64,000 nt of DNA from positions 42,386-106,385 of the forward strand of contig CAZFTX010000001.1 of the NCBI GenBank assembly GCA_964521955.1, read 5' to 3'. Positions within the stretch are counted from its first letter, which is position 1, and each line of letters starts with the position of its first letter. Below, in pieces: positions 1-64,000 of this stretch. The notes below the pieces were generated by a model. It searched no databases, was not told the DNA's origin, and worked only from the letters and a program-made list of their open reading frames with translations. The DNA comes from an uncultured Candidatus Saccharibacteria bacterium (lineage in GTDB: Bacteria; Patescibacteriota; Doudnabacteria; UBA920). The translations under genes and the position numbers were made by a program.

Positions 1-140
1 GCTCAATTGATTCCTTAAGACTTGCCAACAATTTTTCTTCATAAGCCAAGGTTTTTATTTCCGCTTGCAACATTCCGTGCTGTGCCTCTCCATCGAATAA
101 ACCTTCTCCCACATTTTTGATTTTTATCCATAAAATTAAT

Positions 141-1808
141 TTATTTCTTTGTCTTAACCACCGCTTTCATAAAACCATTAAACAAAGGGTGAGGGTTTAA
201 GGGGCGAGACTGAAACTCCGGGTGAAACTGACTTCCCACGAAAAAGGGATGGTCTTTTATTTCAATTATTTCTACCAGCTTACCGTCTGGGGTAGTACCG
301 GAAATAACCAAACCTGCTTCCACAAGCTTTTCCCTAAACTCGTTATTAAACTCATAACGATGGCGGTGGCGCTCGGAAATTTTGGCTTTGCCGGTCTTTT
401 TAATCAAACCTTGTTCTAAGTAAGCTTTTTCAGTTTTAGTCCCTCTGGCAATTACGCAGTCCCAAGCCCCAAGGCGCATGGTAGCCCCATATTCGCGGTT
501 TAAGAGCATTTTTTCCTGTTCAGGCATAATGTGTATGACCGGGTTAGAACTGTTTACGTCTACCTCAGTTGTGTTGGAATTTTTTAGTTTAGCTACATTT
601 CTGGCAAACTCAATAGTTGCCATTTGCATACCGTAACAAAGTCCTAAGTAAGGCACGCTGTGTTCACGGGCATACCTTATAGCTTCTATCATTCCCTCTG
701 TTCCCCTACTCCCAAACCCCCCCGGTACAACAATACCGTCAAAACCTTTTAAAATATTTTTTGCACCTTCTTTTTCTACTTTCACCGAGTCTATCCAAAC
801 TAAATTGGCTTTAACTTTGTTATTCCAAGAAGCATGCTTAATTGACTCAATAACCGAAACGTAAGAATCACTAAGCTGAAACTTACCTACGCCAAAATAT
901 TTTCCCACCACTGCAATATTTACTTCTTTTCTCAGACTCTTAATTCCGGAAACAAGTTTACGCCATTCTTTTAAGTCTTGCTTTCTTGGCTTAAGTTCTA
1001 ACTTTTGTAAAATTAATTCAGCGGCGTGCTGTTGTTCTAAAATTACCGGGACTTCGTAAATACTGGAAACATCCGGGTTAGAAAGCACGGCTTTTTTGTC
1101 TACATTACAAAACAACGCCACCCGCTCTTTACGCCTGTCGTCCACAGGAACACTGCTTCTACCGACAATTATGTCCGGCTCAATTCCCATGGAATTCAAC
1201 ATCCGCACCGACTGTTGAACCGGCTTAGACTTCATTTCCCCTAAATAAGAAGGTATGGGCAAGTAAGCTACATGAATATGAAGTATATCTTTTGGATTCC
1301 TCAATTTCATAATTCGAGTAGCTTCAAAAAAAATAGCATTTTGATATTCACCCACAGTACCACCCAATTCAACTATACAAAAATCATAACCTTTCCCGGC
1401 AACAGTCCATCTGCGAATTATTTCGTCGGTTACATGGGGTATTGCTTCTACGTCTTCTCCGTTATATTCAAAAGCACGTTCTTTTCTTAAAACTTCTGCG
1501 TAAATTTGCCCGGTGGTTATGTAATTAGCTTTATGAATCGGTTGGTCAATAAACCTTTCATAATGGCCCAAATCCTGGTCAGTTTCCATGCCGTCTTCGG
1601 TTACAAACACTTCCCCATGCTCTTGCGGACGAATGGTCCCGGCGTCCTGGTTTAAATACATGTCCACTTTAACCGGACTGACTGAAAAACCTTTACTTTT
1701 TAAAATCACCGCTATTGAAGCAGAGGTAATCCCTTTACCAATACCGGAAATAACCCCACCTGAAACAAAAATAAACTTTGTATTTTTTTTTGTGATTTTT
1801 TTCGCCAT
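141..1808 (-). CDS. pyrG: CTP synthase
   Basis: 555 aa. N-terminal synthetase domain (FVSGGVISGIGKG) plus C-terminal glutamine amidotransferase motifs (GLCYGMQ). Full-length collinear match to PyrG. Confidence 0.95.
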   Translation of the reverse strand: MAKKITKKNTKFIFVSGGVISGIGKGITSASIAVILKSKGFSVSPVKVDMYLNQDAGTIRPQEHGEVFVTEDGMETDQDLGHYERFIDQPIHKANYITTGQIYAEVLRKERAFEYNGEDVEAIPHVTDEIIRRWTVAGKGYDFCIVELGGTVGEYQNAIFFEATRIMKLRNPKDILHIHVAYLPIPSYLGEMKSKPVQQSVRMLNSMGIEPDIIVGRSSVPVDDRRKERVALFCNVDKKAVLSNPDVSSIYEVPVILEQQHAAELILQKLELKPRKQDLKEWRKLVSGIKSLRKEVNIAVVGKYFGVGKFQLSDSYVSVIESIKHASWNNKVKANLVWIDSVKVEKEGAKNILKGFDGIVVPGGFGSRGTEGMIEAIRYAREHSVPYLGLCYGMQMATIEFARNVAKLKNSNTTEVDVNSSNPVIHIMPEQEKMLLNREYGATMRLGAWDCVIARGTKTEKAYLEQGLIKKTGKAKISERHRHRYEFNNEFREKLVEAGLVISGTTPDGKLVEIIEIKDHPFFVGSQFHPEFQSRPLNPHPLFNGFMKAVVKTKK

Positions 1809-1869
1809 AAATGTGTTTGTTATTCCTGACTTAATTAGAAATCTTAAATATTGATTAATTTAGATTAAA

Positions 1870-2091
1870 CTATTCCTGAATATCGTTTAATTGAATTTGG
1901 TTAGTTCTTACTCTATGCACAGGCAAAGCACCTTCCGTCTCCAAATACAGCTGATTGCGGTAGTAATTCTGCGTAATGTACAACACAATTAAAACTGCTC
2001 CGCTGGCAATGAAGGTAAAAATTAAAACTAAAAACAAGTTTTTTAAACGAGTATTCTCTATGGGTAAATTTGGTTTTATTGAGTCTATCAT
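1870..2091 (-). CDS. small single-pass membrane protein, function unknown (weak FtsL/DivIC-like topology)
   Basis: 73 aa. One hydrophobic helix (LFLVLIFTFIASGAVLIVLYI). No recognisable family motif. Confidence 0.35.
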   Translation of the reverse strand: MIDSIKPNLPIENTRLKNLFLVLIFTFIASGAVLIVLYITQNYYRNQLYLETEGALPVHRVRTNQIQLNDIQE

Positions 2092-2137
2092 TTTTGTATG
2101 ATTCCTTCTTAAACTTAAAAAAGTAATATTTTCTATT

Positions 2138-2584
2138 CTACAAAGCTTCTACATTAATTTTTACACTTGCTAAAACCCCGGGAGCTAGCTTTATTTTTAT
2201 AGTATGCTCACCTAAAGTTTTTATTGGCGAAGCAATTTCTATTTGGCTTTTTTCAAACTCAGTTGAATGCTTACTGTTTACCGCTACAACAATTTCTTTT
2301 TCATGAACCGCCCCAAAAATTTGACCTTTAGCCCCCACTTTTACCTTTACAGAAAAAGTCTTTTTTTCTAAGTCTTGTTTTAAACTTTGGGCGTTTAAAA
2401 TTTGTTTCTGCTTTTTAGCCTCTTGTTCCTTAGCTTCTTTATTTAAACGGTTTTGCATGTCCACAGTAGCAACCTGAGCAAAACCTTTAGCAATTAAGAA
2501 GTTCTTGGCAAAACCATCCGAAACTTCTTTAACTTCCCCTCTCCTACCCTGATTTGGTGTGTCTTTTAAAAAAATTACTTTCAT
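2138..2584 (-). CDS. rplI: 50S ribosomal protein L9
   Basis: 148 aa. N-terminal MKVIFLKD..G..GEV..V..G.ARNFL is a typical L9 signature. Confidence 0.9.
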   Translation of the reverse strand: MKVIFLKDTPNQGRRGEVKEVSDGFAKNFLIAKGFAQVATVDMQNRLNKEAKEQEAKKQKQILNAQSLKQDLEKKTFSVKVKVGAKGQIFGAVHEKEIVVAVNSKHSTEFEKSQIEIASPIKTLGEHTIKIKLAPGVLASVKINVEAL

Positions 2585-2887
2585 ATAAATATAAGCCCAA
2601 TAAATTAAAAAATCTCGCCATGTGCGAGAGTCCGTTTAGCCCATTTACCTCAAACAACTTTTGGGCTCTTTTCTAGTATACTTAAATTTTAAAATAATGC
2701 AAATGTTATCCGCTGATACGCTGATTACTGCAGATTACACAGATTTTAGATAAAACTTTTAGAATCTGTGTATTTGCTTGTTTTTGCAACGAGGACTGTT
2801 TGAGCCCCACTCTTAATACAAAGACGGGGCGAGTTCCGCAGTAAAAAAACAAGCAAGTATATAGATTATTTAAAACAAACTAAACAA

Positions 2888-3811
2888 CTATATCTTTAAA
2901 TACTTACGTATAGCCATCATTGTAGAAACTATGGATAGCAATAAAGAAATTACTATCAACATAGCCAACAAATACCAATAACTAAAAACGTTCTGATTAA
3001 AAATAGTCAGTTCGGGGTTAATGAAAATGGCCACCTTAGGCATTATGCGGGTAAACACAGGTATAAACAAAAGTGCGGTAATTACCGTAGCAAAAATACT
3101 ATAAAGCATACTTTCCACCAAAAACGGCCCGCGAATATACCAATTAGTTGCACCCACTAAACGCATAATTTCCACTTCTTCTTTACGGTTGTAGATAGTC
3201 AAAGTAATGGTGTTAAAAATAACTAAAATAGCAATTAAAGAAAAGATTCCAATTAAACCCACGCCAAAAGAAACAATAAACTTCAAAATTCTATTCAGTC
3301 TCTCAATGGCACTTCTGGTTCTTTCGTCTTCATAACTTACTTTATCAATAAAATCCTGATACTTTTGATCTTGCAAAATTTCATGAATTTGAGGATAGTC
3401 CGAAAGTTCAAAAGCTTTAACATTCAAAGTTGCAGGCAGCGGGTTTTCTGTAAGTTCATTTAAAGAAGCTTGTATGAGAGGATCGTTTGCATGTTTCACT
3501 TTGAAGTCTTCAAAAGCTTGAATCGCACTGGTATATTTTATTTCTCTCACCTTTGGGTTAGATTTAATTTCGTCCTGAATACTAAAAATCCTTTCCTCAG
3601 CAAGGCCAATTTTAAAGTAAACACTTATATCTACGGTGTTCTCTATGGTTTTAAGCGAATAACTGGTGATTGCAAAAAGTAAGAATAAAATAGAAAAAAT
3701 TACCAAAGTTATACTCATAACCATGGTTGCGGTTGCTGAAAGCCAGAGATTGCGCCAAAAATTTACAAACCCGGTTTTTATAATTCTAAAAAATGAAATA
3801 GAGTCCAACAT
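2888..3811 (-). CDS. ftsX: cell-division ABC transporter permease FtsX
   Basis: 307 aa with four TM segments and a periplasmic loop. Lies directly downstream of ftsE. Confidence 0.85.
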   Translation of the reverse strand: MLDSISFFRIIKTGFVNFWRNLWLSATATMVMSITLVIFSILFLLFAITSYSLKTIENTVDISVYFKIGLAEERIFSIQDEIKSNPKVREIKYTSAIQAFEDFKVKHANDPLIQASLNELTENPLPATLNVKAFELSDYPQIHEILQDQKYQDFIDKVSYEDERTRSAIERLNRILKFIVSFGVGLIGIFSLIAILVIFNTITLTIYNRKEEVEIMRLVGATNWYIRGPFLVESMLYSIFATVITALLFIPVFTRIMPKVAIFINPELTIFNQNVFSYWYLLAMLIVISLLLSIVSTMMAIRKYLKI

Positions 3812-3927
3812 AAAAAATTTCTAATTAACCTAATATCTAATTATTCTAAAGAAATCAGAAACCCAAATGTTCTAAACTTAGAGCAATTAGGTCAATTAGT
3901 CCGCCAACTGGCGGAACTTAGAATAAT

Positions 3928-4605
3928 TTACAACTTATATTTACCTTTTTCTTGCTCCAAAGTAACTTTACCGTCTTCTATGGTAATAACTCGTTTTTTT
4001 ATTTTATTTACCAAATCGGCCGCGTGAGTAGCAAGAATAACCGTGGTTCCAAGGGTATTTATTTTTAAAAGTAAATCCAAAACTTCTTGGGCGTTTATTT
4101 CGTCCAAATTACCAGTTGGTTCGTCAGCCAAAAGTAAAACCGGCCTGTGAGACAAAGCCCTGGCAATTGCAACCCTTTGCTGTTCTCCTCCCGACATTTG
4201 AGTGGGAAAACTGTCATGTTTACGAGAAAGTCCCACTAAGTCTAAAATTTTCGGAACATCTTCAATAATTTTAGACATTTTATGCCCACAAACTTCCATA
4301 GCAAAAGCTACGTTTTCAAAAGCTGTTCTTTTCGGTAAAAGCTTAATATCCTGAAAAACTACCCCAATTTTTCGCCTTAAGTAAGGTAAGTCAGTTTTTC
4401 TTACCAAAGAAATGTCTATATCGTCAATTAAAATTTTCCCCCCATCTATACCTTCTTCCCCAATTATCAACTTTAAAAGCGTGGATTTACCGGCGCCACT
4501 TCTACCCACAAGCGAAACAAACTCTCCATGATGAATGTCTAAATTCAACCCATGCAAAGCCTTGTTATTTCCGTAATGTTTAGTAACGTTTTGAAATTTT
4601 ATCAT
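3928..4605 (-). CDS. ftsE: cell-division ATP-binding protein FtsE
   Basis: Walker A GRSGAGKST, ABC signature LSGGEQQR and Walker B LLLADEP. Start moved to the MIKFQNV methionine, because the longer ORF reads into a GC-rich structured spacer. Confidence 0.9.
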   Translation of the reverse strand: MIKFQNVTKHYGNNKALHGLNLDIHHGEFVSLVGRSGAGKSTLLKLIIGEEGIDGGKILIDDIDISLVRKTDLPYLRRKIGVVFQDIKLLPKRTAFENVAFAMEVCGHKMSKIIEDVPKILDLVGLSRKHDSFPTQMSGGEQQRVAIARALSHRPVLLLADEPTGNLDEINAQEVLDLLLKINTLGTTVILATHAADLVNKIKKRVITIEDGKVTLEQEKGKYKL

Positions 4606-4805
4606 AAGAAACCACTCCGACGTCCGCCAAAGGCGGAGTCCGGAGCCCCGATCCAAAGGCGTCGGGGCAGAGACGAAGATTACACAAATACTTCAAGATG
4701 TATTATACCAAATTTATAAAAATGATAAAAGAAAATTAGGTCGCCTTTACTTAACAACAAAGTTATGATTAAAAAACTTACCGCACCAAAGTCGAAAAAG
4801 ATGCG

Positions 4806-5852
4806 TTAGTTGAGAATATTAAAAAGCTTGATTCGCTTTCTTAGGTTTTGCGACCGACAGTGTTTTAAAACCCCGAGATAAGAACTTACTGTTTGTTTTA
4901 ATTTTTCAAGACTTATCTCTTCCCGTGTAAATTTAACAATTTTTCCATCGAGCTTTCTTAACATTCTATTTTTTGCTTTAGTTCGTAGGGACTGTCTATA
5001 AGGTAAAACTACATAGCCAAGAAAGTCTATTCCACGAGTTAGCTTATTCAAAAAAATCTTTTTAGGGTGCAGATTAAGTTTTAAATTTTCAGACAGGTAC
5101 GTTTCCATCTGGGGGATCAAGCCTTCCAGATATTTTTTATTATCGCTTACCATCACGAAATCATCTGTATAGCGTATGTAATATCTTACTTTCAGTTGAT
5201 GCTTAATAAATTTATCAAAGTTGTCGAGGTAAATGTTAGCGAATATTTGTGAAGTTAAGTTGCCAATCGGCAGTCCCTTGGCTAAATTTACTTGAAAACT
5301 ATCAATAATTTGATCAAGTAATTTCAATGCATTATGATCCGTGACCCGCCGTCGCAAGAGATCTTTGAGAATCGTATGGTCAACAGAAGCAAAAAATTTT
5401 CTAATGTCACATTTTAAGTAATAACATGGGCGGCGGTAATTCTGGCTAACTCCTTTTGTAAAGTTTTCCAAACGTTTAACCGCACGGTGAGTCCCTTTTC
5501 CGATACGGCAGGAGTAAGAATCGTAAATCAAGGTATGATCGAACAACGGGTATAAATTCCGAAAGACGGCATGATGAACAATTCTGTCACATACAGTTGC
5601 TTTGTGGATCTGGCGCAACTTAGGATCAAAGATAAGAAATGACTCATAAGGCTGGTGGGTATAAGTGTGGTTGACTAATTCATGGCGTAATTGAAAAAGG
5701 TTGTCCTCGAGGTTGCGTTCAAAATTCTGAACGTCAGGCTTACCCCGTTTACCAGCTTTAAATTCCTGCCATGACAATAATAAATTATCTAAACTAGTAA
5801 TTTGTTCAAATAATGTATGAGTTACATCCATAATGAAATTCCTATAATACAA
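4806..5852 (-). CDS. DGR-type reverse transcriptase
   Basis: 348 aa, compact for an RT. Motifs: FDPKLRQIHKATVCDRIVHHA (RT1/2), SYSCRIGKGTHRA, IRYTDDFVMVSD (YxDD catalytic) and GYVV thumb. It sits next to a cognate TR/VR. An alternative start is M8 (MDVTH, 5831). Confidence 0.9.
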   Translation of the reverse strand: MYYRNFIMDVTHTLFEQITSLDNLLLSWQEFKAGKRGKPDVQNFERNLEDNLFQLRHELVNHTYTHQPYESFLIFDPKLRQIHKATVCDRIVHHAVFRNLYPLFDHTLIYDSYSCRIGKGTHRAVKRLENFTKGVSQNYRRPCYYLKCDIRKFFASVDHTILKDLLRRRVTDHNALKLLDQIIDSFQVNLAKGLPIGNLTSQIFANIYLDNFDKFIKHQLKVRYYIRYTDDFVMVSDNKKYLEGLIPQMETYLSENLKLNLHPKKIFLNKLTRGIDFLGYVVLPYRQSLRTKAKNRMLRKLDGKIVKFTREEISLEKLKQTVSSYLGVLKHCRSQNLRKRIKLFNILN

Positions 5853-6167
5853 AAAACTTACGACCTATATAAAACAAATTACGAATATACAAAAACTTTC
5901 CCAAAAAGTGATAAATACGCCTTAGGCGAAAAATCTAAAGCAATTATTTTAGAGCTGCTAGAATTGCTAGTTGAGGCAGAAAATGCCAAGCGCGAATGGA
6001 AAGAACCAATTTTGGCAAAAGCCAGCAACAAATTAGCAGTTTTAAAACTTATGTTCCGGCTCGCCAATGAAACCAAAATCTTAGACAGCAAAAAATATTT
6101 GTCTTTAACCGACAAAAGTTTGGAAGTCGGCCGGATGCTCGGCGGCTGGCTAAAATCCGTTAAGTAG
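5817..6167 (+). CDS. avd: Avd-like accessory variability determinant (four-helix-bundle protein, TIGR02436-like)
   Basis: 116 aa and basic. Motifs FPKSDKYALGEKSKA and ...GRMLGGWLKS match the Avd / 23S-IVS four-helix-bundle family. It is encoded on the opposite strand to the RT and target, and its 5' end overlaps the RT start by 15-36 nt. Confidence 0.75.
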   Translation: MSYIHNEIPIIQKTYDLYKTNYEYTKTFPKSDKYALGEKSKAIILELLELLVEAENAKREWKEPILAKASNKLAVLKLMFRLANETKILDSKKYLSLTDKSLEVGRMLGGWLKSVK

Positions 6168-6216
6168 CCAAGGGCTCGGGTAAATCCCGAACCCTTGCGC
6201 CAAAAGAATAGACGTA

Positions 6217-6346
6217 ACGAGAAGCGACCCACGGCCGAACCGAAGTTGTGATTGGCATTATCGGTCCAGTTGTTGTCGAAGTTGAGCTTGTCATCGTTCC
6301 AGTACCAGTACAGCGAGTTGTTGAACTGGTCATCGGCATCCGGGTG
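6217..6346 (-). repeat. DGR template repeat (TR)
   Basis: About 130 bp, about 85% identical to 6746-6875. Of the 20 differences I could align, 19 sit where the TR has A on the minus strand (T on the plus strand as given). The TR reads as the Asn-rich template ...DADDQFNNSLYWYWNDDKLNFDNNWTDNANHNFGSAVGRFS. Confidence 0.85.
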
Positions 6347-6677
6347 ATTGTCTGGCTTCATCTAAAGCTGAAAAAGAAAAAATATCCTAATCCAGTCCCC
6401 AGGCCAAGCCGAGGAAAAATTTGTGGCGTCTTAAAACGCACTAAAGCCAGACAAGTAGTGTCTATCCTTTCTAAACTCACTTCTTAAAAGCAAAAGCTAT
6501 TTAAGAACTCTGGTTTAAAAAGTAAGGATTTCGGCGACCCTAATCCGTGGACAAGAGTGCATTAGCCTAATTTCCTTTTAAGTATACAGTAATTGTGGAT
6601 AACTAAAAAATTTTGCGAAGCAAGTATCAAGTATAGAAACATATGCAGAGGAAGTAATAAAATTTAAACAAAACAAA

Positions 6678-6730
6678 AGGACTTGGGAATCAAGAATCAA
6701 AAACAAATAGATTCATGATCCCAAGTCCTA
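6678..6730 (-). promoter_or_regulatory. stem-loop immediately 3' of the VR (DGR target-recognition hairpin)
   Basis: Inverted repeat aggacttggg(a)atc ... gat(c)cccaagtcct, a roughly 13-bp stem around a 25-nt AT-rich loop, about 15 nt beyond the target stop. It is absent from the TR copy. Confidence 0.6.
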
Positions 6731-6742
6731 AGTATCGAGCGA

Positions 6743-6875
6743 CTACGAGAAGCGACCCACGGCCGAACCGAAGCAGTGAAAGGCATCATCGGCCCAACCG
6801 CTGCCGAAGCCGAGCTCGTCATCGCTCCAGTACCAGAACAGCGAGTCGACGAACTGGTCATCGGCAACCGGGGCG
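6743..6875 (-). repeat. DGR variable repeat (VR) at the 3' end of the target gene, including the conserved IMH-like block
   Basis: The VR encodes ...VADDQFVDSLFWYWSDDELGFGSGWADDAFHCFGSAVGRFS*. Every TR AAC (Asn) position is a different residue in the VR. The last 27 nt (cttcggttcggccgtgggtcgcttctc on the coding strand) are identical in TR and VR and GC-rich, as expected for the conserved 3' IMH block. Homology stops there. Confidence 0.85.
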
Positions 6876-7866
6876 TAGCTGTTAGCCGGGCAGTCGATGC
6901 CTAGGTACTCGAACTTCGACATCCGGTCGGGCTGAGTAGCTATAGTGCTGCCGGTCATGATGCAGTCCTGGGGGAATTGGTTCTCCGCAAGAACGACCTT
7001 GACCCGGGACAGCCGTACCGAATGGCCGCTGTAGCTGTTGCCGGTGTTGGCACCGGCCGGAGCGAAGCAGAAGTCATCGTCCGTGGTCTCATGGAGTTTC
7101 TGCCACGTGATGATGCCTGCGGGTGTGAGCCGGACGTACTGGGCCGAAAGCTGCCCGTCGCGCCTGTTCTTGAAGCCGTGCTTGCCGAAAACCTTGCGGT
7201 AGGCCTTGCCGACTTCGGGAACGAAGTTGGCGACAACGGAGGCATAGGCTTCGCGTCCTTCGTCCGTGGTAGCGAGCGGATCGCCTTTGATGCCAAACAA
7301 CTTGGCCAGCGTGGAAAGCTTAAACCAGATCGGGATACCTTCGGTACCTTCTCCGGCCTTGGCTTCCTTGGCGAGCTTGAGGGCGGTGGCGACATTCAGC
7401 GTGGTCTTGGAGCCGAACATGTCGCGAGCGAGAGCCTGGTAGGCCGAGACATCTTCTTCCACCGGCAGGTATTTCCAGTCCGGCGGCGGCGTGAAGTGCT
7501 TTTCGGTCGAGATCTCGCCGTCGTAGAGTCCGGCAATGAACGGCCGGGCAATGGCGAAGGTTTCGGGTTGCAGGAAACAGCAAGCCTCGATCTGATCGAG
7601 CAGAACGTAAAACGGCACCTCGCTAGCCATCTGGTTGAACATGCCAGGCTCGCGGGTTTCCAAAGACAGGAACTGTCCGAGGGTTTCCGGCGTCAGCCAA
7701 GTCACTTGGAACGGCAAGCTGTCCTTGTAAGCCTGGAGAGCCTTGGCCAGTTCGGCATCAAACCGCGTGTTGTCACCTTTGTTTACGCGATCGGTTGCTT
7801 GACCGAGCGTGCGCAGGAGAGACTCCCGCTGTTCCAAAGCACCCTGATTTACAGTAGCGCTCATGA
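6743..7866 (-). CDS. DGR target (variable) protein with C-terminal VR, probably a C-type-lectin/FGE-like ligand-binding fold
   Basis: GC-rich ORF (about 57% GC against about 34% for the genome). Preferred start is the ATG at 7866, preceded by AAGGAGG. The ORF track extends to a TTG at 7996, which would add a hydrophobic leader MKLAFLLAILIAG. The C-terminal 45 aa are the VR. Confidence 0.8.
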
Positions 7867-8066
7867 TTGACCTCCTTAGTGGTCTGTTGTGTGCAAGTTG
7901 ATTTAGCCACGAGGACAAGTCCCCGAAGCTGGTTCTCACTTCCGATGAAATGAGCGTTCCGGCTATCAAAATCGCCAGCAAGAACGCTAATTTCAAAGGT
8001 TTAAAATTAGCGTATAATTATACCTGTTTTTTTAACTCCTGTCAAGGACTCCCTTTTCACAGAAAT

Positions 8067-9158
8067 TTACTTGGCAGTTTTTTCCAAATATTTTCCCACA
8101 AATTCGTCTAACTCCCCTTCTAAAACACCTTCAGGATCAGTTGACTCAAAGTTAGTTCTGTGGTCTTTAACCATTTTGTAAGGATGCAGAACGTAAGAAC
8201 GAATTTGGTTTCCCCATTCAGCGGACTTAAACTCACCCCTTAACTCAAGCTTTTCTTTTTGCAACTTTTCTTCTTCTAAAGCTTTTAATTTAGACATTAA
8301 AATTTTCATAGCCAATTCACGATTTTGATGCTGGCTTCTTTCATTTTGAATATTCACCCTTATTCCGGTTGGAATATGAGTAATGCGTATGGCCGAATAT
8401 GTTGTGTTTACACTCTGTCCCCCGTGACCAGAAGCCGTATTGGCTTCAATTTTTAAATCCTTAGGATTAACTTCAAACTTTTCTTTTTCTTCCAAAACCG
8501 GAAGTAGCTCTAAAAGCGCAAAAGAAGTCTCCCTTGTATGAGCCGGATTAAAAGGTGAAAGCCTAACCAAACGGTGCACCCCCGCTTCGCTTTTAAAAAG
8601 TCCGTAAGCAAAAGGACCTTTTACTTCCACCACTGCCGTTTTAACTCCGCCTTGTTCACCCTTTGAAAGTTCCAAAATTTCCGTGCTAAAACCTTTTTTT
8701 TCACTGTAACGCAAAAACATTCTTAAAAGCATCCCTGCCCAGTCTTGTGCATCTACCCCGCCGGCGCCACTGTGAAGGGAAAAAATTGCGCTATGGTCGT
8801 CATACTTTTTAGACAGCAAAGCCACAAAACGGTTTTTACTATACTCCTTTTCCAAAGTTTCAACTTGCTCTTGTAAATATTTTTTTGTTTCTTCTGACTC
8901 GTCTGTATTTTGCTTAACCAAATTTAAAGTTTCCTGAATATTTTTTTCTAAAGTATTCCAAAACTCTACAAATTTTTGCAGTTGGTTAAACTCCTGAGAA
9001 ATACTCTGTGCATGCGCGGAGTCGTTCCAAAAGTCAGAACCCTGCATTAAGTCTTGCAATTCCAAAGCTCTCTGCTCTTTTTGCGGCAGGTTTAAATGTG
9101 ACTTTATTTCTTCAACTTCTAAAAGTAGCTTTTCTAACTTTGAAATCAAATCTTTCAT
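8067..9158 (-). CDS. prfB: peptide chain release factor 2
   Basis: 363 aa. GGQ motif (ASGHGGQSVNTT) and the RF2-type SPF tripeptide region (RLSPFNPAHTRETSFA). Single uninterrupted ORF; no +1 frameshift site is evident. Confidence 0.85.
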   Translation of the reverse strand: MKDLISKLEKLLLEVEEIKSHLNLPQKEQRALELQDLMQGSDFWNDSAHAQSISQEFNQLQKFVEFWNTLEKNIQETLNLVKQNTDESEETKKYLQEQVETLEKEYSKNRFVALLSKKYDDHSAIFSLHSGAGGVDAQDWAGMLLRMFLRYSEKKGFSTEILELSKGEQGGVKTAVVEVKGPFAYGLFKSEAGVHRLVRLSPFNPAHTRETSFALLELLPVLEEKEKFEVNPKDLKIEANTASGHGGQSVNTTYSAIRITHIPTGIRVNIQNERSQHQNRELAMKILMSKLKALEEEKLQKEKLELRGEFKSAEWGNQIRSYVLHPYKMVKDHRTNFESTDPEGVLEGELDEFVGKYLEKTAK

Positions 9159-9294
9159 AACTTCAATATTATCCCAAAAATATCATTAAACATCAATAAA
9201 TAAAAGTACAAAAGCCCGTCGTTCGTTCTCCGACACAAGATACAACCCTCTACCCTCAGTTCACCTCCATATGTTCAAAAACTTTTACATGCTG

Positions 9295-10038
9295 CTACAA
9301 ATTTGGTTTTAAATCTTTTAAAGCAATTCTTCTCACCAAATCCCAAAGCTGATTATGAACCTCTAACGGAGTTAAAAGTCGGCCTTCAAAAGCGCATTCT
9401 AAAAGCTTTGTATTAGGAAAGAGCTTTGCAATTTCCAAATAAGCCTTTTCCGCTTCAATGGCATGACCTTTTTGAGACTCTAAAATATCCGGTTTTCTTT
9501 CCCATGCGCTACTTTTGCCAGATTTATATCTTTTGCTTAAAAGTTTACCTGCTAAATTTGCAGGCATATGCAAAATAATGTTTAAATCCGGCTTAGGCAC
9601 CTGAAATGTTTTGTATTCCAAATTATCCAACCATTTAAAAAACTTGACTCTTTCAACTGAATCGGAAAATTTTGCTCCTTGATGTCCGGCATTTGCAGTA
9701 ACATACCGGTCCGAAACCACAACCTTACCTTCCTTTAACCACTCTCGAATTTTAAAACCAGCATCAAAACGATCCACTGCAAAAAATATGGAAGCTGCAT
9801 AAGGATTTAGCTCACCATACTTACCACTTAAATACTCTTCTAAAACTCCGGCTGACTTTTCTCCGTATTGCGGAAATTTAATATATACGGCATCAAACCC
9901 TTCCGTCCTCAAAGTTTCCACCAACATACTTGCTTGAGTGGACTTTCCACTACCATCAGGCCCATCTACAACCACAAATCTTCCAAATTGTTTTTCAGGA
10001 ACTTTAGATTTCTTTTTCATTCCAAAGGGAAGTTTCAT
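9295..10038 (-). CDS. tmk: thymidylate (dTMP) kinase
   Basis: P-loop VVVDGPDGSGKSTQ, LID-like region and DRY motif (VVSDRY). Confidence 0.8.
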   Translation of the reverse strand: MKLPFGMKKKSKVPEKQFGRFVVVDGPDGSGKSTQASMLVETLRTEGFDAVYIKFPQYGEKSAGVLEEYLSGKYGELNPYAASIFFAVDRFDAGFKIREWLKEGKVVVSDRYVTANAGHQGAKFSDSVERVKFFKWLDNLEYKTFQVPKPDLNIILHMPANLAGKLLSKRYKSGKSSAWERKPDILESQKGHAIEAEKAYLEIAKLFPNTKLLECAFEGRLLTPLEVHNQLWDLVRRIALKDLKPNL

Positions 10039-10039
10039 A

Positions 10040-10576
10040 TTATGTAGTTATTATTTTTTCTAGTTTTTCGTACAGTTCCTCTAAACTGCCTATGTTTTCA
10101 ATTTTAAAATCTGCCTGCTTGCCCAAAACCGGAATATTTATTTCTGTTGGTTCTTGTTCCTGTTTTAAAAAACTCTCAAAATCCATACTGGCGTCATCTT
10201 GCTTTTCATGTCGGTTTTGGTAACGCTCAAACCGTATATTCACCGGTGCAGTAATATAGATTATTTTAGCCCCTATTTTTTTAATGTCTTCCATTTCATC
10301 CATGCGAATGCCGTTAACAACTACCAACCTTTCGTTAGCATCCAAAACCCTTTTTACCACAGCGGGCCCTAACACAGAACGTCCAAAAATATGCCTTAAA
10401 CCTAAACCTAAGTCTATTTCATTTCTTCTGGATATGGGCAAATTTAAAATACCCAAAATCTCGTCCAACAAATGACTAAAACGCACATGCTTTGCACCAT
10501 GTTTTTTTTCCAAATAATTTGCCACTGCGTCTTTGCCTGCAAACTTCTCCCCTACCAAACCAATAATTGTTTTCAT
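10040..10576 (-). CDS. deoxynucleoside-monophosphate kinase, phage T4 gp1-like
   Basis: P-loop GLVGEKFAGKD. The C-terminal IENIGSLEELYEKLEKI closely resembles the T4 gp1 C-terminus (ITNDGSLEELFSKIKN). Start moved to MKTIIG. Confidence 0.55.
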   Translation of the reverse strand: MKTIIGLVGEKFAGKDAVANYLEKKHGAKHVRFSHLLDEILGILNLPISRRNEIDLGLGLRHIFGRSVLGPAVVKRVLDANERLVVVNGIRMDEMEDIKKIGAKIIYITAPVNIRFERYQNRHEKQDDASMDFESFLKQEQEPTEINIPVLGKQADFKIENIGSLEELYEKLEKIITT

Positions 10577-10666
10577 ACAAAGTAGTATAACACGTGTAAA
10601 ATGTATGGAAAATACCAAAAAAGCCTTTAAAATAGTCTAAATTAATAATATTTGTTAAAATAAATC

Positions 10667-11263
10667 ATGACTTTAAAACGAGATCTAGAACTTTTGTATG
10701 AAGTGGGCAGTTTAAGGTTTATTGAACGTGCCTGGAAACAATTTTTAAACCCAGATTATGCTAACTTAGCCGAACATCATTTAAGAGTTATTTGGATTGC
10801 CCTTTTGCTTGCCAAATATGAAGGCAAGGGTAATGTGGAAAAAATCATGAAAATGGCTTTAGTACATGACGTAAGTGAAAGCCGTACAGGCGACGTAAAT
10901 TACATAGGCAGACAATATACCCAAAGAAATGAGCATAAAGCCATTAAAGACATATTTCATAACACAGAACTTGAAAAAGAAATGATTGCCTTATGGAATG
11001 AATACGAAGAAAAAAAGACTATTGAAGCTCAAATAGTAAAAGATGCCGATTTTTTGGACGTGGATTTAGAAATTAAAGAACAAAAAGCAAAAGGTAGAAA
11101 TCACATGAAAGCCTGGGAACCAAATCGCAAAATAGTCTACAATAAACTTTTTACCAAATCAGCAAAAAAAATCTGGAAAGCAATCCAAACTTCCAAACCG
11201 GAAGACTGGTTTATTAACTCGCCAAACCGCTTTAACGAAGGTGACATGAAACCAAAAAAATAA
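10667..11263 (+). CDS. HD-domain 5'-deoxynucleotidase (YfbR-like)
   Basis: H..HD..E..GD motif pattern (HHLRV...VHDVSESRTGD) of YfbR-family HD phosphohydrolases. Confidence 0.7.
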   Translation: MTLKRDLELLYEVGSLRFIERAWKQFLNPDYANLAEHHLRVIWIALLLAKYEGKGNVEKIMKMALVHDVSESRTGDVNYIGRQYTQRNEHKAIKDIFHNTELEKEMIALWNEYEEKKTIEAQIVKDADFLDVDLEIKEQKAKGRNHMKAWEPNRKIVYNKLFTKSAKKIWKAIQTSKPEDWFINSPNRFNEGDMKPKK

Positions 11264-11305
11264 TCTGTAGACATCCGTAGTTTTATAATTAATAAATCTG
11301 TAGCA

Positions 11306-11995
11306 ATGCACTCATACGAAATTGAAATCAAATCCTTACTTGGTGGCAAAGAAAAAGCAGATGAACTTTTAAGTAAAATGAAAGCTATTGACCCAGGCCT
11401 GATTGAAGTTGGTAGCCACAAGCAACTTAACCACTACTTTGTGGGTGGTAATTTACAAACTCTATACGAAAAAGTTAAAGAATTTTTAACCGAAGAAGAA
11501 CAAAAACGTTTACTAGATATTTCTGAAAAAGCAAAAGATTTTTCTGTACGTACCCGCCAAGCAGACGGCAAGATTATTTTGGTTATAAAAGCTTCGGTAG
11601 ACGATACTACCAGCTCAAACGGTACGGCTCGCTTAGAATTTGAAGCCAAACTAAATAACTTTACACTTAATAAACTTGATCAACTTTTACTTGACGCTGG
11701 TTTTGCCTACCAAGCTAAGTGGTCCAGGGAAAGACAAGACTATTTATATCATCCCAAAAACAGGCAGATTAGCGTAAGTATAGACAAAAACGCTGGTTAC
11801 GGCTTTCTTTCTGAATTTGAAGTTGTGGTAAATGACGAATCTAAAACAGAAGAAGTTAAAAATTTTATCCGCGAATCCATGAACGAACTTGGCATAACTG
11901 AACTTAACCAAGACCGTTTGGCCAGAATGTTTGAATACTACAACAAAAACTGGGAACAATATTACGGAACTGAAAATATATTTAATATTGAATAA
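11306..11995 (+). CDS. CYTH-domain (triphosphate tunnel metalloenzyme) protein
   Basis: N-terminal YEIEIK (the ExExK signature) and later acidic strands, consistent with a CyaB/ThTPase-like fold. Confidence 0.65.
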   Translation: MHSYEIEIKSLLGGKEKADELLSKMKAIDPGLIEVGSHKQLNHYFVGGNLQTLYEKVKEFLTEEEQKRLLDISEKAKDFSVRTRQADGKIILVIKASVDDTTSSNGTARLEFEAKLNNFTLNKLDQLLLDAGFAYQAKWSRERQDYLYHPKNRQISVSIDKNAGYGFLSEFEVVVNDESKTEEVKNFIRESMNELGITELNQDRLARMFEYYNKNWEQYYGTENIFNIE

Positions 11996-12003
11996 CAAAA
12001 ATC

Positions 12004-12972
12004 ATGAACAAACACCCGGAGTTTCAATATCTGGATCTTTTAAGAGAAATAAAAGAAAAAGGTTTTAGGAAAGTCGATCGCGGCACGGGCGATGCTTCTT
12101 ACAGTTTATTTGGCAAACAAATCCGCTTTAACCTTTCAGAGGGTTTTCCCATGCTTACTACCAAAAAAGTGTTTTGGAAAGGTGTAGTGGAAGAACTTTA
12201 CTGGTTTATGTCCGGTCAAAGCAACGTCTCTTACCTAACTAGAAAAGGTGTTCACATTTGGGATGACTATCCTTTTAAAATTTATAAAGAAAAAGTCAAA
12301 GTCGGCAAAATGCCGGAAATGTCTAAAGAAGAGTTTGTAAAAAAACTCGAAACCGACGACAGCTTTGCCAAAGAACACGGAGAACTTCCCCGTATTTACG
12401 GAGAACTTTGGCGCCGTTGGCCAACACGAACTCCGGGAAAAACCGTTGATCAACTCAAGTGGGCAATTACCGAAATTATGGAAGACCCAAACGCTCATAA
12501 CTGTATTGTAAATTCCTGGAACCCGGAATATCTTTACACCATGGCCGAATTTGAAGACGCTGCCCGCTACCCTATTTGTCACAACATGTTCCAAATAAAC
12601 CAAATTGGCGGAAAGCTTTCTTTAAACCTTTACCAAAGAAGTGCGGATATTTTCTTAGGTGTACCTTTTAACATTGCCTCTTACGCCCTCCTCACTCTCA
12701 TTCTTGCTCAAGTTACGGGTTACGAGCCCGGGGAGTTTGTACACACTTTTGGGGACGTTCACATTTACGAAAACCACATGGACCAAGTTACCGAACAACT
12801 TTCAAGAGAACCCAAACCTTTACCGAAAGTTGTACTCGACCCTACCATTAAAAATATTGACGACTTTAGACCTGAACACATAAAGCTAGAAAATTACGAA
12901 TCACACCCGGCTTTAAAGGCTGAACTTTCAGTTTCCGGAGGGTTCTTTGATAAAAGTACCAAAAAAAACTAG
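12004..12972 (+). CDS. thyA: thymidylate synthase
   Basis: RYPICHNMFQ (catalytic Cys), YQRSADIFLGVPFNIASYALL and HIYENHMDQ. The Asn in FNIAS indicates dUMP specificity rather than dCMP. Confidence 0.95.
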   Translation: MNKHPEFQYLDLLREIKEKGFRKVDRGTGDASYSLFGKQIRFNLSEGFPMLTTKKVFWKGVVEELYWFMSGQSNVSYLTRKGVHIWDDYPFKIYKEKVKVGKMPEMSKEEFVKKLETDDSFAKEHGELPRIYGELWRRWPTRTPGKTVDQLKWAITEIMEDPNAHNCIVNSWNPEYLYTMAEFEDAARYPICHNMFQINQIGGKLSLNLYQRSADIFLGVPFNIASYALLTLILAQVTGYEPGEFVHTFGDVHIYENHMDQVTEQLSREPKPLPKVVLDPTIKNIDDFRPEHIKLENYESHPALKAELSVSGGFFDKSTKKN

Positions 12973-12981
12973 TTATTTTTC

Positions 12982-13665
12982 ATGATTAAACTTATTGCTT
13001 TTGACTGGAATGGAACCATACTTTCAGACACTCTAGCTTCCTTAAAAGCCGACAATCAAGTTTACAAAGAGCTTGGAATAAACAAGAAGGTAACAATGTC
13101 TGAGTTTAGAAAAGCATTTAGAATCCCAATAATAAACTACTGGACAAACCTTGGTCTAGACAGAGAATATTTTGTAAAAAACGGTGAGCTAATTCATTCA
13201 ATATACGAAAAATACTATGAACTTTTTGAAAATAAAACCAGAACCAGAGCCGGAATTAAAGTATCACTTAAATGGCTCAAAAAAAATAAAATCGAAAGTA
13301 TAATTTTTAGTAACCACATTATCCCTAACATAAAAAGTCAACTTCACCGCTTAAAAATCCAAACATTGTTTAAAGAAGTCTTAGCAAGACCTGTTAATTC
13401 TGTAGACCACTTACATAACCGCAGTAAAGAAGCGAAGCTTAAAAACTATATCGACCAAAATAAAATAAAACCCGAGGAGGTCATTACTGTTGGCGATACT
13501 GACGAAGAAATAGAAATTGGTAAATTATTTGGCTATCATACCGTTGCAATTTCAGGTGGTATGCAAAATACTGCGTATTTAAAATCTCACAAGCCAGATT
13601 TTCTCATACACAACATGAAGGAGTTAATTAAAATAGTAAAAATTTTAAATGAATCCAAAAATTAG
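12982..13665 (+). CDS. HAD-superfamily hydrolase (phosphatase or nucleotidase-like)
   Basis: Motif I FDWNGT (a DxN variant) and motif IV VGDTDEEIE. Sits inside the dTMP-synthesis cluster. Confidence 0.55.
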   Translation: MIKLIAFDWNGTILSDTLASLKADNQVYKELGINKKVTMSEFRKAFRIPIINYWTNLGLDREYFVKNGELIHSIYEKYYELFENKTRTRAGIKVSLKWLKKNKIESIIFSNHIIPNIKSQLHRLKIQTLFKEVLARPVNSVDHLHNRSKEAKLKNYIDQNKIKPEEVITVGDTDEEIEIGKLFGYHTVAISGGMQNTAYLKSHKPDFLIHNMKELIKIVKILNESKN

Positions 13666-14134
13666 CTTAGTTGTTGCCATTTCAAAAAATCGGGCAATTG
13701 GCAAAGACAACAAATTACTTTTCTACATCCCCGAAGACTTAAAAAGGTTTAAAGAAATAACAAAAAACCACCCCATAGTCATGGGGGGAAGAACCTATGA
13801 GTCCATTGGCCATCCACTCCCCGACCGCACTAATATTGTTATTACCAATGACCCTAACCTTAAAGCCAAAGGCTGTGTGGTTTGTCATAGTGTGGAAGAA
13901 GCCTTAAAAGAAGCAAAAAAGCTTAACACTGACGAAATTTTTATCGTCGGTGGGGGTAAAATTTACGAACAAATCATGCCTCTTGCCAATAAGCTCTATA
14001 TAACTGTCATAGATACCATAGTAGAAGACGCTGACACTTTTTTTCCAGAATATTCAGAATTTACTAAAATTACCAAAGAAGAAAAAAAACAACACAACGG
14101 CCTAAACTATACTTTCTATGAACTAGAAAAATAG
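13649..14134 (+). CDS. folA: dihydrofolate reductase
   Basis: 161 aa. ISLVVAISKNRAIGKDNKLLF..IPEDLKRFKEITKNHPIVMGGRTYESIG is canonical DHFR. Confidence 0.9.
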   Translation: MNPKISLVVAISKNRAIGKDNKLLFYIPEDLKRFKEITKNHPIVMGGRTYESIGHPLPDRTNIVITNDPNLKAKGCVVCHSVEEALKEAKKLNTDEIFIVGGGKIYEQIMPLANKLYITVIDTIVEDADTFFPEYSEFTKITKEEKKQHNGLNYTFYELEK

Positions 14135-14238
14135 ACCGCTGATCTTTTAACACACACTGATAACACAGATATTGCAAAATTAAACTATCTGTATTATCGG
14201 TTTCATCAGTATTCAAATCCAAATCCGTATCATAAAAT

Positions 14239-15153
14239 ATGCAAATACTACAAATTATTCTTCCCACGTTTCTAATTATTGGTTTAGGATACATGGGGAA
14301 AAAATACAAAATTGTGGAAGAGTCTTGGGTTCACGCCCTAAATGGCTTTGCCTACTACGTTGCCTTGCCGGCAGTGGTAATTTCTTCGCTTTGGCAAATA
14401 AACCTTTCCGGCCAAACCTTAAAAGTTCTTTTTTACAACGCTTTGGTTATAGTTTGTTTTGGTGCCTTAACCATGCTGGCTTTAAGCTTAACTAAATTAA
14501 AAAAAGAGCAAAAAGCCGCGTTTTTGCTTATTGCTGTAGTCGGAAACTCCATTTACATGGGCTTCCCTATTGCACAAACAACTTTCGCCGGACATGTTTT
14601 CCCACTTATTGCCGCCGCAGGAACTATCCAACTGGTCTTAGGCATTGCTTTGGGGCTTTTAGCAGTTGAACACTGGAAAACCCATACCCACGGAGTCAAA
14701 ACTTATTTAAAAGACTTTTTCTTAAATCCGCTAATTTTAGCTTTACTTGCAGGCTTAATACTTTCGTATTTAAACTTTTCCGGATCCGGAATTGAAGTCT
14801 TAAAGAAAACCATTAGCTCTTTAGGCTCTACAGCCTCCCCAGTTGCGCTTTTCTCTTTAGGCGCTTTTATTTATGGTAAATATTCAAAAACCAATTTTAA
14901 ACTACTTGCTTACGCAAGTACTGTTAAGCTTATACTTATACCAATTTTTGTTTTCTTCTTTTTAAAATGGATCCAACCGGATCTTTTTATAGTAAACTCT
15001 GCTTTCCTGCTTGTGGGCATGCCGGCAGCAGCCACCACTTTTGTATTGGCTGAAAAGTTTAAACTAGACAAAACTTTTGTAGCCGAAGGCCTACTTGTCA
15101 CCACCGCGCTTTCTTTTGTTTCTATAAGTATACTTCTCTCATTTTTGCTATAA
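14239..15153 (+). CDS. AEC-family transporter (auxin efflux carrier / malate permease-like)
   Basis: 304 aa, about 10 TM helices, N-terminal ILPTFLIIGLGY typical of the AEC family. Confidence 0.6.
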   Translation: MQILQIILPTFLIIGLGYMGKKYKIVEESWVHALNGFAYYVALPAVVISSLWQINLSGQTLKVLFYNALVIVCFGALTMLALSLTKLKKEQKAAFLLIAVVGNSIYMGFPIAQTTFAGHVFPLIAAAGTIQLVLGIALGLLAVEHWKTHTHGVKTYLKDFFLNPLILALLAGLILSYLNFSGSGIEVLKKTISSLGSTASPVALFSLGAFIYGKYSKTNFKLLAYASTVKLILIPIFVFFFLKWIQPDLFIVNSAFLLVGMPAAATTFVLAEKFKLDKTFVAEGLLVTTALSFVSISILLSFLL

Positions 15154-15195
15154 AATAATCTTATTTACATTTAAAAAAGTAGTTGGAAATTCCAA

Positions 15196-15774
15196 CTACT
15201 TTTTTCTTACCTCTTGTGTAAGTTTAGAAGCTAAAGGTGAAGTTTGTCCTGCATATTTATTTCCCTTTTTTTTATAGTAAGGAACGTCTACCGGACTGGA
15301 CATTTCTTCAAAAGTAAAAGCGCAAATTCTCATACCAGGATACAAAGCTACCGGCATGACCCCTAAGTTCCCTAACTCCATTGTAGGTTTACCTATCCAG
15401 CCGGGATGAAAAACCGAAGCGGTACCGTGAACAATTATCCCCAACCTACCTAAAGAACTTCGCCCTTCAATACGGCCTAACAAGTCGTCCGACAACACCA
15501 AAGTTTCAACTGTAGTTACGAGTGCAAAATCCCCGGGTTGCATTATAAACGGCTCACCTTTTTTTACTACTATTTCTTTCATTAACTTGTCAGTATCCAC
15601 AGGCCCGGCTAAGTCTATGTAAGGATAAGAAGAATGTTTAAAAACCCTAAAAACATTACCCAAATGCAAGTCTATCATACAAGCATCCAATTGAGTTTTT
15701 AGGTCGGGCTTAGGAGTAATTTTTATCCTGCCACTAATAAGAGCTTTTTTTATGTCTCTGTCAGAAAGTGTCAT
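15196..15774 (-). CDS. dcd: dCTP deaminase
   Basis: 192 aa with full-length similarity to Dcd (GWIDPGF-like GWIGKPTMEL and the conserved Ser/Arg/Glu region). Confidence 0.85.
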   Translation of the reverse strand: MTLSDRDIKKALISGRIKITPKPDLKTQLDACMIDLHLGNVFRVFKHSSYPYIDLAGPVDTDKLMKEIVVKKGEPFIMQPGDFALVTTVETLVLSDDLLGRIEGRSSLGRLGIIVHGTASVFHPGWIGKPTMELGNLGVMPVALYPGMRICAFTFEEMSSPVDVPYYKKKGNKYAGQTSPLASKLTQEVRKK

Positions 15775-16134
15775 ACTTTAAGTTAAAATTAATTACTTAG
15801 ATATTCTACTATACTTATTTATATGAGTCTACATTATCATACATCAGCGCTATCTGCTCCTATCAGAGAATCCGCGGACGTTTTATTGACAAAATTTAAA
15901 GCTTAATATAACATAACTGCAATATGTTCATATTCACTATTTCCCCAATTAAGAATGCAATGAAGTCTTCCTTGAAGACCATGCTTTTGGGGTTAGTCAG
16001 AAAATGAAACTTTAACCAAAATAAATTTTCTAAAACCAACCCCTCAAGCATAGCTAAAGAAGAGGGGTTTTATAATACTTACATTTCCACTTGCCGAAAG
16101 CACTTTTAACAAAAAAGTTTTTTCGGGAGGTGGC

Positions 16135-16423
16135 AATGCCAGAGCCATTCAAAGCTAAGGTTACGGCTATGGATCGGGGCCTTTACTGGATACAACCAGT
16201 AGGAATGAACGAACAAGCCAGGGTGACAGTCATAGCAATCAAGCATGGACGCAACGAAACGCTCTTGATTTTCCACCCGGCAATACCCGCCGGGCAACCG
16301 AAGGGCGAAGTACAACATTTCAGCGCTGTGATCCCGCGAAACTCGGAACAGCACACAACTTGGTGCTTACCGGGAAAACTCTCTGAAGAGGAGTACAAAA
16401 AACTTACTCCGAAAGAGGAGTAA
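16135..16423 (+). CDS. hypothetical small protein (GC-rich island 2)
   Basis: GGAGG 5 nt upstream of the ATG. Local GC about 50%. No family match recognised. Confidence 0.45.
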
Positions 16424-16537
16424 TAACAAGGAGGAAAGAACAAAGAAATCACAACACACGAAAAGCGGCCCTAGAAAGGCTTGTCACTCAATATCCGCAC
16501 CGGGAAATGAGCATGACAAGCGAGGCCGCTTTTTCAA

Positions 16538-16566
16538 TTGACACAAATCTAAATTTTTCCTATCAT
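16538..16566 (+). promoter_or_regulatory. sigma70-like promoter (TTGACA-N17-TATCAT)
   Basis: Consensus -35 with 17-nt spacing and a near-consensus -10, inside the GC-rich island upstream of 16767..17090. Confidence 0.45.
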
Positions 16567-16654
16567 TCCCACATGAGACAACTTTCATCCATTGTCATTA
16601 TTATAAGCATTACTTCCTTCCAGGCAATGGGCTGAGTTCTTTAAAGTATTGTAA

Positions 16655-16693
16655 CCGTCCCGCCCTTGCTACAAAGGGCGAGACGGTTTTTTG
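16655..16693 (+). terminator. rho-independent terminator-like hairpin
   Basis: ccgtcccgccctt / aagggcgagacgg, a 13-bp stem with one mismatch, followed by TTTTTTG. Confidence 0.5.
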
Positions 16694-16766
16694 TTCCCTG
16701 CTAAGGGCTACGTTGTAGCCTTTGGCTGGTTACAAAACCAAAAAGACAACTTGAGAGGAGAGGACA

Positions 16767-17090
16767 ATGAACACACTTAGTTTTTCGGGAGATGGCCTCA
16801 TAACGCTTCAAGAACAGCGAGCGTTACTAAGCCGCCAAACCTTCCGGATCGTAGCCGGTCAAAATGAACAAGCGTTCTCCGTGGTTTCAGTCAGCCAGCA
16901 TTCTGTTGGCATTTTCTTAGTGGAATTAGTACACCAAGACAACATTCCCTGGTATGGAATCTTGATGATTCAGGATAATCCCGGACAAACAATCATGGTC
17001 CTACAATCCGAAGCGCCACAAGACCGCAACGATTGGAACCGTCTCATTCACCAGGCCAGGCTGATTTCCCAAGGCAACCCCAACCACTAA
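16767..17090 (+). CDS. hypothetical small protein (GC-rich island 2)
   Basis: GAGAGGAGAGG SD-like purine run before the ATG. 107 aa with no recognised domain. Confidence 0.45.
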   Translation: MNTLSFSGDGLITLQEQRALLSRQTFRIVAGQNEQAFSVVSVSQHSVGIFLVELVHQDNIPWYGILMIQDNPGQTIMVLQSEAPQDRNDWNRLIHQARLISQGNPNH

Positions 17091-17100
17091 GCAAAACGAA

Positions 17101-17140
17101 AATCGGCGCCCTCCACATGGAGGCGCGCCGATTTTGATTT
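17101..17140. terminator. bidirectional rho-independent terminator
   Basis: cggcgccctcc-acat-ggaggcgcgccg GC-rich hairpin flanked by gattttgatttt. Lies between the convergent 16767..17090 (+) ORF and the giant gene (-). Confidence 0.6.
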
Positions 17141-20100
17141 TAATCATCTAAAGATATATTTTGATTCACTACGCCTTGATTGTCTACTTTTATTATCTGA
17201 TTTTTCAACAAAATAACTTTATCTTCAACTGTCTGCATTACCCTAAGTATATATTCCCCTTTTGGCGCTTTTAAGAAAAATCTTCCTTTTTCATTTGTCA
17301 TTGCCTTACCCAATACAACAGAGGGGATTGATTTAGGACTAATCTCAATTATTAAGAAGTGTGTAGGATGATTTTGGCTAGTTAAGGAGCCCCAAAGTTT
17401 ACGATGTGGAATAAACCTTTTTAGAACAAATAATAACCCAAAAACACTCACAAAAATTAAGCCAAATAAATTTGGTTTCAACAACAGAGTCAGAAGGGAA
17501 AAACTTGCACTTCCCCAAAATATTATTTCAAGAATCACATGAAAGAAAGTTTCTAAACGTGGATGGAAATTTACATATTTTAACTTACCAGTCTGGTTCC
17601 AATCAAATGCTAAAGGGTCCATGGGAATATTCGGTGACAATACTTCCCCACTTTTTGTAATTTGCATTAATTCACCATGATATAAATTATCAAAAACCCC
17701 GTCCATTTTACCCAAAATCCTAACAGAAGGAAATTGATAATTGGTTTTTTTTGCTTTTATCAAAAAATTTCCTGGCTTATCCATAAAACCAAAACGTCCG
17801 CTTAAATCGGTTATGGCTTGCTCCGTAACTTTACCTGTTTCAAAATTTATCATTTCTACAATTACTGGATCCAAAGGCTGCTTAGTAACAGAGTCATACA
17901 CTGTACCCCAATAGCGACGTCTTCGTCTTAAACCAAAACTACTCATTAAACCTTGTAATGTCGCAACAATATGGAGCCAAAATTCGGTTAAATTGGTAAA
18001 GTTACCAAGCAACCCATATTTTGCCAAACTATATTCCATTACCAAAGAAGAAGGCGCTACAACCAAAGCAGAAACTGAAACTGCTAATTTTGTTTCAAAT
18101 TCTTGTAAAAATAAAGTACTTCCTTGTTTTAGAATTTTTTCTAAAGGTTGTATTGAAGTCTTGGAAACTGTAACTATTGTATCCTTAATAAAGTTGCCGG
18201 CGCTACTCAAACCTGAAACTAAGCCTTCTGAAACCGAAGCTACACTACTGGAAATGTTTTCAAATAAATTTGCTAAAGGTAGGTTGTTTGAAAGAGGCCC
18301 AGGACTAGCATCTGGCACTGGGGGAGTGTTTTGAGGAACCACCACTACAGGAGTTTCAATAGGTGGGTTTTCAATAACAACCACGGGAGGAGAAACTTGT
18401 GGCTCAACAACATTTACCAGTGCATCTTCAGCAGGTTCAACCAACACGCTAGCAAAACTTTCTACACTATTTACACCTCTCGTAACTTTAACTCTTATAG
18501 TATAAGCACCCGCTTTTGCAAAATTACAAACATTTCTATGAGTAACAAATTCGTTAGTTGTTCTTCGGGTTAACTCGTAAATGCCGTCATTTGTACAGTC
18601 ATACTCATAAGTAATTTGCCCTTTTGCTGTCCCAGAAACCGCAACTCTTAAACTTACGTTATTTAAAGGCTCCTCCCCAACCAATTTATCTGACCAAATC
18701 TTGCGATCCTTAGAAACAGTTAGTATAGCTGCTAAGGGCAAATTTTCAACCAAAGGAGGGTTAGGAGTTGGAGTTTTATCTTTAACCAAAAGCTGAATAC
18801 CGGAACTCACAGTTTGTTTTGCTTGCATTTGACTATTAAAATATTTTACATAAACTGTATAAAAACCAGCTCGACATGTTTTTTGTTCACACAAATTCCA
18901 CTGAGTGGACGTTGTGAATAATTGCAAAACCGCATTTTTAAAATCTGGCGTGTTTGAAATTGCCATATATGCAGTATCTGCGGTCGCTTGAAGAGTTAAA
19001 GTAGTTAGACTATCTACAGTTGTGCTCGCTCCAGCGTTTATAACTACACCAAATCCTCCCTCTAAAGGAGTTGGTACACCACCACCACCTCCGCCTCCTC
19101 CACCGCCTCCAGACCCTTCATCGTCTAAAGTGGAACAAGCAGCTGTTGACTGAGTTGTTGTTGAAGTGTAAGCAGTTTCTATATCACTACTGTTTCTAGC
19201 TTTAACTACAAAATCATATGAAGTACCACAAGTCAAGCCAGAAAAAATCTGAGATGTTGAAGAGCTCCAATCAGGACTAGTTGATGCAGTTGCATTTAAA
19301 ACATAGTATTCTGTCCCTGCCGGATTACTATTTGCATTCCACGAAGCAGTCAACTGTGTTTGAGAGTCTTGATTTAGACTTAAAGAAGTTGGTAAGTTTG
19401 CCAAAGTATAAATTGAAATTGTGACAGTAGAAGCATAATTACCGGCAACATCAAACACGTCGGCATAGAAGGTATAGGGAGTATTGGGAGTTAAGCCAGA
19501 AGAAAGCCAAGACAAAGCAGAAGTCGCGGAAGAATTTGTACCTGTAGTGGAGTTATTAAAAACGTAAGAAGCTGTTGCCAAACCAGACAAAGAATCCGAA
19601 GCTCCTGAAATTGTGGCCGTCAAAGAAGTTGGTGAGGTAGTTGCTAAAGTCAAACTACCTGCAGTAGGAACGACAGTGTCTAACTTAAAAGCAACCGCAC
19701 CAGAATTAGCTGTAGCATATGAAGAATTGGCTCCCAAATTATCTATAGTTTTCACTCGCCAATAATAACCATCTGAAGAATCGCTTAAAACCTGTCCAGT
19801 TGTACCCGTTGTGTAAGTTCCCGTACTGGTTGCTTGCCCAACTGTAAAACTAGCGCTACCTTGAGTCGCTGTTGCCGAAGTATAATCCAATAACAAAGTA
19901 GAAAAAGAGGAACTTGTAGAAATTTCAATCTTATATCGCACCGTATTGCCAACATCAGGGTCAGTAAGATTGAAAGTAAAAGTAGGAGTATTATCGTTTA
20001 TCCAACTTCCACCCACAACCGTTGATGGCCCAAGCGAAGTTGGGCTATTGGGTGCGTTATCAGAAATTAAGCTTAACTCTGGTAAATTTGCATACGAATC

Positions 20101-23100
20101 CAATACTGTCCCATCACTGTAAACCATCCTAAAATAATACGTTGCACCAAGTACGACATTACTTGGATCCAATACCCAATCATACTCTATATACTGTCCG
20201 GCATTTACCGCAAAAGGGTTTAAAGCTGTTGGATTCCCTTCCTGATAGGAACCTAAAATATCGGACGAAGGAAGTAAAACTGTAGAAATAGTTGTCGAAG
20301 AAGTTACTGAAGCATTATTATAAAAGTTCCATTGTGTACTGGTTGCACTTTGTTCCGTCTCAAAAGTACTGAAAATTCCTGCACCATTTTTATATTCTGC
20401 CTGTATCCAGCTTGGAGAGCGCACACTTGAAGAAAATCTTAATTCGTCAATTACTCCTGAAAAAAAGCCCATACCAGAAGCGCTGTTTGATCCAAAATAA
20501 TATCGGTCACCACCCGTCCAAAGCGTTGCTATAGAAGCAGCGGTTCCTTCTTCAACTCCGTTTAAATATACCCTCATATTTCCGCTGTTTTGTGCGACAG
20601 CTGTAACATAATACCAATTTGAAGGAGTTAATACGGTAGTTCCAAATACCGTTTTTGTTCCACCGTCAAAGGTATAAGATTCTATTGTGCCGGTAGCATT
20701 CATTCTCAACTGGTGTGACCAAGCAGCACCTGGTCCCGCGCTAGTAGTCCTCACAAAAATATTTATAGCAGTCGCATCAACCGGTTTAATCCATGCTGAA
20801 ATTGTATATGCAGTCGGATCCGTAGCATCGTTAATAATCACCCTATCATTGGAACCATCAAAATATTGTGCGCCATCCGAAATTTCAGTAGATGTGGCAT
20901 TTGGCTCAGTTGTTGAAAGCTTGGTTCCAATAATATTATTTGAAGTTGAGTCGTCTATAGTAGTGGTTGCAGTAGTGTCGTTTAAATGATGGACAAATCT
21001 AAAACCGCTATCCCATACCCCAGTCGTTGTAGAATTATCTGTCGCTCCCGGATTGTTATAATACATCCAAATATAATCGGTACTTGAAGCGCTACTAATT
21101 TGCGGAACTTTTACCCATACTGTTGAAGTTGAAGTTTCGTCCCATTTTTCAATTTCATAATTCAATAGAGTTGACCCGTCTGAGTCAACAAAACGAATAT
21201 CTTGTCCACTGTTTTGGGTTTTACTGTAATCAATATTACTACTTTCATTTAAATTAACCAGTACAGGAAAATCTGTTAAATTTTCGGTTGCAGAAGAATT
21301 ATTAAATACAATTTTCCTTCTATTTAACCAACTGTGGTCATACCATTCATCCGGATTTATACTAACATCGTTCCAATTTGAATTCGTGTATGACGAAACC
21401 TGAAGTTTAAAATTTGAAGTTGTAGTTGATAAATTATAATCGCTAACTAATAAATTCATTCTAAGCCTAATAGGACTTGATGTAGAAATTATTACCACAG
21501 ACGAATTCAAAGCACCTATATCTACTGTTGGCTGTAATTGGTTAATATTTTCATAAAATCTATAATCTCCTTGAGAAATAACCGCTTCAAAAATCCAGCC
21601 CTCATTATTACCCGAATCTGTTGAGTAAGTGCTTTGAGCATTAATATCTGAAGCATTGATATTGTAGGAATCTTTAACATCCAAATAAGAAATGCTTTCT
21701 GTGGCCTGCGAGTCTATCCTGGCTTGGGTGCCTGAGGCAGTACTTCGGATTGATAATACTCCCCCGCTTGCGCCGGTTAAAGTTAAGGTATTGGCAATCG
21801 TCTGAGTAGAAGTTGCGCTAAAGTACAGTGTAGCGGCCGTGGTGCTAGATTTGGTTAAATTATAATAAGTGGAAGTTCCAAAAATATATTGGTCAACGCC
21901 ATTTAAGTTAACAGTACCGTTATTATGGGTAAAGGTACTGGCGTCATTAAAAAAGTTTCCGGCAATATTCAAAGTAGAGGAAGTAGCTGTATAAGTCCCG
22001 CCACCAGATAAAGTCAAATGTTTATAATTGTAGTCTTTTATACTGACACTACTAGAAGTTGAATAAATGGCAGTTGAACCGCTTTGAAATTCTGGATAGG
22101 AACTATTAGTAGTAATAGTCTCCCCTCCCTGAAGTTTAAAAGTACCTCCGTCTTGAACTATTAATGTCCCGGAAGAACCGTTAACTGTAAGATTATATCC
22201 GTTAATATTAAAAGCACCCTCTACTATATTCAAGTCCTGCGAAGCTGCATCTAAAGTCAAAGCTGAGACTAACTGGACTTCGCCCCCTGATTTGTTAACA
22301 GTAATATCCCCATTGAAAATCCCTGTCGCACCAGTAAGATCAAATGTTTGTGTCGCTGAACCACCAAATGTTAGGGCTGTAGTACCGCCGTCAAAACCAG
22401 ACAAAATCCGAACACTCCCCCTTGCTTCCACGGTACCTGTATTCAAACTTCCGTCGGATAAAATTAAATCACCAGTAGCAACTAAAGTGTCATCAGAAGT
22501 AATTGTCCTAGAATAATTTCCCACTGAATTGTTAAACTGGAGTCTTTCAAAAGTCTGACTAGAATTAATATTAATAATACGACCACCTCCATCAGCGGGT
22601 CCAAAAACTGTAGATGAAGCGGAAACAAAAGTTCCCCCAGAAATTGTAAAGTAATCAGTAAAAGTTGTGGTGCTATTGCTACCCACAAAAGAACCGCCAG
22701 ATAAAGTAAAAGAACCAGAAAGTGTAAAAGTATAATTTCCTTGAGTATAAGTCCCGGCCGCCTGCTCCCAACTACCAGAGCCACCACTTCCAATAGTAAC
22801 AGCATAATTTCCAGCATTAGAAATTGGTATAGTACCCAAAAAATCAGGGGTAGTAGTAACACCAAAAAGAGAACTTGCCGTATTAAATAATATAGTATCC
22901 GTTGCGTCCGCTGCACTATTTAATCTTACTATCAAACCCGAACCTCCACTCAAAGACAAAGTTTGATTGACACTATCATTACCAAAATCCAAAACTGTTG
23001 TACCCCCGTCAAATGTAGAAGATTGATAAATATTACCCCTAACATCGACAGTGCCTGTATTCAAACTTCCGTCGGATAAAATTAAATCACCAGTTACAAT

Positions 23101-25749
23101 TAAAGTATCCCCTGATGTAATTGTTCTAGAATAATTTCCCACTGAATTGTTAAACTGGAGTCTTTCAAAAGTCTGACTAGAATTAATATTAATAATACGA
23201 CCACCTCCATCAGCGGGTCCAAAAACTGTAGATGAAGCGGAAACAAAAGTTCCCCCAGAAATTGTAAAGTAATCAGTAAAAGTTGTGGTGCTTGACCCTC
23301 CAACAAAAGTTCCGGAAGCCATTGTAAAATTTCCAATAACAGTAAAAGTATACCCATTTCCCTGAGTAAGCGTACCTGTATAACCTGCGGACATTGTAAG
23401 GCCGGCTATTGTGGTTGTGGTTGCTATTGTCGGACTACAATTAGTTACACAAGTATTGTCAAAAGTTGCTGTATCAGATGAACCAGGCACAATGTCACTA
23501 GACCAATTAGCCGCTGTTGTCCACTGAGCATCTCCACCTCCTCCGTCCCAAACGTATGCCGCATTAAAAGCTTCTGCACTCGCATCGCCGAATTGAAAAT
23601 TGAGTTTATGATTTGCGGTCCGCAAATCTAAATGAGAAACAGTTGCCACTTCACTACAATTCCAGTTTGGATAAAAAATTATATCCCCTTCTAAGATTTG
23701 TGCTCCACTAGTCCTATCTTCTTCACCACAAGTTAAAGTTGCAAACTGCATGTCATTTACAGTAGCCTGGTCCGCTGGAGTAATAATTAAATTTTCAGTA
23801 CCAACAGTTGTAAAATCTACATTCCAATATTCTCCCGCCACCGGTTGGGAGTGAATATTTAAAACTTGTATTTCTACTGTTGGGTCAACCACTACAGGAT
23901 AAACTGCTGTTTTTAGCCAGTTTTTATCTGGAGTCAAAGTAAGTAAATTTTTATTTACAGCAAACTTTAAACTCTTACTAATCTCACCTTCACTGTCAAT
24001 CATGTAAGGAGCAGACAAAACATATAAGAGTTTTAAAGACTTTCCTTTATACCCTTTTTCATAAAGTTGAATTTTTGAATCAGACTCCTGTATATAATCA
24101 AATTCATCTAAATTCAATAAATACCTAAAACGACTCGGGTGGTTTTTATTTTTTAAAACAATTGCTTCTTTCAAGCCCGACTCAGTTATCTCATATTCCA
24201 CATCTGTGTTTAAAAATGCTTCTTTATATGCAACTTTGTTATCAAGCCTCTCAGCAGTTGTAGAAGGCCTAGTGCCTGCCATTACCATCTGTAGTTTAGG
24301 AGATTGGTTCAAAGTGTTATTCCCAGAAAAAACAATTGGATTATCCAAATTTCCTGGCAAACTTAAATCCAAAGCCTCATTGGAAAATGACATCTTCAGA
24401 AACCCTTCGGGATCAAGCAACTTCGGAGACATCTCCAAGAGCTCGGTGTCAGTCAATTCACCCTTTTCTTGTTCATATCTAGTTTCCAACCAAACAGAAT
24501 CTAGAAAGAGTAAATCTTGGTTTTCACCTTTAAATTCAAAAGGTAACTGGTAAGAAAGTCTAATTTTCAACTCCGATACAAATTCAAAGAGTGCTTTTGA
24601 TAATGGTATATTAATAAACCCATTGTTCTGCAAATTCGAAACTCCTTTAGTTAAATCTATCTCAACCAATGACTGCCAAGTCGTGCTGGTAGTTTGATAT
24701 TCAACCAAAAGAACCGCTCCCGGCGTTTTTTTAGAAGCTAACGATAAATTTAAAGCAAAGCTTGAAAGAGTTTCGAAATCAAGTAAAGATAAATCTTGTG
24801 AGGAAAAATTAAAATATTCCAGTTTTGGAGAAGAAATTTTAGAATAAGTCTGTATTGGATCAGACTGCTTTTCAGGAATTATTTCTGAATCTTTATCTAA
24901 GATTATTTCCGGATTATTTAATTCACTAATTAAATTTTCAGATTGTGGTGTTGAAGTAGTAATTATTTCTTGAGTAGTGGTAGAAAGAAGTAAGTCATCA
25001 TAAACCAAATTGGTCTCGGTTGATGTTGGAGTTTTTCCAAAACTTTCATTTTCTGAATCACTTAATTCATCAGCGTTTTCTGAAACTAATGCTTTAAATT
25101 TTTGATTGGTTGAAAATAAATCTTTATCATAAAAATTTGTCGTTGTAGAATTTCTCTGTTCCTCAATTTGGGATACAGGTTCTTCTTTTTTATTTTCAAC
25201 ATCTAAATCTGTTTGTACCAAAATAATTTCTTGTGTCCATGCTGTTATTTCTGTTGAGCTACTTTTTACTTCCCCATCTGTTATCTTTTTTTGTTCTTCT
25301 GAAGTTTTATTTAGAGTTGGATCCTTTAATTCAGTTTTTAAATTTTCAGTTTCTAAAACACTGTCCATACTTGAAGTAGACAAAGGAATTTCTAAAGGTT
25401 CAGAAATTTGATTTTCTATTCCATTTTTAAAATTAAGAACCGTAGAATTAAAATCAGTAAACTCACTTAAAGACTGTTCTGGTCCTAAGTCGTTTTTAAA
25501 TGCCTGATTTGGATTTATCCATGAAAGTGTGGAAAGTGTATCTGTTGCAGTTATTGTTACTGAGCCTTTGGGAAAATATTGTTGAATAACAATATTACTT
25601 TCTAAAATTTCCGCATCTTTCAAAGCTTCGTTTGAAATTACCGAGGCAGCAAAAATTTGAGTCGGTATTGAAAATACAAGTAAAAAAATTACAAAATTTT
25701 TACATGTTGTAATGAATGTTTTTTTAATTTTATTTAGAATTATTTTCAC
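17140..25749 (-). CDS. giant secreted/surface protein (2869 aa) with LamG/concanavalin-like domain, beta-rich repeats and a C-terminal membrane-anchor module
   Basis: N-terminal signal peptide. Two near-identical internal repeats of about 100 aa. A LamG-like segment (…WYYVTAVAQNSGNMRVYLNGVEEG…IDELRFSS). A poly-Gly linker. The C-terminal ~350 aa contain CarboxypepD_reg-like domains plus TM helices, homologous to ORF 30924..31868. Confidence 0.85.
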   Translation of the reverse strand: MKIILNKIKKTFITTCKNFVIFLLVFSIPTQIFAASVISNEALKDAEILESNIVIQQYFPKGSVTITATDTLSTLSWINPNQAFKNDLGPEQSLSEFTDFNSTVLNFKNGIENQISEPLEIPLSTSSMDSVLETENLKTELKDPTLNKTSEEQKKITDGEVKSSSTEITAWTQEIILVQTDLDVENKKEEPVSQIEEQRNSTTTNFYDKDLFSTNQKFKALVSENADELSDSENESFGKTPTSTETNLVYDDLLLSTTTQEIITTSTPQSENLISELNNPEIILDKDSEIIPEKQSDPIQTYSKISSPKLEYFNFSSQDLSLLDFETLSSFALNLSLASKKTPGAVLLVEYQTTSTTWQSLVEIDLTKGVSNLQNNGFINIPLSKALFEFVSELKIRLSYQLPFEFKGENQDLLFLDSVWLETRYEQEKGELTDTELLEMSPKLLDPEGFLKMSFSNEALDLSLPGNLDNPIVFSGNNTLNQSPKLQMVMAGTRPSTTAERLDNKVAYKEAFLNTDVEYEITESGLKEAIVLKNKNHPSRFRYLLNLDEFDYIQESDSKIQLYEKGYKGKSLKLLYVLSAPYMIDSEGEISKSLKFAVNKNLLTLTPDKNWLKTAVYPVVVDPTVEIQVLNIHSQPVAGEYWNVDFTTVGTENLIITPADQATVNDMQFATLTCGEEDRTSGAQILEGDIIFYPNWNCSEVATVSHLDLRTANHKLNFQFGDASAEAFNAAYVWDGGGGDAQWTTAANWSSDIVPGSSDTATFDNTCVTNCSPTIATTTTIAGLTMSAGYTGTLTQGNGYTFTVIGNFTMASGTFVGGSSTTTFTDYFTISGGTFVSASSTVFGPADGGGRIININSSQTFERLQFNNSVGNYSRTITSGDTLIVTGDLILSDGSLNTGTVDVRGNIYQSSTFDGGTTVLDFGNDSVNQTLSLSGGSGLIVRLNSAADATDTILFNTASSLFGVTTTPDFLGTIPISNAGNYAVTIGSGGSGSWEQAAGTYTQGNYTFTLSGSFTLSGGSFVGSNSTTTFTDYFTISGGTFVSASSTVFGPADGGGRIININSSQTFERLQFNNSVGNYSRTITSDDTLVATGDLILSDGSLNTGTVEARGSVRILSGFDGGTTALTFGGSATQTFDLTGATGIFNGDITVNKSGGEVQLVSALTLDAASQDLNIVEGAFNINGYNLTVNGSSGTLIVQDGGTFKLQGGETITTNSSYPEFQSGSTAIYSTSSSVSIKDYNYKHLTLSGGGTYTATSSTLNIAGNFFNDASTFTHNNGTVNLNGVDQYIFGTSTYYNLTKSSTTAATLYFSATSTQTIANTLTLTGASGGVLSIRSTASGTQARIDSQATESISYLDVKDSYNINASDINAQSTYSTDSGNNEGWIFEAVISQGDYRFYENINQLQPTVDIGALNSSVVIISTSSPIRLRMNLLVSDYNLSTTTSNFKLQVSSYTNSNWNDVSINPDEWYDHSWLNRRKIVFNNSSATENLTDFPVLVNLNESSNIDYSKTQNSGQDIRFVDSDGSTLLNYEIEKWDETSTSTVWVKVPQISSASSTDYIWMYYNNPGATDNSTTTGVWDSGFRFVHHLNDTTATTTIDDSTSNNIIGTKLSTTEPNATSTEISDGAQYFDGSNDRVIINDATDPTAYTISAWIKPVDATAINIFVRTTSAGPGAAWSHQLRMNATGTIESYTFDGGTKTVFGTTVLTPSNWYYVTAVAQNSGNMRVYLNGVEEGTAASIATLWTGGDRYYFGSNSASGMGFFSGVIDELRFSSSVRSPSWIQAEYKNGAGIFSTFETEQSATSTQWNFYNNASVTSSTTISTVLLPSSDILGSYQEGNPTALNPFAVNAGQYIEYDWVLDPSNVVLGATYYFRMVYSDGTVLDSYANLPELSLISDNAPNSPTSLGPSTVVGGSWINDNTPTFTFNLTDPDVGNTVRYKIEISTSSSFSTLLLDYTSATATQGSASFTVGQATSTGTYTTGTTGQVLSDSSDGYYWRVKTIDNLGANSSYATANSGAVAFKLDTVVPTAGSLTLATTSPTSLTATISGASDSLSGLATASYVFNNSTTGTNSSATSALSWLSSGLTPNTPYTFYADVFDVAGNYASTVTISIYTLANLPTSLSLNQDSQTQLTASWNANSNPAGTEYYVLNATASTSPDWSSSTSQIFSGLTCGTSYDFVVKARNSSDIETAYTSTTTQSTAACSTLDDEGSGGGGGGGGGGGVPTPLEGGFGVVINAGASTTVDSLTTLTLQATADTAYMAISNTPDFKNAVLQLFTTSTQWNLCEQKTCRAGFYTVYVKYFNSQMQAKQTVSSGIQLLVKDKTPTPNPPLVENLPLAAILTVSKDRKIWSDKLVGEEPLNNVSLRVAVSGTAKGQITYEYDCTNDGIYELTRRTTNEFVTHRNVCNFAKAGAYTIRVKVTRGVNSVESFASVLVEPAEDALVNVVEPQVSPPVVVIENPPIETPVVVVPQNTPPVPDASPGPLSNNLPLANLFENISSSVASVSEGLVSGLSSAGNFIKDTIVTVSKTSIQPLEKILKQGSTLFLQEFETKLAVSVSALVVAPSSLVMEYSLAKYGLLGNFTNLTEFWLHIVATLQGLMSSFGLRRRRRYWGTVYDSVTKQPLDPVIVEMINFETGKVTEQAITDLSGRFGFMDKPGNFLIKAKKTNYQFPSVRILGKMDGVFDNLYHGELMQITKSGEVLSPNIPMDPLAFDWNQTGKLKYVNFHPRLETFFHVILEIIFWGSASFSLLTLLLKPNLFGLIFVSVFGLLFVLKRFIPHRKLWGSLTSQNHPTHFLIIEISPKSIPSVVLGKAMTNEKGRFFLKAPKGEYILRVMQTVEDKVILLKNQIIKVDNQGVVNQNISLDD
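22425..23300. repeat. intragenic direct repeat: two ~265-bp copies (22425-22690 and 23035-23300), essentially identical, period ~610 bp
   Basis: Read directly: identical stretches including ...tcccactgaattgttaaactggagtctttcaaaagtctgactagaattaatattaataatacgaccacctccatcagcgggtccaaaaactgtagatgaagcggaaacaaaagttcccccagaaattgtaaag... occur twice. They also produce identical spurious antisense ORFs. Confidence 0.8.
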
Positions 25750-26147
25750 TCTTTATGTCTGTAAAAGTTTATCTAAATTTTAAACAATTTTCTCATTTAA
25801 TATATTAATTATGTCATAAAATAATAACTTTTACTGACTAATTTTAATTTGTTTTTTACATTATTTAAAACAATTTTTACATGAAACCAATAAATATTAT
25901 TTTTTAAAATACTTTTAATATTTTACTATGAAAAAGTATAGAAATTATTTAATTTACACCACAAGGTTTTCTTAGATATTTTTTAGAAAATCTCAAACAA
26001 TTATATACAATATATGAAACACGATTTTTCTATAATTTTTACTACATATTAATCATTTATTAGAACATTATTATTGCGAATTATCCACAACAAAAAAACG
26101 CCCTTCCTTAAATGTAAGAAAGGGACGTTTTTTATATAAAACTTAAT

Positions 26148-26831
26148 TTAGAGTTTAATTTTTACCCCAGGGCCCATAGTAGAGTTCAAAGTAATAGAGG
26201 CTATAAACTGACCTTTAAAAGCTGCTGGTTTAGAAGCCATTAAGGCTGAATAAAAAGCTTTTAAATTTTCTAATAGCTTTGAAGTTTCAAAATCGCTTTT
26301 ACCAATAATCTGATGAATGTTACCTGAGTCATCGTTTTTAAAGTTTACTTTACCACCGGCAATTTCCTTTACCAACTCTGCTATATTCTCCCCTACCGTT
26401 CCGGTTTTAGGGTTTGGCATTAGACCCCTAGTTCCTAAAATCTTGGCGATCTGTGCCAATTTTGGCATCATCGCAGGTTCTGCAACGGCTACTTCAAAGT
26501 CAGTCTTTTCAGTTTCTTTAATAGTTTTAACCAACTCTTCGCCACCTACCAAGAAGGCTCCGGCTGCCTTAGCTTCTTTTTCCTTACTTTCGGTAACGAA
26601 AGCCGCTACCTTTTTTGACTTACCTGTTCCGTTTGGAAGCTTGGCTGTACCTCTTACGGCTTGTTCGGTTTTTTTAGCTTCAATGTTAGTTCTGACATGA
26701 ACTTCTATACTACCTACAAACTTAGTATTTGCAGTTTTTTTTGCTAACTCAATACCTTCTTCTGCGCTGTAAACTTTTTCACTGTCAACTAACTCATTGT
26801 TCGCTTTAACTCGCTTTGCTAACTTTGTCAT
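26148..26831 (-). CDS. rplA: 50S ribosomal protein L1
   Basis: 227 aa; GTRGLMPNPKTGTV and the L1 fold signature. Confidence 0.9.
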   Translation of the reverse strand: MTKLAKRVKANNELVDSEKVYSAEEGIELAKKTANTKFVGSIEVHVRTNIEAKKTEQAVRGTAKLPNGTGKSKKVAAFVTESKEKEAKAAGAFLVGGEELVKTIKETEKTDFEVAVAEPAMMPKLAQIAKILGTRGLMPNPKTGTVGENIAELVKEIAGGKVNFKNDDSGNIHQIIGKSDFETSKLLENLKAFYSALMASKPAAFKGQFIASITLNSTMGPGVKIKL

Positions 26832-26963
26832 ATATTTTTTCCTTCGTGGTATTCGATCTTAAAGATCTCCCACAAATTAATAATTCTTAATTTAATTAAT
26901 TATTTGATTGAATGATTAAATTTTAACAACCTTGTTAATCTTGATCATTCATAGTCAATTGTT

Positions 26964-27332
26964 TTAAACTTCTTTTCTTGCCATTTTCCAATGAAAATAC
27001 CAAACCGGTGTTGCAACCAAAAGCATTGCTAAAGCTTGAGCGGCATCTCTTTGTTTTTGAGAAGAACGTCTTTCTTTAGCTTCTTTTTCGTAAGTAGCCT
27101 TTTCATCTGCCGTACATTCAACCGACTCTCCTGTCATTGAACCTTCTATTTTAACCGGTACACTCCTGGACATACATGGACCATAGTAATAATCCAAAGT
27201 ATCAGCTTTTGTAAACACCCAAGTCTTAAGCGCCATATTAAGAAGCATAATAGCTCCTACTACTGCAATTATTAAAGAAATAACTGAAACTAAATAGAGA
27301 TATGCTTTTTTGAGGGACATAAAAGTCTCCAA
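26964..27332 (-). CDS. hypothetical membrane protein (two TM segments)
   Basis: 122 aa with N- and C-terminal hydrophobic helices. Adjacent to the SPFH gene; not a recognisable NfeD. Confidence 0.4.
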   Translation of the reverse strand: METFMSLKKAYLYLVSVISLIIAVVGAIMLLNMALKTWVFTKADTLDYYYGPCMSRSVPVKIEGSMTGESVECTADEKATYEKEAKERRSSQKQRDAAQALAMLLVATPVWYFHWKMARKEV

Positions 27333-27448
27333 ATTATTCTAATTATACTAATTGACCTAAATAAACTCTCAAACTATTAAATTCCAATTTAATATTTGGG
27401 TTTGATATTCTTTTAAAAATAGGTTAATTAAAATTAGAAATTTAATAA

Positions 27449-28207
27449 TTATTTATTTTCTGACTCCATAAATTTTTTAATTTCTTGCACAGTACTCATA
27501 AACTGAGCAGGAAAAATTATAGTAGAATTTTTTTCTATGCTTATTTCTGCCATAGTCTGCAAATTCCTTAACTGCAAAGCTATTGGGTGCGCGGCTATAA
27601 CATCAGCGGCTTCAGAAAGCTTCTGTGCTGACATAAACTCACCCTCAGCGGCAATTATTTTAGCTCTTTTTTCTCGTTCTGCTTCTGCCTGCTTTGCCAT
27701 AGCTCTCTGCATGTTTTCTGGAAGTTCAATATCTTTAATTTCAACTACCGAAACCACCACCCCCCACACTTCAGTATGCTGGTCTAACACTTTCCGAATT
27801 TCAGCGTTAATTGTGTCTCTTTCAGAAAGAATTTCATCTAACTGAAAACGACCGACAATATTCCTTAGGGTGGTTTGCGCAATTTGGTTAATTGCGGACA
27901 TAACATTCTCAATAGAAACTATACTCTTAACAGCGTCCACTATCTGGTAATATGCGACGGCAGAAACATCTACCGAAACATTGTCCTTAGTTATAATTTT
28001 CTGTGGTGGGATTGGCAAGGTAACAGTCCTAAAATCCACTTTTGTCATCCAGGAAATGTAAGGAATAATCCAAGTTAAACCAGGATTTTTTATACCGGTT
28101 ATTTTTCCCAAAACAAACACCACACCCTTTTGGTACTGTTGTACCACTCTAAGACCGGGAATGACAATAAAAAACAGAACTATAAGCACAACCCATAAAA
28201 TAGTCAT
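27449..28207 (-). CDS. SPFH/band-7 (stomatin/prohibitin-like) protein
   Basis: N-terminal TM, SPFH core and C-terminal coiled coil rich in AEAEREKRAKI. Confidence 0.8.
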   Translation of the reverse strand: MTILWVVLIVLFFIVIPGLRVVQQYQKGVVFVLGKITGIKNPGLTWIIPYISWMTKVDFRTVTLPIPPQKIITKDNVSVDVSAVAYYQIVDAVKSIVSIENVMSAINQIAQTTLRNIVGRFQLDEILSERDTINAEIRKVLDQHTEVWGVVVSVVEIKDIELPENMQRAMAKQAEAEREKRAKIIAAEGEFMSAQKLSEAADVIAAHPIALQLRNLQTMAEISIEKNSTIIFPAQFMSTVQEIKKFMESENK

Positions 28208-28357
28208 ATGTTTTATTTAAAAATAAATATCAAGCTTTAAAAATACACAGTCTCGGACAAGAGACAAAAAACATTTTTAATTTTGATTTTTTAAATTTAA
28301 ATTTTACAGATCCGTTACTTTTTTATGCCTTGAGGAATACCTGATCCTAAAAGAATA

Positions 28358-28783
28358 CTAATTTATAACTTCTACACCCATGCTTCTAGCTGTGCCTGCA
28401 ATAATCTTTTCTGCAGCTTCCAAAGAATGACAGTTTAAATCAGGCATTTTCTTTTCTGCAATTTCTCGTACTTGTTTTGCTGTAATTTTACCCACCTTTG
28501 TAGTAAGTGGGTTAGCAGAACCCTTAGCCAATCCAATTGCTTTCATTATTAAGTTTGCAGCCGGAGGAGTTTTGAGGATAAAAGTAAAAGTCCTGTCCTC
28601 AAAAATGGTCATTTCCACCGGAATAACCATGTCACCCATAGAAGCGGTTCGGTCGTTAAACTCTTTAACAAACTGGGCAATATTAATACCCTGCGGACCC
28701 AAAGCTGTACCTACTGGAGGTGCGGGAGTTGCTTTTGCAGCCGGAAGCTGCAACTTTACCATTGTTTTTACTTTCTTTGCCAT
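28358..28783 (-). CDS. rplK: 50S ribosomal protein L11
   Basis: 141 aa; [15 protein letters not shown] is the canonical L11 motif. Confidence 0.92.
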
Positions 28784-28938
28784 AATATTTTAGATGGTAG
28801 ATCGCTGCCTTTTTTCAAAGGCTTTTTAGTGCGACCATAGATCACAAGACGAGTCCGTGACCAACCATTCCTTTCTTTAAATTAATACTCCTATATTCTT
28901 TGTGTTATTAGTGTAAAATTCGTAATTTCGTGTCATTA

Positions 28939-29484
28939 TTATATTTTCTTTACCTGCAAAAAGTCCAATTCTACGGGAGTTTCGCGGCCAAAAATTGTAA
29001 CCATTACTTTCACTTTTCCATGAGCTTCGTCTAAACCACCAACCTTACCTTCGTAGTCTTTAAAAGGCCCATCTGTAATTCTTACTAGCTCGCCCATTTC
29101 AAAATCAACTTTAAATTTGGGATCTTCCTGACCCATGCGCTTTTTTAAGTAAGCTAACTCTTCCTCTGAAATTGGAGTAGGAATAGTTCCGCTTCCTACG
29201 AAACCGGTAACATTAGGGGTGTTTCTTACAACATACCAAGAGTCGTCAGTAACAATCATGTCTACAAGCACATAACCGGGAAAGATTTTTTCTTCAAACG
29301 TAGTTCTTTTACCATCTTTAATCTTAATTTTTTTCTCCTTTGGCACAATGGAGTCAAAAATCCTGTCTTGCATATCCATAGACTCAATACGTTGCTTTAA
29401 GTTAAAAGCAACACTATCTTCATATCCACTATAGGTATGTAAAACGTACCAATGTCTTTCTCCGGTAACTTGTTGTCTGCTCAT
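28939..29484 (-). CDS. nusG: transcription termination/antitermination factor NusG
   Basis: NGN domain (WYVLHTYSGYE) and KOW motif (ELVRITDGPFKDYEGKV). Confidence 0.9.
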   Translation of the reverse strand: MSRQQVTGERHWYVLHTYSGYEDSVAFNLKQRIESMDMQDRIFDSIVPKEKKIKIKDGKRTTFEEKIFPGYVLVDMIVTDDSWYVVRNTPNVTGFVGSGTIPTPISEEELAYLKKRMGQEDPKFKVDFEMGELVRITDGPFKDYEGKVGGLDEAHGKVKVMVTIFGRETPVELDFLQVKKI

Positions 29485-29488
29485 ATAT

Positions 29489-30037
29489 TTAACTTATTAA
29501 ATTAATAGCTGTTAAAATTGCTATCAAAATTATTAAAACTTCCAAATAAAAACTTAAATGTTTACTATAAATTTTTAAAAATAATATCGAATGTTTAAAG
29601 AAGTTCTTTTCCTCTATGGCTAATTTGGAACCCTCGTTTTTAAAAGCATAAAGCTTAGTACTAAATGGCCAAAGCCACATGATTCCGTATTCTATACTAT
29701 CTAAAAAGAGATGGCTCCAAGTTCCTAAGACTAACAGAAGACTAACAAGCTTCCAATACTCATTTGGCGCTAACCAGTAAGCAAAACCCCCTAAAACTAA
29801 CCACGTAACCGGTGCGTGAGTAAAAAACCTTCTATGATGCTGGTCTGACTGCGGAGAAACTAAAAATCCTTTAGTTTTAAAAAAGAACCAAAATTCATCT
29901 AAGTCAGGAATAAAACCAAACAACATACCCCAAGCATACAATTGATATATTTCCGCTAAAGCCAGTTCCGGCTTTAAAACCTTAACACTAACTACAGCTG
30001 TTAAAAAACCAGCGGCTACGTGTCCTGTTGGCAACAT
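29489..30037 (-). CDS. membrane-bound metal-dependent hydrolase-like protein (YdjM/DUF457-like)
   Basis: Multi-TM with conserved His/Asp residues (H..AG...D.D...HRR.TH...SH..LD). Inserted between secE and nusG. Confidence 0.45.
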   Translation of the reverse strand: MLPTGHVAAGFLTAVVSVKVLKPELALAEIYQLYAWGMLFGFIPDLDEFWFFFKTKGFLVSPQSDQHHRRFFTHAPVTWLVLGGFAYWLAPNEYWKLVSLLLVLGTWSHLFLDSIEYGIMWLWPFSTKLYAFKNEGSKLAIEEKNFFKHSILFLKIYSKHLSFYLEVLIILIAILTAINLIS

Positions 30038-30038
30038 T

Positions 30039-30221
30039 TTACTTATTTAAAATTCTCTCAAAAATCTTAAGTAAAGCAAAATCACCTGCACCGAGAATTA
30101 AAGAAACTACAATACTGAAAACAATAACAGTCACGGTATATTTTAAAGTTTCCGCTCTGGTTGGCCAGACAACTTTACCTAACTCATTTTTTACTTCCTT
30201 TAAAAATCCAATTGGGTTCAT
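30039..30221 (-). CDS. secE: preprotein translocase subunit SecE
   Basis: 60 aa with a single C-terminal TM and a KEV..ELKKV..WP-like N-terminus. Classic secE-nusG synteny. Confidence 0.85.
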   Translation of the reverse strand: MNPIGFLKEVKNELGKVVWPTRAETLKYTVTVIVFSIVVSLILGAGDFALLKIFERILNK

Positions 30222-30267
30222 TTTTTGCTAGATACCTTATTACATTATAAAATTTAATCACTTATGT

Positions 30268-30395
30268 ATTGAGTCAAATCCGAGGCAAAATGCGCGGATG
30301 ATTTGAGCCGTAGTTGACCTACGGTGAGAATCAACGCAAGCATTTTAACAAAGGAGTTGACCAAAGCTATTTTTAGAATCGGACTTTGCCCGAGC
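30268..30395 (+). repeat. intergenic repeat family A, copy 1 (structured, ~130-165 nt)
   Basis: Shares gagtcaa(a/g)t(c/t)cgaggcaaaatg(c/t)gc(g/a)gatgatt(t/c)gagccgtag-N4-5-ctacggtgagaa..caacgcaagcattttaac...ccaaagctactttagaatc + terminal hairpin with the copies at 48908-49058 and 51604-51749. This copy lacks the internal ccccaaaggggtctggctccgccag segment. Confidence 0.7.
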
Positions 30396-30497
30396 AAAAA
30401 AATAGCGTTACATAAGTTGATTTTTGTCTTTTTTAAAAGGCCTTGCAGGGCCTTTTTATAGAAACATTATACAAAACCTTTCAAAGTCTGTCAAATA

Positions 30498-30893
30498 CTA
30501 CTTAGACCTTGCCAAAGCCACAGCCACTCTTTCAACAACCTGCTTTAAATCCGTGTTTGTTTTAACAAAATACTCGTCAATCTTTAAGGCTTGGGCGCTT
30601 AAAATATCTTTTTCAGACCACAAGTTACTTAAAACTATAACAATAGTTTCTGCAATCGCCTTATCCTCATGCTTACGAATAGTTTTTAATACCTCATAGC
30701 CATCCGCCTCGGGCAAAAGCAAATCCAAAAGAATCAAATTAGGTTTTTTTTCATAAACCAATTCAATTGCTTTTTTCCCGTCTTCAGCCTTTAAAACTTC
30801 ATAATTTTGATTGCTAAGTTTGTCAAAAAGTATATTTAACAGGGAGATATCATCCTCCACAATCAAAACCTTTTTTTGTGTATTTTTTTCCAT
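30498..30893 (-). CDS. stand-alone response-regulator receiver domain (CheY-like)
   Basis: 131 aa; IVEDD...LLDLLLPEADG...K, the usual Asp/Asp/Lys triad arrangement. Confidence 0.8.
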   Translation of the reverse strand: MEKNTQKKVLIVEDDISLLNILFDKLSNQNYEVLKAEDGKKAIELVYEKKPNLILLDLLLPEADGYEVLKTIRKHEDKAIAETIVIVLSNLWSEKDILSAQALKIDEYFVKTNTDLKQVVERVAVALARSK

Positions 30894-30923
30894 ACGCTCT
30901 ATTTTAAATTTAGCTTAATTATA

Positions 30924-31868
30924 TTATACCACATAAATAGTTGGGTTGCATATTGACTCAGAACCAACTTTAAAGTCAACTGTTAATTCACTCTGTGACT
31001 TTAGGCTGCTACCTGCTGGTAATTTAATATAAATTTTATAAAAACCCGGGTTTAACCTTAAAAAAAACTTTCCGTCAGAACGGGTAACAGTCTTAGCTAA
31101 GACCAAATTAGGCAAACTTGGACTCTTAAGTTCCAACAAAGCTCCTGCAATTGGTTTAAAACTGCCACCCTCTCTCAACCTACCCCAAAGTCTGGGTTGC
31201 CTAACAATTTTTTCTAGTAGATACAGACTAAAAGAAACTAAAAATATCAAAAGAATAAATAAAGTTACCCTGTTAAAAGTAAGTTTGTTTAAATAAGAAA
31301 TTAAAATCCAAACGAAAGAAAATAAAAAAACAAACCAAAAAATTACAGAGACAAATTGTAAAATAAAATTTTTGAAGTAGGGATATTTTTTTATATAAGA
31401 ATCTTTTGCAGTCTGATTCCAATCAAACTTAATTGGATCCATAGGAATATTTGGTGCAACAACTTCTGAATTGTCGACCAAATTAAAAAGTTCACCCCTA
31501 TATAGATCTTCATAAAAACCGTCACTCGGAGAACTTGAAAGTTGAGAAGGAAACCTATAGTGAGTTTTCTGCGCTAAAATTTTGTAAGTGCCAGGCTCTA
31601 CCAAAAATCCATATCTCCCGGAAATATCAGTAATACAATTTTGCACCTCTTTCAAACCATCAGCCGAAACTAGCTTTACCATAACCGGATCAAGTGGTTT
31701 TTTTTCAACACTATCATAGACAATCCCCCAAAACTTTCTTGGTTTGCGCAATCCTAAAAAAACAAAAATTAAATTAAGAAATTTCTGAAAAAATAAAATC
31801 ACCTGAATGAATACAGGCAAATATGCTTTTTTTACAACTTTACTTTCAATACTATTCATTACCCACAA
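30924..31868 (-). CDS. membrane protein with CarboxypepD_reg-like domains; paralog of the giant protein's C-terminal anchor
   Basis: RKFWGIVYDSVEKKPLDPVMV...TDISGRYGF...NIPMDPIKFDWNQT plus TM helices and a second domain (GKFFLRLNPGFYKIYI). Collinear with the giant protein's C-terminus (RRYWGTVYDSVTKQPLDPVIV...NIPMDPLAFDWNQT...KGRFFLKAPKGEYILRV). Confidence 0.7.
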   Translation of the reverse strand: MWVMNSIESKVVKKAYLPVFIQVILFFQKFLNLIFVFLGLRKPRKFWGIVYDSVEKKPLDPVMVKLVSADGLKEVQNCITDISGRYGFLVEPGTYKILAQKTHYRFPSQLSSSPSDGFYEDLYRGELFNLVDNSEVVAPNIPMDPIKFDWNQTAKDSYIKKYPYFKNFILQFVSVIFWFVFLFSFVWILISYLNKLTFNRVTLFILLIFLVSFSLYLLEKIVRQPRLWGRLREGGSFKPIAGALLELKSPSLPNLVLAKTVTRSDGKFFLRLNPGFYKIYIKLPAGSSLKSQSELTVDFKVGSESICNPTIYVV

Positions 31869-32693
31869 TTATTTAGAGACTGCGACACTTAAGATATTTT
31901 TTAAAAGAAATGCCACCGTAATAGGACCAACCCCTCCAGGAACAGCTGAAAGAAACTTTGCTTTTTCTAAAACCTCCTCAACTTCTACATCTCCATAAAT
32001 ACTCCCATCTATTTCTGAAGCCCCCGCATCAATAACCACTGCACCTGGTTTAATCATAGCACCATTTATTAAACGAGGTTGACCGGTTGCTGTAATAACA
32101 ATATCCGCTTGCTTAATAATCTCCTCTTTATGGCTACTTTGTTTAGTCAAAGTATTTATTTGTAAACCTCGTTTTTTTAAAAGAAAAGCTAAAGGCTTGC
32201 CTACCAAAACTCCCTGGCCTATAACTAAAAAGTTCAACAACTTTAAATCTAAAGACAAAGTTTCAAGAATATGTAGAATTGCTGCTGCTGTTGGCGGAAC
32301 AAATCTTGAATAACCACTGTAAAAAAGACTGGAATTTTCTGTACCCATACAATCTACGTCCAACTTAGGATCAACAGCATCTAAAACAGCTTGCTGATTA
32401 AAAGTTGCAGGTAAGGGCAGCTGAACAATTAAACCACAAATGTTTTTTTTCTGGTTAGTTTCTTTAATTTTGGAGATTAGTTCATTTTCGTCAATATTTT
32501 CTGGCAAGCTAATATGTTGAAATTCAAAACCGTTTCTTTTTGCTACTCGTCCTTTTATTTTTATATACGAAAGCGAAACAGGATCACTCCCAACTGAAAT
32601 ATCGCAAAAAAGAGGTTGAAAACTTAAAGCTTCAACTTCTTTTTTTACATCTTTTAGTATTTCTTCAGCAATCTCTTTTCCGTTTATTAGCAT
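31869..32693 (-). CDS. folD: bifunctional methylenetetrahydrofolate dehydrogenase/cyclohydrolase
   Basis: GLIVQLPLP, the NAD(P)-binding VVIGQGVLVGKPLAFLL and DVGIN-like (VVIDAGA) motifs. Start moved to MLINGKEIA. Confidence 0.88.
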   Translation of the reverse strand: MLINGKEIAEEILKDVKKEVEALSFQPLFCDISVGSDPVSLSYIKIKGRVAKRNGFEFQHISLPENIDENELISKIKETNQKKNICGLIVQLPLPATFNQQAVLDAVDPKLDVDCMGTENSSLFYSGYSRFVPPTAAAILHILETLSLDLKLLNFLVIGQGVLVGKPLAFLLKKRGLQINTLTKQSSHKEEIIKQADIVITATGQPRLINGAMIKPGAVVIDAGASEIDGSIYGDVEVEEVLEKAKFLSAVPGGVGPITVAFLLKNILSVAVSK

Positions 32694-32766
32694 ACAACAA
32701 TTATACCCCATTCAAAAAAGACTGAATAGTACTTTAATTCTCAACGCGCGATAAAATTTAGGCATG

Positions 32767-32859
32767 GGTTCAAATCCTAGGCAAAATGTGCGCCTGCCTG
32801 CCGGCAAGGCAGGGCTGATTCGATAAATAAATAGCATCCTGAGGATCGGGCTTTGCCCG
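32767..32859 (+). repeat. intergenic repeat family A, diverged copy
   Basis: Keeps the 5' (ttcaaatcctaggcaaaatgtgcgc) and 3' (atcgggctttgcccgg) ends of family A with a different internal core (cctgcctgccggcaaggcaggg hairpin). Confidence 0.45.
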
Positions 32860-32918
32860 GCCGAAGGATACAATATGCAGGGGGAGGTATTGGAAGGGGG
32901 CGGTACGCCCCCTCCAAA

Positions 32919-34865
32919 CTAATTATTTTCATACCACCACTTTAGTGCCTCCCTAACAACCGGCACTGCTGCTGCGTGTCCTTCCCCACCTGCTTCCACT
33001 AAAACAGTGATAACAATCTCCGGGTCATCAAAAGGAGCGTAAGCGGTAAACCAAGCGTGAGTACGACTCGGGTCTGAACCGTCAAACTGAGAAGTTCCCG
33101 TTTTTCCTGCTGAGACAAAAGGTAAATCTAAAAGTTTTACACCTGAACCATATTCCACTGTCTGCCTCATCCCTTCTTGCACCATACGCAAGTTTTCATC
33201 ACTTGCAAATTTTTCCACAATTACTTCGGGGTTACTTTTGAAAACCACCTTTCCCTGCTCGTCTAAAATTTCTGACAATATTTTAGGTTTGTAACCGACA
33301 CCGTCATTTGCAATAATCGCTGTCCACATTGTAACCTGCAAAGGCGTAGTTAGCATATCACCCTGACCAATCCCTACATGATAAGTATCCCCTAAATACC
33401 ATTTACTTAAAATAGGGTTATTTTTAAAGTATTCAGACTTCCACTTTGGATCTGCTACTACTCCGGGTTTTTCGCCCCGCATGTCTATGCCGGTAAGTTT
33501 GTCTAAATTAAATTTTCTATAATACTCAGCTAATTTTTCCGCTCCTAGACCCTGTATTGGGGAACTAGGATGACCTCCTGCGAGAATATAAAAATAGATA
33601 TCACTACTTTTAGCAATTGCAGAGTAAACATTAACGGGACCAAGTCCATCCCTTTTCCAACTTACAAAATTATAAGCAATACTTGGGTCAAACTGGTTCG
33701 GTATAACCAAAACCCCTCTGTCCACAACCACAGTGTTTTCAGTAACGGTTTTTTCTTCCAAAGCAGCAAGTGCTACCATAGGTTTAACCGTTGACCCGGG
33801 CGGATAAGTTCCTGCAATACTTCGGTTGAACAATGGCAAAGTCTTGTCATTTAAAAGCTCTTGATATTCATGAGTTTTAATTCCATGAGCGAAAAGATTA
33901 TTATTAAATCCAGGTAAACTTAGCAAAGCCAGCACTTCCCCATTTTTTGGATTCATTGCTACAGCAACTGCCTTGGTTTTAGGATTATTTTTTGTAAGAT
34001 CAGCAAACAACTTTTTCTGCAAACCGGCGTCAATATTCAATTTAGCGGTCATTCCTGGAACTGGTTTTTTCTCACCCAATACACTTAGAAGCCTGCCGGA
34101 AGCATCCACCTCAATTAAATTTTCCCCATTTATACCATGTAAATAATTTTCATACTGCCTTTCTATGCCAGTCTTACCGGTAAAGTCAATACTACCATAC
34201 TTAGCTTTGTCTAAGACTAAAGCTTCTTCAGAGTTTAAAAACCCGGTATAACCGACAGTATGAGAAAAAACTAAGGGGTTTAAGTAATCTCTCACCGGAA
34301 TTTTTTGAATAGAAAATCCCGGAAACTCTGCGGCTTTAGTTTCAAAAAGTATACTCTCTTCTGAGCTTAAATCTTGTTTAATAATTAGAGGTTCTAAAGA
34401 CCGACTCCCAGCTTTTTCCAATTTTGCACTTGCCTCGTTCCGATCAAAAGCAAACAACGCTGAGAGCTTGTCTAGTTCTTCGTTTAAAGTTTCTTTCGGT
34501 AAGTCAAAAGGCACAACAACTAAGTTAAAACTAGCCGTATTTTGAACTAAAACCTCACCTTTTCTATCCTGGATTAACCCTCTAGGAGCTAAAATGACTT
34601 GTCTTCTTAAACGATTTTCTTCTGACATCAAACTAAAATTTTGCCCTCTTACAATTTGTAAGGTAAAAACTCTCGCTACCAAAACAAAAAAACCCGCAAA
34701 TAAAATTACAGATAAAAAAGTCAGTTTCGGCTTTAATCGGTCAGAATCAAAAACCCCCTCTTTCACAGATGCCTGAAAGTCAGCGGCAGATTCCTCCCAT
34801 TCCAAGCCCTTTGACTGGGAAGAAGAGTAGGAAGTTGTAACTTCAAAAGGATCTTTCATAAACAA
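32919..34865 (-). CDS. mrdA: penicillin-binding protein 2 (peptidoglycan D,D-transpeptidase)
   Basis: 648 aa. N-terminal TM, dimerisation domain, transpeptidase motifs STVK, SSD(i) and KTGT. Synteny mreBCD-mrdA. Confidence 0.88.
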   Translation of the reverse strand: MFMKDPFEVTTSYSSSQSKGLEWEESAADFQASVKEGVFDSDRLKPKLTFLSVILFAGFFVLVARVFTLQIVRGQNFSLMSEENRLRRQVILAPRGLIQDRKGEVLVQNTASFNLVVVPFDLPKETLNEELDKLSALFAFDRNEASAKLEKAGSRSLEPLIIKQDLSSEESILFETKAAEFPGFSIQKIPVRDYLNPLVFSHTVGYTGFLNSEEALVLDKAKYGSIDFTGKTGIERQYENYLHGINGENLIEVDASGRLLSVLGEKKPVPGMTAKLNIDAGLQKKLFADLTKNNPKTKAVAVAMNPKNGEVLALLSLPGFNNNLFAHGIKTHEYQELLNDKTLPLFNRSIAGTYPPGSTVKPMVALAALEEKTVTENTVVVDRGVLVIPNQFDPSIAYNFVSWKRDGLGPVNVYSAIAKSSDIYFYILAGGHPSSPIQGLGAEKLAEYYRKFNLDKLTGIDMRGEKPGVVADPKWKSEYFKNNPILSKWYLGDTYHVGIGQGDMLTTPLQVTMWTAIIANDGVGYKPKILSEILDEQGKVVFKSNPEVIVEKFASDENLRMVQEGMRQTVEYGSGVKLLDLPFVSAGKTGTSQFDGSDPSRTHAWFTAYAPFDDPEIVITVLVEAGGEGHAAAVPVVREALKWWYENN

Positions 34866-34869
34866 GAGT

Positions 34870-34990
34870 TTGGAGGGAACAACCTATAGGTTTTTCCCTT
34901 CCAACGTCCCGCCTCTGGCGGGACTGCTTCCCTTTTCCATAGCGTGTCCTTTCGGTCAGGCAAAGCCTGAACCTCCAGGACAAGCTATAA
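34870..34990 (+). repeat. intergenic structured repeat family B, copy 1 (contains the 24-bp palindrome GGGAACAACCTATAGGTTTTTCCC)
   Basis: Homologous in reverse orientation to 36551-36668. Shared segments are aacctataggtttttcccttccaacg, ctgc.tcccttttccata and the terminal gtcct..ttcgg.cagg...ggac. The internal GC hairpins differ in sequence but both still pair (gtcccgcc-tct-ggcgggac against tgccgac-ttc-gtcggca). Confidence 0.7.
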
Positions 34991-35017
34991 TTAGAATTTA
35001 TTAATTACCAATAAATA

Positions 35018-35554
35018 TTAGAACTTTTTTGTAGACAAATATTTTAAATTTACGTACTTTAAATATTCTACCAATTTATAAATTAAATACGAAACAAATA
35101 AACTGTAAAAGGCTTCAATTATAATCTGAATAAAATTTCCCCGTATGCTTAAGGTAAAATCTTCTAAATTCACAAAAACCAAGAAATTAGAATAAATCCA
35201 AAAAAGTAAATAAAACAAAGCAATACTTCCTAAAATAAAAGGTGCCCATGACTTCAAACTTAAACCTATGGAAAAAAAATAATTACTTAAAATATGAAAC
35301 CCAACACTCAAGAATAAAAAACTAAACATGTAACCCCCAAACAAACTACCATAATATGAATCTAAAAATAAACCGGAAACAAACGCAACAAATAAAAAAC
35401 TGTAATCTTTGTCTTTAAAAATTGCCAAAACCAAGACAAAAAGTAAAAGCAGATTTGGAAACGCCCCATATATTGAAAAAAGCGGCTGCAGTATCACTGT
35501 TAAAATAAATAAAACAAAAATTGTAAATAGGTAAAGCAGGTATTTCATATTCAA
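35018..35554 (-). CDS. mreD: rod shape-determining protein MreD
   Basis: 178 aa polytopic membrane protein located between mreC and mrdA. Confidence 0.7.
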   Translation of the reverse strand: MNMKYLLYLFTIFVLFILTVILQPLFSIYGAFPNLLLLFVLVLAIFKDKDYSFLFVAFVSGLFLDSYYGSLFGGYMFSFLFLSVGFHILSNYFFSIGLSLKSWAPFILGSIALFYLLFWIYSNFLVFVNLEDFTLSIRGNFIQIIIEAFYSLFVSYLIYKLVEYLKYVNLKYLSTKKF

Positions 35555-35624
35555 ATTATGTTTATAATCCTAATTATCCGAATATTATATTTGGGGCATT
35601 AGGATAGAATTCGGATCATTCGGA

Positions 35625-36425
35625 TTATGGTTTTACTACGAAGACAAAGTTAAGATTGTGAAAATCTATCGGACTAATAATAATTGCCTTTTTAAAAAGC
35701 TCATTACTACTTGAAACCAAATCCCCGATTTCTCCGACTAAAATATTTTTTGGAATTTTCTCACTTATTCCAGCAGTAATCACCAATGACCCTTTTTCAA
35801 TTTTGTCGTTTTGCGGGAGCTGATCAATAACCAAACCCGAACCAAAAGAACCCTTTACTAAACCTTGAGAATTTCCGGTTAAAATTTTTCCATCAGTTAA
35901 AAAATTAGACCCTGTAGCAAGCAAAACCGTACTTAAATTTTTACCTGCGCGAATAACTTTACCAATCAAATAACCTTGCGAAATAACACCCATACCTTCA
36001 CTAATTCCCGCCTCTTCCCCACAATTAATATACACTGAATCGCTCAATCCTATAACCGTTTCAGAAAGTGCTACGCAAGGTATCAACTTTAAATTTGAAG
36101 ACTTTACAAATTGCAACTCTTTTCTTAATGCCTCGTTTTCTTTTTTTTCTTGCTCATACAAAACCAACTCTTGTCTAAGTTGCCCTACTTCTAAAACTAA
36201 TTCAGTATTTTCGTTTGCAATTTGTCTTAAATGATAAAGACTGTAAAAAAATTCTTTCACCGGATAACCCACAGTCTTTGCTATGGAAATAAACGGTCTT
36301 GGGGCATACAGAAAAACTTTTTGAATACTTTCAAGTTTGCCAATTGAATTTAAAAATACAAAAACAAAAACAAGAAATAAAAAAGCAAAGAAAATTGCAA
36401 AAAGTCTGGTGTAAATAAATCGCAT
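35625..36425 (-). CDS. mreC: rod shape-determining protein MreC
   Basis: N-terminal TM, coiled coil (LRQELVLYEQEKKENEALRKELQ) and a C-terminal beta domain. Confidence 0.8.
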   Translation of the reverse strand: MRFIYTRLFAIFFAFLFLVFVFVFLNSIGKLESIQKVFLYAPRPFISIAKTVGYPVKEFFYSLYHLRQIANENTELVLEVGQLRQELVLYEQEKKENEALRKELQFVKSSNLKLIPCVALSETVIGLSDSVYINCGEEAGISEGMGVISQGYLIGKVIRAGKNLSTVLLATGSNFLTDGKILTGNSQGLVKGSFGSGLVIDQLPQNDKIEKGSLVITAGISEKIPKNILVGEIGDLVSSSNELFKKAIIISPIDFHNLNFVFVVKP

Positions 36426-36550
36426 AAGAAAATGACAAAAATAAATAAAAATTAAGAAAATGACAAAAATAATTTACATCAAATTTTTAACTTTCGCCTA
36501 TGAATGTTTATTGGTTTGACCAAATCCTAATACTGTTAAACTCAATAGAA

Positions 36551-36668
36551 GTCCGAAAGGTCAGGATTCCCCTGCCTGTAGGACTACATTATGGAAAAGG
36601 GAGGCAGCGATGCCGACGAAGTCGGCAGAGCGTTGGAAGGGAAAAACCTATAGGTTTTTCACTCCAAG
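36551..36668 (-). repeat. intergenic structured repeat family B, copy 2 (inverted; palindrome GGGAAAAACCTATAGGTTTTTCAC)
   Basis: See family B copy 1; this is its reverse complement, located between mreC and mreB. Confidence 0.7.
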
Positions 36669-36673
36669 ATGTT

Positions 36674-37729
36674 TTACTTCGGAATCATTCCAAAATCAGC
36701 AGGGACTAAAACATCCTTCAAAGTTTCCAAATCCTCAACTACAACACCTGTGCCTCTAACCACACAAGTAAGCGGATCTTCCGCAATAGTGATTGGCATA
36801 GCGGTGGCCTCTCCAACTAGTTTGTCTAAATCTCTTAAGAGCGCCCCGCCCCCGGCTAGTATTATTCCTCGGTTCATAATGTCAGAAATTATTTCCGGCG
36901 GAATCTCTTCTACAACACTTTTAATACTATTAACAATTGACTTTAAACTATGCATTAAAGCTTCCCTAGCTTGAGTATCTGAAATTGTTACTTCTTTAGG
37001 TAATCCAGTAACCAAATCCCTTCCGCGCATTTGGGTATACATTGCCTGTTCTTGGGGATAAGCACTCCCTACTCTAATTTTAACGTCTTCAGCAGTTCTC
37101 TCTCCCAAAAGTAAATTAAAATGCTCCCTTGCATACTGCATAATATTTTGATTCATTTCATCCCCGGCAATACGTAAAGACTTGGAAACCACTATTCCAC
37201 CCAAAGAAATAACTGCTATTTCCGTTGTTCCTCCACCAATATCAACTATCATAGAACCAGTTGCGTCTTGAACCGGCAACCTACTACCAATAGCTGCAGC
37301 CATAGGTTCTTCTATTAAAAACGCGGCTGATGCTCCTGCGTTTATAGCAGCATCTACCACAGCTCTTTTTTCTACTTCCGTTACACCGGAAGGTATTCCA
37401 ATAACCACCCTGGGTCTGCGTAAAAAAGCGTAAGTCTGACTATGGACTTTGTCTATAAAATACCTCAGCATGGCTTCTGTCACTTCAAAATCCGAAATCA
37501 CCCCGTCAACCAAAGGACGAGTCGCTACTATATAAGGAGGAGTACGACCAACCATTTTTCTGGCATCGTTACCAATTGCCAAAATTTGTTTAGTCCTTTG
37601 ATTAATAGCCACAACACTAGGCTCGTTAATCACAATCCCTTTGCCTTTTACATACACAAGAGTATTAGCAGTACCAAGGTCAATGCCAATGTCTTTTGAA
37701 AAATGTTGGTAGAGTCTATCAAAAATCAT
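36674..37729 (-). CDS. mreB: rod shape-determining actin homolog MreB
   Basis: IGIDLGTANTLVYV phosphate-1 motif and DIGGGTTE phosphate-2 motif. Start set to the ATG for MIFDRLY; the GTG-extended ORF would run into a palindrome. Confidence 0.95.
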   Translation of the reverse strand: MIFDRLYQHFSKDIGIDLGTANTLVYVKGKGIVINEPSVVAINQRTKQILAIGNDARKMVGRTPPYIVATRPLVDGVISDFEVTEAMLRYFIDKVHSQTYAFLRRPRVVIGIPSGVTEVEKRAVVDAAINAGASAAFLIEEPMAAAIGSRLPVQDATGSMIVDIGGGTTEIAVISLGGIVVSKSLRIAGDEMNQNIMQYAREHFNLLLGERTAEDVKIRVGSAYPQEQAMYTQMRGRDLVTGLPKEVTISDTQAREALMHSLKSIVNSIKSVVEEIPPEIISDIMNRGIILAGGGALLRDLDKLVGEATAMPITIAEDPLTCVVRGTGVVVEDLETLKDVLVPADFGMIPK

Positions 37730-37738
37730 TTGTGTTTT

Positions 37739-37774
37739 ACCCAGCACCACTTTTTTAAAAAAGTGGTGCTGGGT
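37739..37774. terminator. perfect 17-bp inverted repeat (acccagcaccactttttt|aaaaaagtggtgctgggt), probably a bidirectional terminator
   Basis: Exact palindrome read in the sequence, about 110 nt downstream of proS and just upstream of the mreB start. The T/A runs form the centre. Confidence 0.55.
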
Positions 37775-37882
37775 TTATCTTTCTTTTCATTTAGCTAAAA
37801 TTAAAAATATCCAAAAAACCAGATTTTGAATATTTTTAATGGGTTTTATTTTAAACCGAAAATTTTGTCGGGAAAATTTTAA

Positions 37883-39112
37883 CTAAACTTTTAAAAAACT
37901 TTGTAATTCTTTAAGAGGAACCAATTCGGTTTTTTCTTCAGATCGCCTTTTTGCCTCTACAGAGTCTTTTTCTATGGTTTTTGGAGAAACGACAATTCTA
38001 AGAGGAATTCCTATAAGGTCGCTGTCTGCAAATTTTACCCCAGCAGACACTTCTCTGTCATCCCATAATACCTCAATCCCCTGTTTAAGTAAATCCTCAT
38101 ACACCTTTTTACTTTCACTTTCCGCACCTTTAAGCGAAATTAAATGAACCCTAAAAGGCGCGACGCTTTCAGGCCAAATAATTCCTTTACTATCATGATA
38201 TTTTTCCACCAAAACCCCCATAAGACGACTTGTACCAATACCATAACAACCCATAAGCACTTTTTGTTTACTTCCTTCTGTGTCAGTAAATTGCAAATTA
38301 AAAGCTGCGGAAAACTTATCCATAAGTTTAAAAATATTTCCAACTTCTGAGGCTGTAGTCTCTCTCCAAGTTGTTTTACAACAATTTGTACATTCAATAC
38401 CTTGAGAAAATATCTCTTTGTTTTTAGCCATGTTACACTTTTCGCAAATATAAATTGTGTCTTCACCATTTTCAATTTCTACCTGAAATTCGTGTGAAAA
38501 TTTAGAAAAACTCCCCCCTGAAGCTTCTGTATAAATTGCTTTTAAGCCTAGGGCTTCAAAAACTTTTTTATACGCAGGAACTGCAACTTCGTTATAGTAT
38601 TTTTCCAAATCTTCTTCAGAAGCATGAAAACTGTAAAGGTCTTTCATCCTAAATTCACGGCCACGCATTAAACCGGACTTAGCCCGTGCCTCGTCTCTAA
38701 ACTTAGTTTGAATTTGGTAAACTGCCAAAGGCAAGTCTCTGTAACTGTTTATAATTGGCAAAGCCAATGGTGTCACAACTTCTTCATGGGTTGGACCTAG
38801 TGCATATTCGTAACCATGAATTGATTTAATTTTAAAAAGAATGTCTAAAGTCTTCCATCTATCTGTAGTCTCCCAGTTAGCTTTTGGGTGTAAAGAAGGC
38901 ATAAAAATTTCTTGACCGCCAATATTTTCCATCTCCTTTCTTACAATATTTTCAATTTTCGCCAAAACTTTCATCCCCAAAGGCAGATAAGAATACACTC
39001 CGGCCATTGTCTTTTGCACAAAACCACCCTGCTCTAAAAGCATAGCGTTTACAGAAACGTCATCTGCCGGTTTAGTCTTACTAGTTTTTAAGAAATATTT
39101 TGACTGTAGCAT
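37883..39112 (-). CDS. proS: prolyl-tRNA synthetase (short form lacking the editing insertion)
   Basis: Class II motifs (FRDEARAKSGLMRGREFRMKD, GCYGIGTSR) and a C-terminal anticodon-binding domain. 409 aa. Confidence 0.85.
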   Translation of the reverse strand: MLQSKYFLKTSKTKPADDVSVNAMLLEQGGFVQKTMAGVYSYLPLGMKVLAKIENIVRKEMENIGGQEIFMPSLHPKANWETTDRWKTLDILFKIKSIHGYEYALGPTHEEVVTPLALPIINSYRDLPLAVYQIQTKFRDEARAKSGLMRGREFRMKDLYSFHASEEDLEKYYNEVAVPAYKKVFEALGLKAIYTEASGGSFSKFSHEFQVEIENGEDTIYICEKCNMAKNKEIFSQGIECTNCCKTTWRETTASEVGNIFKLMDKFSAAFNLQFTDTEGSKQKVLMGCYGIGTSRLMGVLVEKYHDSKGIIWPESVAPFRVHLISLKGAESESKKVYEDLLKQGIEVLWDDREVSAGVKFADSDLIGIPLRIVVSPKTIEKDSVEAKRRSEEKTELVPLKELQSFLKV

Positions 39113-39115
39113 ATT

Positions 39116-40264
39116 CTAAATAATTCCTTTTACATCTTTAATTGTCACTAAAAGCATTAAAAGCAAAAGCAAAGCAAAACCTGCGGCATTTGCCCACTGT
39201 TCTATTTTTTGATTATTCTTTTTGCCTCGAATTTTTTCTACAATCAAAAACAAAACTCTTCCGCCATCCAACGCCGGAAAGGGAAGAATGTTTAATATAG
39301 CTAAATTCAAAGACAAAAATGAAGTAAACTGCAATAAATATACCCAACCTAAATCTGCCACTTCGCCGGTTAGTTTAGCAATCCTTACCGGTCCGCCTAA
39401 ATTGTCCAAAGAAGGTTTATTTGCAAAGAATTCATACAAACCCACAACTATGCTTTTCAACTGAAAAACCGTAGTTTTTGCGCCTTCAGCAAAAGCAGTA
39501 AAGACAGGATATTTTAACTTCCCCATATAAGCCAAAGCTATACCAGTAGGGCCCTGATCCTCAGTGGGCACTTGTGATTGAACTTTAATATCCTGGGTAC
39601 TTTCACCACGCTTAATGGTAAAAACCAATTCTTTTCCTGCGTTTTCTCTAATATAACTTTGCAAATCTTGCAAAATTGTTACATCTTGTCCGTCAATTTT
39701 TAAAACTATATCTGTTGGCTTAATTCCGGCTTTTTCTGCGGGAAAATCTTTAACTACTTCTATAATTGCTACTTGCTTATTTATAAATTGGGCATTTTTC
39801 GGCAAATCTTCAGGGTTGTCTAAAGCCACAGGCAAACCGGCAATATAACCGCCTGAAGTTAAAACCCAAGCTAAAATTACATTCATAGTCACCCCGGCAA
39901 CCAGTGTAAAAAACCTGCCCCAAAAAGGACGGTTAATAAACGAACGAGGGTCATTTTCCTGCTCGTTGTTTTCTCCCATAATTTTCACAAACCCACCAAG
40001 AGGAATTAAATTAATGGAATACAAAGTTGAATCAGGGGCTTGCCCCGTTTGATCCCCACCTTCAATAGGTAATTCTTTTGGATGACCAAAAACAACCTTC
40101 CAACCGCTAGACGTTTTTTTTACACCGATCAAACGGGGAGGAAAACCAAACCCAAACTCTTCCACTTTCATCCCGCTTTTTTTGGCAACAATAAAATGCC
40201 CAAATTCATGGACTAAAACCAAAACTGCAAGTACTGCTATAAAAATTAGAGCTGTGATTAACAT
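39116..40264 (-). CDS. rseP: RIP site-2 zinc metalloprotease RseP
   Basis: HEFGH zinc motif at the N-terminus, a PDZ domain, a C-terminal LDGG motif, multi-TM. Confidence 0.85.
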   Translation of the reverse strand: MLITALIFIAVLAVLVLVHEFGHFIVAKKSGMKVEEFGFGFPPRLIGVKKTSSGWKVVFGHPKELPIEGGDQTGQAPDSTLYSINLIPLGGFVKIMGENNEQENDPRSFINRPFWGRFFTLVAGVTMNVILAWVLTSGGYIAGLPVALDNPEDLPKNAQFINKQVAIIEVVKDFPAEKAGIKPTDIVLKIDGQDVTILQDLQSYIRENAGKELVFTIKRGESTQDIKVQSQVPTEDQGPTGIALAYMGKLKYPVFTAFAEGAKTTVFQLKSIVVGLYEFFANKPSLDNLGGPVRIAKLTGEVADLGWVYLLQFTSFLSLNLAILNILPFPALDGGRVLFLIVEKIRGKKNNQKIEQWANAAGFALLLLLMLLVTIKDVKGII

Positions 40265-40344
40265 ATATATAAACTTTTCTATTTCTTTCTATTATTCTTA
40301 ATTTTTGTCAATTTTGTTCAATTTTATTTATTTTTGTCATTACT

Positions 40345-40902
40345 CTACACTGTCATTATTTCTTTTTCTTTGCTTTCCGCGTGCTCTTTAATTTCTAAGT
40401 TTAACTTGTCTATAACTTCTTGTAATTTTTTTTGTCCGCCGGTCAAGTCATCTTTGCTTATTTTTCCATCCGCTTCTGCTTTTTTCATTTCTTTCATAAC
40501 TGACTCCCGAACATTTCTAACTCCAATTCTTGCTTTTTCCGCAGTCTGTCCGACCATTTTAACCATTTCTTTTCTTCTTTGTTCGTTTAAGGCGGGTAAA
40601 GTAATACGTATTACCGTGCCGTCACTGGAAGGGTTAAAACCCAAATTTGCAACTTGAATCCCTTTTTCAATAGCTTGCATTTGGCTTTTGTCCCAAGGAC
40701 TAATTACCAAAGTTTTTGCGTCTGAAACTGAAACACTAGCCACATGTTCCAGTGGCATTTTTGAACCGTAACTTTCTACCATAACAGTATTAAGCAAAGC
40801 TGGGTTTGCCCTTCCGGTTCTTATACCTGAAAGCTCGTGCAAAAAATGTTCTATGGCTTTGTCGAACTCGCTCTTACTACTTTCAATAATTTGTTGAATC
40901 AT
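40345..40902 (-). CDS. frr: ribosome recycling factor
   Basis: VIRITLPALNEQRRKEMVK is diagnostic of RRF. Start moved to MIQQIIES. Confidence 0.9.
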   Translation of the reverse strand: MIQQIIESSKSEFDKAIEHFLHELSGIRTGRANPALLNTVMVESYGSKMPLEHVASVSVSDAKTLVISPWDKSQMQAIEKGIQVANLGFNPSSDGTVIRITLPALNEQRRKEMVKMVGQTAEKARIGVRNVRESVMKEMKKAEADGKISKDDLTGGQKKLQEVIDKLNLEIKEHAESKEKEIMTV

Positions 40903-40994
40903 AAAAATGAAAAATGTAAACCTCAAACTGTAAAATATAGGTGTCCCGCTTCGCGGGACTCTATAATTTTCAATTTTGATTTTTAAAGTTTAAA

Positions 40995-42065
40995 TTACTC
41001 AATATATACTCCTGCATATACTATTTGTGGCAACTCAGGGTCTACTAAAATATAGTTCACAAACCCGTTTGTGGCAATGCCTTGAGTTTGCCACGAGCTA
41101 CCTCCGTCTAAAGACTTGTAAATTGTGCTTCCCACGCTCGTAAATACTATATTACTACTACTTCTAGCGATGTAAATAGCCCTTGCATTAGACTCACCTT
41201 CTTTAATTGGAAGTTTTAAAAGCTCCCAAACTCCACCACCGTTGGTTGTTTTATAAACCCCGTTACTTGTAGCTAAATAAATTAAATTGCTGCTAAATGG
41301 ATCTAAGTAAAACTGGTTAAATGCTTCTACCCCTTGAGTATTATAAGTTAAGCTAGAAAAATTAATATCCCTAGCCAAGGTCTTACTAATATTTTCAAAG
41401 CTCTCTGCAAAACCAACACTTTTAAACAACCCCTTGGTCCTGGTAAGAACATAAACAGAATTGTTTTGCCAAATAATTCTTTGAATCCTATCACTAAAAT
41501 TTGTAGCTAAAATCCAAGAACCTCCGCCGTCAGCACTTTTAATTAAACTCCCGGAAGCTGTGCCAATTAAAACCTGACTAGTGTTGTTTGGGTTTATGCT
41601 CACACTTCTAACTGGATTTTCTGTGCCTTGTTCATTGTAAACCTCCACCCAAGAAGCACCTCCATCAGTAGTTTTTAAAAGCTTTCCAAAAGTTCCAAAA
41701 AAACCGGCGGCATACATAACATTAGAATTGTTTGGATCAATGGCAAAGTCATAAACTCCAACCTTTGAAAGTATACTGTACCAACTTGCACCTGAATCGT
41801 CGCTTTTAGCAATACCTAAATTGTAGCTGGAAGCATACACCACTTCCCGGTGATGTGGATTTAAAGCTATTTTTGAAATAGCATAAGGGTTTAAAGTACC
41901 CTGAGTTTCGTCTTTAAAAATATTAGAAAACTGCCAATCCGCTCCACCATTTACAGTTTTAACTACTCCTGCAGTTTCCGCTTTCCTTAAAGGATTACAA
42001 GAAGCCCCTAAAAAAACTACTGAGATTAAAATAATAAATATTTTTGTTTTCTCTTTTGTTGTCAT
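40995..42065 (-). CDS. BNR/Asp-box repeat beta-propeller lipoprotein
   Basis: Lipobox LGASC, and at least five S/T-x-D-G-G-x-S/T-W Asp-box repeats (SDDSGASW, TTDGGASW, SADGGGSW, TTNGGGVW, SLDGGSSW). Confidence 0.7.
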   Translation of the reverse strand: MTTKEKTKIFIILISVVFLGASCNPLRKAETAGVVKTVNGGADWQFSNIFKDETQGTLNPYAISKIALNPHHREVVYASSYNLGIAKSDDSGASWYSILSKVGVYDFAIDPNNSNVMYAAGFFGTFGKLLKTTDGGASWVEVYNEQGTENPVRSVSINPNNTSQVLIGTASGSLIKSADGGGSWILATNFSDRIQRIIWQNNSVYVLTRTKGLFKSVGFAESFENISKTLARDINFSSLTYNTQGVEAFNQFYLDPFSSNLIYLATSNGVYKTTNGGGVWELLKLPIKEGESNARAIYIARSSSNIVFTSVGSTIYKSLDGGSSWQTQGIATNGFVNYILVDPELPQIVYAGVYIE

Positions 42066-42143
42066 TGTCGATTAATTCTTATTTATAATAAATTGCATAT
42101 TATTTTATCTGTGTAATCTGTCCGCCATCCGCGTATCAGCGGT

Positions 42144-42884
42144 CTATATTTTTAAAAACAAAGACTGTAAAAGCATTTTTTTGTTCCTGTTTAAATCTAA
42201 CTGTTTCAAAATTTCTGAAAAAACTCGAACCCTAGCAAAATTTTCCGGTCGCTGGCTTAAACTTTCAACTTCCAAATCTTGCCAAGTTTGCAAAACCTCC
42301 TTTAACTCAGCTATTTCTTTTTCTGCATATTCAGTAACTTTTAAAAGCCTGTCTGAAACAGAAGCTTTTTTTAATACTTTCAATTCATTTTCTAAGCTAG
42401 AAATATTTTCATTTTCAGTAAAATGAGCCCTTTGTTTTTGGGACGAGCGATTGAAATTTAAAGTTTGACACCTTGAAACTATAGTCGGTAAAAGCCTTTT
42501 GTTGGAAATCAGTATTAAGACAGCGGCTGGAGGCGGTTCTTCCAAAGTTTTAAGTAGCGCGTTTGAGCTTTGTTCATTTAAATTTTGGGCGTTGTCTATA
42601 ACAGCAACTTTAAATTTTGAAATAAAAGGTTTAAAAGAAACTTGGGTAATAAACTGCCTAACCTTTTCAACTCCAATTTCTTCTTGTGACTCTAAAATCT
42701 GAAAGTCAGGATGAGTTTCTAATTTTTCATTTTTTAAAACTGCTTTTGCAAATTCTAAGGCCAAAGCTTTTTTTCCGATAGAATTAGGACCATAAAACCA
42801 GTAAGCGTGAGGCAATCTGCCTGAAGCTTCTTGTTTTTCTAAAATATGTTTTACATTCTCGTGACCTAAAGTTTTCCATTCCAT
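42144..42884 (-). CDS. holB: DNA polymerase III delta' subunit
   Basis: AAA+ clamp-loader fold with GPNSIGKK in place of a full Walker A, and a T.EEPP box (LEEPPPAAV). Confidence 0.75.
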   Translation of the reverse strand: MEWKTLGHENVKHILEKQEASGRLPHAYWFYGPNSIGKKALALEFAKAVLKNEKLETHPDFQILESQEEIGVEKVRQFITQVSFKPFISKFKVAVIDNAQNLNEQSSNALLKTLEEPPPAAVLILISNKRLLPTIVSRCQTLNFNRSSQKQRAHFTENENISSLENELKVLKKASVSDRLLKVTEYAEKEIAELKEVLQTWQDLEVESLSQRPENFARVRVFSEILKQLDLNRNKKMLLQSLFLKI

Positions 42885-42978
42885 AACAACCTTTACTAAT
42901 TACTAATTTATACAAATATATGAATTTTTATAACACATTAGTATATTGGTAAGTTATTAGTATTTCGTAAATACTAAA

Positions 42979-43515
42979 TTATCTAGCACTAACATTAATT
43001 GAACCGAATACTGAAGAATTTAAGTGATCATGAAACTTCCAATTTCCGGCTTTTAAAAAAGTAAACTGCCACTTTGCCCCACTCGCGATTGGGTCTTTTG
43101 GGTCAAATTCAGGGTAGTCTGTATGAGTAGGGTGAGGAGCTGAAGCGGGCCACATATCCCCTTCGCTTTTATTTCTAAAGACTACTATATCTCCAACCTT
43201 AATATTAAGAGTAGCGGGAGAAAAAGCCTTACCGTCGTATACTATTTCAGAAACTAAAATATCAGGCGCCAAACCTTCAGCTTCACTGCCATCACTAAAA
43301 GTACTGGGTGCAGGTTTTTTTAATTCCGGTACCTGTTCAGGCTCAGTACCTAGATCGTTTATTGCCACCTGAGTTTGGGGAGAGTTTGTGTCTTTGATTT
43401 CAGAATCTTGCTCTTGATTGCTTGGAGCTATCGCTTTTTTGCTGTTTTGAGTATAAAAATAAAACCCAACACCAGCTAATATTAAAACCCCAATTATAAT
43501 TGATATTTTTTTCAT
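42979..43515 (-). CDS. secreted/membrane-anchored cupredoxin-like (CopC/plastocyanin-fold) protein, function unknown
   Basis: N-terminal TM, His-rich HPTHTD and FHDH motifs with a beta-rich C-terminus. No Cys ligand, so not a classical blue-copper site. Confidence 0.35.
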   Translation of the reverse strand: MKKISIIIGVLILAGVGFYFYTQNSKKAIAPSNQEQDSEIKDTNSPQTQVAINDLGTEPEQVPELKKPAPSTFSDGSEAEGLAPDILVSEIVYDGKAFSPATLNIKVGDIVVFRNKSEGDMWPASAPHPTHTDYPEFDPKDPIASGAKWQFTFLKAGNWKFHDHLNSSVFGSINVSAR

Positions 43516-43571
43516 AAAGATTTAATCCTAATCTTAAAATAATGCTATAATTATAGCATAAAATTGATTTT

Positions 43572-43712
43572 TATGAGAAAAAACAAGATTGAAGACGTCT
43601 TTATAAAAGCAAAACGCCGGGAAATTAAGAAACGCCCGAGAATGAAAGTTCACGGTCTTTCTTTAAAACTGAAAAATGCTCATGGCGGAAAAAAATTGGT
43701 GTCACAAAAGTA
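43572..43712 (+). CDS. possible small basic protein (46 aa), unannotated in the ORF track
   Basis: ATG..TAA ORF MRKNKIEDVFIKAKRREIKKRPRMKVHGLSLKLKNAHGGKKLVSQK in an otherwise empty 250-bp spacer upstream of miaA. No SD and no family recognised. Confidence 0.2.
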
Positions 43713-43764
43713 AATTTAGACATCCCCCCGAGCGAATCCCGACCAGATCGGGACGAACCGAGGG

Positions 43765-44706
43765 GTGCCCAATAAACCTATGAATTTAAAAAAAATTCTT
43801 GTCTTAATCGGACCCACAGCTTCGGGCAAGTCTGAACTAGGTGTCAGTCTCGCTAAAAAATTCAATGGAGAAATTATTTCTGCTGACAGTCGCCAAATTT
43901 ACAAAGATATGGACTTAGGTACAGGTAAGGTGGAGGGTAAATGGAAAAAAGATATTTTTATTTACAAAAATATCCCTCACCACTGCATTGATTTTATAAA
44001 TCCAAAAGTTAGGTTCTCTGTAGCACGTTTTCAAAAAAATACCAAAAAAATAATTGCCGATATTTTAAAGCGCGGCAAATTGCCTATTTTAGTAGGAGGA
44101 ACCGGCCACTACATAGACGCGGTTGTTTACAATATACAACTGCCAAACGTAAAACCCAATCTTGCCTTAAGAAAAAAATTAGAGCAATTCCCTACCGAAC
44201 GCCTATTTGCACAAATTAAAAACAAAGACCCAATTAGGGCAAAAACTATCGACCCTCACAACCGTCGTCGCCTCATCCGTGCCCTGGAAATAATCCTTAC
44301 CACCGGCAAACCGGTTCCTGTTCTACCTACAAGCTACGAGCTACAAGCTAACAACTATGATTCCTTATGGCTCGGCATTACCCTCCCCCAAGAAACACTC
44401 TATAAAAAAATAGAAAAACGCCTGAAGGAAAGACTTAAGTTAGGAATGATTAAAGAAGTTGAAAAACTTAAAAAATCAGGGCTCTCCTACAAACGCCTTG
44501 AGTCTTTTGGTTTGGAGTATAAATTCATAGCACTGTATTTACAAAAGAAAATTACTTACAAAGAAATGGAAGAAAAACTTCTCTTTGCAATTAAACACTA
44601 TTCCAAAAGACAACTCACTTGGTGGAAAAAAAACAAGGAAATTCACTGGATAAAACCAAACTTAACCAAAGCTACTAAACTGACTCAACAATTTTTATCC
44701 CAATAG
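43765..44706 (+). CDS. miaA: tRNA dimethylallyltransferase
   Basis: P-loop GPTASGKS and SADSRQIYKDMDLGTGK are canonical MiaA. Confidence 0.9.
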   Translation: MPNKPMNLKKILVLIGPTASGKSELGVSLAKKFNGEIISADSRQIYKDMDLGTGKVEGKWKKDIFIYKNIPHHCIDFINPKVRFSVARFQKNTKKIIADILKRGKLPILVGGTGHYIDAVVYNIQLPNVKPNLALRKKLEQFPTERLFAQIKNKDPIRAKTIDPHNRRRLIRALEIILTTGKPVPVLPTSYELQANNYDSLWLGITLPQETLYKKIEKRLKERLKLGMIKEVEKLKKSGLSYKRLESFGLEYKFIALYLQKKITYKEMEEKLLFAIKHYSKRQLTWWKKNKEIHWIKPNLTKATKLTQQFLSQ

Positions 44707-44782
44707 TCTTCTCTGTTCACTAAGCTTAAACCTTGACTTAGGTTTTTTAGTTACATACAATTCCTGTGCCAAGGAGGCAGTT

Positions 44783-45022
44783 ATGAACACACCTGCGACA
44801 GCAGGCTCACGCATCACGAAGAGTTTCGAGACATCCCCTGATGATCAAGTGAAAATCGCAAGGAGCTTGTTTCCAGCTTGTCACAGCGACCTAATCACAA
44901 GCAACTTCTTTGAACCTGGCAAGAAACCACCCGTCACCTGCCCTGACACGGACAGTGACTCGCCTACATACCAGTTTCCCACACCACTAAACGGCATTCC
45001 GTTCATGACGGAAAACGACTAA
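44783..45022 (+). CDS. hypothetical small protein (GC-rich island 3)
   Basis: AAGGAGG 6 nt before the ATG; about 55% GC; no recognised domain. Confidence 0.4.
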   Translation: MNTPATAGSRITKSFETSPDDQVKIARSLFPACHSDLITSNFFEPGKKPPVTCPDTDSDSPTYQFPTPLNGIPFMTEND

Positions 45023-45043
45023 CAATCAACCTAGGAGGCAAGC

Positions 45044-45265
45044 ATGCCATACCAAACAAGAAACGGCACAGTGATTAAAACAGTGACCTATGATAAAACC
45101 ACTGGGAACATGAAAGTCGAAATTGCCCCTGATCGCGACCCAAGGATCGACGAAGCACTGGCAGAATTCCAGCGCCTAACGGCAGGCATGTTGGACGCAG
45201 CAACCCGCGACAGTGTTGACCGAGCTTTCGTGCAACTTGCAGAGAAACTCCTTCTGGAAAACTGA
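45044..45265 (+). CDS. hypothetical small protein (GC-rich island 3)
   Basis: TAGGAGG SD before the ATG; 73 aa. Confidence 0.4.
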   Translation: MPYQTRNGTVIKTVTYDKTTGNMKVEIAPDRDPRIDEALAEFQRLTAGMLDAATRDSVDRAFVQLAEKLLLEN

Positions 45266-45272
45266 CGACACC

Positions 45273-45413
45273 ATGACTGACAACTATCAACCCTTGCCTG
45301 AAGAGGAACCCTCTGAAACCAATGTCATACCAGCACAGTCGCAAGAACCCCAGTCAGCCGATCCCCATCCAGCCGCCGACCACACTTCTGTGCCCGAGGA
45401 TTACCATTGGTAG
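45273..45413 (+). CDS. hypothetical small acidic protein (GC-rich island 3)
   Basis: In-frame ATG (MTDNYQPLPEEE...) 7 nt after the previous stop. Weak support. Confidence 0.25.
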   Translation: MTDNYQPLPEEEPSETNVIPAQSQEPQSADPHPAADHTSVPEDYHW

Positions 45414-45429
45414 ACTCTCGACACTCGCA

Positions 45430-45473
45430 AAACGCCGCCTCCGACACTCTCGGAAGCGGCGTTCCCTTTTTTC
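45430..45473 (+). terminator. rho-independent terminator
   Basis: aacgccgcctccg-N7-cggaagcggcgtt stem followed by cccttttttc. Confidence 0.6.
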
Positions 45474-45499
45474 TTGCCCTAATTACTTAGCGCTTAGCC

Positions 45500-46975
45500 C
45501 TATCCCAGCTTCTTCTTAAGAAGTTGATTGATCACTCCCGGATTCCCTTTACCCTTCAATTCTTTCATTGTCTGACCAACTAAAAACCCAAAAGACTTTT
45601 GTTCACCGGCTTTAAAATCTTGCACAGCTTTCTCATTTGCTTTTATAACTTTTTCAACAGCAACTTCAATAGCACTTTCGTCGCTCACCTGTTCTAAACC
45701 TAAGTCAGCTACAATATTGTCCGGCTCCCCGCCTTTTTCAAACATGACTTTAAACACTTGCTTAGCTGCACTGCCGGAAATTTTTCCCTGATCAATCAAT
45801 TTAATTAATTCAGCAAAATTTTCCGCAGTAACACAAGAATCCTTTGGATTAAAAAGTTTTTGGTTTAACGCAGCTGAAAACTCTTGCAAACACCAATTCG
45901 CAGCTTGCTTAATCAAACCCTGTCTATCCAAACCTTTTTCTTCTATCATCCACCCGTCCAGCTCACTAACCACTTCTTCAAAAAAATAAGCAAGTTCTTT
46001 CCAGTTAACCAAATTTTCAACATCCATCTCTGTTAAACCAAATTCTTCTTTAAACCTGGTTCTCTTTTGTGCCGGCAGTTCAGGGATACGTGCTTTTAAT
46101 TTTTCTAAAAACTCTTTATCAAATTTCAAAATTGGCAAATCCGGTTCCGGAAAATACCTATAATCATTCGCTTCTTCTTTACTTCTTTGCTCAACAGTTA
46201 CGTTTTCTTTTTCGTTCCAGCCCATGGTAACTTGTTTAGGCATGTCACCATTTTTTAAACTTTGAGTTTGCCTGACAATTTCATAATTAATTGCACTCTC
46301 AGCAAACTTAAAGGAGTTAATGTTTTTAACTTCCACTTTGTACTTTGGCAATGTTTCTTCACCGGGTTTTCTTACTGAAATGCTTGGCTCACAACGCATG
46401 GTACCTTTTTCCATGTCACAAGAAGAGGCTCCAACATAACGAATAATATTTCTAAGTTCTGTTAAAAATATCCTGGCTTCTTCCCCGCTTTCAATGTCTG
46501 GTTCGGTCACAACTTCTAAAAGCGGCGCACCTGCGCGGTTGTAATCAACTAAACTGTAAGACAAACCTTCAGGGTGAATATTTTTCCCAGCGTCTTCTTC
46601 TAAATGAGCACGTGTAATACGAACTCGTTTAACTTTGCCTTGCACGGTTATATCTAAATAGCCATTCTTAGCAATTGGTTGGTCAAACTGAGAAATTTGG
46701 TATCCTTTTGGCAAGTCAGGATAAAAGTAATGCTTTCGGTCAAACTTTGAAAATTCCGGAATTTCACAATTCAAAGCCAAACCTACCATAGCTGCAAGAC
46801 GTATAGCTTCTTTGTTAGCCACAGGTAAAGTTCCGGGCTGCCCAGTAACTATTTCGTCTATGTTAGTGTTAGGAACAGTTTCGTCGGGGTTATTTGGAGC
46901 AGGCGAAAACATCTTACTCTTTGTAGCAAGTTGTACGTGTATTTCAAGTCCAATTACTGGTCTAAATTCCGACAT
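45500..46975 (-). CDS. gatB: Asp/Glu-tRNA amidotransferase subunit B
   Basis: FRPVIGLEIHVQL N-terminus and GatB/YqeY C-terminal domain. Start moved to MSEFRPV; the upstream extension would overlap gatA. Confidence 0.9.
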   Translation of the reverse strand: MSEFRPVIGLEIHVQLATKSKMFSPAPNNPDETVPNTNIDEIVTGQPGTLPVANKEAIRLAAMVGLALNCEIPEFSKFDRKHYFYPDLPKGYQISQFDQPIAKNGYLDITVQGKVKRVRITRAHLEEDAGKNIHPEGLSYSLVDYNRAGAPLLEVVTEPDIESGEEARIFLTELRNIIRYVGASSCDMEKGTMRCEPSISVRKPGEETLPKYKVEVKNINSFKFAESAINYEIVRQTQSLKNGDMPKQVTMGWNEKENVTVEQRSKEEANDYRYFPEPDLPILKFDKEFLEKLKARIPELPAQKRTRFKEEFGLTEMDVENLVNWKELAYFFEEVVSELDGWMIEEKGLDRQGLIKQAANWCLQEFSAALNQKLFNPKDSCVTAENFAELIKLIDQGKISGSAAKQVFKVMFEKGGEPDNIVADLGLEQVSDESAIEVAVEKVIKANEKAVQDFKAGEQKSFGFLVGQTMKELKGKGNPGVINQLLKKKLG

Positions 46976-46997
46976 TAATTTAAAAATGTTTAAATGT

Positions 46998-48485
46998 TTA
47001 AATGCTTGGATGTTTTTTATGCCACTGTGTAATTTGCTGATAAGCATGTCCTACGTTAAACACAACTTGCTCTCCCCATTGAGGACCAATAATCTGCATA
47101 CCAACAGGCAACCCGTCAACCGAAGGGCTTTCTCCTTCAGAGGGTCTTGAAAAACCTACCGGAACTGAAACTGCTGGAAGCCCTGCTAAAGAAGAAGGTA
47201 TGTTTAACTGGTCAGCAATGTATCCAAAAAGCGGGTTGTCTTTGGCTTTACCCAAAGGTACAGCAACGTTTGGTGAAGCGGGTGCAACTAAAACGTCTAC
47301 CTGTTTAAAAATTTCTTCAAACTCATTTATTATCAACCTTCTCACCTTCTGAGCTTTTTTGTAATAAGCGTCATAGTATCCGGCAGAAAGCACATAAGTT
47401 CCGGTAAGAATGCGTCTTTTAGCTTCAATCCCAAAATATTCTCCTCGAGTTTTATTATAAACTTCAAAAAGATCTTTTGCGTTTTTAGAACTGGACCCAT
47501 AACGAATACCGTCGTAACGCATGAGGTTAGAAGAAACTTCACTGGGACAAATAATTGCATAAACTAATGAACCAAATTTGGTATTGGGTAAATTTACTTC
47601 TTTAATTTCGGCGCCCATTTTTTTGAGTTCTTCAACAGCTTCCATAACCTTTACTCTAACACCTTCTTCCATACCATCCACAAAGTATTCTTTTGGTACA
47701 CCAACTTTCAAACCTTTAATATCAGTATTTAAATTTTTTGCAAAAAAAGGAACTTCTCCTCCTCCGGTTGTAGAATCCTTTTCATCTACTCCAGAAATTA
47801 CTTCTGCTATATGCGCCAAATCTTTCACGGAAAAAGCCACGGCTCCCGGCGAATCCAAAGAACTGCCCATAGAAATAACCCCGTACCGACTCACTCGGCC
47901 GTAAGTAGGCTTCCAACCGGAAACACCGCACAAACTACTTGGCTGACGAATGCTTCCACCCGTTTCAGTAGCCGTTGCCCAAGGGGTTAAGCCTAAAGCC
48001 AAAGCAGCTGTACTGCCTCCGGAGGAACCTCCTGGAATGCGAGTTTTGTCCCAAGGATTCTTTGTTGCACCGAATGCTGAAGTCTCTGTTGAGGACCCGT
48101 GTGCAAATTCGTCTAAATTTGTTTTGCCCAACAAAACACTTTTTTGTTCTTTAAGTTTGGCAGTGACTGTCCCGTCATAAGGAGGTAAATAGTTATCTAA
48201 AATTTTAGAACTCGCCGTAGTTCTTAAACCCTGCGTGCAAAACAAATCCTTAGACGCATAAGGTATCCCACATAAAAAAGGATTCTCACCGGGAGAGTTA
48301 ATAAACTCATCAGCTTCAGCAGCGTTTTTTAAAGCTTCTTCTTCTGTAACCGTAACAAAAGAATTCAAATCCTTGTCTAAAGATTTTATACGCTCCAAAA
48401 AATGCTTCGTCAACTCAACTGAAGAAACTTTTTTCTCATCCAATATTTTTCTAAGCTCCGTAAGCTCTAAAAACTCTAACTGCAT
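46998..48485 (-). CDS. gatA: Asp/Glu-tRNA amidotransferase subunit A (amidase)
   Basis: Amidase signature GGSSGGSTAALA and a Ser-cisSer-Lys triad context. Confidence 0.92.
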   Translation of the reverse strand: MQLEFLELTELRKILDEKKVSSVELTKHFLERIKSLDKDLNSFVTVTEEEALKNAAEADEFINSPGENPFLCGIPYASKDLFCTQGLRTTASSKILDNYLPPYDGTVTAKLKEQKSVLLGKTNLDEFAHGSSTETSAFGATKNPWDKTRIPGGSSGGSTAALALGLTPWATATETGGSIRQPSSLCGVSGWKPTYGRVSRYGVISMGSSLDSPGAVAFSVKDLAHIAEVISGVDEKDSTTGGGEVPFFAKNLNTDIKGLKVGVPKEYFVDGMEEGVRVKVMEAVEELKKMGAEIKEVNLPNTKFGSLVYAIICPSEVSSNLMRYDGIRYGSSSKNAKDLFEVYNKTRGEYFGIEAKRRILTGTYVLSAGYYDAYYKKAQKVRRLIINEFEEIFKQVDVLVAPASPNVAVPLGKAKDNPLFGYIADQLNIPSSLAGLPAVSVPVGFSRPSEGESPSVDGLPVGMQIIGPQWGEQVVFNVGHAYQQITQWHKKHPSI

Positions 48486-48543
48486 TTTATGTCTTTAATA
48501 AATTATGTTCAATTTTATTTAATTTTGATCAATTTTGTCATTT

Positions 48544-48825
48544 CTAGAGTATTTCTCTAACCTTATAAAACTCATCTTTCACTTCGGGTGCTTGGGCTAA
48601 TATTTCCTCTCTATTATTACCAAGTTTGGACTCATCCATTCTTTGCACATTGACTAAACCGGTTACTTGAGAAACCTCGTCCAACCCTTCCGTATTCAGC
48701 CCTTGCAACTCTTTTACATACTCCAAAACAGCGGAAACTCCGCTTTGGAGCACTTCCACTTCTTCGTCTGAAAGCTCAATTCGAGCTAAAAGAGCAACTT
48801 TTTCTACTTCTTCTTTAGTGAGCAT
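48544..48825 (-). CDS. gatC: Asp/Glu-tRNA amidotransferase subunit C
   Basis: 93 aa; VEKVA.LARIEL..EE pattern; gatCAB order. Confidence 0.85.
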   Translation of the reverse strand: MLTKEEVEKVALLARIELSDEEVEVLQSGVSAVLEYVKELQGLNTEGLDEVSQVTGLVNVQRMDESKLGNNREEILAQAPEVKDEFYKVREIL

Positions 48826-48907
48826 AAGAGCACTAATTATAGCAAAGCCTCAAAAGCCTTTCAAATGCTTAATACTAAAAAATATCAACTATCACAAAGT
48901 CTATATA

Positions 48908-49058
48908 TTGAGCCAAGTTCGAGGCAAAATGCGCGGATGATTCGAGCCGTAGTGAACCTACGGTGAGAAACAACGCAAGCATTTTAACGAAGCCCCCAAA
49001 GGGGTCTGGCTCCGCCAGAAAATTGGCCAAAGCTACTTTAGAAATCGGGCTATGCCCG
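48908..49058 (+). repeat. intergenic repeat family A, copy 2
   Basis: Full-length copy between secA and gatC, including the cccccaaaggggtctggctccgccag segment. Confidence 0.7.
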
Positions 49059-49087
49059 TTTCAAAAGTAGCGGTATATTGACTTTAA

Positions 49088-51457
49088 CTAGAGTAAATTT
49101 TTTTGAAGAAGAAGAACAAACAAAGACTTAATAAACTGCTTTTGAATCCCTTTACCCATTTCTTCAAACAAATTTTTACTCTCTAAAATAAATTCAATGA
49201 GCGGGTCTTCAGAAGCATAAGAAAGTAACCCAGCCTCTTCCTTTAAAACATCCATAAGTTCTAAATGATCACTCCAGTGATTGTCTATAATTTGTAGGAT
49301 CAACTGCTGACTAGCCTCCCAAGTCTCTGGGTTTTCTTTTAAAAGCCCGGCTCTAGTTTGCAAATATGTAGAAAATTTATCTACCGCTACATTGGCTTTT
49401 TCCGAAAGTTTGTTTTTATCCTGCTTGTTAGAAAAATATTCTTCTAACTCATGCGGGTTAACTTCTACACTAAACACATCTCTCAAATTTTCTGCAACTA
49501 ACTTTGGTTCTGCAAGCAAAAAAGCAAAACTTACCAAATCTGAAATGGTTTGGTTTAAAAATTTTTCAAATTCAACTTCGTTTTCTAAAAGCCTGTCCCT
49601 TAAAGCATAAACTTCACTGCGTTGAAAATTTATAACTCTGTCGTATTTATACAAATAAATTCTACCATCATAATTTTTACTTTCTACAAAATCTTGGGCT
49701 TTCTTAAATTCTTCGTCCAAACTTTTCCCAGAAATGTATTCGTCTTCAGGAATATCATACTCCTCTAAAGCGTCAATAATTCTTTCGCTACCAAACATTT
49801 GCATAATTTCATCTTCCATCGAAATCAAAAACTGGCTTTCACCTGCCTCACCTTGTCTGCCGCTTCTTCCAATTAACTGGTCGTCTATTCTTCTGGATTC
49901 ATGTCTTTCAGTTCCAATTACATAAAGACCACCCAAAGCTTCAACGCCTGGACCTAAAAGTATGTCCGTACCCCGACCTGCCATGTTAGTTGCAACTGTA
50001 ATCATACCTTCTAGTCCTGCCTTGGAAATTTTTTCCGCTTCAGCTCTGTGGTCAGACGCTGTTAAAAGCTGGAAAGGCATTTCTTCTGTTTCCAACATGT
50101 CGGCCAACGCATGGGCAGTTTCTACAGTTCGTGCACAAAGTAAAATTGGCTGACCGCGTTTATGAATTTGTTTCAGTTTTTTTAAAAGTCCAGCAAATTT
50201 TCCTTTTTGAGTCTTAAAAAACAAATCCGAATGGTCAACCCTGGTAACTGCCTTGTTTGTGGGAATTTTCACAACTTCCAAATTATATACTTGCATAAAC
50301 TCATCCCTAGCGCGCATAACCGTTCCGGACATACCGGAAAGTTTTTCATACATTGGGAAAAAGTTTTGAAATGTTAAAGCTGCAACCGTTCGGTCAGAAT
50401 CTTTCACTAAAACTTTTTCTTTTGCTTCAATTGCTTGGTGCACTCCGTCCGTAAACCTTCTGCCAGGCAAAACTCTTCCAGTAAACTCATCCACAATTTC
50501 CACCCCAGTTTCAGTAACAATATAGTCTCTGTCTTTTTCAAAAAGCGTTTTAGCTCTTAAACACACGTCTAAATAAAAAACATACATGGGATTTTCCTTT
50601 GAAAACATTGGCGAACCAATTAACTTTTCCATTTTATCCAAACCCGTAGAAGTTAAACTTACGTTTTTGTGTTGGTAGTCAACTTTAAAATCTTTATCTT
50701 CCTCTAAACTAGCGACATTTTTTGTAAACAAATCATACAAACTTCTTTGTTCTTTTACTGTCGCCGCAATAATTAAAGGCGTACGCGACTCGTCAATGAG
50801 TATACTGTCTATTTCATCTACAATTCCAAAATGCAAAGGATTTTCTTTCCTTAAAACCCTGTCACTTTTTGAAAAAACTAAATTATCCCTTAAATAATCA
50901 AAGCCTAAGTCTTGGTTAGTTACATAAGTTATGTCAGCCGCATAAGCTTTTCGTCTGTCTTCACTTTTCATGGCCGAAGTCACAAAACCAGTACTCAAGC
51001 CTAAGAAAGAATAAAGTTTATTCATTTCTTTTGCGTCTCTTTCTGCTAAATAGTCGTTAGTAGTAATTACATGCACGCCTTTTCCTAAAAGCGCGTTCAA
51101 ATAAACCGGCATTGTTTCAGTTAAAGTTTTGCCTTCTCCGGCTTTCATTTCAGCAATTTTTCCTAAGTGGATTACTAACCCACCTAAAATTTGTACTTCA
51201 TACGGAGTTTTACCAAACATTCTTCTTGCGGCTTCACACACTAAAGCAAACCCCGGCACAACCAACGAATCTAAAGACTTGCCTTTTTTCAAGTCATCTT
51301 TAAAAGCTAAAGTAGCCAGCCTAAGTTCTTTGTCTGCCCAACTTTTTAGTTCTTCACGATTTTTTAAAATCAAATCCACCCTGTGCTCCAAAGAACCCAA
51401 AGCTTTTGTATCAATGTAACCGTTTATTTTGTCTTTTAAAGAATCAATAAAACCCAT
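49088..51457 (-). CDS. secA: preprotein translocase ATPase SecA (short, 789 aa)
   Basis: DEAD-like motor (MKAGEGKT, DEIDSILIDE) and the preprotein cross-linking domain. It lacks the long C-terminal tail. Confidence 0.92.
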   Translation of the reverse strand: MGFIDSLKDKINGYIDTKALGSLEHRVDLILKNREELKSWADKELRLATLAFKDDLKKGKSLDSLVVPGFALVCEAARRMFGKTPYEVQILGGLVIHLGKIAEMKAGEGKTLTETMPVYLNALLGKGVHVITTNDYLAERDAKEMNKLYSFLGLSTGFVTSAMKSEDRRKAYAADITYVTNQDLGFDYLRDNLVFSKSDRVLRKENPLHFGIVDEIDSILIDESRTPLIIAATVKEQRSLYDLFTKNVASLEEDKDFKVDYQHKNVSLTSTGLDKMEKLIGSPMFSKENPMYVFYLDVCLRAKTLFEKDRDYIVTETGVEIVDEFTGRVLPGRRFTDGVHQAIEAKEKVLVKDSDRTVAALTFQNFFPMYEKLSGMSGTVMRARDEFMQVYNLEVVKIPTNKAVTRVDHSDLFFKTQKGKFAGLLKKLKQIHKRGQPILLCARTVETAHALADMLETEEMPFQLLTASDHRAEAEKISKAGLEGMITVATNMAGRGTDILLGPGVEALGGLYVIGTERHESRRIDDQLIGRSGRQGEAGESQFLISMEDEIMQMFGSERIIDALEEYDIPEDEYISGKSLDEEFKKAQDFVESKNYDGRIYLYKYDRVINFQRSEVYALRDRLLENEVEFEKFLNQTISDLVSFAFLLAEPKLVAENLRDVFSVEVNPHELEEYFSNKQDKNKLSEKANVAVDKFSTYLQTRAGLLKENPETWEASQQLILQIIDNHWSDHLELMDVLKEEAGLLSYASEDPLIEFILESKNLFEEMGKGIQKQFIKSLFVLLLQKNLL

Positions 51458-51603
51458 TTAACTTTGTATATTTTTGTTTCTAAAGTTTGCTTATTTTGAG
51501 ATAATTATACCATAAAAACCGCAGATGTGCTATAATAAATTTACTTTAAATTAACTCGCACGCGAAGAAAAAGCGTTGTCGAAGAAATAGAATTTTACGC
51601 ATT

Positions 51604-51749
51604 AAGTCAAGTTCGAGGCAAAATGTGCAGATGATTCGAGCCGTAGTCTACTACGGTGAGAAGAAACGCAAACATTTTAACAAAGCCCCAAAGGGGTCTG
51701 GCTCCGCCAGAAAATTGACCAAAGCTACTTTTAGAATCTGGCTCAGCCA
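51604..51749 (+). repeat. intergenic repeat family A, copy 3
   Basis: Full-length copy between secA and lemA. The terminal hairpin is ctggctcagccag, against gggctatgccc in copy 2. Confidence 0.7.
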
Positions 51750-51764
51750 GTTCAGAAAATAGCA

Positions 51765-52337
51765 ATGCGAGAAATTCTAAACAAAAATATGGATATTGGA
51801 ATATATATAATTATTGCGTTAGTAATCTTAGGAATCTACTTCTACAACTCCATGGTTTCTTCCAGAAACCGCGTAGAAGAAGCTTGGAGCGACATAGAAG
51901 TTCAACTCAAAAGGCGTTATGACCTCATTCCTAACTTAGTGGAAACCGTCAAAGGCTACGCCAAACAGGAATCTTCTGTTTTGGAAAATGTGACCAAAGC
52001 TAGAAACATGGCCATGAACGCTGGCAGCATGCAAGAAAAACTTCAAGACGAAAACATGCTTTCCGGTGCTTTAAAATCTCTTTTTGCAGTTTCAGAAAAT
52101 TACCCTGACTTAAAAAGCAATACTAACTTCATGCAAATGCAAAGAGACTTAACAGACACCGAAGACAAAATTCAGGCCGCTCGCAGGTTTTACAACGGCA
52201 CAGTCAGAGACTACAACACTTTACTTCAAACTTTCCCAAGAAACATAGTTGCTCCTATGCTAGGTTTTAGCGTTAAGCAATTCTTTGACATTGACGAAAA
52301 AGGCCCTGAAGCCCAACCTGTTAAAGTTTCTTTTTAA
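51765..52337 (+). CDS. lemA: LemA-family protein
   Basis: N-terminal TM and the LemA core (WSDIEVQLKRRYDLIPNLVETVKGYAKQE). Confidence 0.85.
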   Translation: MREILNKNMDIGIYIIIALVILGIYFYNSMVSSRNRVEEAWSDIEVQLKRRYDLIPNLVETVKGYAKQESSVLENVTKARNMAMNAGSMQEKLQDENMLSGALKSLFAVSENYPDLKSNTNFMQMQRDLTDTEDKIQAARRFYNGTVRDYNTLLQTFPRNIVAPMLGFSVKQFFDIDEKGPEAQPVKVSF

Positions 52338-52466
52338 AGAAACTTTAACCTTGAGCGAAGTCGAAAGATTAAAGTCCAATTCTAATCATTTAAACATTTA
52401 AGCATACAAGCATAAAAAATTTTGCTAATGTAAGCATGCTTAAATGTTAAATGTTTAAATGAATAA

Positions 52467-53396
52467 ATGCTGACATACGATCACATTTCTAAAAACAAAA
52501 CCGAAAGCTGGATACTCATATTCAGCTTTTTAGTAATTATTTCCCTTTTAGGTTTTGTTTTTTCTCAAATTTACAACACTCCGCAAATTCTGTATTTTGC
52601 GGTTGGTTTTAGCATTATTACTTCTTTTATTTCTTACTACTTTTCCGACTCTATAACTTTAGCCATGTCCCAGGCTAAAGAAGTTAACAGACAGTCTGCG
52701 CCGGATCTTTTTAGGTTAGTGGAAAACTTAACCATTGCTGCAGGGCTTCCCATGCCTAAAGTCTACGTTATAGAAGACACAGCTTTGAATGCTTTTGCCA
52801 CCGGCAGAGACCCCGAGCATGCAGTTGTTTGTTTTACCACGGGAATACTGCAGCGCTTAGAAAAAACTGAACTAGAAGGAGTGGTAGCCCATGAACTTTC
52901 CCACATTGGCAACTACGACATTCGCGTCATGACTTTAGTCGTAGTTTTAGTGGGCACCATTACCTTACTTGCAGACTGGATGCTAAGAGCTTCTTTTTTT
53001 GGCAACCGAAAGTCCAGTGACCGCGAAGGTGGCGGACAAATAAAGCTGATTTTGATGATTGCCGGAATTCTTTTAGCTATCCTTTCCCCAATTATTGCTA
53101 CAGTTATAAAGTTAGCAGTTTCCAGAAAACGCGAATTTTTAGCCGACGCTTCCGGTGCTCTTTTAACCCGTTACCCGGAAGGCTTGGCCCGCGCTTTAGA
53201 AAAAATATCCAGCGACAAAGAACCCTTGGAAGCCGCAAACAAAGCCACAGCTCACATGTACATAGTCAATCCTTTTCATGAAGACTCAAAGTTAAACGCT
53301 AATTCCGCAAAAAGCAGAGGGTGGTTTTCTTCACTTTTCAACACCCATCCGCCGGTAGAAGAAAGAATTCGTCGTTTACGTGAAATGAATCTTTAA
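52467..53396 (+). CDS. htpX: M48 zinc metalloprotease HtpX
   Basis: HELSHI zinc motif, four TM helices, a downstream Glu. Confidence 0.88.
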   Translation: MLTYDHISKNKTESWILIFSFLVIISLLGFVFSQIYNTPQILYFAVGFSIITSFISYYFSDSITLAMSQAKEVNRQSAPDLFRLVENLTIAAGLPMPKVYVIEDTALNAFATGRDPEHAVVCFTTGILQRLEKTELEGVVAHELSHIGNYDIRVMTLVVVLVGTITLLADWMLRASFFGNRKSSDREGGGQIKLILMIAGILLAILSPIIATVIKLAVSRKREFLADASGALLTRYPEGLARALEKISSDKEPLEAANKATAHMYIVNPFHEDSKLNANSAKSRGWFSSLFNTHPPVEERIRRLREMNL

Positions 53397-53902
53397 AAAA
53401 CTACTTTTGAAATTACGTTTGTTCTGAACCCCTTACTCGCTAACTTTTTGGCCAGTTTTTGCTTTACCTCGTATAAATCACTGCTTGCAGTGATTTCCGT
53501 GCTAGATTTTGCTACATGCTTCTTAACAAATCTCTTAGCAATTTCCAACTCTTCTTCTTCACTTAAACCCTCGCTCAAAGTCTTTTCAATGAGCTCAGAA
53601 GGTAATCTTTTTTCAATAAACTTTTTTTTAATTCCAAAATACCCAAAATTTTTATACTTTTTTAAATTTTCCAAAAAAACCTGTGCATATCTTTCATCGT
53701 CTAAATACTTTAAACCTTTTAGTTCCTCAATAACTTCTTCAATAATTTTTTCATTTTGATATTTAATTTTTAGTTTTGCTTTTATTTCCCCTTCAGTTCT
53801 CAGCTTTAAACTCAGTAAATAAACAGCATATGCATATGCCCTTTCTTTCTGCTCTTGAGTTTTATTTGCAAATTGATCTATAAGCATCAGTGTTATCCGC
53901 AT
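53393..53902 (-). CDS. recX: RecX-family regulatory protein
   Basis: 169 aa; three-repeat helical pattern (YAVYLLSLKLRTEGEIKAKL...). Confidence 0.6.
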   Translation of the reverse strand: MRITLMLIDQFANKTQEQKERAYAYAVYLLSLKLRTEGEIKAKLKIKYQNEKIIEEVIEELKGLKYLDDERYAQVFLENLKKYKNFGYFGIKKKFIEKRLPSELIEKTLSEGLSEEEELEIAKRFVKKHVAKSSTEITASSDLYEVKQKLAKKLASKGFRTNVISKVVF

Positions 53903-53920
53903 GTTTTAAAAAATCTGTGG

Positions 53921-53947
53921 TTAGCACTCTCTTGACTTGAGTGATAA
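53921..53947 (+). promoter_or_regulatory. CIRCE operator (HrcA-binding inverted repeat) upstream of clpC
   Basis: TTAGCACTC-tcttgactt-GAGTGaTAA. This matches the consensus TTAGCACTC-N9-GAGTGCTAA at 17 of 18 positions. A TTGACT -35-like hexamer lies in the spacer. Confidence 0.75.
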
Positions 53948-54094
53948 TTTATCATAACATATATATAGATGTTATAATTACATATATAATAGCATTTTCA
54001 ATTAAAGACTATTTTAAGAAAACTATAGGATTGAGCCGAACTTCCGAATATCTGTTGCATCAGTCCTATTTAGTCCTATAAGGCCTATTCACAA

Positions 54095-56659
54095 ATGACA
54101 AATTTTACATACATATTAGAACGCTTAAGCAGTAGAGCAAAAAATGCTCTTATTTTAGCTCAAATGGTTTCTGAAGAACTTAAGCACGACCATATTGGTA
54201 CCGAACATTTGCTTTTTGGTGTGGTTTCAGAAAAAAGTTCTTTTGCTGCAGAAATTTTAGCAAAAACCAAGCTCAGCCCTGAAGCAGTAAAAGAAGAGCT
54301 TATTTTAGTTAACACCAACAACACCATTACTAGCTGGAAGCCTGTGCTTTCCGAAAACTTAAAACAAGCTATAGAAAAAGCTGCAATTATTGCCAGCCAA
54401 TATGGTTACCAATTTATTGGTACCGAACATTTTCTTTATGGCTTACTTTCAAGCAAACTCAACAAAGCCAGGGTGATTTTCTCAAAACTAGGAATTGATA
54501 CTAGTGAACTCCAGCAAAATTTAGAAAATGTTTTTGAAAATATTTCAAAATTTCCCGAAATGCCGGGAATAGGACCGGAAGCTACTGGTGGTTTTCAAAA
54601 TCCCGGAGCAAACCCCGGACAAATTCCTCAAAACCCTCGCATGAACGGACAAAAGCAAAACTTATTGGAATATTTCACCACCGACTTAACTAAAAAAGCC
54701 TTAACTGGTTTAATTGACCCGGTTATTGGCAGAAAAAATGAAATTGAAAGACTGGTCTCTATTTTAAACCGTAGAACTAAGAACAATCCCCTACTTATTG
54801 GCGAAGCCGGCGTAGGCAAAACCGCAATTGTTGAAGGTTTAGCTTTAGCAATTTCCAAACGCGAAGTACCTGACTCTTTGCTCGATAAAAAAATACTTTC
54901 TTTAGACTTAGCCCTCATTGTAGCTGGCTCCATGTTCAGAGGTGAATTTGAAAACCGTTTAAAGCAAATTATAGACGAAGTAAAAGCTGACAAAAACGTC
55001 ATTTTGTTTATAGACGAACTTCACACCATGGTTGGCGCAGGCGCCACTACTGGCTCTTTAGATGCGGCTAATATTTTAAAACCTGCCTTAGCCCGCGGCG
55101 AACTCCGGGCAATTGGTGCCACTACGCTTTCGGAATACAAACAACACATTGAAAAAGACGCTGCTTTGGAAAGAAGGTTCCAACCTATTTTAGTAGAAGA
55201 ACCTAGCCGTGACGAAACTGTAGAAATTTTACAAGGCTTAAAACCTTCTTACGAGAAACACCATAACGTTACCATTACTGACGAAGCCATTCGCAGTGCT
55301 GTTGACCTTTCTTCCCGCTACATTCAAGACCGCTTCTTACCTGACAAAGCTGTAGATTTGATTGATGAAACCGCTGCCTTTTTAAGAAGTATTAACTCTT
55401 CTTCCAAGCTTCTTCGAACTACCAAAAAAATAGAAGCTGACTTACTGGCTCTAGAAGAAGAAAAAACCAAGGCTGTTTTAAGTCAAGATTTTACAACAGC
55501 TTTACACTTAAGGGCTCAGGAAGAAAAACTTTTAAAACAAAAAGCCGATCTTTCCAAAAGTCTCAGTGTTGAATCACAAATTCCAACCCACACCATTTCC
55601 GGCGAAGACATTGCACATACCGTTTCCATGATGACAAAAATTCCGCTTGCTCGCCTTACTAAAACCGAAATTGGCAGACTGGCTAACTTAGAAAAAATTC
55701 TCAAATCTAAAATTGTTGGTCAAAACGAAGGCGTGGAAGAAATTGCCAAAGCAATTCGCCGTTCCCGCGCGGGCATTGCTGACCCCAAAAGGCCTTTAGG
55801 TTCTTTTATTTTCTTAGGTCCTACCGGAGTGGGTAAAACTGAAACTGCCAAAGTTTTAGCTAAAGAAATTTTTGAAGACGAAGAAGCTTTAATCCGGGTA
55901 GACATGTCGGAATTCATGGAAAGACACAACGTTTCCCGTCTTATTGGCGCTCCGGCCGGTTATGTAGGCTACGGCGAGGGCGGCAGACTTACGGAAGCTG
56001 TCAGAAGAAAACCCTACTCAGTTGTGCTTTTTGACGAAATTGAAAAAGCAAACCCGGACGTGTTCAACATTTTCCTGCAAATTTTAGAAGACGGACAACT
56101 CACAGACGCGGAAGGTAAAAAGGTTTCTTTTAGAAACACGGTCATAATTATGACCTCCAACTTAGGCATGCAGGAACTGACAATGCAAGCCGCCAAAATT
56201 GGTTTTGCCGACCGGGAAGAAAAACCGGACCAAAAAAAACAACTGGAAAAAGAATATGAAAACATTAAAGCCGGCGTGTTAGAAACCTTGCGTCAGTCCT
56301 TTAGACCGGAGTTTTTAAACCGCATAGACAAAATTATTGTTTTCAAACCCCTGGGTTTTTCTGAACTCAAAGAAATTACCAAACTTCAAATTGCTCAACT
56401 TCAAAACCGACTTTTGGAACAAAATGTCCAACTTAAAATTGCACCTGCAATTTACAAATTCATTGCAGAAAAAAGTTTTGACCCGGCCCAAGGCGCCAGA
56501 TTCGTTCGAAAAAACATTCAGGACTTACTGGAAGACCCTATGGCAGAAAAAATTATTGCCGGCAGAACTAAAGGTGGCGTAAGAATTTCCGCTGACGTAA
56601 AAAACGATAAAATATCCTTTACTGTTCAAAAAACCGAAAGAGTCCTTGTCCCAGCATAA
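54095..56659 (+). CDS. clpC: ATP-dependent Clp protease ATPase subunit ClpC (Hsp100)
   Basis: Two Clp_N repeats, AAA-1 (GEAGVGKT), a UVR-like linker, AAA-2 (GPTGVGKT, sensor/arginine finger) and the C-terminal D2-small domain. Confidence 0.92.
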
Positions 56660-56771
56660 TAGAGATTCCCTCTTTCCCTCTCCTGCCTTGCGGGAGAGGG
56701 TGTCCCGAAGAGACGAGTGAGGGCAAATAATTATATCGACAATTCTTAAATAAAATAAGTCACCATTTTTT

Positions 56772-56801
56772 ATCCCGCCCCTATACAGGGCGGGATTTTT
56801 G
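56772..56801 (+). terminator. rho-independent terminator of clpC
   Basis: atcccgccc-ctataca-gggcgggat plus TTTTT. Confidence 0.7.
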
Positions 56802-56804
56802 GTA

Positions 56805-56833
56805 TTTACAAAACCTCTCATATATTGTATAAA
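56805..56833 (+). promoter_or_regulatory. sigma70-like promoter (TTTACA-N17-TATAAA) for the island-4 ORF
   Basis: Read directly; positioned 30 nt upstream of AAGGAGG-ATG. Confidence 0.4.
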
Positions 56834-56863
56834 TATCATTAACCGATCCAAGGAGGATCACTT

Positions 56864-57181
56864 ATGCCCCATCAACCCGCTATCGCCACTCAGGTTTCCT
56901 GGTTAGCGATAAGAAGGATTCGGGAACAAACCGATTCCACCAACAAAAGTCATCCTGGGCAGTCTCACGCCAGCGCACGTAAAGCAGAATTGCGCTCTGC
57001 TCGCAGAAAAGAACATGGTGCGAGCATTGCGAAAATCGGACTGCAACAGGTCATGGAAGAAGAGGACAAGCGGTTTCAAAACGCCAAAAAATTCATGACC
57101 GGAGGCACCAAACCGACCACTATCACCGCCGCCAATCCTGTCATGAAAGCTCCGTCGTATTCAGGTCGTTACTACTACTGA
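56864..57181 (+). CDS. hypothetical small basic protein (GC-rich island 4)
   Basis: CAAGGAGG SD; 105 aa; no recognised domain. Confidence 0.4.
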   Translation: MPHQPAIATQVSWLAIRRIREQTDSTNKSHPGQSHASARKAELRSARRKEHGASIAKIGLQQVMEEEDKRFQNAKKFMTGGTKPTTITAANPVMKAPSYSGRYYY

Positions 57182-57200
57182 TCGACGACCACTCCGCCAC

Positions 57201-57246
57201 TCACCTCCCCGCACGTAGCCTAGTTGCGGGGAGGTGTTCTTTTTTT
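57201..57246 (+). terminator. rho-independent terminator
   Basis: cacctccccgca-N11-tgcggggaggtg, a perfect 12-bp stem, then ttcttttttt. Confidence 0.7.
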
Positions 57247-57321
57247 ACCCAAACTTGATACAATATTAGCATAAAGTAATGTCCTTCATTTTTATTTAAT
57301 TTTGATCAATTTTGGTCAATT

Positions 57322-58056
57322 ATGGTCAATTTACTAAAGCCTTTTTTTAAAGACCTACAAACTTTCTTTCTAGACACCCTTTTTCCCATTTACTGCCTTT
57401 CCTGCGGCAAAGAAGGAAATTTTTTATGTACCAATTGCCAAAAAACTATAACTTTTTTGAAGCACCAAACTTGTATTTACTGTAAAAAAGTCAGTTTAGG
57501 CGGGCAAACCCATTCCAGCTGTTTAAAACCTTTTAGCCCGGAAGGTTTAGTTTCTCTTTTAGACTACCGGGACGAAGTCGTGTCTGAACTTATTATTCAA
57601 GGAAAATATTACTTCGTTAAAAGTACGTTTGAACTTTTAGGACAACTCATGGCTCAAAAGCTTAAAAAAGACTATTCAAATTTAATTTTAGGAAAAGACT
57701 ATACAAACGAATTCATTCTTTGCCCAATCCCCTTACATAGTTGGCGCCACCGTTGGCGTGGTTTTAACCAATCAGAAGTTTTGTGTAAGGCAATTTCAGA
57801 AAATTTAAACTTAGAAGTGAGGGAATTTTTAGAAAGAAAAAAATCTACCCTCACACAAAAGGATTTAAAAAAAGACCAAAGGCAACAAAACATGGAAAAT
57901 GCTTTTGGTTTAAAAACCGGAGTAAACATTAAAGGAAAAAATATTTTTCTGGTAGACGACGTAACCACTACCGGCTTTACTTTACTTGAAGCTGTAAAGG
58001 CTTTAAAAAGAAACGGCGCCAACCAAGTATGGTGTTTAACCGCCGCAAAAGAATAG
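57322..58056 (+). CDS. comFC: ComF-family competence protein (phosphoribosyltransferase-like, ComFC)
   Basis: N-terminal Cys-rich zinc ribbon (CLSCGKEGNFLCTNC...CIYCKK) and a C-terminal PRTase motif (VDDVTTTGFTL). Confidence 0.8.
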   Translation: MVNLLKPFFKDLQTFFLDTLFPIYCLSCGKEGNFLCTNCQKTITFLKHQTCIYCKKVSLGGQTHSSCLKPFSPEGLVSLLDYRDEVVSELIIQGKYYFVKSTFELLGQLMAQKLKKDYSNLILGKDYTNEFILCPIPLHSWRHRWRGFNQSEVLCKAISENLNLEVREFLERKKSTLTQKDLKKDQRQQNMENAFGLKTGVNIKGKNIFLVDDVTTTGFTLLEAVKALKRNGANQVWCLTAAKE

Positions 58057-58104
58057 CAAAAAGAAATACCGCGGGGTTCTTGAGCCCCGCGGTGACGACT
58101 TAAG

Positions 58105-58353
58105 TCAGGAATCACTTTTTTGAAGAGCCAGACTTGCAAGCAAAGCCTCAAGCTTATCGGCTCTTTCTTCAAGCGTGTCAACTCGATCCGCAAGAGAAGG
58201 CCCGTAACATTTAAGCGCATCCCTAACCGCACGTCGACAGAATCCAGATACGTCATCGCCGAGGCTTCTTGCGACTGACTCAATCAAATCGTAATCGGAC
58301 TCTGGAAGGCGAAAATTGACTTGCCTGCGTTTTTGAGGCGTTCCTCTTCTCAT
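58105..58353 (-). CDS. ribbon-helix-helix (CopG/Arc/MetJ-like) DNA-binding protein (GC-rich island 5)
   Basis: A beta-strand VNFRLPES followed by two helices (DYDLIESVARSLG / DVSGFCRRAVRDAL). GGAGG SD before the ATG. Confidence 0.5.
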   Translation of the reverse strand: MRRGTPQKRRQVNFRLPESDYDLIESVARSLGDDVSGFCRRAVRDALKCYGPSLADRVDTLEERADKLEALLASLALQKSDS

Positions 58354-58417
58354 GATGTTCCTCCGTCCTGTTGAAATACGCCTATTATAATGCTACATTT
58401 CAACCCAAAAGTCAATA

Positions 58418-58438
58418 CTAAAAAGCTGCATAACGCAG
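58418..58438 (-). terminator. terminator-like hairpin downstream of the alkD-like gene
   Basis: aaagctgc-ataac-gcagcttt, an 8-bp stem flanked by a T/A-rich run. Confidence 0.4.
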
Positions 58439-58463
58439 CTTTAAAATTCCTAATTCAAACTTT

Positions 58464-59165
58464 TTACTTCAAATACTTTTGTCTCAACTTTTCCGGAAAC
58501 CTTTCTATAGCATACCTTAACATGGTTCTAGGCATTTTTTGATAATGCTTTTGTAGAAAAACTTCTTCAGTTTTTTGACTAACTCTTTTGCCAACTTCTC
58601 GGAGCATCCACCCTACGGCTTTGTGAATTAAGTCATGTGTGTCTGAAAGTAAAATTTCAGCAATTTTAAAAGTATCTTTAAACTCTCCTTGGTTTATAAA
58701 AGCAAAAGTAGAAAGTATGGCAATTCTTTTCTCCCATAAATTTTTTGACTTTGCCAACTTAAACAAAATACTTCGGTCTTTGTCTTTTAAAAAATCACCT
58801 ACTATGTAAGGAGCGCTAGAGTCTACCAAATCCCAGTTATTAACCTGTTTAGCATTTTTTATATACCACTGATAAATTTCCTTTTTTATTTGAAATTTTT
58901 TATACTTATAAACCGCCACAAACAAAGCAGTCAACCTTTCTTCATGAACCTTGCTTTTAATTAAACTTGAAAGATCTTGGAGACTTAAGTCCAAATATTT
59001 TTTTGCAATTTTTCTTTGCTTCGGAACAGTTATACCCAAAAAGACATCCCCCTCACCATACTGTCCTTTCCCGGTTTTAAAAAAACGTTTTAAAAAAGCT
59101 GCCTTGTTAAAGTCAGCGTTTTTTAAAAGCTCGGCTCTTAAATTCTTCAAGCTTGAAGTTTTCAT
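58464..59165 (-). CDS. DNA alkylation repair protein (AlkD/AlkC-like HEAT-repeat glycosylase family)
   Basis: 233 aa all-helical protein with the DNA_alkylation-family pattern (…KRFFKTGKGQYGEGDVFLGITVP…WDLVDSSAPYIVG…). Confidence 0.6.
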   Translation of the reverse strand: MKTSSLKNLRAELLKNADFNKAAFLKRFFKTGKGQYGEGDVFLGITVPKQRKIAKKYLDLSLQDLSSLIKSKVHEERLTALFVAVYKYKKFQIKKEIYQWYIKNAKQVNNWDLVDSSAPYIVGDFLKDKDRSILFKLAKSKNLWEKRIAILSTFAFINQGEFKDTFKIAEILLSDTHDLIHKAVGWMLREVGKRVSQKTEEVFLQKHYQKMPRTMLRYAIERFPEKLRQKYLK

Positions 59166-61609
59166 TTTTTCATTTTATCTTCCACGGCCTTTATTTGCAA
59201 AGTCGCTTTTAAAACTGTGTCCGGGTTTAAAGAAATACTGTCTATACCCTCTCTTACTAAAAATTCAGCAAATTCCGGAAAATCCGAAGGCCCCTGTCCG
59301 CAAATACCCACCTTTAAACCCAAAGCATGCGCTTTAACTATGAGATGATGAATAAGTTTTAATACAGCATGGTTTTTTTCATTACCCACATGCGCAACCA
59401 ACTTACTGTCCCTGTCCAAACCTAAAGTCAACTGGGTTAAGTCATTACTGCCAATGGAAAATCCGTCAAAAATTTTAGCAAAATCTTCTACCAATAAAAT
59501 ATTTGAAGGTATTTCAGCCATGACCCAAACTTGCAAATCACCTTTTTTTCGGTCTTTTTTGGGTTTTCGCTTAAGACCGTTCTTTGCCATTTCCGCGACA
59601 ACGCTCTCACCTTCCTCTGGAGTTCGGCAAAACGGAATCATTACTTGTAAATTTTTCAAACCCATTTCTTCCCTTACTTTCAACACAGCTTGGCATTCAA
59701 GAGCGAAAGCCGCAGAAAAGCCCTGGTCATAATACCTGCTCGCTCCACGCCAGCCAATCATAGGGTTTTCTTCATGCGGTTCATAGTCTGTACCGCCAAT
59801 TAAACCAGCATACTCGTTGGTCTTAAAGTCTGAAAATCTAAGCAAAACCTCATTTGGATAAAAAGCCGAGGCAATAATTCCAATACCGTAGGCCAGCTTT
59901 TGCACATAAAAATCTACCGGAGAACCAAAACCCGAAGAGAGTTCGTCTATTTGTTTTTTTACTTCCGGCTTTTCAATTTTGTTGTAATTTAAAAGCGCAT
60001 TCGGGTGAACTTTAATGTAATTGGTAATTACAAACTCTTCCCTTAAAAGCCCGACCCCCTTGTTGGGTATGAAAGAATGGCCAAAAACCAGTTCAGGATT
60101 GGCAACAATCATTTTAATCTCTGTTTTGGGCTGGGAAAAATCCTTTAAATTATGTTTGTCAATTTTAAACTTTAACCTACCTTCGTAAACCTTACCTGCC
60201 TCGCCTTCGCTGCAGGACACGGTTACTTCAGTACCGGTTGAAACTTTTTCCGTAGCGTTACCACACCCAACCACTGCCGGAATCCCAAGTTCCCTGGAAA
60301 CAATAGCCGCGTGACTGGTACGCCCCCCACTGTTAGTTACAATAGCACTTGCCATTTTCATAATCGGCTCCCAGTCGGGATCGGTTATTTCTGTTACCAA
60401 AACTTCACCGGGTTTAAATTCACTAATTTGGGAAGCGTCCTTAATAAAGTGCGCTTTGCCTTGGCCAATTTTGGCTCCCACAGCCGCACCTTGGCACAAA
60501 ACTTTCCCTGTTTCCAAAAGTACATATTCTTCCAAAACATTTACATCCCTTCTCGCTTGCACGGTTTCCGGCCTGGCTTGAACAATAAACAACTTTTTAG
60601 TTTCACCGTCATAAGCCCATTCTATGTCCATTGGCCTTTGGTAATGATCTTCAATCATTGCTCCCCAACGTGCCAGCTGCAAAATTTGTTCATCAGAAAA
60701 AACAAAACGCTTTCGGTCTTGTTCCGAAACCACAGCTTCCTTAGTAGGGCTTATACCCTCGGAAGAATAAATCAACTTTTTTTCTTTACTTCCCAACTTT
60801 TTGCTAATTATGGCTTTAAAATTCTGTTTCAAGGTTGGTTTAAAAACCATATACTCGTCTGGAGTAACCACACCCTTAACCACATACTCACCAAGCCCGT
60901 AAGACGCGTTAATTAAAACCACATCCTTAAAACCGCTTTCCGTGTCCAAAGTAAACATAACTCCGCTTGCGCCTCTGTCAGACCTAACCATTTTTTGCAC
61001 AGTTACAGAAAGCGCAATTTTAAAATGGTCAAAATTTTTGTCTACCCGGTAAGAAATAGCCCGATTGGTAAACAAAGAAGCAATAGCCTTTTTAATTGCT
61101 TCCTGCAGTTGATACTGACCTTTTACGTTTAAATACGACTCCTGCTGACCGGCAAAAGAAGCATCCGGCAAATCTTCAGCTGTAGCCGAACTACGCACCG
61201 CCACGTCTAGGTCAACTTCAGAAACTTTTAACTTCTTTGCCAACTCCGTATAGGCTTTGTTAATGTCGGCCTGTAAATCCTCGGGGAAAGTTGTAGCTAA
61301 AATTACCTGCCTGACTTTTTGACCCTTGTCTTCTAACTGTTTTAAGTCTCCGGTGTTTAAACCTTTTAAAATGTCAGCAATCTTCTTGTCCAAACCAGTC
61401 ACAGACACAAAATACCTGTATGCTGCCGCAGTTACTGCAAAACCGTAAGGTACTGCTATTTGTTCGCCCGGAAAAAGCTTTGACTTAGCCTTAGTCAAAT
61501 TCTGGAACATTTCCCCCAAATTTGCGTTTTTCCCTCCCACTAAAGGAATATCGTTTTTGCTAATTTCGTCAAACCACAAAATAAAAGTCTCTTGCCTGGT
61601 TTTGGGCAT
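59162..61609 (-). CDS. ppsA: phosphoenolpyruvate synthase (pyruvate, water dikinase)
   Basis: 815 aa. N-terminal ATP-grasp-like PPDK_N, central phosphohistidine domain (GGRTSHAAIVSRELGIPAVVG) and a C-terminal PEP-utilising TIM barrel. Confidence 0.88.
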   Translation of the reverse strand: MPKTRQETFILWFDEISKNDIPLVGGKNANLGEMFQNLTKAKSKLFPGEQIAVPYGFAVTAAAYRYFVSVTGLDKKIADILKGLNTGDLKQLEDKGQKVRQVILATTFPEDLQADINKAYTELAKKLKVSEVDLDVAVRSSATAEDLPDASFAGQQESYLNVKGQYQLQEAIKKAIASLFTNRAISYRVDKNFDHFKIALSVTVQKMVRSDRGASGVMFTLDTESGFKDVVLINASYGLGEYVVKGVVTPDEYMVFKPTLKQNFKAIISKKLGSKEKKLIYSSEGISPTKEAVVSEQDRKRFVFSDEQILQLARWGAMIEDHYQRPMDIEWAYDGETKKLFIVQARPETVQARRDVNVLEEYVLLETGKVLCQGAAVGAKIGQGKAHFIKDASQISEFKPGEVLVTEITDPDWEPIMKMASAIVTNSGGRTSHAAIVSRELGIPAVVGCGNATEKVSTGTEVTVSCSEGEAGKVYEGRLKFKIDKHNLKDFSQPKTEIKMIVANPELVFGHSFIPNKGVGLLREEFVITNYIKVHPNALLNYNKIEKPEVKKQIDELSSGFGSPVDFYVQKLAYGIGIIASAFYPNEVLLRFSDFKTNEYAGLIGGTDYEPHEENPMIGWRGASRYYDQGFSAAFALECQAVLKVREEMGLKNLQVMIPFCRTPEEGESVVAEMAKNGLKRKPKKDRKKGDLQVWVMAEIPSNILLVEDFAKIFDGFSIGSNDLTQLTLGLDRDSKLVAHVGNEKNHAVLKLIHHLIVKAHALGLKVGICGQGPSDFPEFAEFLVREGIDSISLNPDTVLKATLQIKAVEDKMKK

Positions 61610-61680
61610 ATATTTTTGTTTCTTTTTGTTTGCTTATTACTATAATATTATACCACCAAATAATTCTTTTGTGTATTTTT

Positions 61681-61718
61681 TAGGTTAATTAGGTTAATTA
61701 GGTTAATTAGGTTAATTC
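61681..61718. repeat. tandem repeat (AGGTTAATT)x4.2
   Basis: taggttaattaggttaattaggttaattaggttaattc read directly. It overlaps the last three codons and the stop of yggU, and lies about 70 nt upstream of the ppsA start. Confidence 0.85.
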
Positions 61719-61925
61719 TATTATCTTTTGCTTCGCCCTCTGCCCCCTAACTATTTTCAGGCGCGTTTTAGGCACACTTAAAAAAGCGGCCAAAGCTTCT
61801 AAAACGGCTTTATTCGCTTCCCCTTCTTTAGGCAAAGCTTTTACCCGCACCTCAAAATGACTTGGGTCTTTTTGCAAAACCTGAGTCTCTCTTGCTCGAG
61901 TCTTCACACTTACAAATAACTTCAT
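61707..61925 (-). CDS. yggU: DUF167/YggU-family protein
   Basis: VKALPKEGEANKAVLEALAAFLSVPKTRLKIVRGQRAKQK matches the UPF0235 core. Confidence 0.7.
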   Translation of the reverse strand: MKLFVSVKTRARETQVLQKDPSHFEVRVKALPKEGEANKAVLEALAAFLSVPKTRLKIVRGQRAKQKIIELT

Positions 61926-62006
61926 AAAAAACTTCACGAATTAACCATGGATCTAAAAATTTATTTTTAAATTTTCAAATCCATAATACATTAAACGAAG
62001 CGTTAG

Positions 62007-62098
<92 letters not shown>

Positions 62099-62233
62099 CG
62101 ACCTCTCCAAATACTTACATATTTTACTTAAAAAAAGCCTATTGGTCAATAAAAATACGGACGGGGGTCAGAGGCCTTAGCCTTCAGCCCGCCGTCCGCG
62201 AATTTCGGTCTTGCGAGAGAACTGTGGTTGCGG

Positions 62234-62827
62234 TTAGAGCGCCGAGACCTTCGAAAGCACTTTCGCCCAGCCGTCGGGGTGCAATCCCAGTTCCACACCT
62301 TCCAAGGTATGATAACTGAAATATTCCCGAGACAAATCAAAAGTGCCTTTAACTGCGCAGACCGCAAGGTCAATCATCGGGCCATGACCGAAGGCAACGC
62401 CCAACTCACCTTCTTCAAGCTGCGCAAACATCTGGGAGACTCCACCTCGGACAATTTCTGCCCACTCATCCACCACCTTTGCCACTCCATGACATGCGAG
62501 CATGGCATGAATGTTCCCTCCCGAAGCTGCAAGCGCCCGAAACGTGCTAGGCGACGTAATTTCAGAAAGCAACTCCTTAGTGCCAATTTGGGAAACAACA
62601 GGCGCAACCCTACCCACATGCCCGTGCCCCACAATGAACGAAGCCGCGGTCTGAGCCGTGCAGACATGCGGTCCGTGAAAAACGCAATCAATCCCAAACC
62701 GATCACTCATTGCACGATACGCAAGCCCAACATCACGGGCTAAATCTAATCCAGCAAGACTGAGGAATTTGAGCGATTCGCTCGCTTCTTCATCGGCATC
62801 GGCATGAGTGAGATAAATCAATCTCTT
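62234..62827 (-). CDS. hypothetical protein, weakly SixA/histidine-phosphatase-like (GC-rich island 6)
   Basis: The N-terminus MKRLIYLTHADADEEASESLKFLSLAGLD parallels SixA (IMRHGDAALDAASDSVRPLTTNG), but RHG is replaced by THA. AAGGAGAAGGAA SD. About 58% GC. Confidence 0.3.
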   Translation of the reverse strand, partial: KRLIYLTHADADEEASESLKFLSLAGLDLARDVGLAYRAMSDRFGIDCVFHGPHVCTAQTAASFIVGHGHVGRVAPVVSQIGTKELLSEITSPSTFRALAASGGNIHAMLACHGVAKVVDEWAEIVRGGVSQMFAQLEEGELGVAFGHGPMIDLAVCAVKGTFDLSREYFSYHTLEGVELGLHPDGWAKVLSKVSAL

Positions 62828-63081
62828 CATTTCCTTCTCCTTCTTCATTTCAGATTTCGGACACAACAGGCAAGGGTCAAAAAACCACTACCCGTTGTGT
62901 CCAACTTAAAAAGAAGAAAACTAACCGCAAATTGTTAAAGTTCATTCGCAAATCACATTTCAGGCTTAAATCCGTCTACCTTTGGTAGACAAACTTAGGC
63001 ACCAAACCGTGATCTAGCATTATAGCACTTTTTTTGCTCCTTGTCAATGGTGATCTTTTCATACTTGCTATGCTAAGATTT

Positions 63082-64000
63082 ATGTATAATTCTCATACTA
63101 TGAATTCAATTACTAAAGAAAAGTTAGTCAAAATAATTAAAACTAATCACTGGTTAATCCAAGGGTTTAATGGTTTGCCAATTTACCTTCATAACGTTGC
63201 TACCAATACCGGATGGATGATAAAAAATATTACGGGAGTTACATATTCCCACTTTTTTTTAAGAATGCACGAAAGTAGGGCAAAATACTATTACGACGAG
63301 TCAGACTTAATTGCTATAGGTAATGGGTACTTTAAAAAAAATAAAAATGTAAAAGATTTAATTACCTTTAGACAAATTCAAAAAATAGACTACCTCAAAG
63401 CCAGAAAAACAAGTGGTCAGGTTCCTCAAAATTTAAATTCCCTGAATTTACGCCAACTAGTTTCTTTAGCAAAAAATTTGTCTTTTGAGTTAACTATGTC
63501 TATTGGTATCTCTCACTCAATAGAAGGCATTTCTTTTGTTAGTGAACAAAAATTAAAAGAATTACTAAACCAAAGAAACTCTAACACTCATGAAAATTTT
63601 CACCTTCTATCGTCTCCTACCAAGCCTTCATTTCTTTCTTTAGCTCAAACAGCTTTATGGAAAATAAAAAAATCCAAAGGCATACTACAAGAAAAATTAA
63701 TCAAAAAGTTTTTAAAAAGTTTTGGATGGATTGAAAATAGTTATGTTAGAGGGAAAATATTGTCTAAAAAACATGTTTTAGAAAAAGCCAAACACCAAAA
63801 ACATTTTTATTCCCCGAATGTCTTAAAAAAAACCAAAGCGGATAAAGCTAGCTTAATTAAAAAGCTACATTTAAACAAACAAGAACAATTTGTTGTTCAG
63901 ACCATTGAACTTTGTACAAGCTGGCAGGATGATAGAAAAAAATTCCTAATGCAAACCATTGGACGTTTTGAGCCTGTTTTGGAAGAAATCGCTAAAAGAT
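63082..64000 (+). CDS. hypothetical protein, 5' partial (runs off the window end)
   Basis: Uninterrupted reading frame of about 306 codons from an ATG to the end of the window, with host-like AT-rich codon usage. Not listed in the ORF track, presumably because it has no stop. Confidence 0.5.
   Translation, partial: MYNSHTMNSITKEKLVKIIKTNHWLIQGFNGLPIYLHNVATNTGWMIKNITGVTYSHFFLRMHESRAKYYYDESDLIAIGNGYFKKNKNVKDLITFRQIQKIDYLKARKTSGQVPQNLNSLNLRQLVSLAKNLSFELTMSIGISHSIEGISFVSEQKLKELLNQRNSNTHENFHLLSSPTKPSFLSLAQTALWKIKKSKGILQEKLIKKFLKSFGWIENSYVRGKILSKKHVLEKAKHQKHFYSPNVLKKTKADKASLIKKLHLNKQEQFVVQTIELCTSWQDDRKKFLMQTIGRFEPVLEEIAKR

Follow-up and report, generated by a model that had tools for sequence, protein, structure and literature searches.

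The cell-shape operon and its two inserts

The window, by which the whole 64-kb stretch of DNA analysed is meant, carries an mreB-mreC-mreD-mrdA operon on its minus strand (Table 1), and its MreB is 85% identical to the MreB of Doudnabacteria MAGs. The annotation covered eight genes around the operon. The mrdA ATG at 34859 agrees with the gene call in two related loci, L104 and L133. A Shine-Dalgarno argument for start codons was dropped as evidence because, by a crude count, such a motif was found in just 12 of 51 genes. Two spacers of the operon are occupied by copies of one structured element. Copy A lies between the mreD stop codon (35018-35020) and the mrdA ATG (34859-34857), with its hairpin P1 ending 10 nt before the ATG, and the P1 of copy B starts 6 nt past the mreB stop codon (36674-36676), the element being followed by 122 nt of AT-rich spacer up to mreC.

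Table 1. Features of the mre operon and of the repeat family; positions in the last four rows are those of the loci named
Feature	Position	Strand	Remarks
mrdA (PBP2)	32919..34859	-	Downstream of copy A; Pfam PBP_dimer and Transpeptidase
Copy A	34870..34993	-	Sense strand is orientation 1: terminal motif, P3, linker, P2, P1
Copy A P1	34870..34904		15/16-nt imperfect hairpin TTGGAGGGAACAACC-TATA-GGTTTTTCCCTTCCAA; one bulge, one internal mismatch; includes palindrome
Copy A P2	34907..34923		TCCCGCC-TCT-GGCGGGA; variable module of the family
Copy A linker	34924..34940		Conserved, unpaired; CTGCTTCCCTTTTCCAT on + strand, ATGGAAAAGGGAAGCAG on sense strand
Copy A P3 and terminal motif	34941..34993		TAGC.TGTCCT...AGGACA.GCTA, then AT-rich CTATAATTAG
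mreD	35018..35554	-	Upstream of copy A; weak Pfam MreD (9.8e-05) plus synteny
mreC	35625..36425	-	Pfam MreC, 2.6e-30
Copy B	36540..36667	+	Orientation 1 on + strand; operon-sense strand is orientation 2
Copy B terminal motif and P3	36540..36584		ACTCAATAG, then hairpin GTCC...GGAC
Copy B linker	36591..36607		Conserved; ATGGAAAAGGGAGGCAG
Copy B P2	36611..36627		TGCCGAC-GAA-GTCGGCA
Copy B P1	36633..36667		TTGGAAGGGAAAAACC-TATA-GGTTTTTCACTCCAA
mreB	36674..37750	-	Upstream of copy B; Pfam MreB_Mbl, 1.3e-140
L001 copy	2907-3035		mreB|mreC; orientation opposite to copy B
L089 copy	4186-4303		groEL|metK
L090 copy	287-412		8 nt before nusA-like ATG, past terminator-like hairpin and T-run (by eye)
L135 copy	623-749		ABC ATPase|permease, by reading of sequence

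A preliminary description of the window had reported both copies, and they are present where it placed them and align as inverted repeats with about 81% identity (MAFFT alignment of 34860-35000 on the plus strand with the reverse complement of 36541-36680 gave 80% column identity). The local alignment score of the full copies was 90 against 16.0 +/- 2.5 in 1000 dinucleotide shuffles, and with the palindrome arm cut out the copies still scored 38 against 14.2 +/- 2.2 (z = 10.7; 0 of 1000 shuffles), showing that the resemblance does not reside in the palindrome alone. The parts that had been singled out, namely the conserved segment TCCCTTTTCCAT, a variable GC hairpin that folds in both copies and a GTCC...GGAC stem, were all recovered. 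The true extent is slightly larger than first described, for a conserved AT-rich terminal motif, CTATAATTAG in copy A and CTATTGAGT in copy B, reaches 34993 and 36540, respectively. Each of the four strands of the two copies is predicted to form a structure much more stable than those of shuffled sequences (z = -4.4 to -7.3), a covariance model scores copy A at 96.5 bits and copy B at 76.8 bits, and no third copy exists in the 64 kb.

The palindrome AACCTATAGGTT occurs exactly twice in the window against a chance expectation of 0.22, although 2 of 100 shuffles likewise gave two occurrences. It caps an imperfect hairpin of greater length, TTGGAGGGAAcAACC-TATA-GGTTTTTCCCTTCCAA.

Architecture of the element

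Read in orientation 1, the element consists of an AT-rich terminal motif (AATTAATAG-like), P3, a linker, P2 and P1, in that order. P3 is a long irregular hairpin, P2 a short, variable and dispensable GC hairpin that ranges from 8 bp down to almost nothing, and P1 a hairpin of 15-16 bp with a conserved bulge and mismatch. The linker, a purine-rich segment of 17 nt (ATGGAAAAGGGARGCAG), is the best conserved segment of the element, and its core TGGAAAAG.GA.G is invariant across all copies. MFE folds of all copies yielded three independent hairpins and the unpaired linker with no end-to-end pairing; the linker was predicted to be unpaired in most copies, the exception being L089, where RNAfold paired it with upstream sequence. 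In L106, the ortholog of copy B, P2 is swapped for a shorter segment lacking an inverted repeat, in which RNAfold predicted a weak 5-bp stem, and P2 is nearly gone in the paralog L135.

An Rfam 15 scan of the window at gathering thresholds returned only a tRNA at 62020-62108, and in a permissive scan of 34700-36800 the best match overlapping an element was psRNA2, whose 19.2 bits fall well short of the family threshold of 65. Likenesses to SRP RNA, RNase P RNA and the ssoA CS-6 motif noticed by eye were rejected, having no covariance model support. A small peptide starting at an ATG in the linker was also considered, since open reading frames of 18-20 aa are present in copies A and B, and was dropped because the frame meets a stop at codon 4 in L001 and L090.

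A low-copy family in Doudnabacteria

Four further independent copies were found, in L001, L089, L090 and L135, which score 68-96 bits with the covariance model; identity of copies between genomes is 71-89%. The search took several routes. Among 80 MreB-anchored loci the element was present in L001 only, and the strict metagenome pattern TGGAAAAGNGANGCAG-gap-CGTTGGA gave 23 matches, of which L089 and L090 alone were real. A profile of the peptide encoded by the frame that stays open most consistently in the element matched one protein, which revealed the copy in L135. No match to the exact 26-nt core was found in genome contigs, and two scans of viral contigs gave chance matches only, the best at 19 bits. 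In about 630 kb scanned, nothing else exceeded 19.3 bits besides reverse-strand matches of the same P1 palindromes, and no family member was found in the next-closest lineages, L136-L140. The gene next to the L090 copy was named nusA-like from its N-terminal sequence only.

The element had appeared to be confined to the cell-shape operon, an impression created by the 64-kb window; it also occurs ahead of the nusA-like gene, in the groEL|metK spacer and within an operon for an ABC transporter. Copy number is low, with two copies in 64 kb and none in the other related or pattern-matched loci scanned, and the family has so far been seen only in Candidatus Doudnabacteria, an uncultivated group of the CPR/Patescibacteria. 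Three Logan contigs all end inside P1 of copy B, which would be explained by a further copy with at least 31 nt in common, such as that in L135.

Insertion in either orientation

The six copies of the family represent independent insertions, distributed over four gene contexts. Each is flanked by two genes that run in the same direction, the orientations relative to the sense strand are divided 3:3, and the end of P1 is always 2-10 nt from a start or stop codon. The mreB-mreC spacer holds the element in opposite orientations in two genomes and lacks it in L002 and L003; the element is absent from this spacer in closer as well as more distant relatives. At the other junction, mreD and mrdA overlap by 4 nt in L107/L108 and L137-L139, and L136 has unrelated hairpins in both its mreD|mrdA and mreB|mreC spacers. 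Since more distant relatives have at these junctions either a compact operon or hairpins unrelated to the family, the copies are products of insertion and not of ancestry. No filled/empty polymorphism of the three-hairpin family was seen between the closest genomes.

When the 30 nt at either end of a copy were compared, the last 30 as reverse complement, no terminal inverted repeats were detected in any of the six copies (local scores 4-9; shuffle control means 4.7-5.5 and maxima 9-13), and the two 14-nt flanks of each copy showed no target-site duplication, the longest common word being 2-5 nt and different in every copy. The element is therefore not a classical MITE. Of the REP/MITE-like nature proposed in the preliminary description, the dispersal of a repeat in both orientations stands, and neither the MITE assignment nor high-copy REP/MITE behaviour is borne out. 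The element is presumably mobile, its copies having entered, either way round, short spacers that separate genes of the same direction; since terminal inverted repeats and target duplications are absent, the likeliest agent of its spread would be a structure-recognising enzyme acting in trans.

Conservation of the structure and selection

Substitutions in the element preserve its hairpins. In the alignment, 91% of the cells are paired, and covariation scored 0.154, whereas shuffles gave 0.069 and none of the 500 came up to the observed value. Both sides have changed in three of the six pairs of P2 across copies, the loop and stem of P1 are altered in a compensated manner in L001, L090 and L089, and P3 of copy B differs from its ortholog by one compensatory change from A-U to G-C. 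Thus, the three hairpins are kept by compensatory change, and what is conserved is the hairpin and not the duplex sequence.

A relative at 91% protein identity retains copies A and B in place. Copy A differs from its ortholog in L133/L134 at only 8 of 122 nt (93.4% identity), whereas the genes flanking it share 82.5-86.6% nucleotide identity with the same relative, the mreC-mreD spacer is 51% identical, and four-fold sites differ by 34% in mreD and 54% in mrdA. The probability of at most 8 differences in 122 at p = 0.34 is 5e-13, and the region of copy A is the most conserved 180 nt within 2.7 kb of the comparison. These results showed that copy A is conserved above the neutral level by purifying selection. 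The evidence for copy B is weaker, as its conservation exceeds that of its surroundings by a modest margin only, with mreB four-fold sites 15% different and the neighbouring spacer 89% identical. Stricter conservation of the insert than of the neighbouring genes, seen at one locus, points to function.

The high similarity of orthologous copies could also be ascribed to gene conversion with other copies in the genome or to a short recombination tract acting on a selfish DNA repeat devoid of host function. Recombination does occur, since the window and L133 resemble each other in a mosaic manner, at identities from 82% to 98.9%; all 35 positions of the copy B P1 are matched in the paralog L135, a pattern expected of concerted evolution, as they are in the ortholog (L106/L133); P2 has decayed in the copy B ortholog and in L135; and the Family A repeats of the same genomes show presence/absence polymorphism. 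However, the unrepeated flanks of copy A, of 26 nt and 10 nt, are also 92-100% conserved, and the conserved tract coincides with the spacer, identity of the coding sequence on either side falling to 75-88%. Moreover, A and B each keep their own diagnostic differences in both lineages, demonstrating that they are not homogenised with one another, and the stem substitutions keep pairing. A purely selfish repeat is regarded as an unlikely account.

A probable role of the hairpins in mRNA

The opposed orientations had been taken as a sign of a DNA-level element in place of a strand-specific RNA. The 3:3 orientations support a dispersed repeat over a strand-specific cis-regulatory RNA, but a role of the hairpins at the RNA level is likely all the same. 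Four of the five stem substitutions in the copy A ortholog are C to T changes that give G.U pairs in the sense strand. P1 of this ortholog folds fully only as sense RNA (-50.6 versus -43.9 kcal/mol), and as DNA the top of the hairpin is lost on both strands. Substitutions that keep pairing only in the transcribed strand make an RNA-level role likely, although the G.U argument is thin, the count being four substitutions in one ortholog pair (4 versus 1, one-sided binomial p about 0.19).

Our preferred interpretation, to which we give about even credence, is that of a dispersed structured repeat, about 120 nt long and low in copy number, that is retained for an RNA-hairpin function. The family itself, its independent insertions in both orientations, its conserved structure and its above-neutral conservation are shown by the comparisons. 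After insertion, a copy would be kept by purifying selection, most probably because its hairpins act on the polycistronic mRNA, where they could shield parts of the transcript or mark their limits, or make the translation of adjacent cistrons independent. Such a role would work in both orientations. These generic functions of hairpins leave the near-invariant linker and the irregularities of P1 unexplained.

A more specific variant, which we regard as improbable, is a portable RNA module of CPR bacteria with an orientation-dependent function, amounting to a new class of structured regulatory RNA. In orientation 1 the element would form a structured 5' leader. In a genome with few Shine-Dalgarno sequences, its unpaired AAAGGGAGG linker would serve as a standby or loading site for the ribosome, brought close to a start codon 2-10 nt further on by the closed P2 and P1 hairpins. 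The reverse arrangement, orientation 2, would provide protective or attenuating hairpins with an anti-SD-like CCUCCCUUUUCC strand 4-6 nt after the stop codon. The near-invariant linker and the P1 irregularities would then be features recognised by the ribosome or by a protein dedicated to them.

Similarly doubtful is an independently transcribed family of small-RNA genes, lying as paralogs on either strand. The product could be the orientation-1 RNA (P3, purine-rich linker, P2, P1) or its complement (P1, P2, the CU-rich, anti-Shine-Dalgarno-like linker CCUCCCUUUUCC, P3 and a U-rich tail), with the unpaired linker as a seed or protein-binding site. The strong conservation of the mostly unpaired linker would suit such a product, and in each of the seven copies orientation 1 gives the more stable fold, whichever strand of the host it occupies. 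U-rich tails follow P3 in orientation 2 in L001 (CUUUUUAAUUAU) and L089 (GGUUUUGUUUAA), and none follows it in copy A. The L090 element comes after an apparent terminator (by eye) of the upstream gene and would thus need a promoter at or inside the AT-rich terminal motif. Contrarily, the promoter and terminator scan found nothing above chance: 9 promoter-like sites stood against 7.0 +/- 2.7 in shuffles, only one of them overlapping an element (9/12 match, minus strand, 36616-36588), and 0 terminators were flagged in copies A and B by a scan that accepts loops of 3-8 nt only and for which the irregular P3 is unscorable. There is no conserved -35 hexamer, the promoter-side flank is coding sequence in L001, and P1 is followed by no U-tract. 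In addition, either choice of strand would leave half of the copies antisense to essential genes, P2 can be lost, and Rfam holds no relative.

The two copies might also pair with each other in the mreBCD-mrdA transcript, a duplex of about 110 bp looping out mreC-mreD and creating an RNase III site or coupling the expression of the flanking genes. Such pairing is thermodynamically favoured in the models, with a cofold of the sense strands of B and A at -153.0 kcal/mol against -105.8 for the two local folds, and -131.5 against -88.6 kcal/mol in the relative, which retains both copies together. Yet the complementarity of A and B shows no co-evolution (window 0.81, relative 0.80, comparisons across the two 0.79-0.82), and the compensatory change in P3 sits within copy B alone, which favours the local hairpin over the A:B duplex. 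The copies in L001, L089, L090 and L135 are single, each partnerless in 1.1 to 8.9 kb of DNA. The long-range duplex was rejected for its lack of co-evolution and is considered highly unlikely.

Least probable is the dimeric-protein operator of the preliminary description, or a nucleoid-protein site, through which a dimeric regulator on the 24-bp palindrome would control the cell-shape operon: the palindrome is perfect over 20 bp beside gene boundaries in the window, and a motif TGGAA..GGGA recurs in the linker and both P1 arms, but the P1 loop varies from 4 nt (TATA, in the window and L135) to 5 nt (TCTCC and TTCTC among L001, L090 and L089) and is in some cases non-palindromic, so that the distance between the half-site centres is not constant; the arms have undergone compensatory changes, unrelated operons (groEL, ABC transporter, nusA-like) harbour copies, and about 85 nt of further conserved structure would be left over.

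As the family demonstrates, a GC-rich insert of 120 nt can be accommodated by tiny, streamlined genomes in an operon essential to the cell wall, and the element is a concrete candidate for organising expression within operons in CPR bacteria whose genes here mostly have no Shine-Dalgarno sites. It also has practical consequences, as the repeat breaks short-read assemblies, as in the three Logan contigs, and seeds spurious ORF calls.

Comparison with known dispersed repeats

Insertion into spacers in either orientation followed by conservation places the family with REP/ERIC/BOX-like elements. Hairpins of REP/BIME, ERIC and Correia elements are known to act on polycistronic mRNA.

The ERIC/IRU repeats of Enterobacteriaceae and Vibrio (about 127 bp) are similar in size and in their low to moderate copy number; they likewise occupy transcribed spacers in operons or by ORF ends in either orientation, and are unusually conserved across lineages. 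ERIC folds into RNA hairpins that alter the stability of the flanking mRNA. In contrast to the single long imperfect palindrome of ERIC, the element here has three hairpins and an unpaired linker and resides in a CPR host; the likeness is one of description, no similarity of sequence being expected. BOX of Streptococcus pneumoniae (boxA-boxB-boxC) is also modular and intergenic, with a variable or dispensable middle module, a stable predicted structure and no transposase of its own. Its sequence is unrelated, it exceeds 100 copies per genome and its boxB is tandemly repeated, whereas the present family is low in copy and P2 is never repeated.

REP/BIME elements, which RAYT (Y1 HUH) transposases mobilise, share the extragenic imperfect hairpins with conserved irregularities, the absence of terminal inverted repeats and target duplications, and the occurrence in both orientations. 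They stabilise upstream mRNA and, near a stop codon, lower expression of the upstream gene. REPs are 20-40 nt long with a 5' GTAG, number in the hundreds and often form inverted pairs a few nucleotides apart, unlike the element of about 120 nt described here, which has three hairpins, low copy number and no GTAG rule: the flanks next to P1 read GAG, ATC, CAT, TTC, AAT and CAC, with no GTAG-type tetranucleotide. Correia elements (CREE) of Neisseria and other MITEs are comparable as small non-coding spacer inserts in both orientations that are co-transcribed with their neighbours, and the hairpins of the present element could, as in Correia, be RNase III substrates; the 26-bp terminal inverted repeats and the TA or other target duplication of that class are both absent here.

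A full-text search of the literature found no description of dispersed structured repeats in Candidate Phyla Radiation genomes. The Doudnabacteria family is thus previously undescribed, its specific role is probably exerted through its hairpins, and its kind is familiar from REP, ERIC and BOX.

Anatomy and setting of the repeat

Copies A and B, which occupy the mreD-mrdA and mreB-mreC spacers in inverted orientation, are genuine relatives: their local alignment scored 90 versus 16 ± 2.5 for shuffles, and the kinship claimed in the preliminary description also held without the palindrome (38 versus 14.2 ± 2.2; z = 10.7, 0/1000 shuffles). The window contains exactly two copies, and both strands of each fold far more stably than shuffles. 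Orientation 1 consists of an AT-rich terminal motif (AATTAATAG, AATTATAG, CTCAATAG or AATTAAAAAG), the irregular long hairpin P3, a near-invariant linker (ATGGAAAAGGGARGCAG) predicted to be unpaired in most copies, the short GC hairpin P2, and P1 (TTGGAAGGGAAAAACC-loop-GGTTGTTCCCTCCAA; 15-16 bp with one bulge and one mismatch); orientation 2 is its reverse complement. The operon-sense strand of copy A carries orientation 1, with P1 ending 10 nt 5' of the mrdA ATG, and that of copy B orientation 2, with P1 starting 6 nt past the mreB stop. In the predicted folds of all copies orientation 1 is more stable than the opposite strand, perhaps a mere effect of purine-rich composition.

All genes around the copies lie on the minus strand, and the G+C content of the window is 37.7%. 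The source genome was assigned to the CPR because its MreB is 84-85% identical to proteins from Candidatus Doudnabacteria/Patescibacteria MAGs. Leaders in the window are mostly plain AT-rich sequence, and a Shine-Dalgarno-like motif, liberally defined, precedes only about 12 of the 51 start codons of ORFs of at least 100 aa. The GC-rich element leaves several frames open, over which gene callers annotate spurious "hypothetical proteins" of 50-70 aa. Three independent Logan contigs (L104, L105 and L133) begin, at position 1, inside P1 of copy B (equivalent to window 36662); an extra copy sharing at least 31 nt of P1 in those genomes would explain these starts.

Features of the window and of related loci (L-numbers)
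Feature	Location	Strand	Basis	Nucleotide identity, window vs L133
class II aminoacyl-tRNA synthetase (tRNA-synt_2b)	upstream of mre operon	minus	Pfam	
M50 protease	upstream of mre operon	minus	Pfam	
mreB	36674-37750	minus	Pfam	
Copy B	36540-36667			
mreC	35625-36425	minus	Pfam	85%
mreC-mreD spacer	35555-35624			51%
mreD	35018-35554	minus	Pfam	87%
Copy A	34870-34993			93.4% (8/122 differ)
Short unique flanks of copy A				92-100%
mrdA/PBP2	32919-34865 (true ATG at 34859)	minus	Pfam	82.5%
folD	downstream of mre operon	minus	Pfam	
Spacer	30894-30923			63%
Spurious frames over element	36500-36709	plus		
Spurious frames over element	L104:2-163; L135:627-782			
Family A	30255-30405; 48890-49075; 51585-51765; partial 32754-32791			
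Family A	L133:9567-9674			
TTTGTCA(A/T)TTT / TTGATCAATTTT motifs	36429-36467	minus		
TTTGTCA(A/T)TTT / TTGATCAATTTT motifs	40293-40336; 48494-48547; 57291-57334			
TTTGTCA(A/T)TTT / TTGATCAATTTT motifs	L106:1480-1525; L136:8395-8440; L137:5320-5362			
2742-aa single ORF	17140-25368	minus		
Direct repeats in this ORF (89% identical)	22411-22710; 23029-23328			

Family members in other genomes

The exact 26-nt core had zero matches in the genome collection. Among 80 MreB-anchored loci the element was found only in L001 (Doudnabacteria bin-3275), where it fills the mreB-mreC spacer in the orientation opposite to copy B and ends 2 nt 5' of the mreC ATG; the corresponding spacers of L002 and L003 are unrelated, though their MreB identity is equally close. 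Two genuine matches came from metagenome contigs scanned with a gapped pattern. In L089 the copy separates groEL from metK (identified from their translations); the sense strand carries orientation 2, and P1 starts 4 nt past the groEL stop. The L090 copy, in orientation 1, ends 8 nt 5' of the ATG of a gene called nusA-like on its N-terminal sequence alone, behind what appears by eye to be an intrinsic terminator belonging to the preceding gene. A peptide profile of the frame open across the element retrieved one spurious "hypothetical protein", P0241, and with it the L135 copy, flanked by the stop codon of an ABC ATPase gene and the start of a permease gene (genes assigned by sequence reading); its sense strand is orientation 2, and its P1 starts 6 nt past the ATPase stop and is identical to that of copy B (35/35). 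Scanned viral contigs held no copy. With a covariance model built from linker, P2 and P1, family members scored 53-96 bits and non-members in about 630 kb scanned at most 19.3 bits, leaving aside the P1 palindromes of members matched on the reverse strand.

Altogether, six independent insertions are spread over four gene contexts and divide 3:3 by orientation; in 6/6 the P1 end is 2-10 nt away from a start or stop codon. The proposed restriction to the cell-shape operon describes the two window copies but gives way at the groEL-metK, ABC transporter and nusA-like sites; the apparent link to mre is partly a consequence of how loci were fetched.

Selection on orthologous copies

Both copies are kept at the same places and in the same orientations in L106, L133 and L134, whose MreC and PBP2 are 91% identical to those of the window. 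The copy A region is the most conserved 180 nt in 2.7 kb. Differences at four-fold sites between the window and L133 amount to 38% overall (mreD 34%, mrdA 54%), and the probability of at most 8 differences in 122 nt at p = 0.34 is 5e-13. The mreC-mreD spacer, which carries indels relative to the close relative and evolves much faster than any other part of the operon, served as a local neutral yardstick. Copy B is 87-94% identical to its ortholog and is less telling, because four-fold divergence in mreB is just 15%.

Identity to L133 is a mosaic: window ~23260-26900 matches L133:9700-13335 at 98.9% over 3.6 kb, the next 3.3 kb at 89.9% and the mre-folD part at 82-83%, a pattern that suggests recent recombination between lineages.

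Conserved structure and putative role

In the model alignment, which was fitted to the model, 91% of cells are paired, the covariation score is 0.154 versus 0.069 for shuffles (0/500), and three of six P2 pairs are altered on both sides. L001 and L090 show compensatory differences in P2 and P3. P2 is dispensable: the copy B ortholog has in its place a shorter segment without an inverted repeat, for which RNAfold still gives a weak 5-bp stem, and in L135 P2 is nearly lost. The conserved property of the element is its structure.

Four of five stem substitutions in the copy A ortholog are C->T changes giving G.U in the transcribed strand. Its P1 is predicted to fold completely only as sense RNA (-50.6 versus -43.9 kcal/mol for the other strand), the top being lost on both strands when folded as DNA. 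One P3 pair sets copy B apart from its ortholog by an A-U to G-C change. The stem substitutions, in a small sample (4 versus 1), favour selection on RNA hairpins in mRNA, and the likeliest role would be a hairpin function on operon mRNA that tolerates either orientation. Copies A and B could anneal within one transcript, as the computed energies allow (-153 versus -106 kcal/mol), but their complementarity shows no co-evolution (0.81 and 0.80; cross comparisons 0.79-0.82) and other genomes carry single copies. An operator for a dimeric protein, as initially suggested, is excluded as a fixed duplex, since the P1 loop (TATA, TCTCC or TTCTC) and stem top (AACC/GGTT, ACCC/GGGT or AAACCC/GGGTTT) vary between copies.

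Other repeats and motifs

Family A is a second structured intergenic repeat of ~90-185 nt with the core GAGGCAAAATGCGCGGATGATT.GAGCCGTAG...CTACGGTGAG and a weaker relative in L009. Its presence varies between the window and the 91%-identity relative. A copy separates the DUF5671 and L1 genes of L133 but is missing from this position in the window, whereas the window copy between a response-regulator gene and secE lacks a counterpart at the corresponding site of L133. The TTTGTCA(A/T)TTT and TTGATCAATTTT motifs, with ~10-bp phasing directly 5' of start codons, are kept before mreC across several Doudnabacteria lineages and may represent a promoter, regulator site or leader element. In L136, inverted motif copies come after the mreB stop, so that the spacer forms one long hairpin.

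Insertion and classification

Relatives with 56% identical MreC have a compact operon (41-nt mreB-mreC spacer, 4-nt mreD/mrdA overlap), as do L137-L139, and the family is absent from L136, the next-closest lineage (PBP2 66% identical). L136 instead carries an unrelated 105-nt GC-rich palindrome (CACCCCCACACCAATT...AATTGGTGTGGGGGT; L136:9888-10000; -47.3 kcal/mol, z = -6.4) whose end lies 8 nt 5' of the mrdA start codon (ATG), and a second long hairpin, ACTGCCC...GGGCAGT, after mreB (L136:8325-8443); these junctions therefore repeatedly gain GC-rich hairpins of unrelated sequence. From these comparisons, the element was probably inserted at the mre junctions rather than ancestrally present.

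The MITE-like reading does not hold in its classical form, as no target duplications were found in the flanks of any copy and terminal inverted repeats were absent from every copy tested; no flanking tetranucleotide is conserved among copies. No Rfam family matched the element at its gathering threshold, and hits at E <= 10 were of chance level only. Promoter-like and terminator-like sites occur at chance level in a scan that covered terminator loops of 3-8 nt, and a full-text literature search turned up no account of elements of this kind from CPR bacteria. The element is a real, constrained and undescribed member of the dispersed structured intergenic repeats, neither a classical MITE nor a classical REP. 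It shares with REP the lack of terminal inverted repeats and target-site duplications, and the closest known systems in behaviour are ERIC and BOX.
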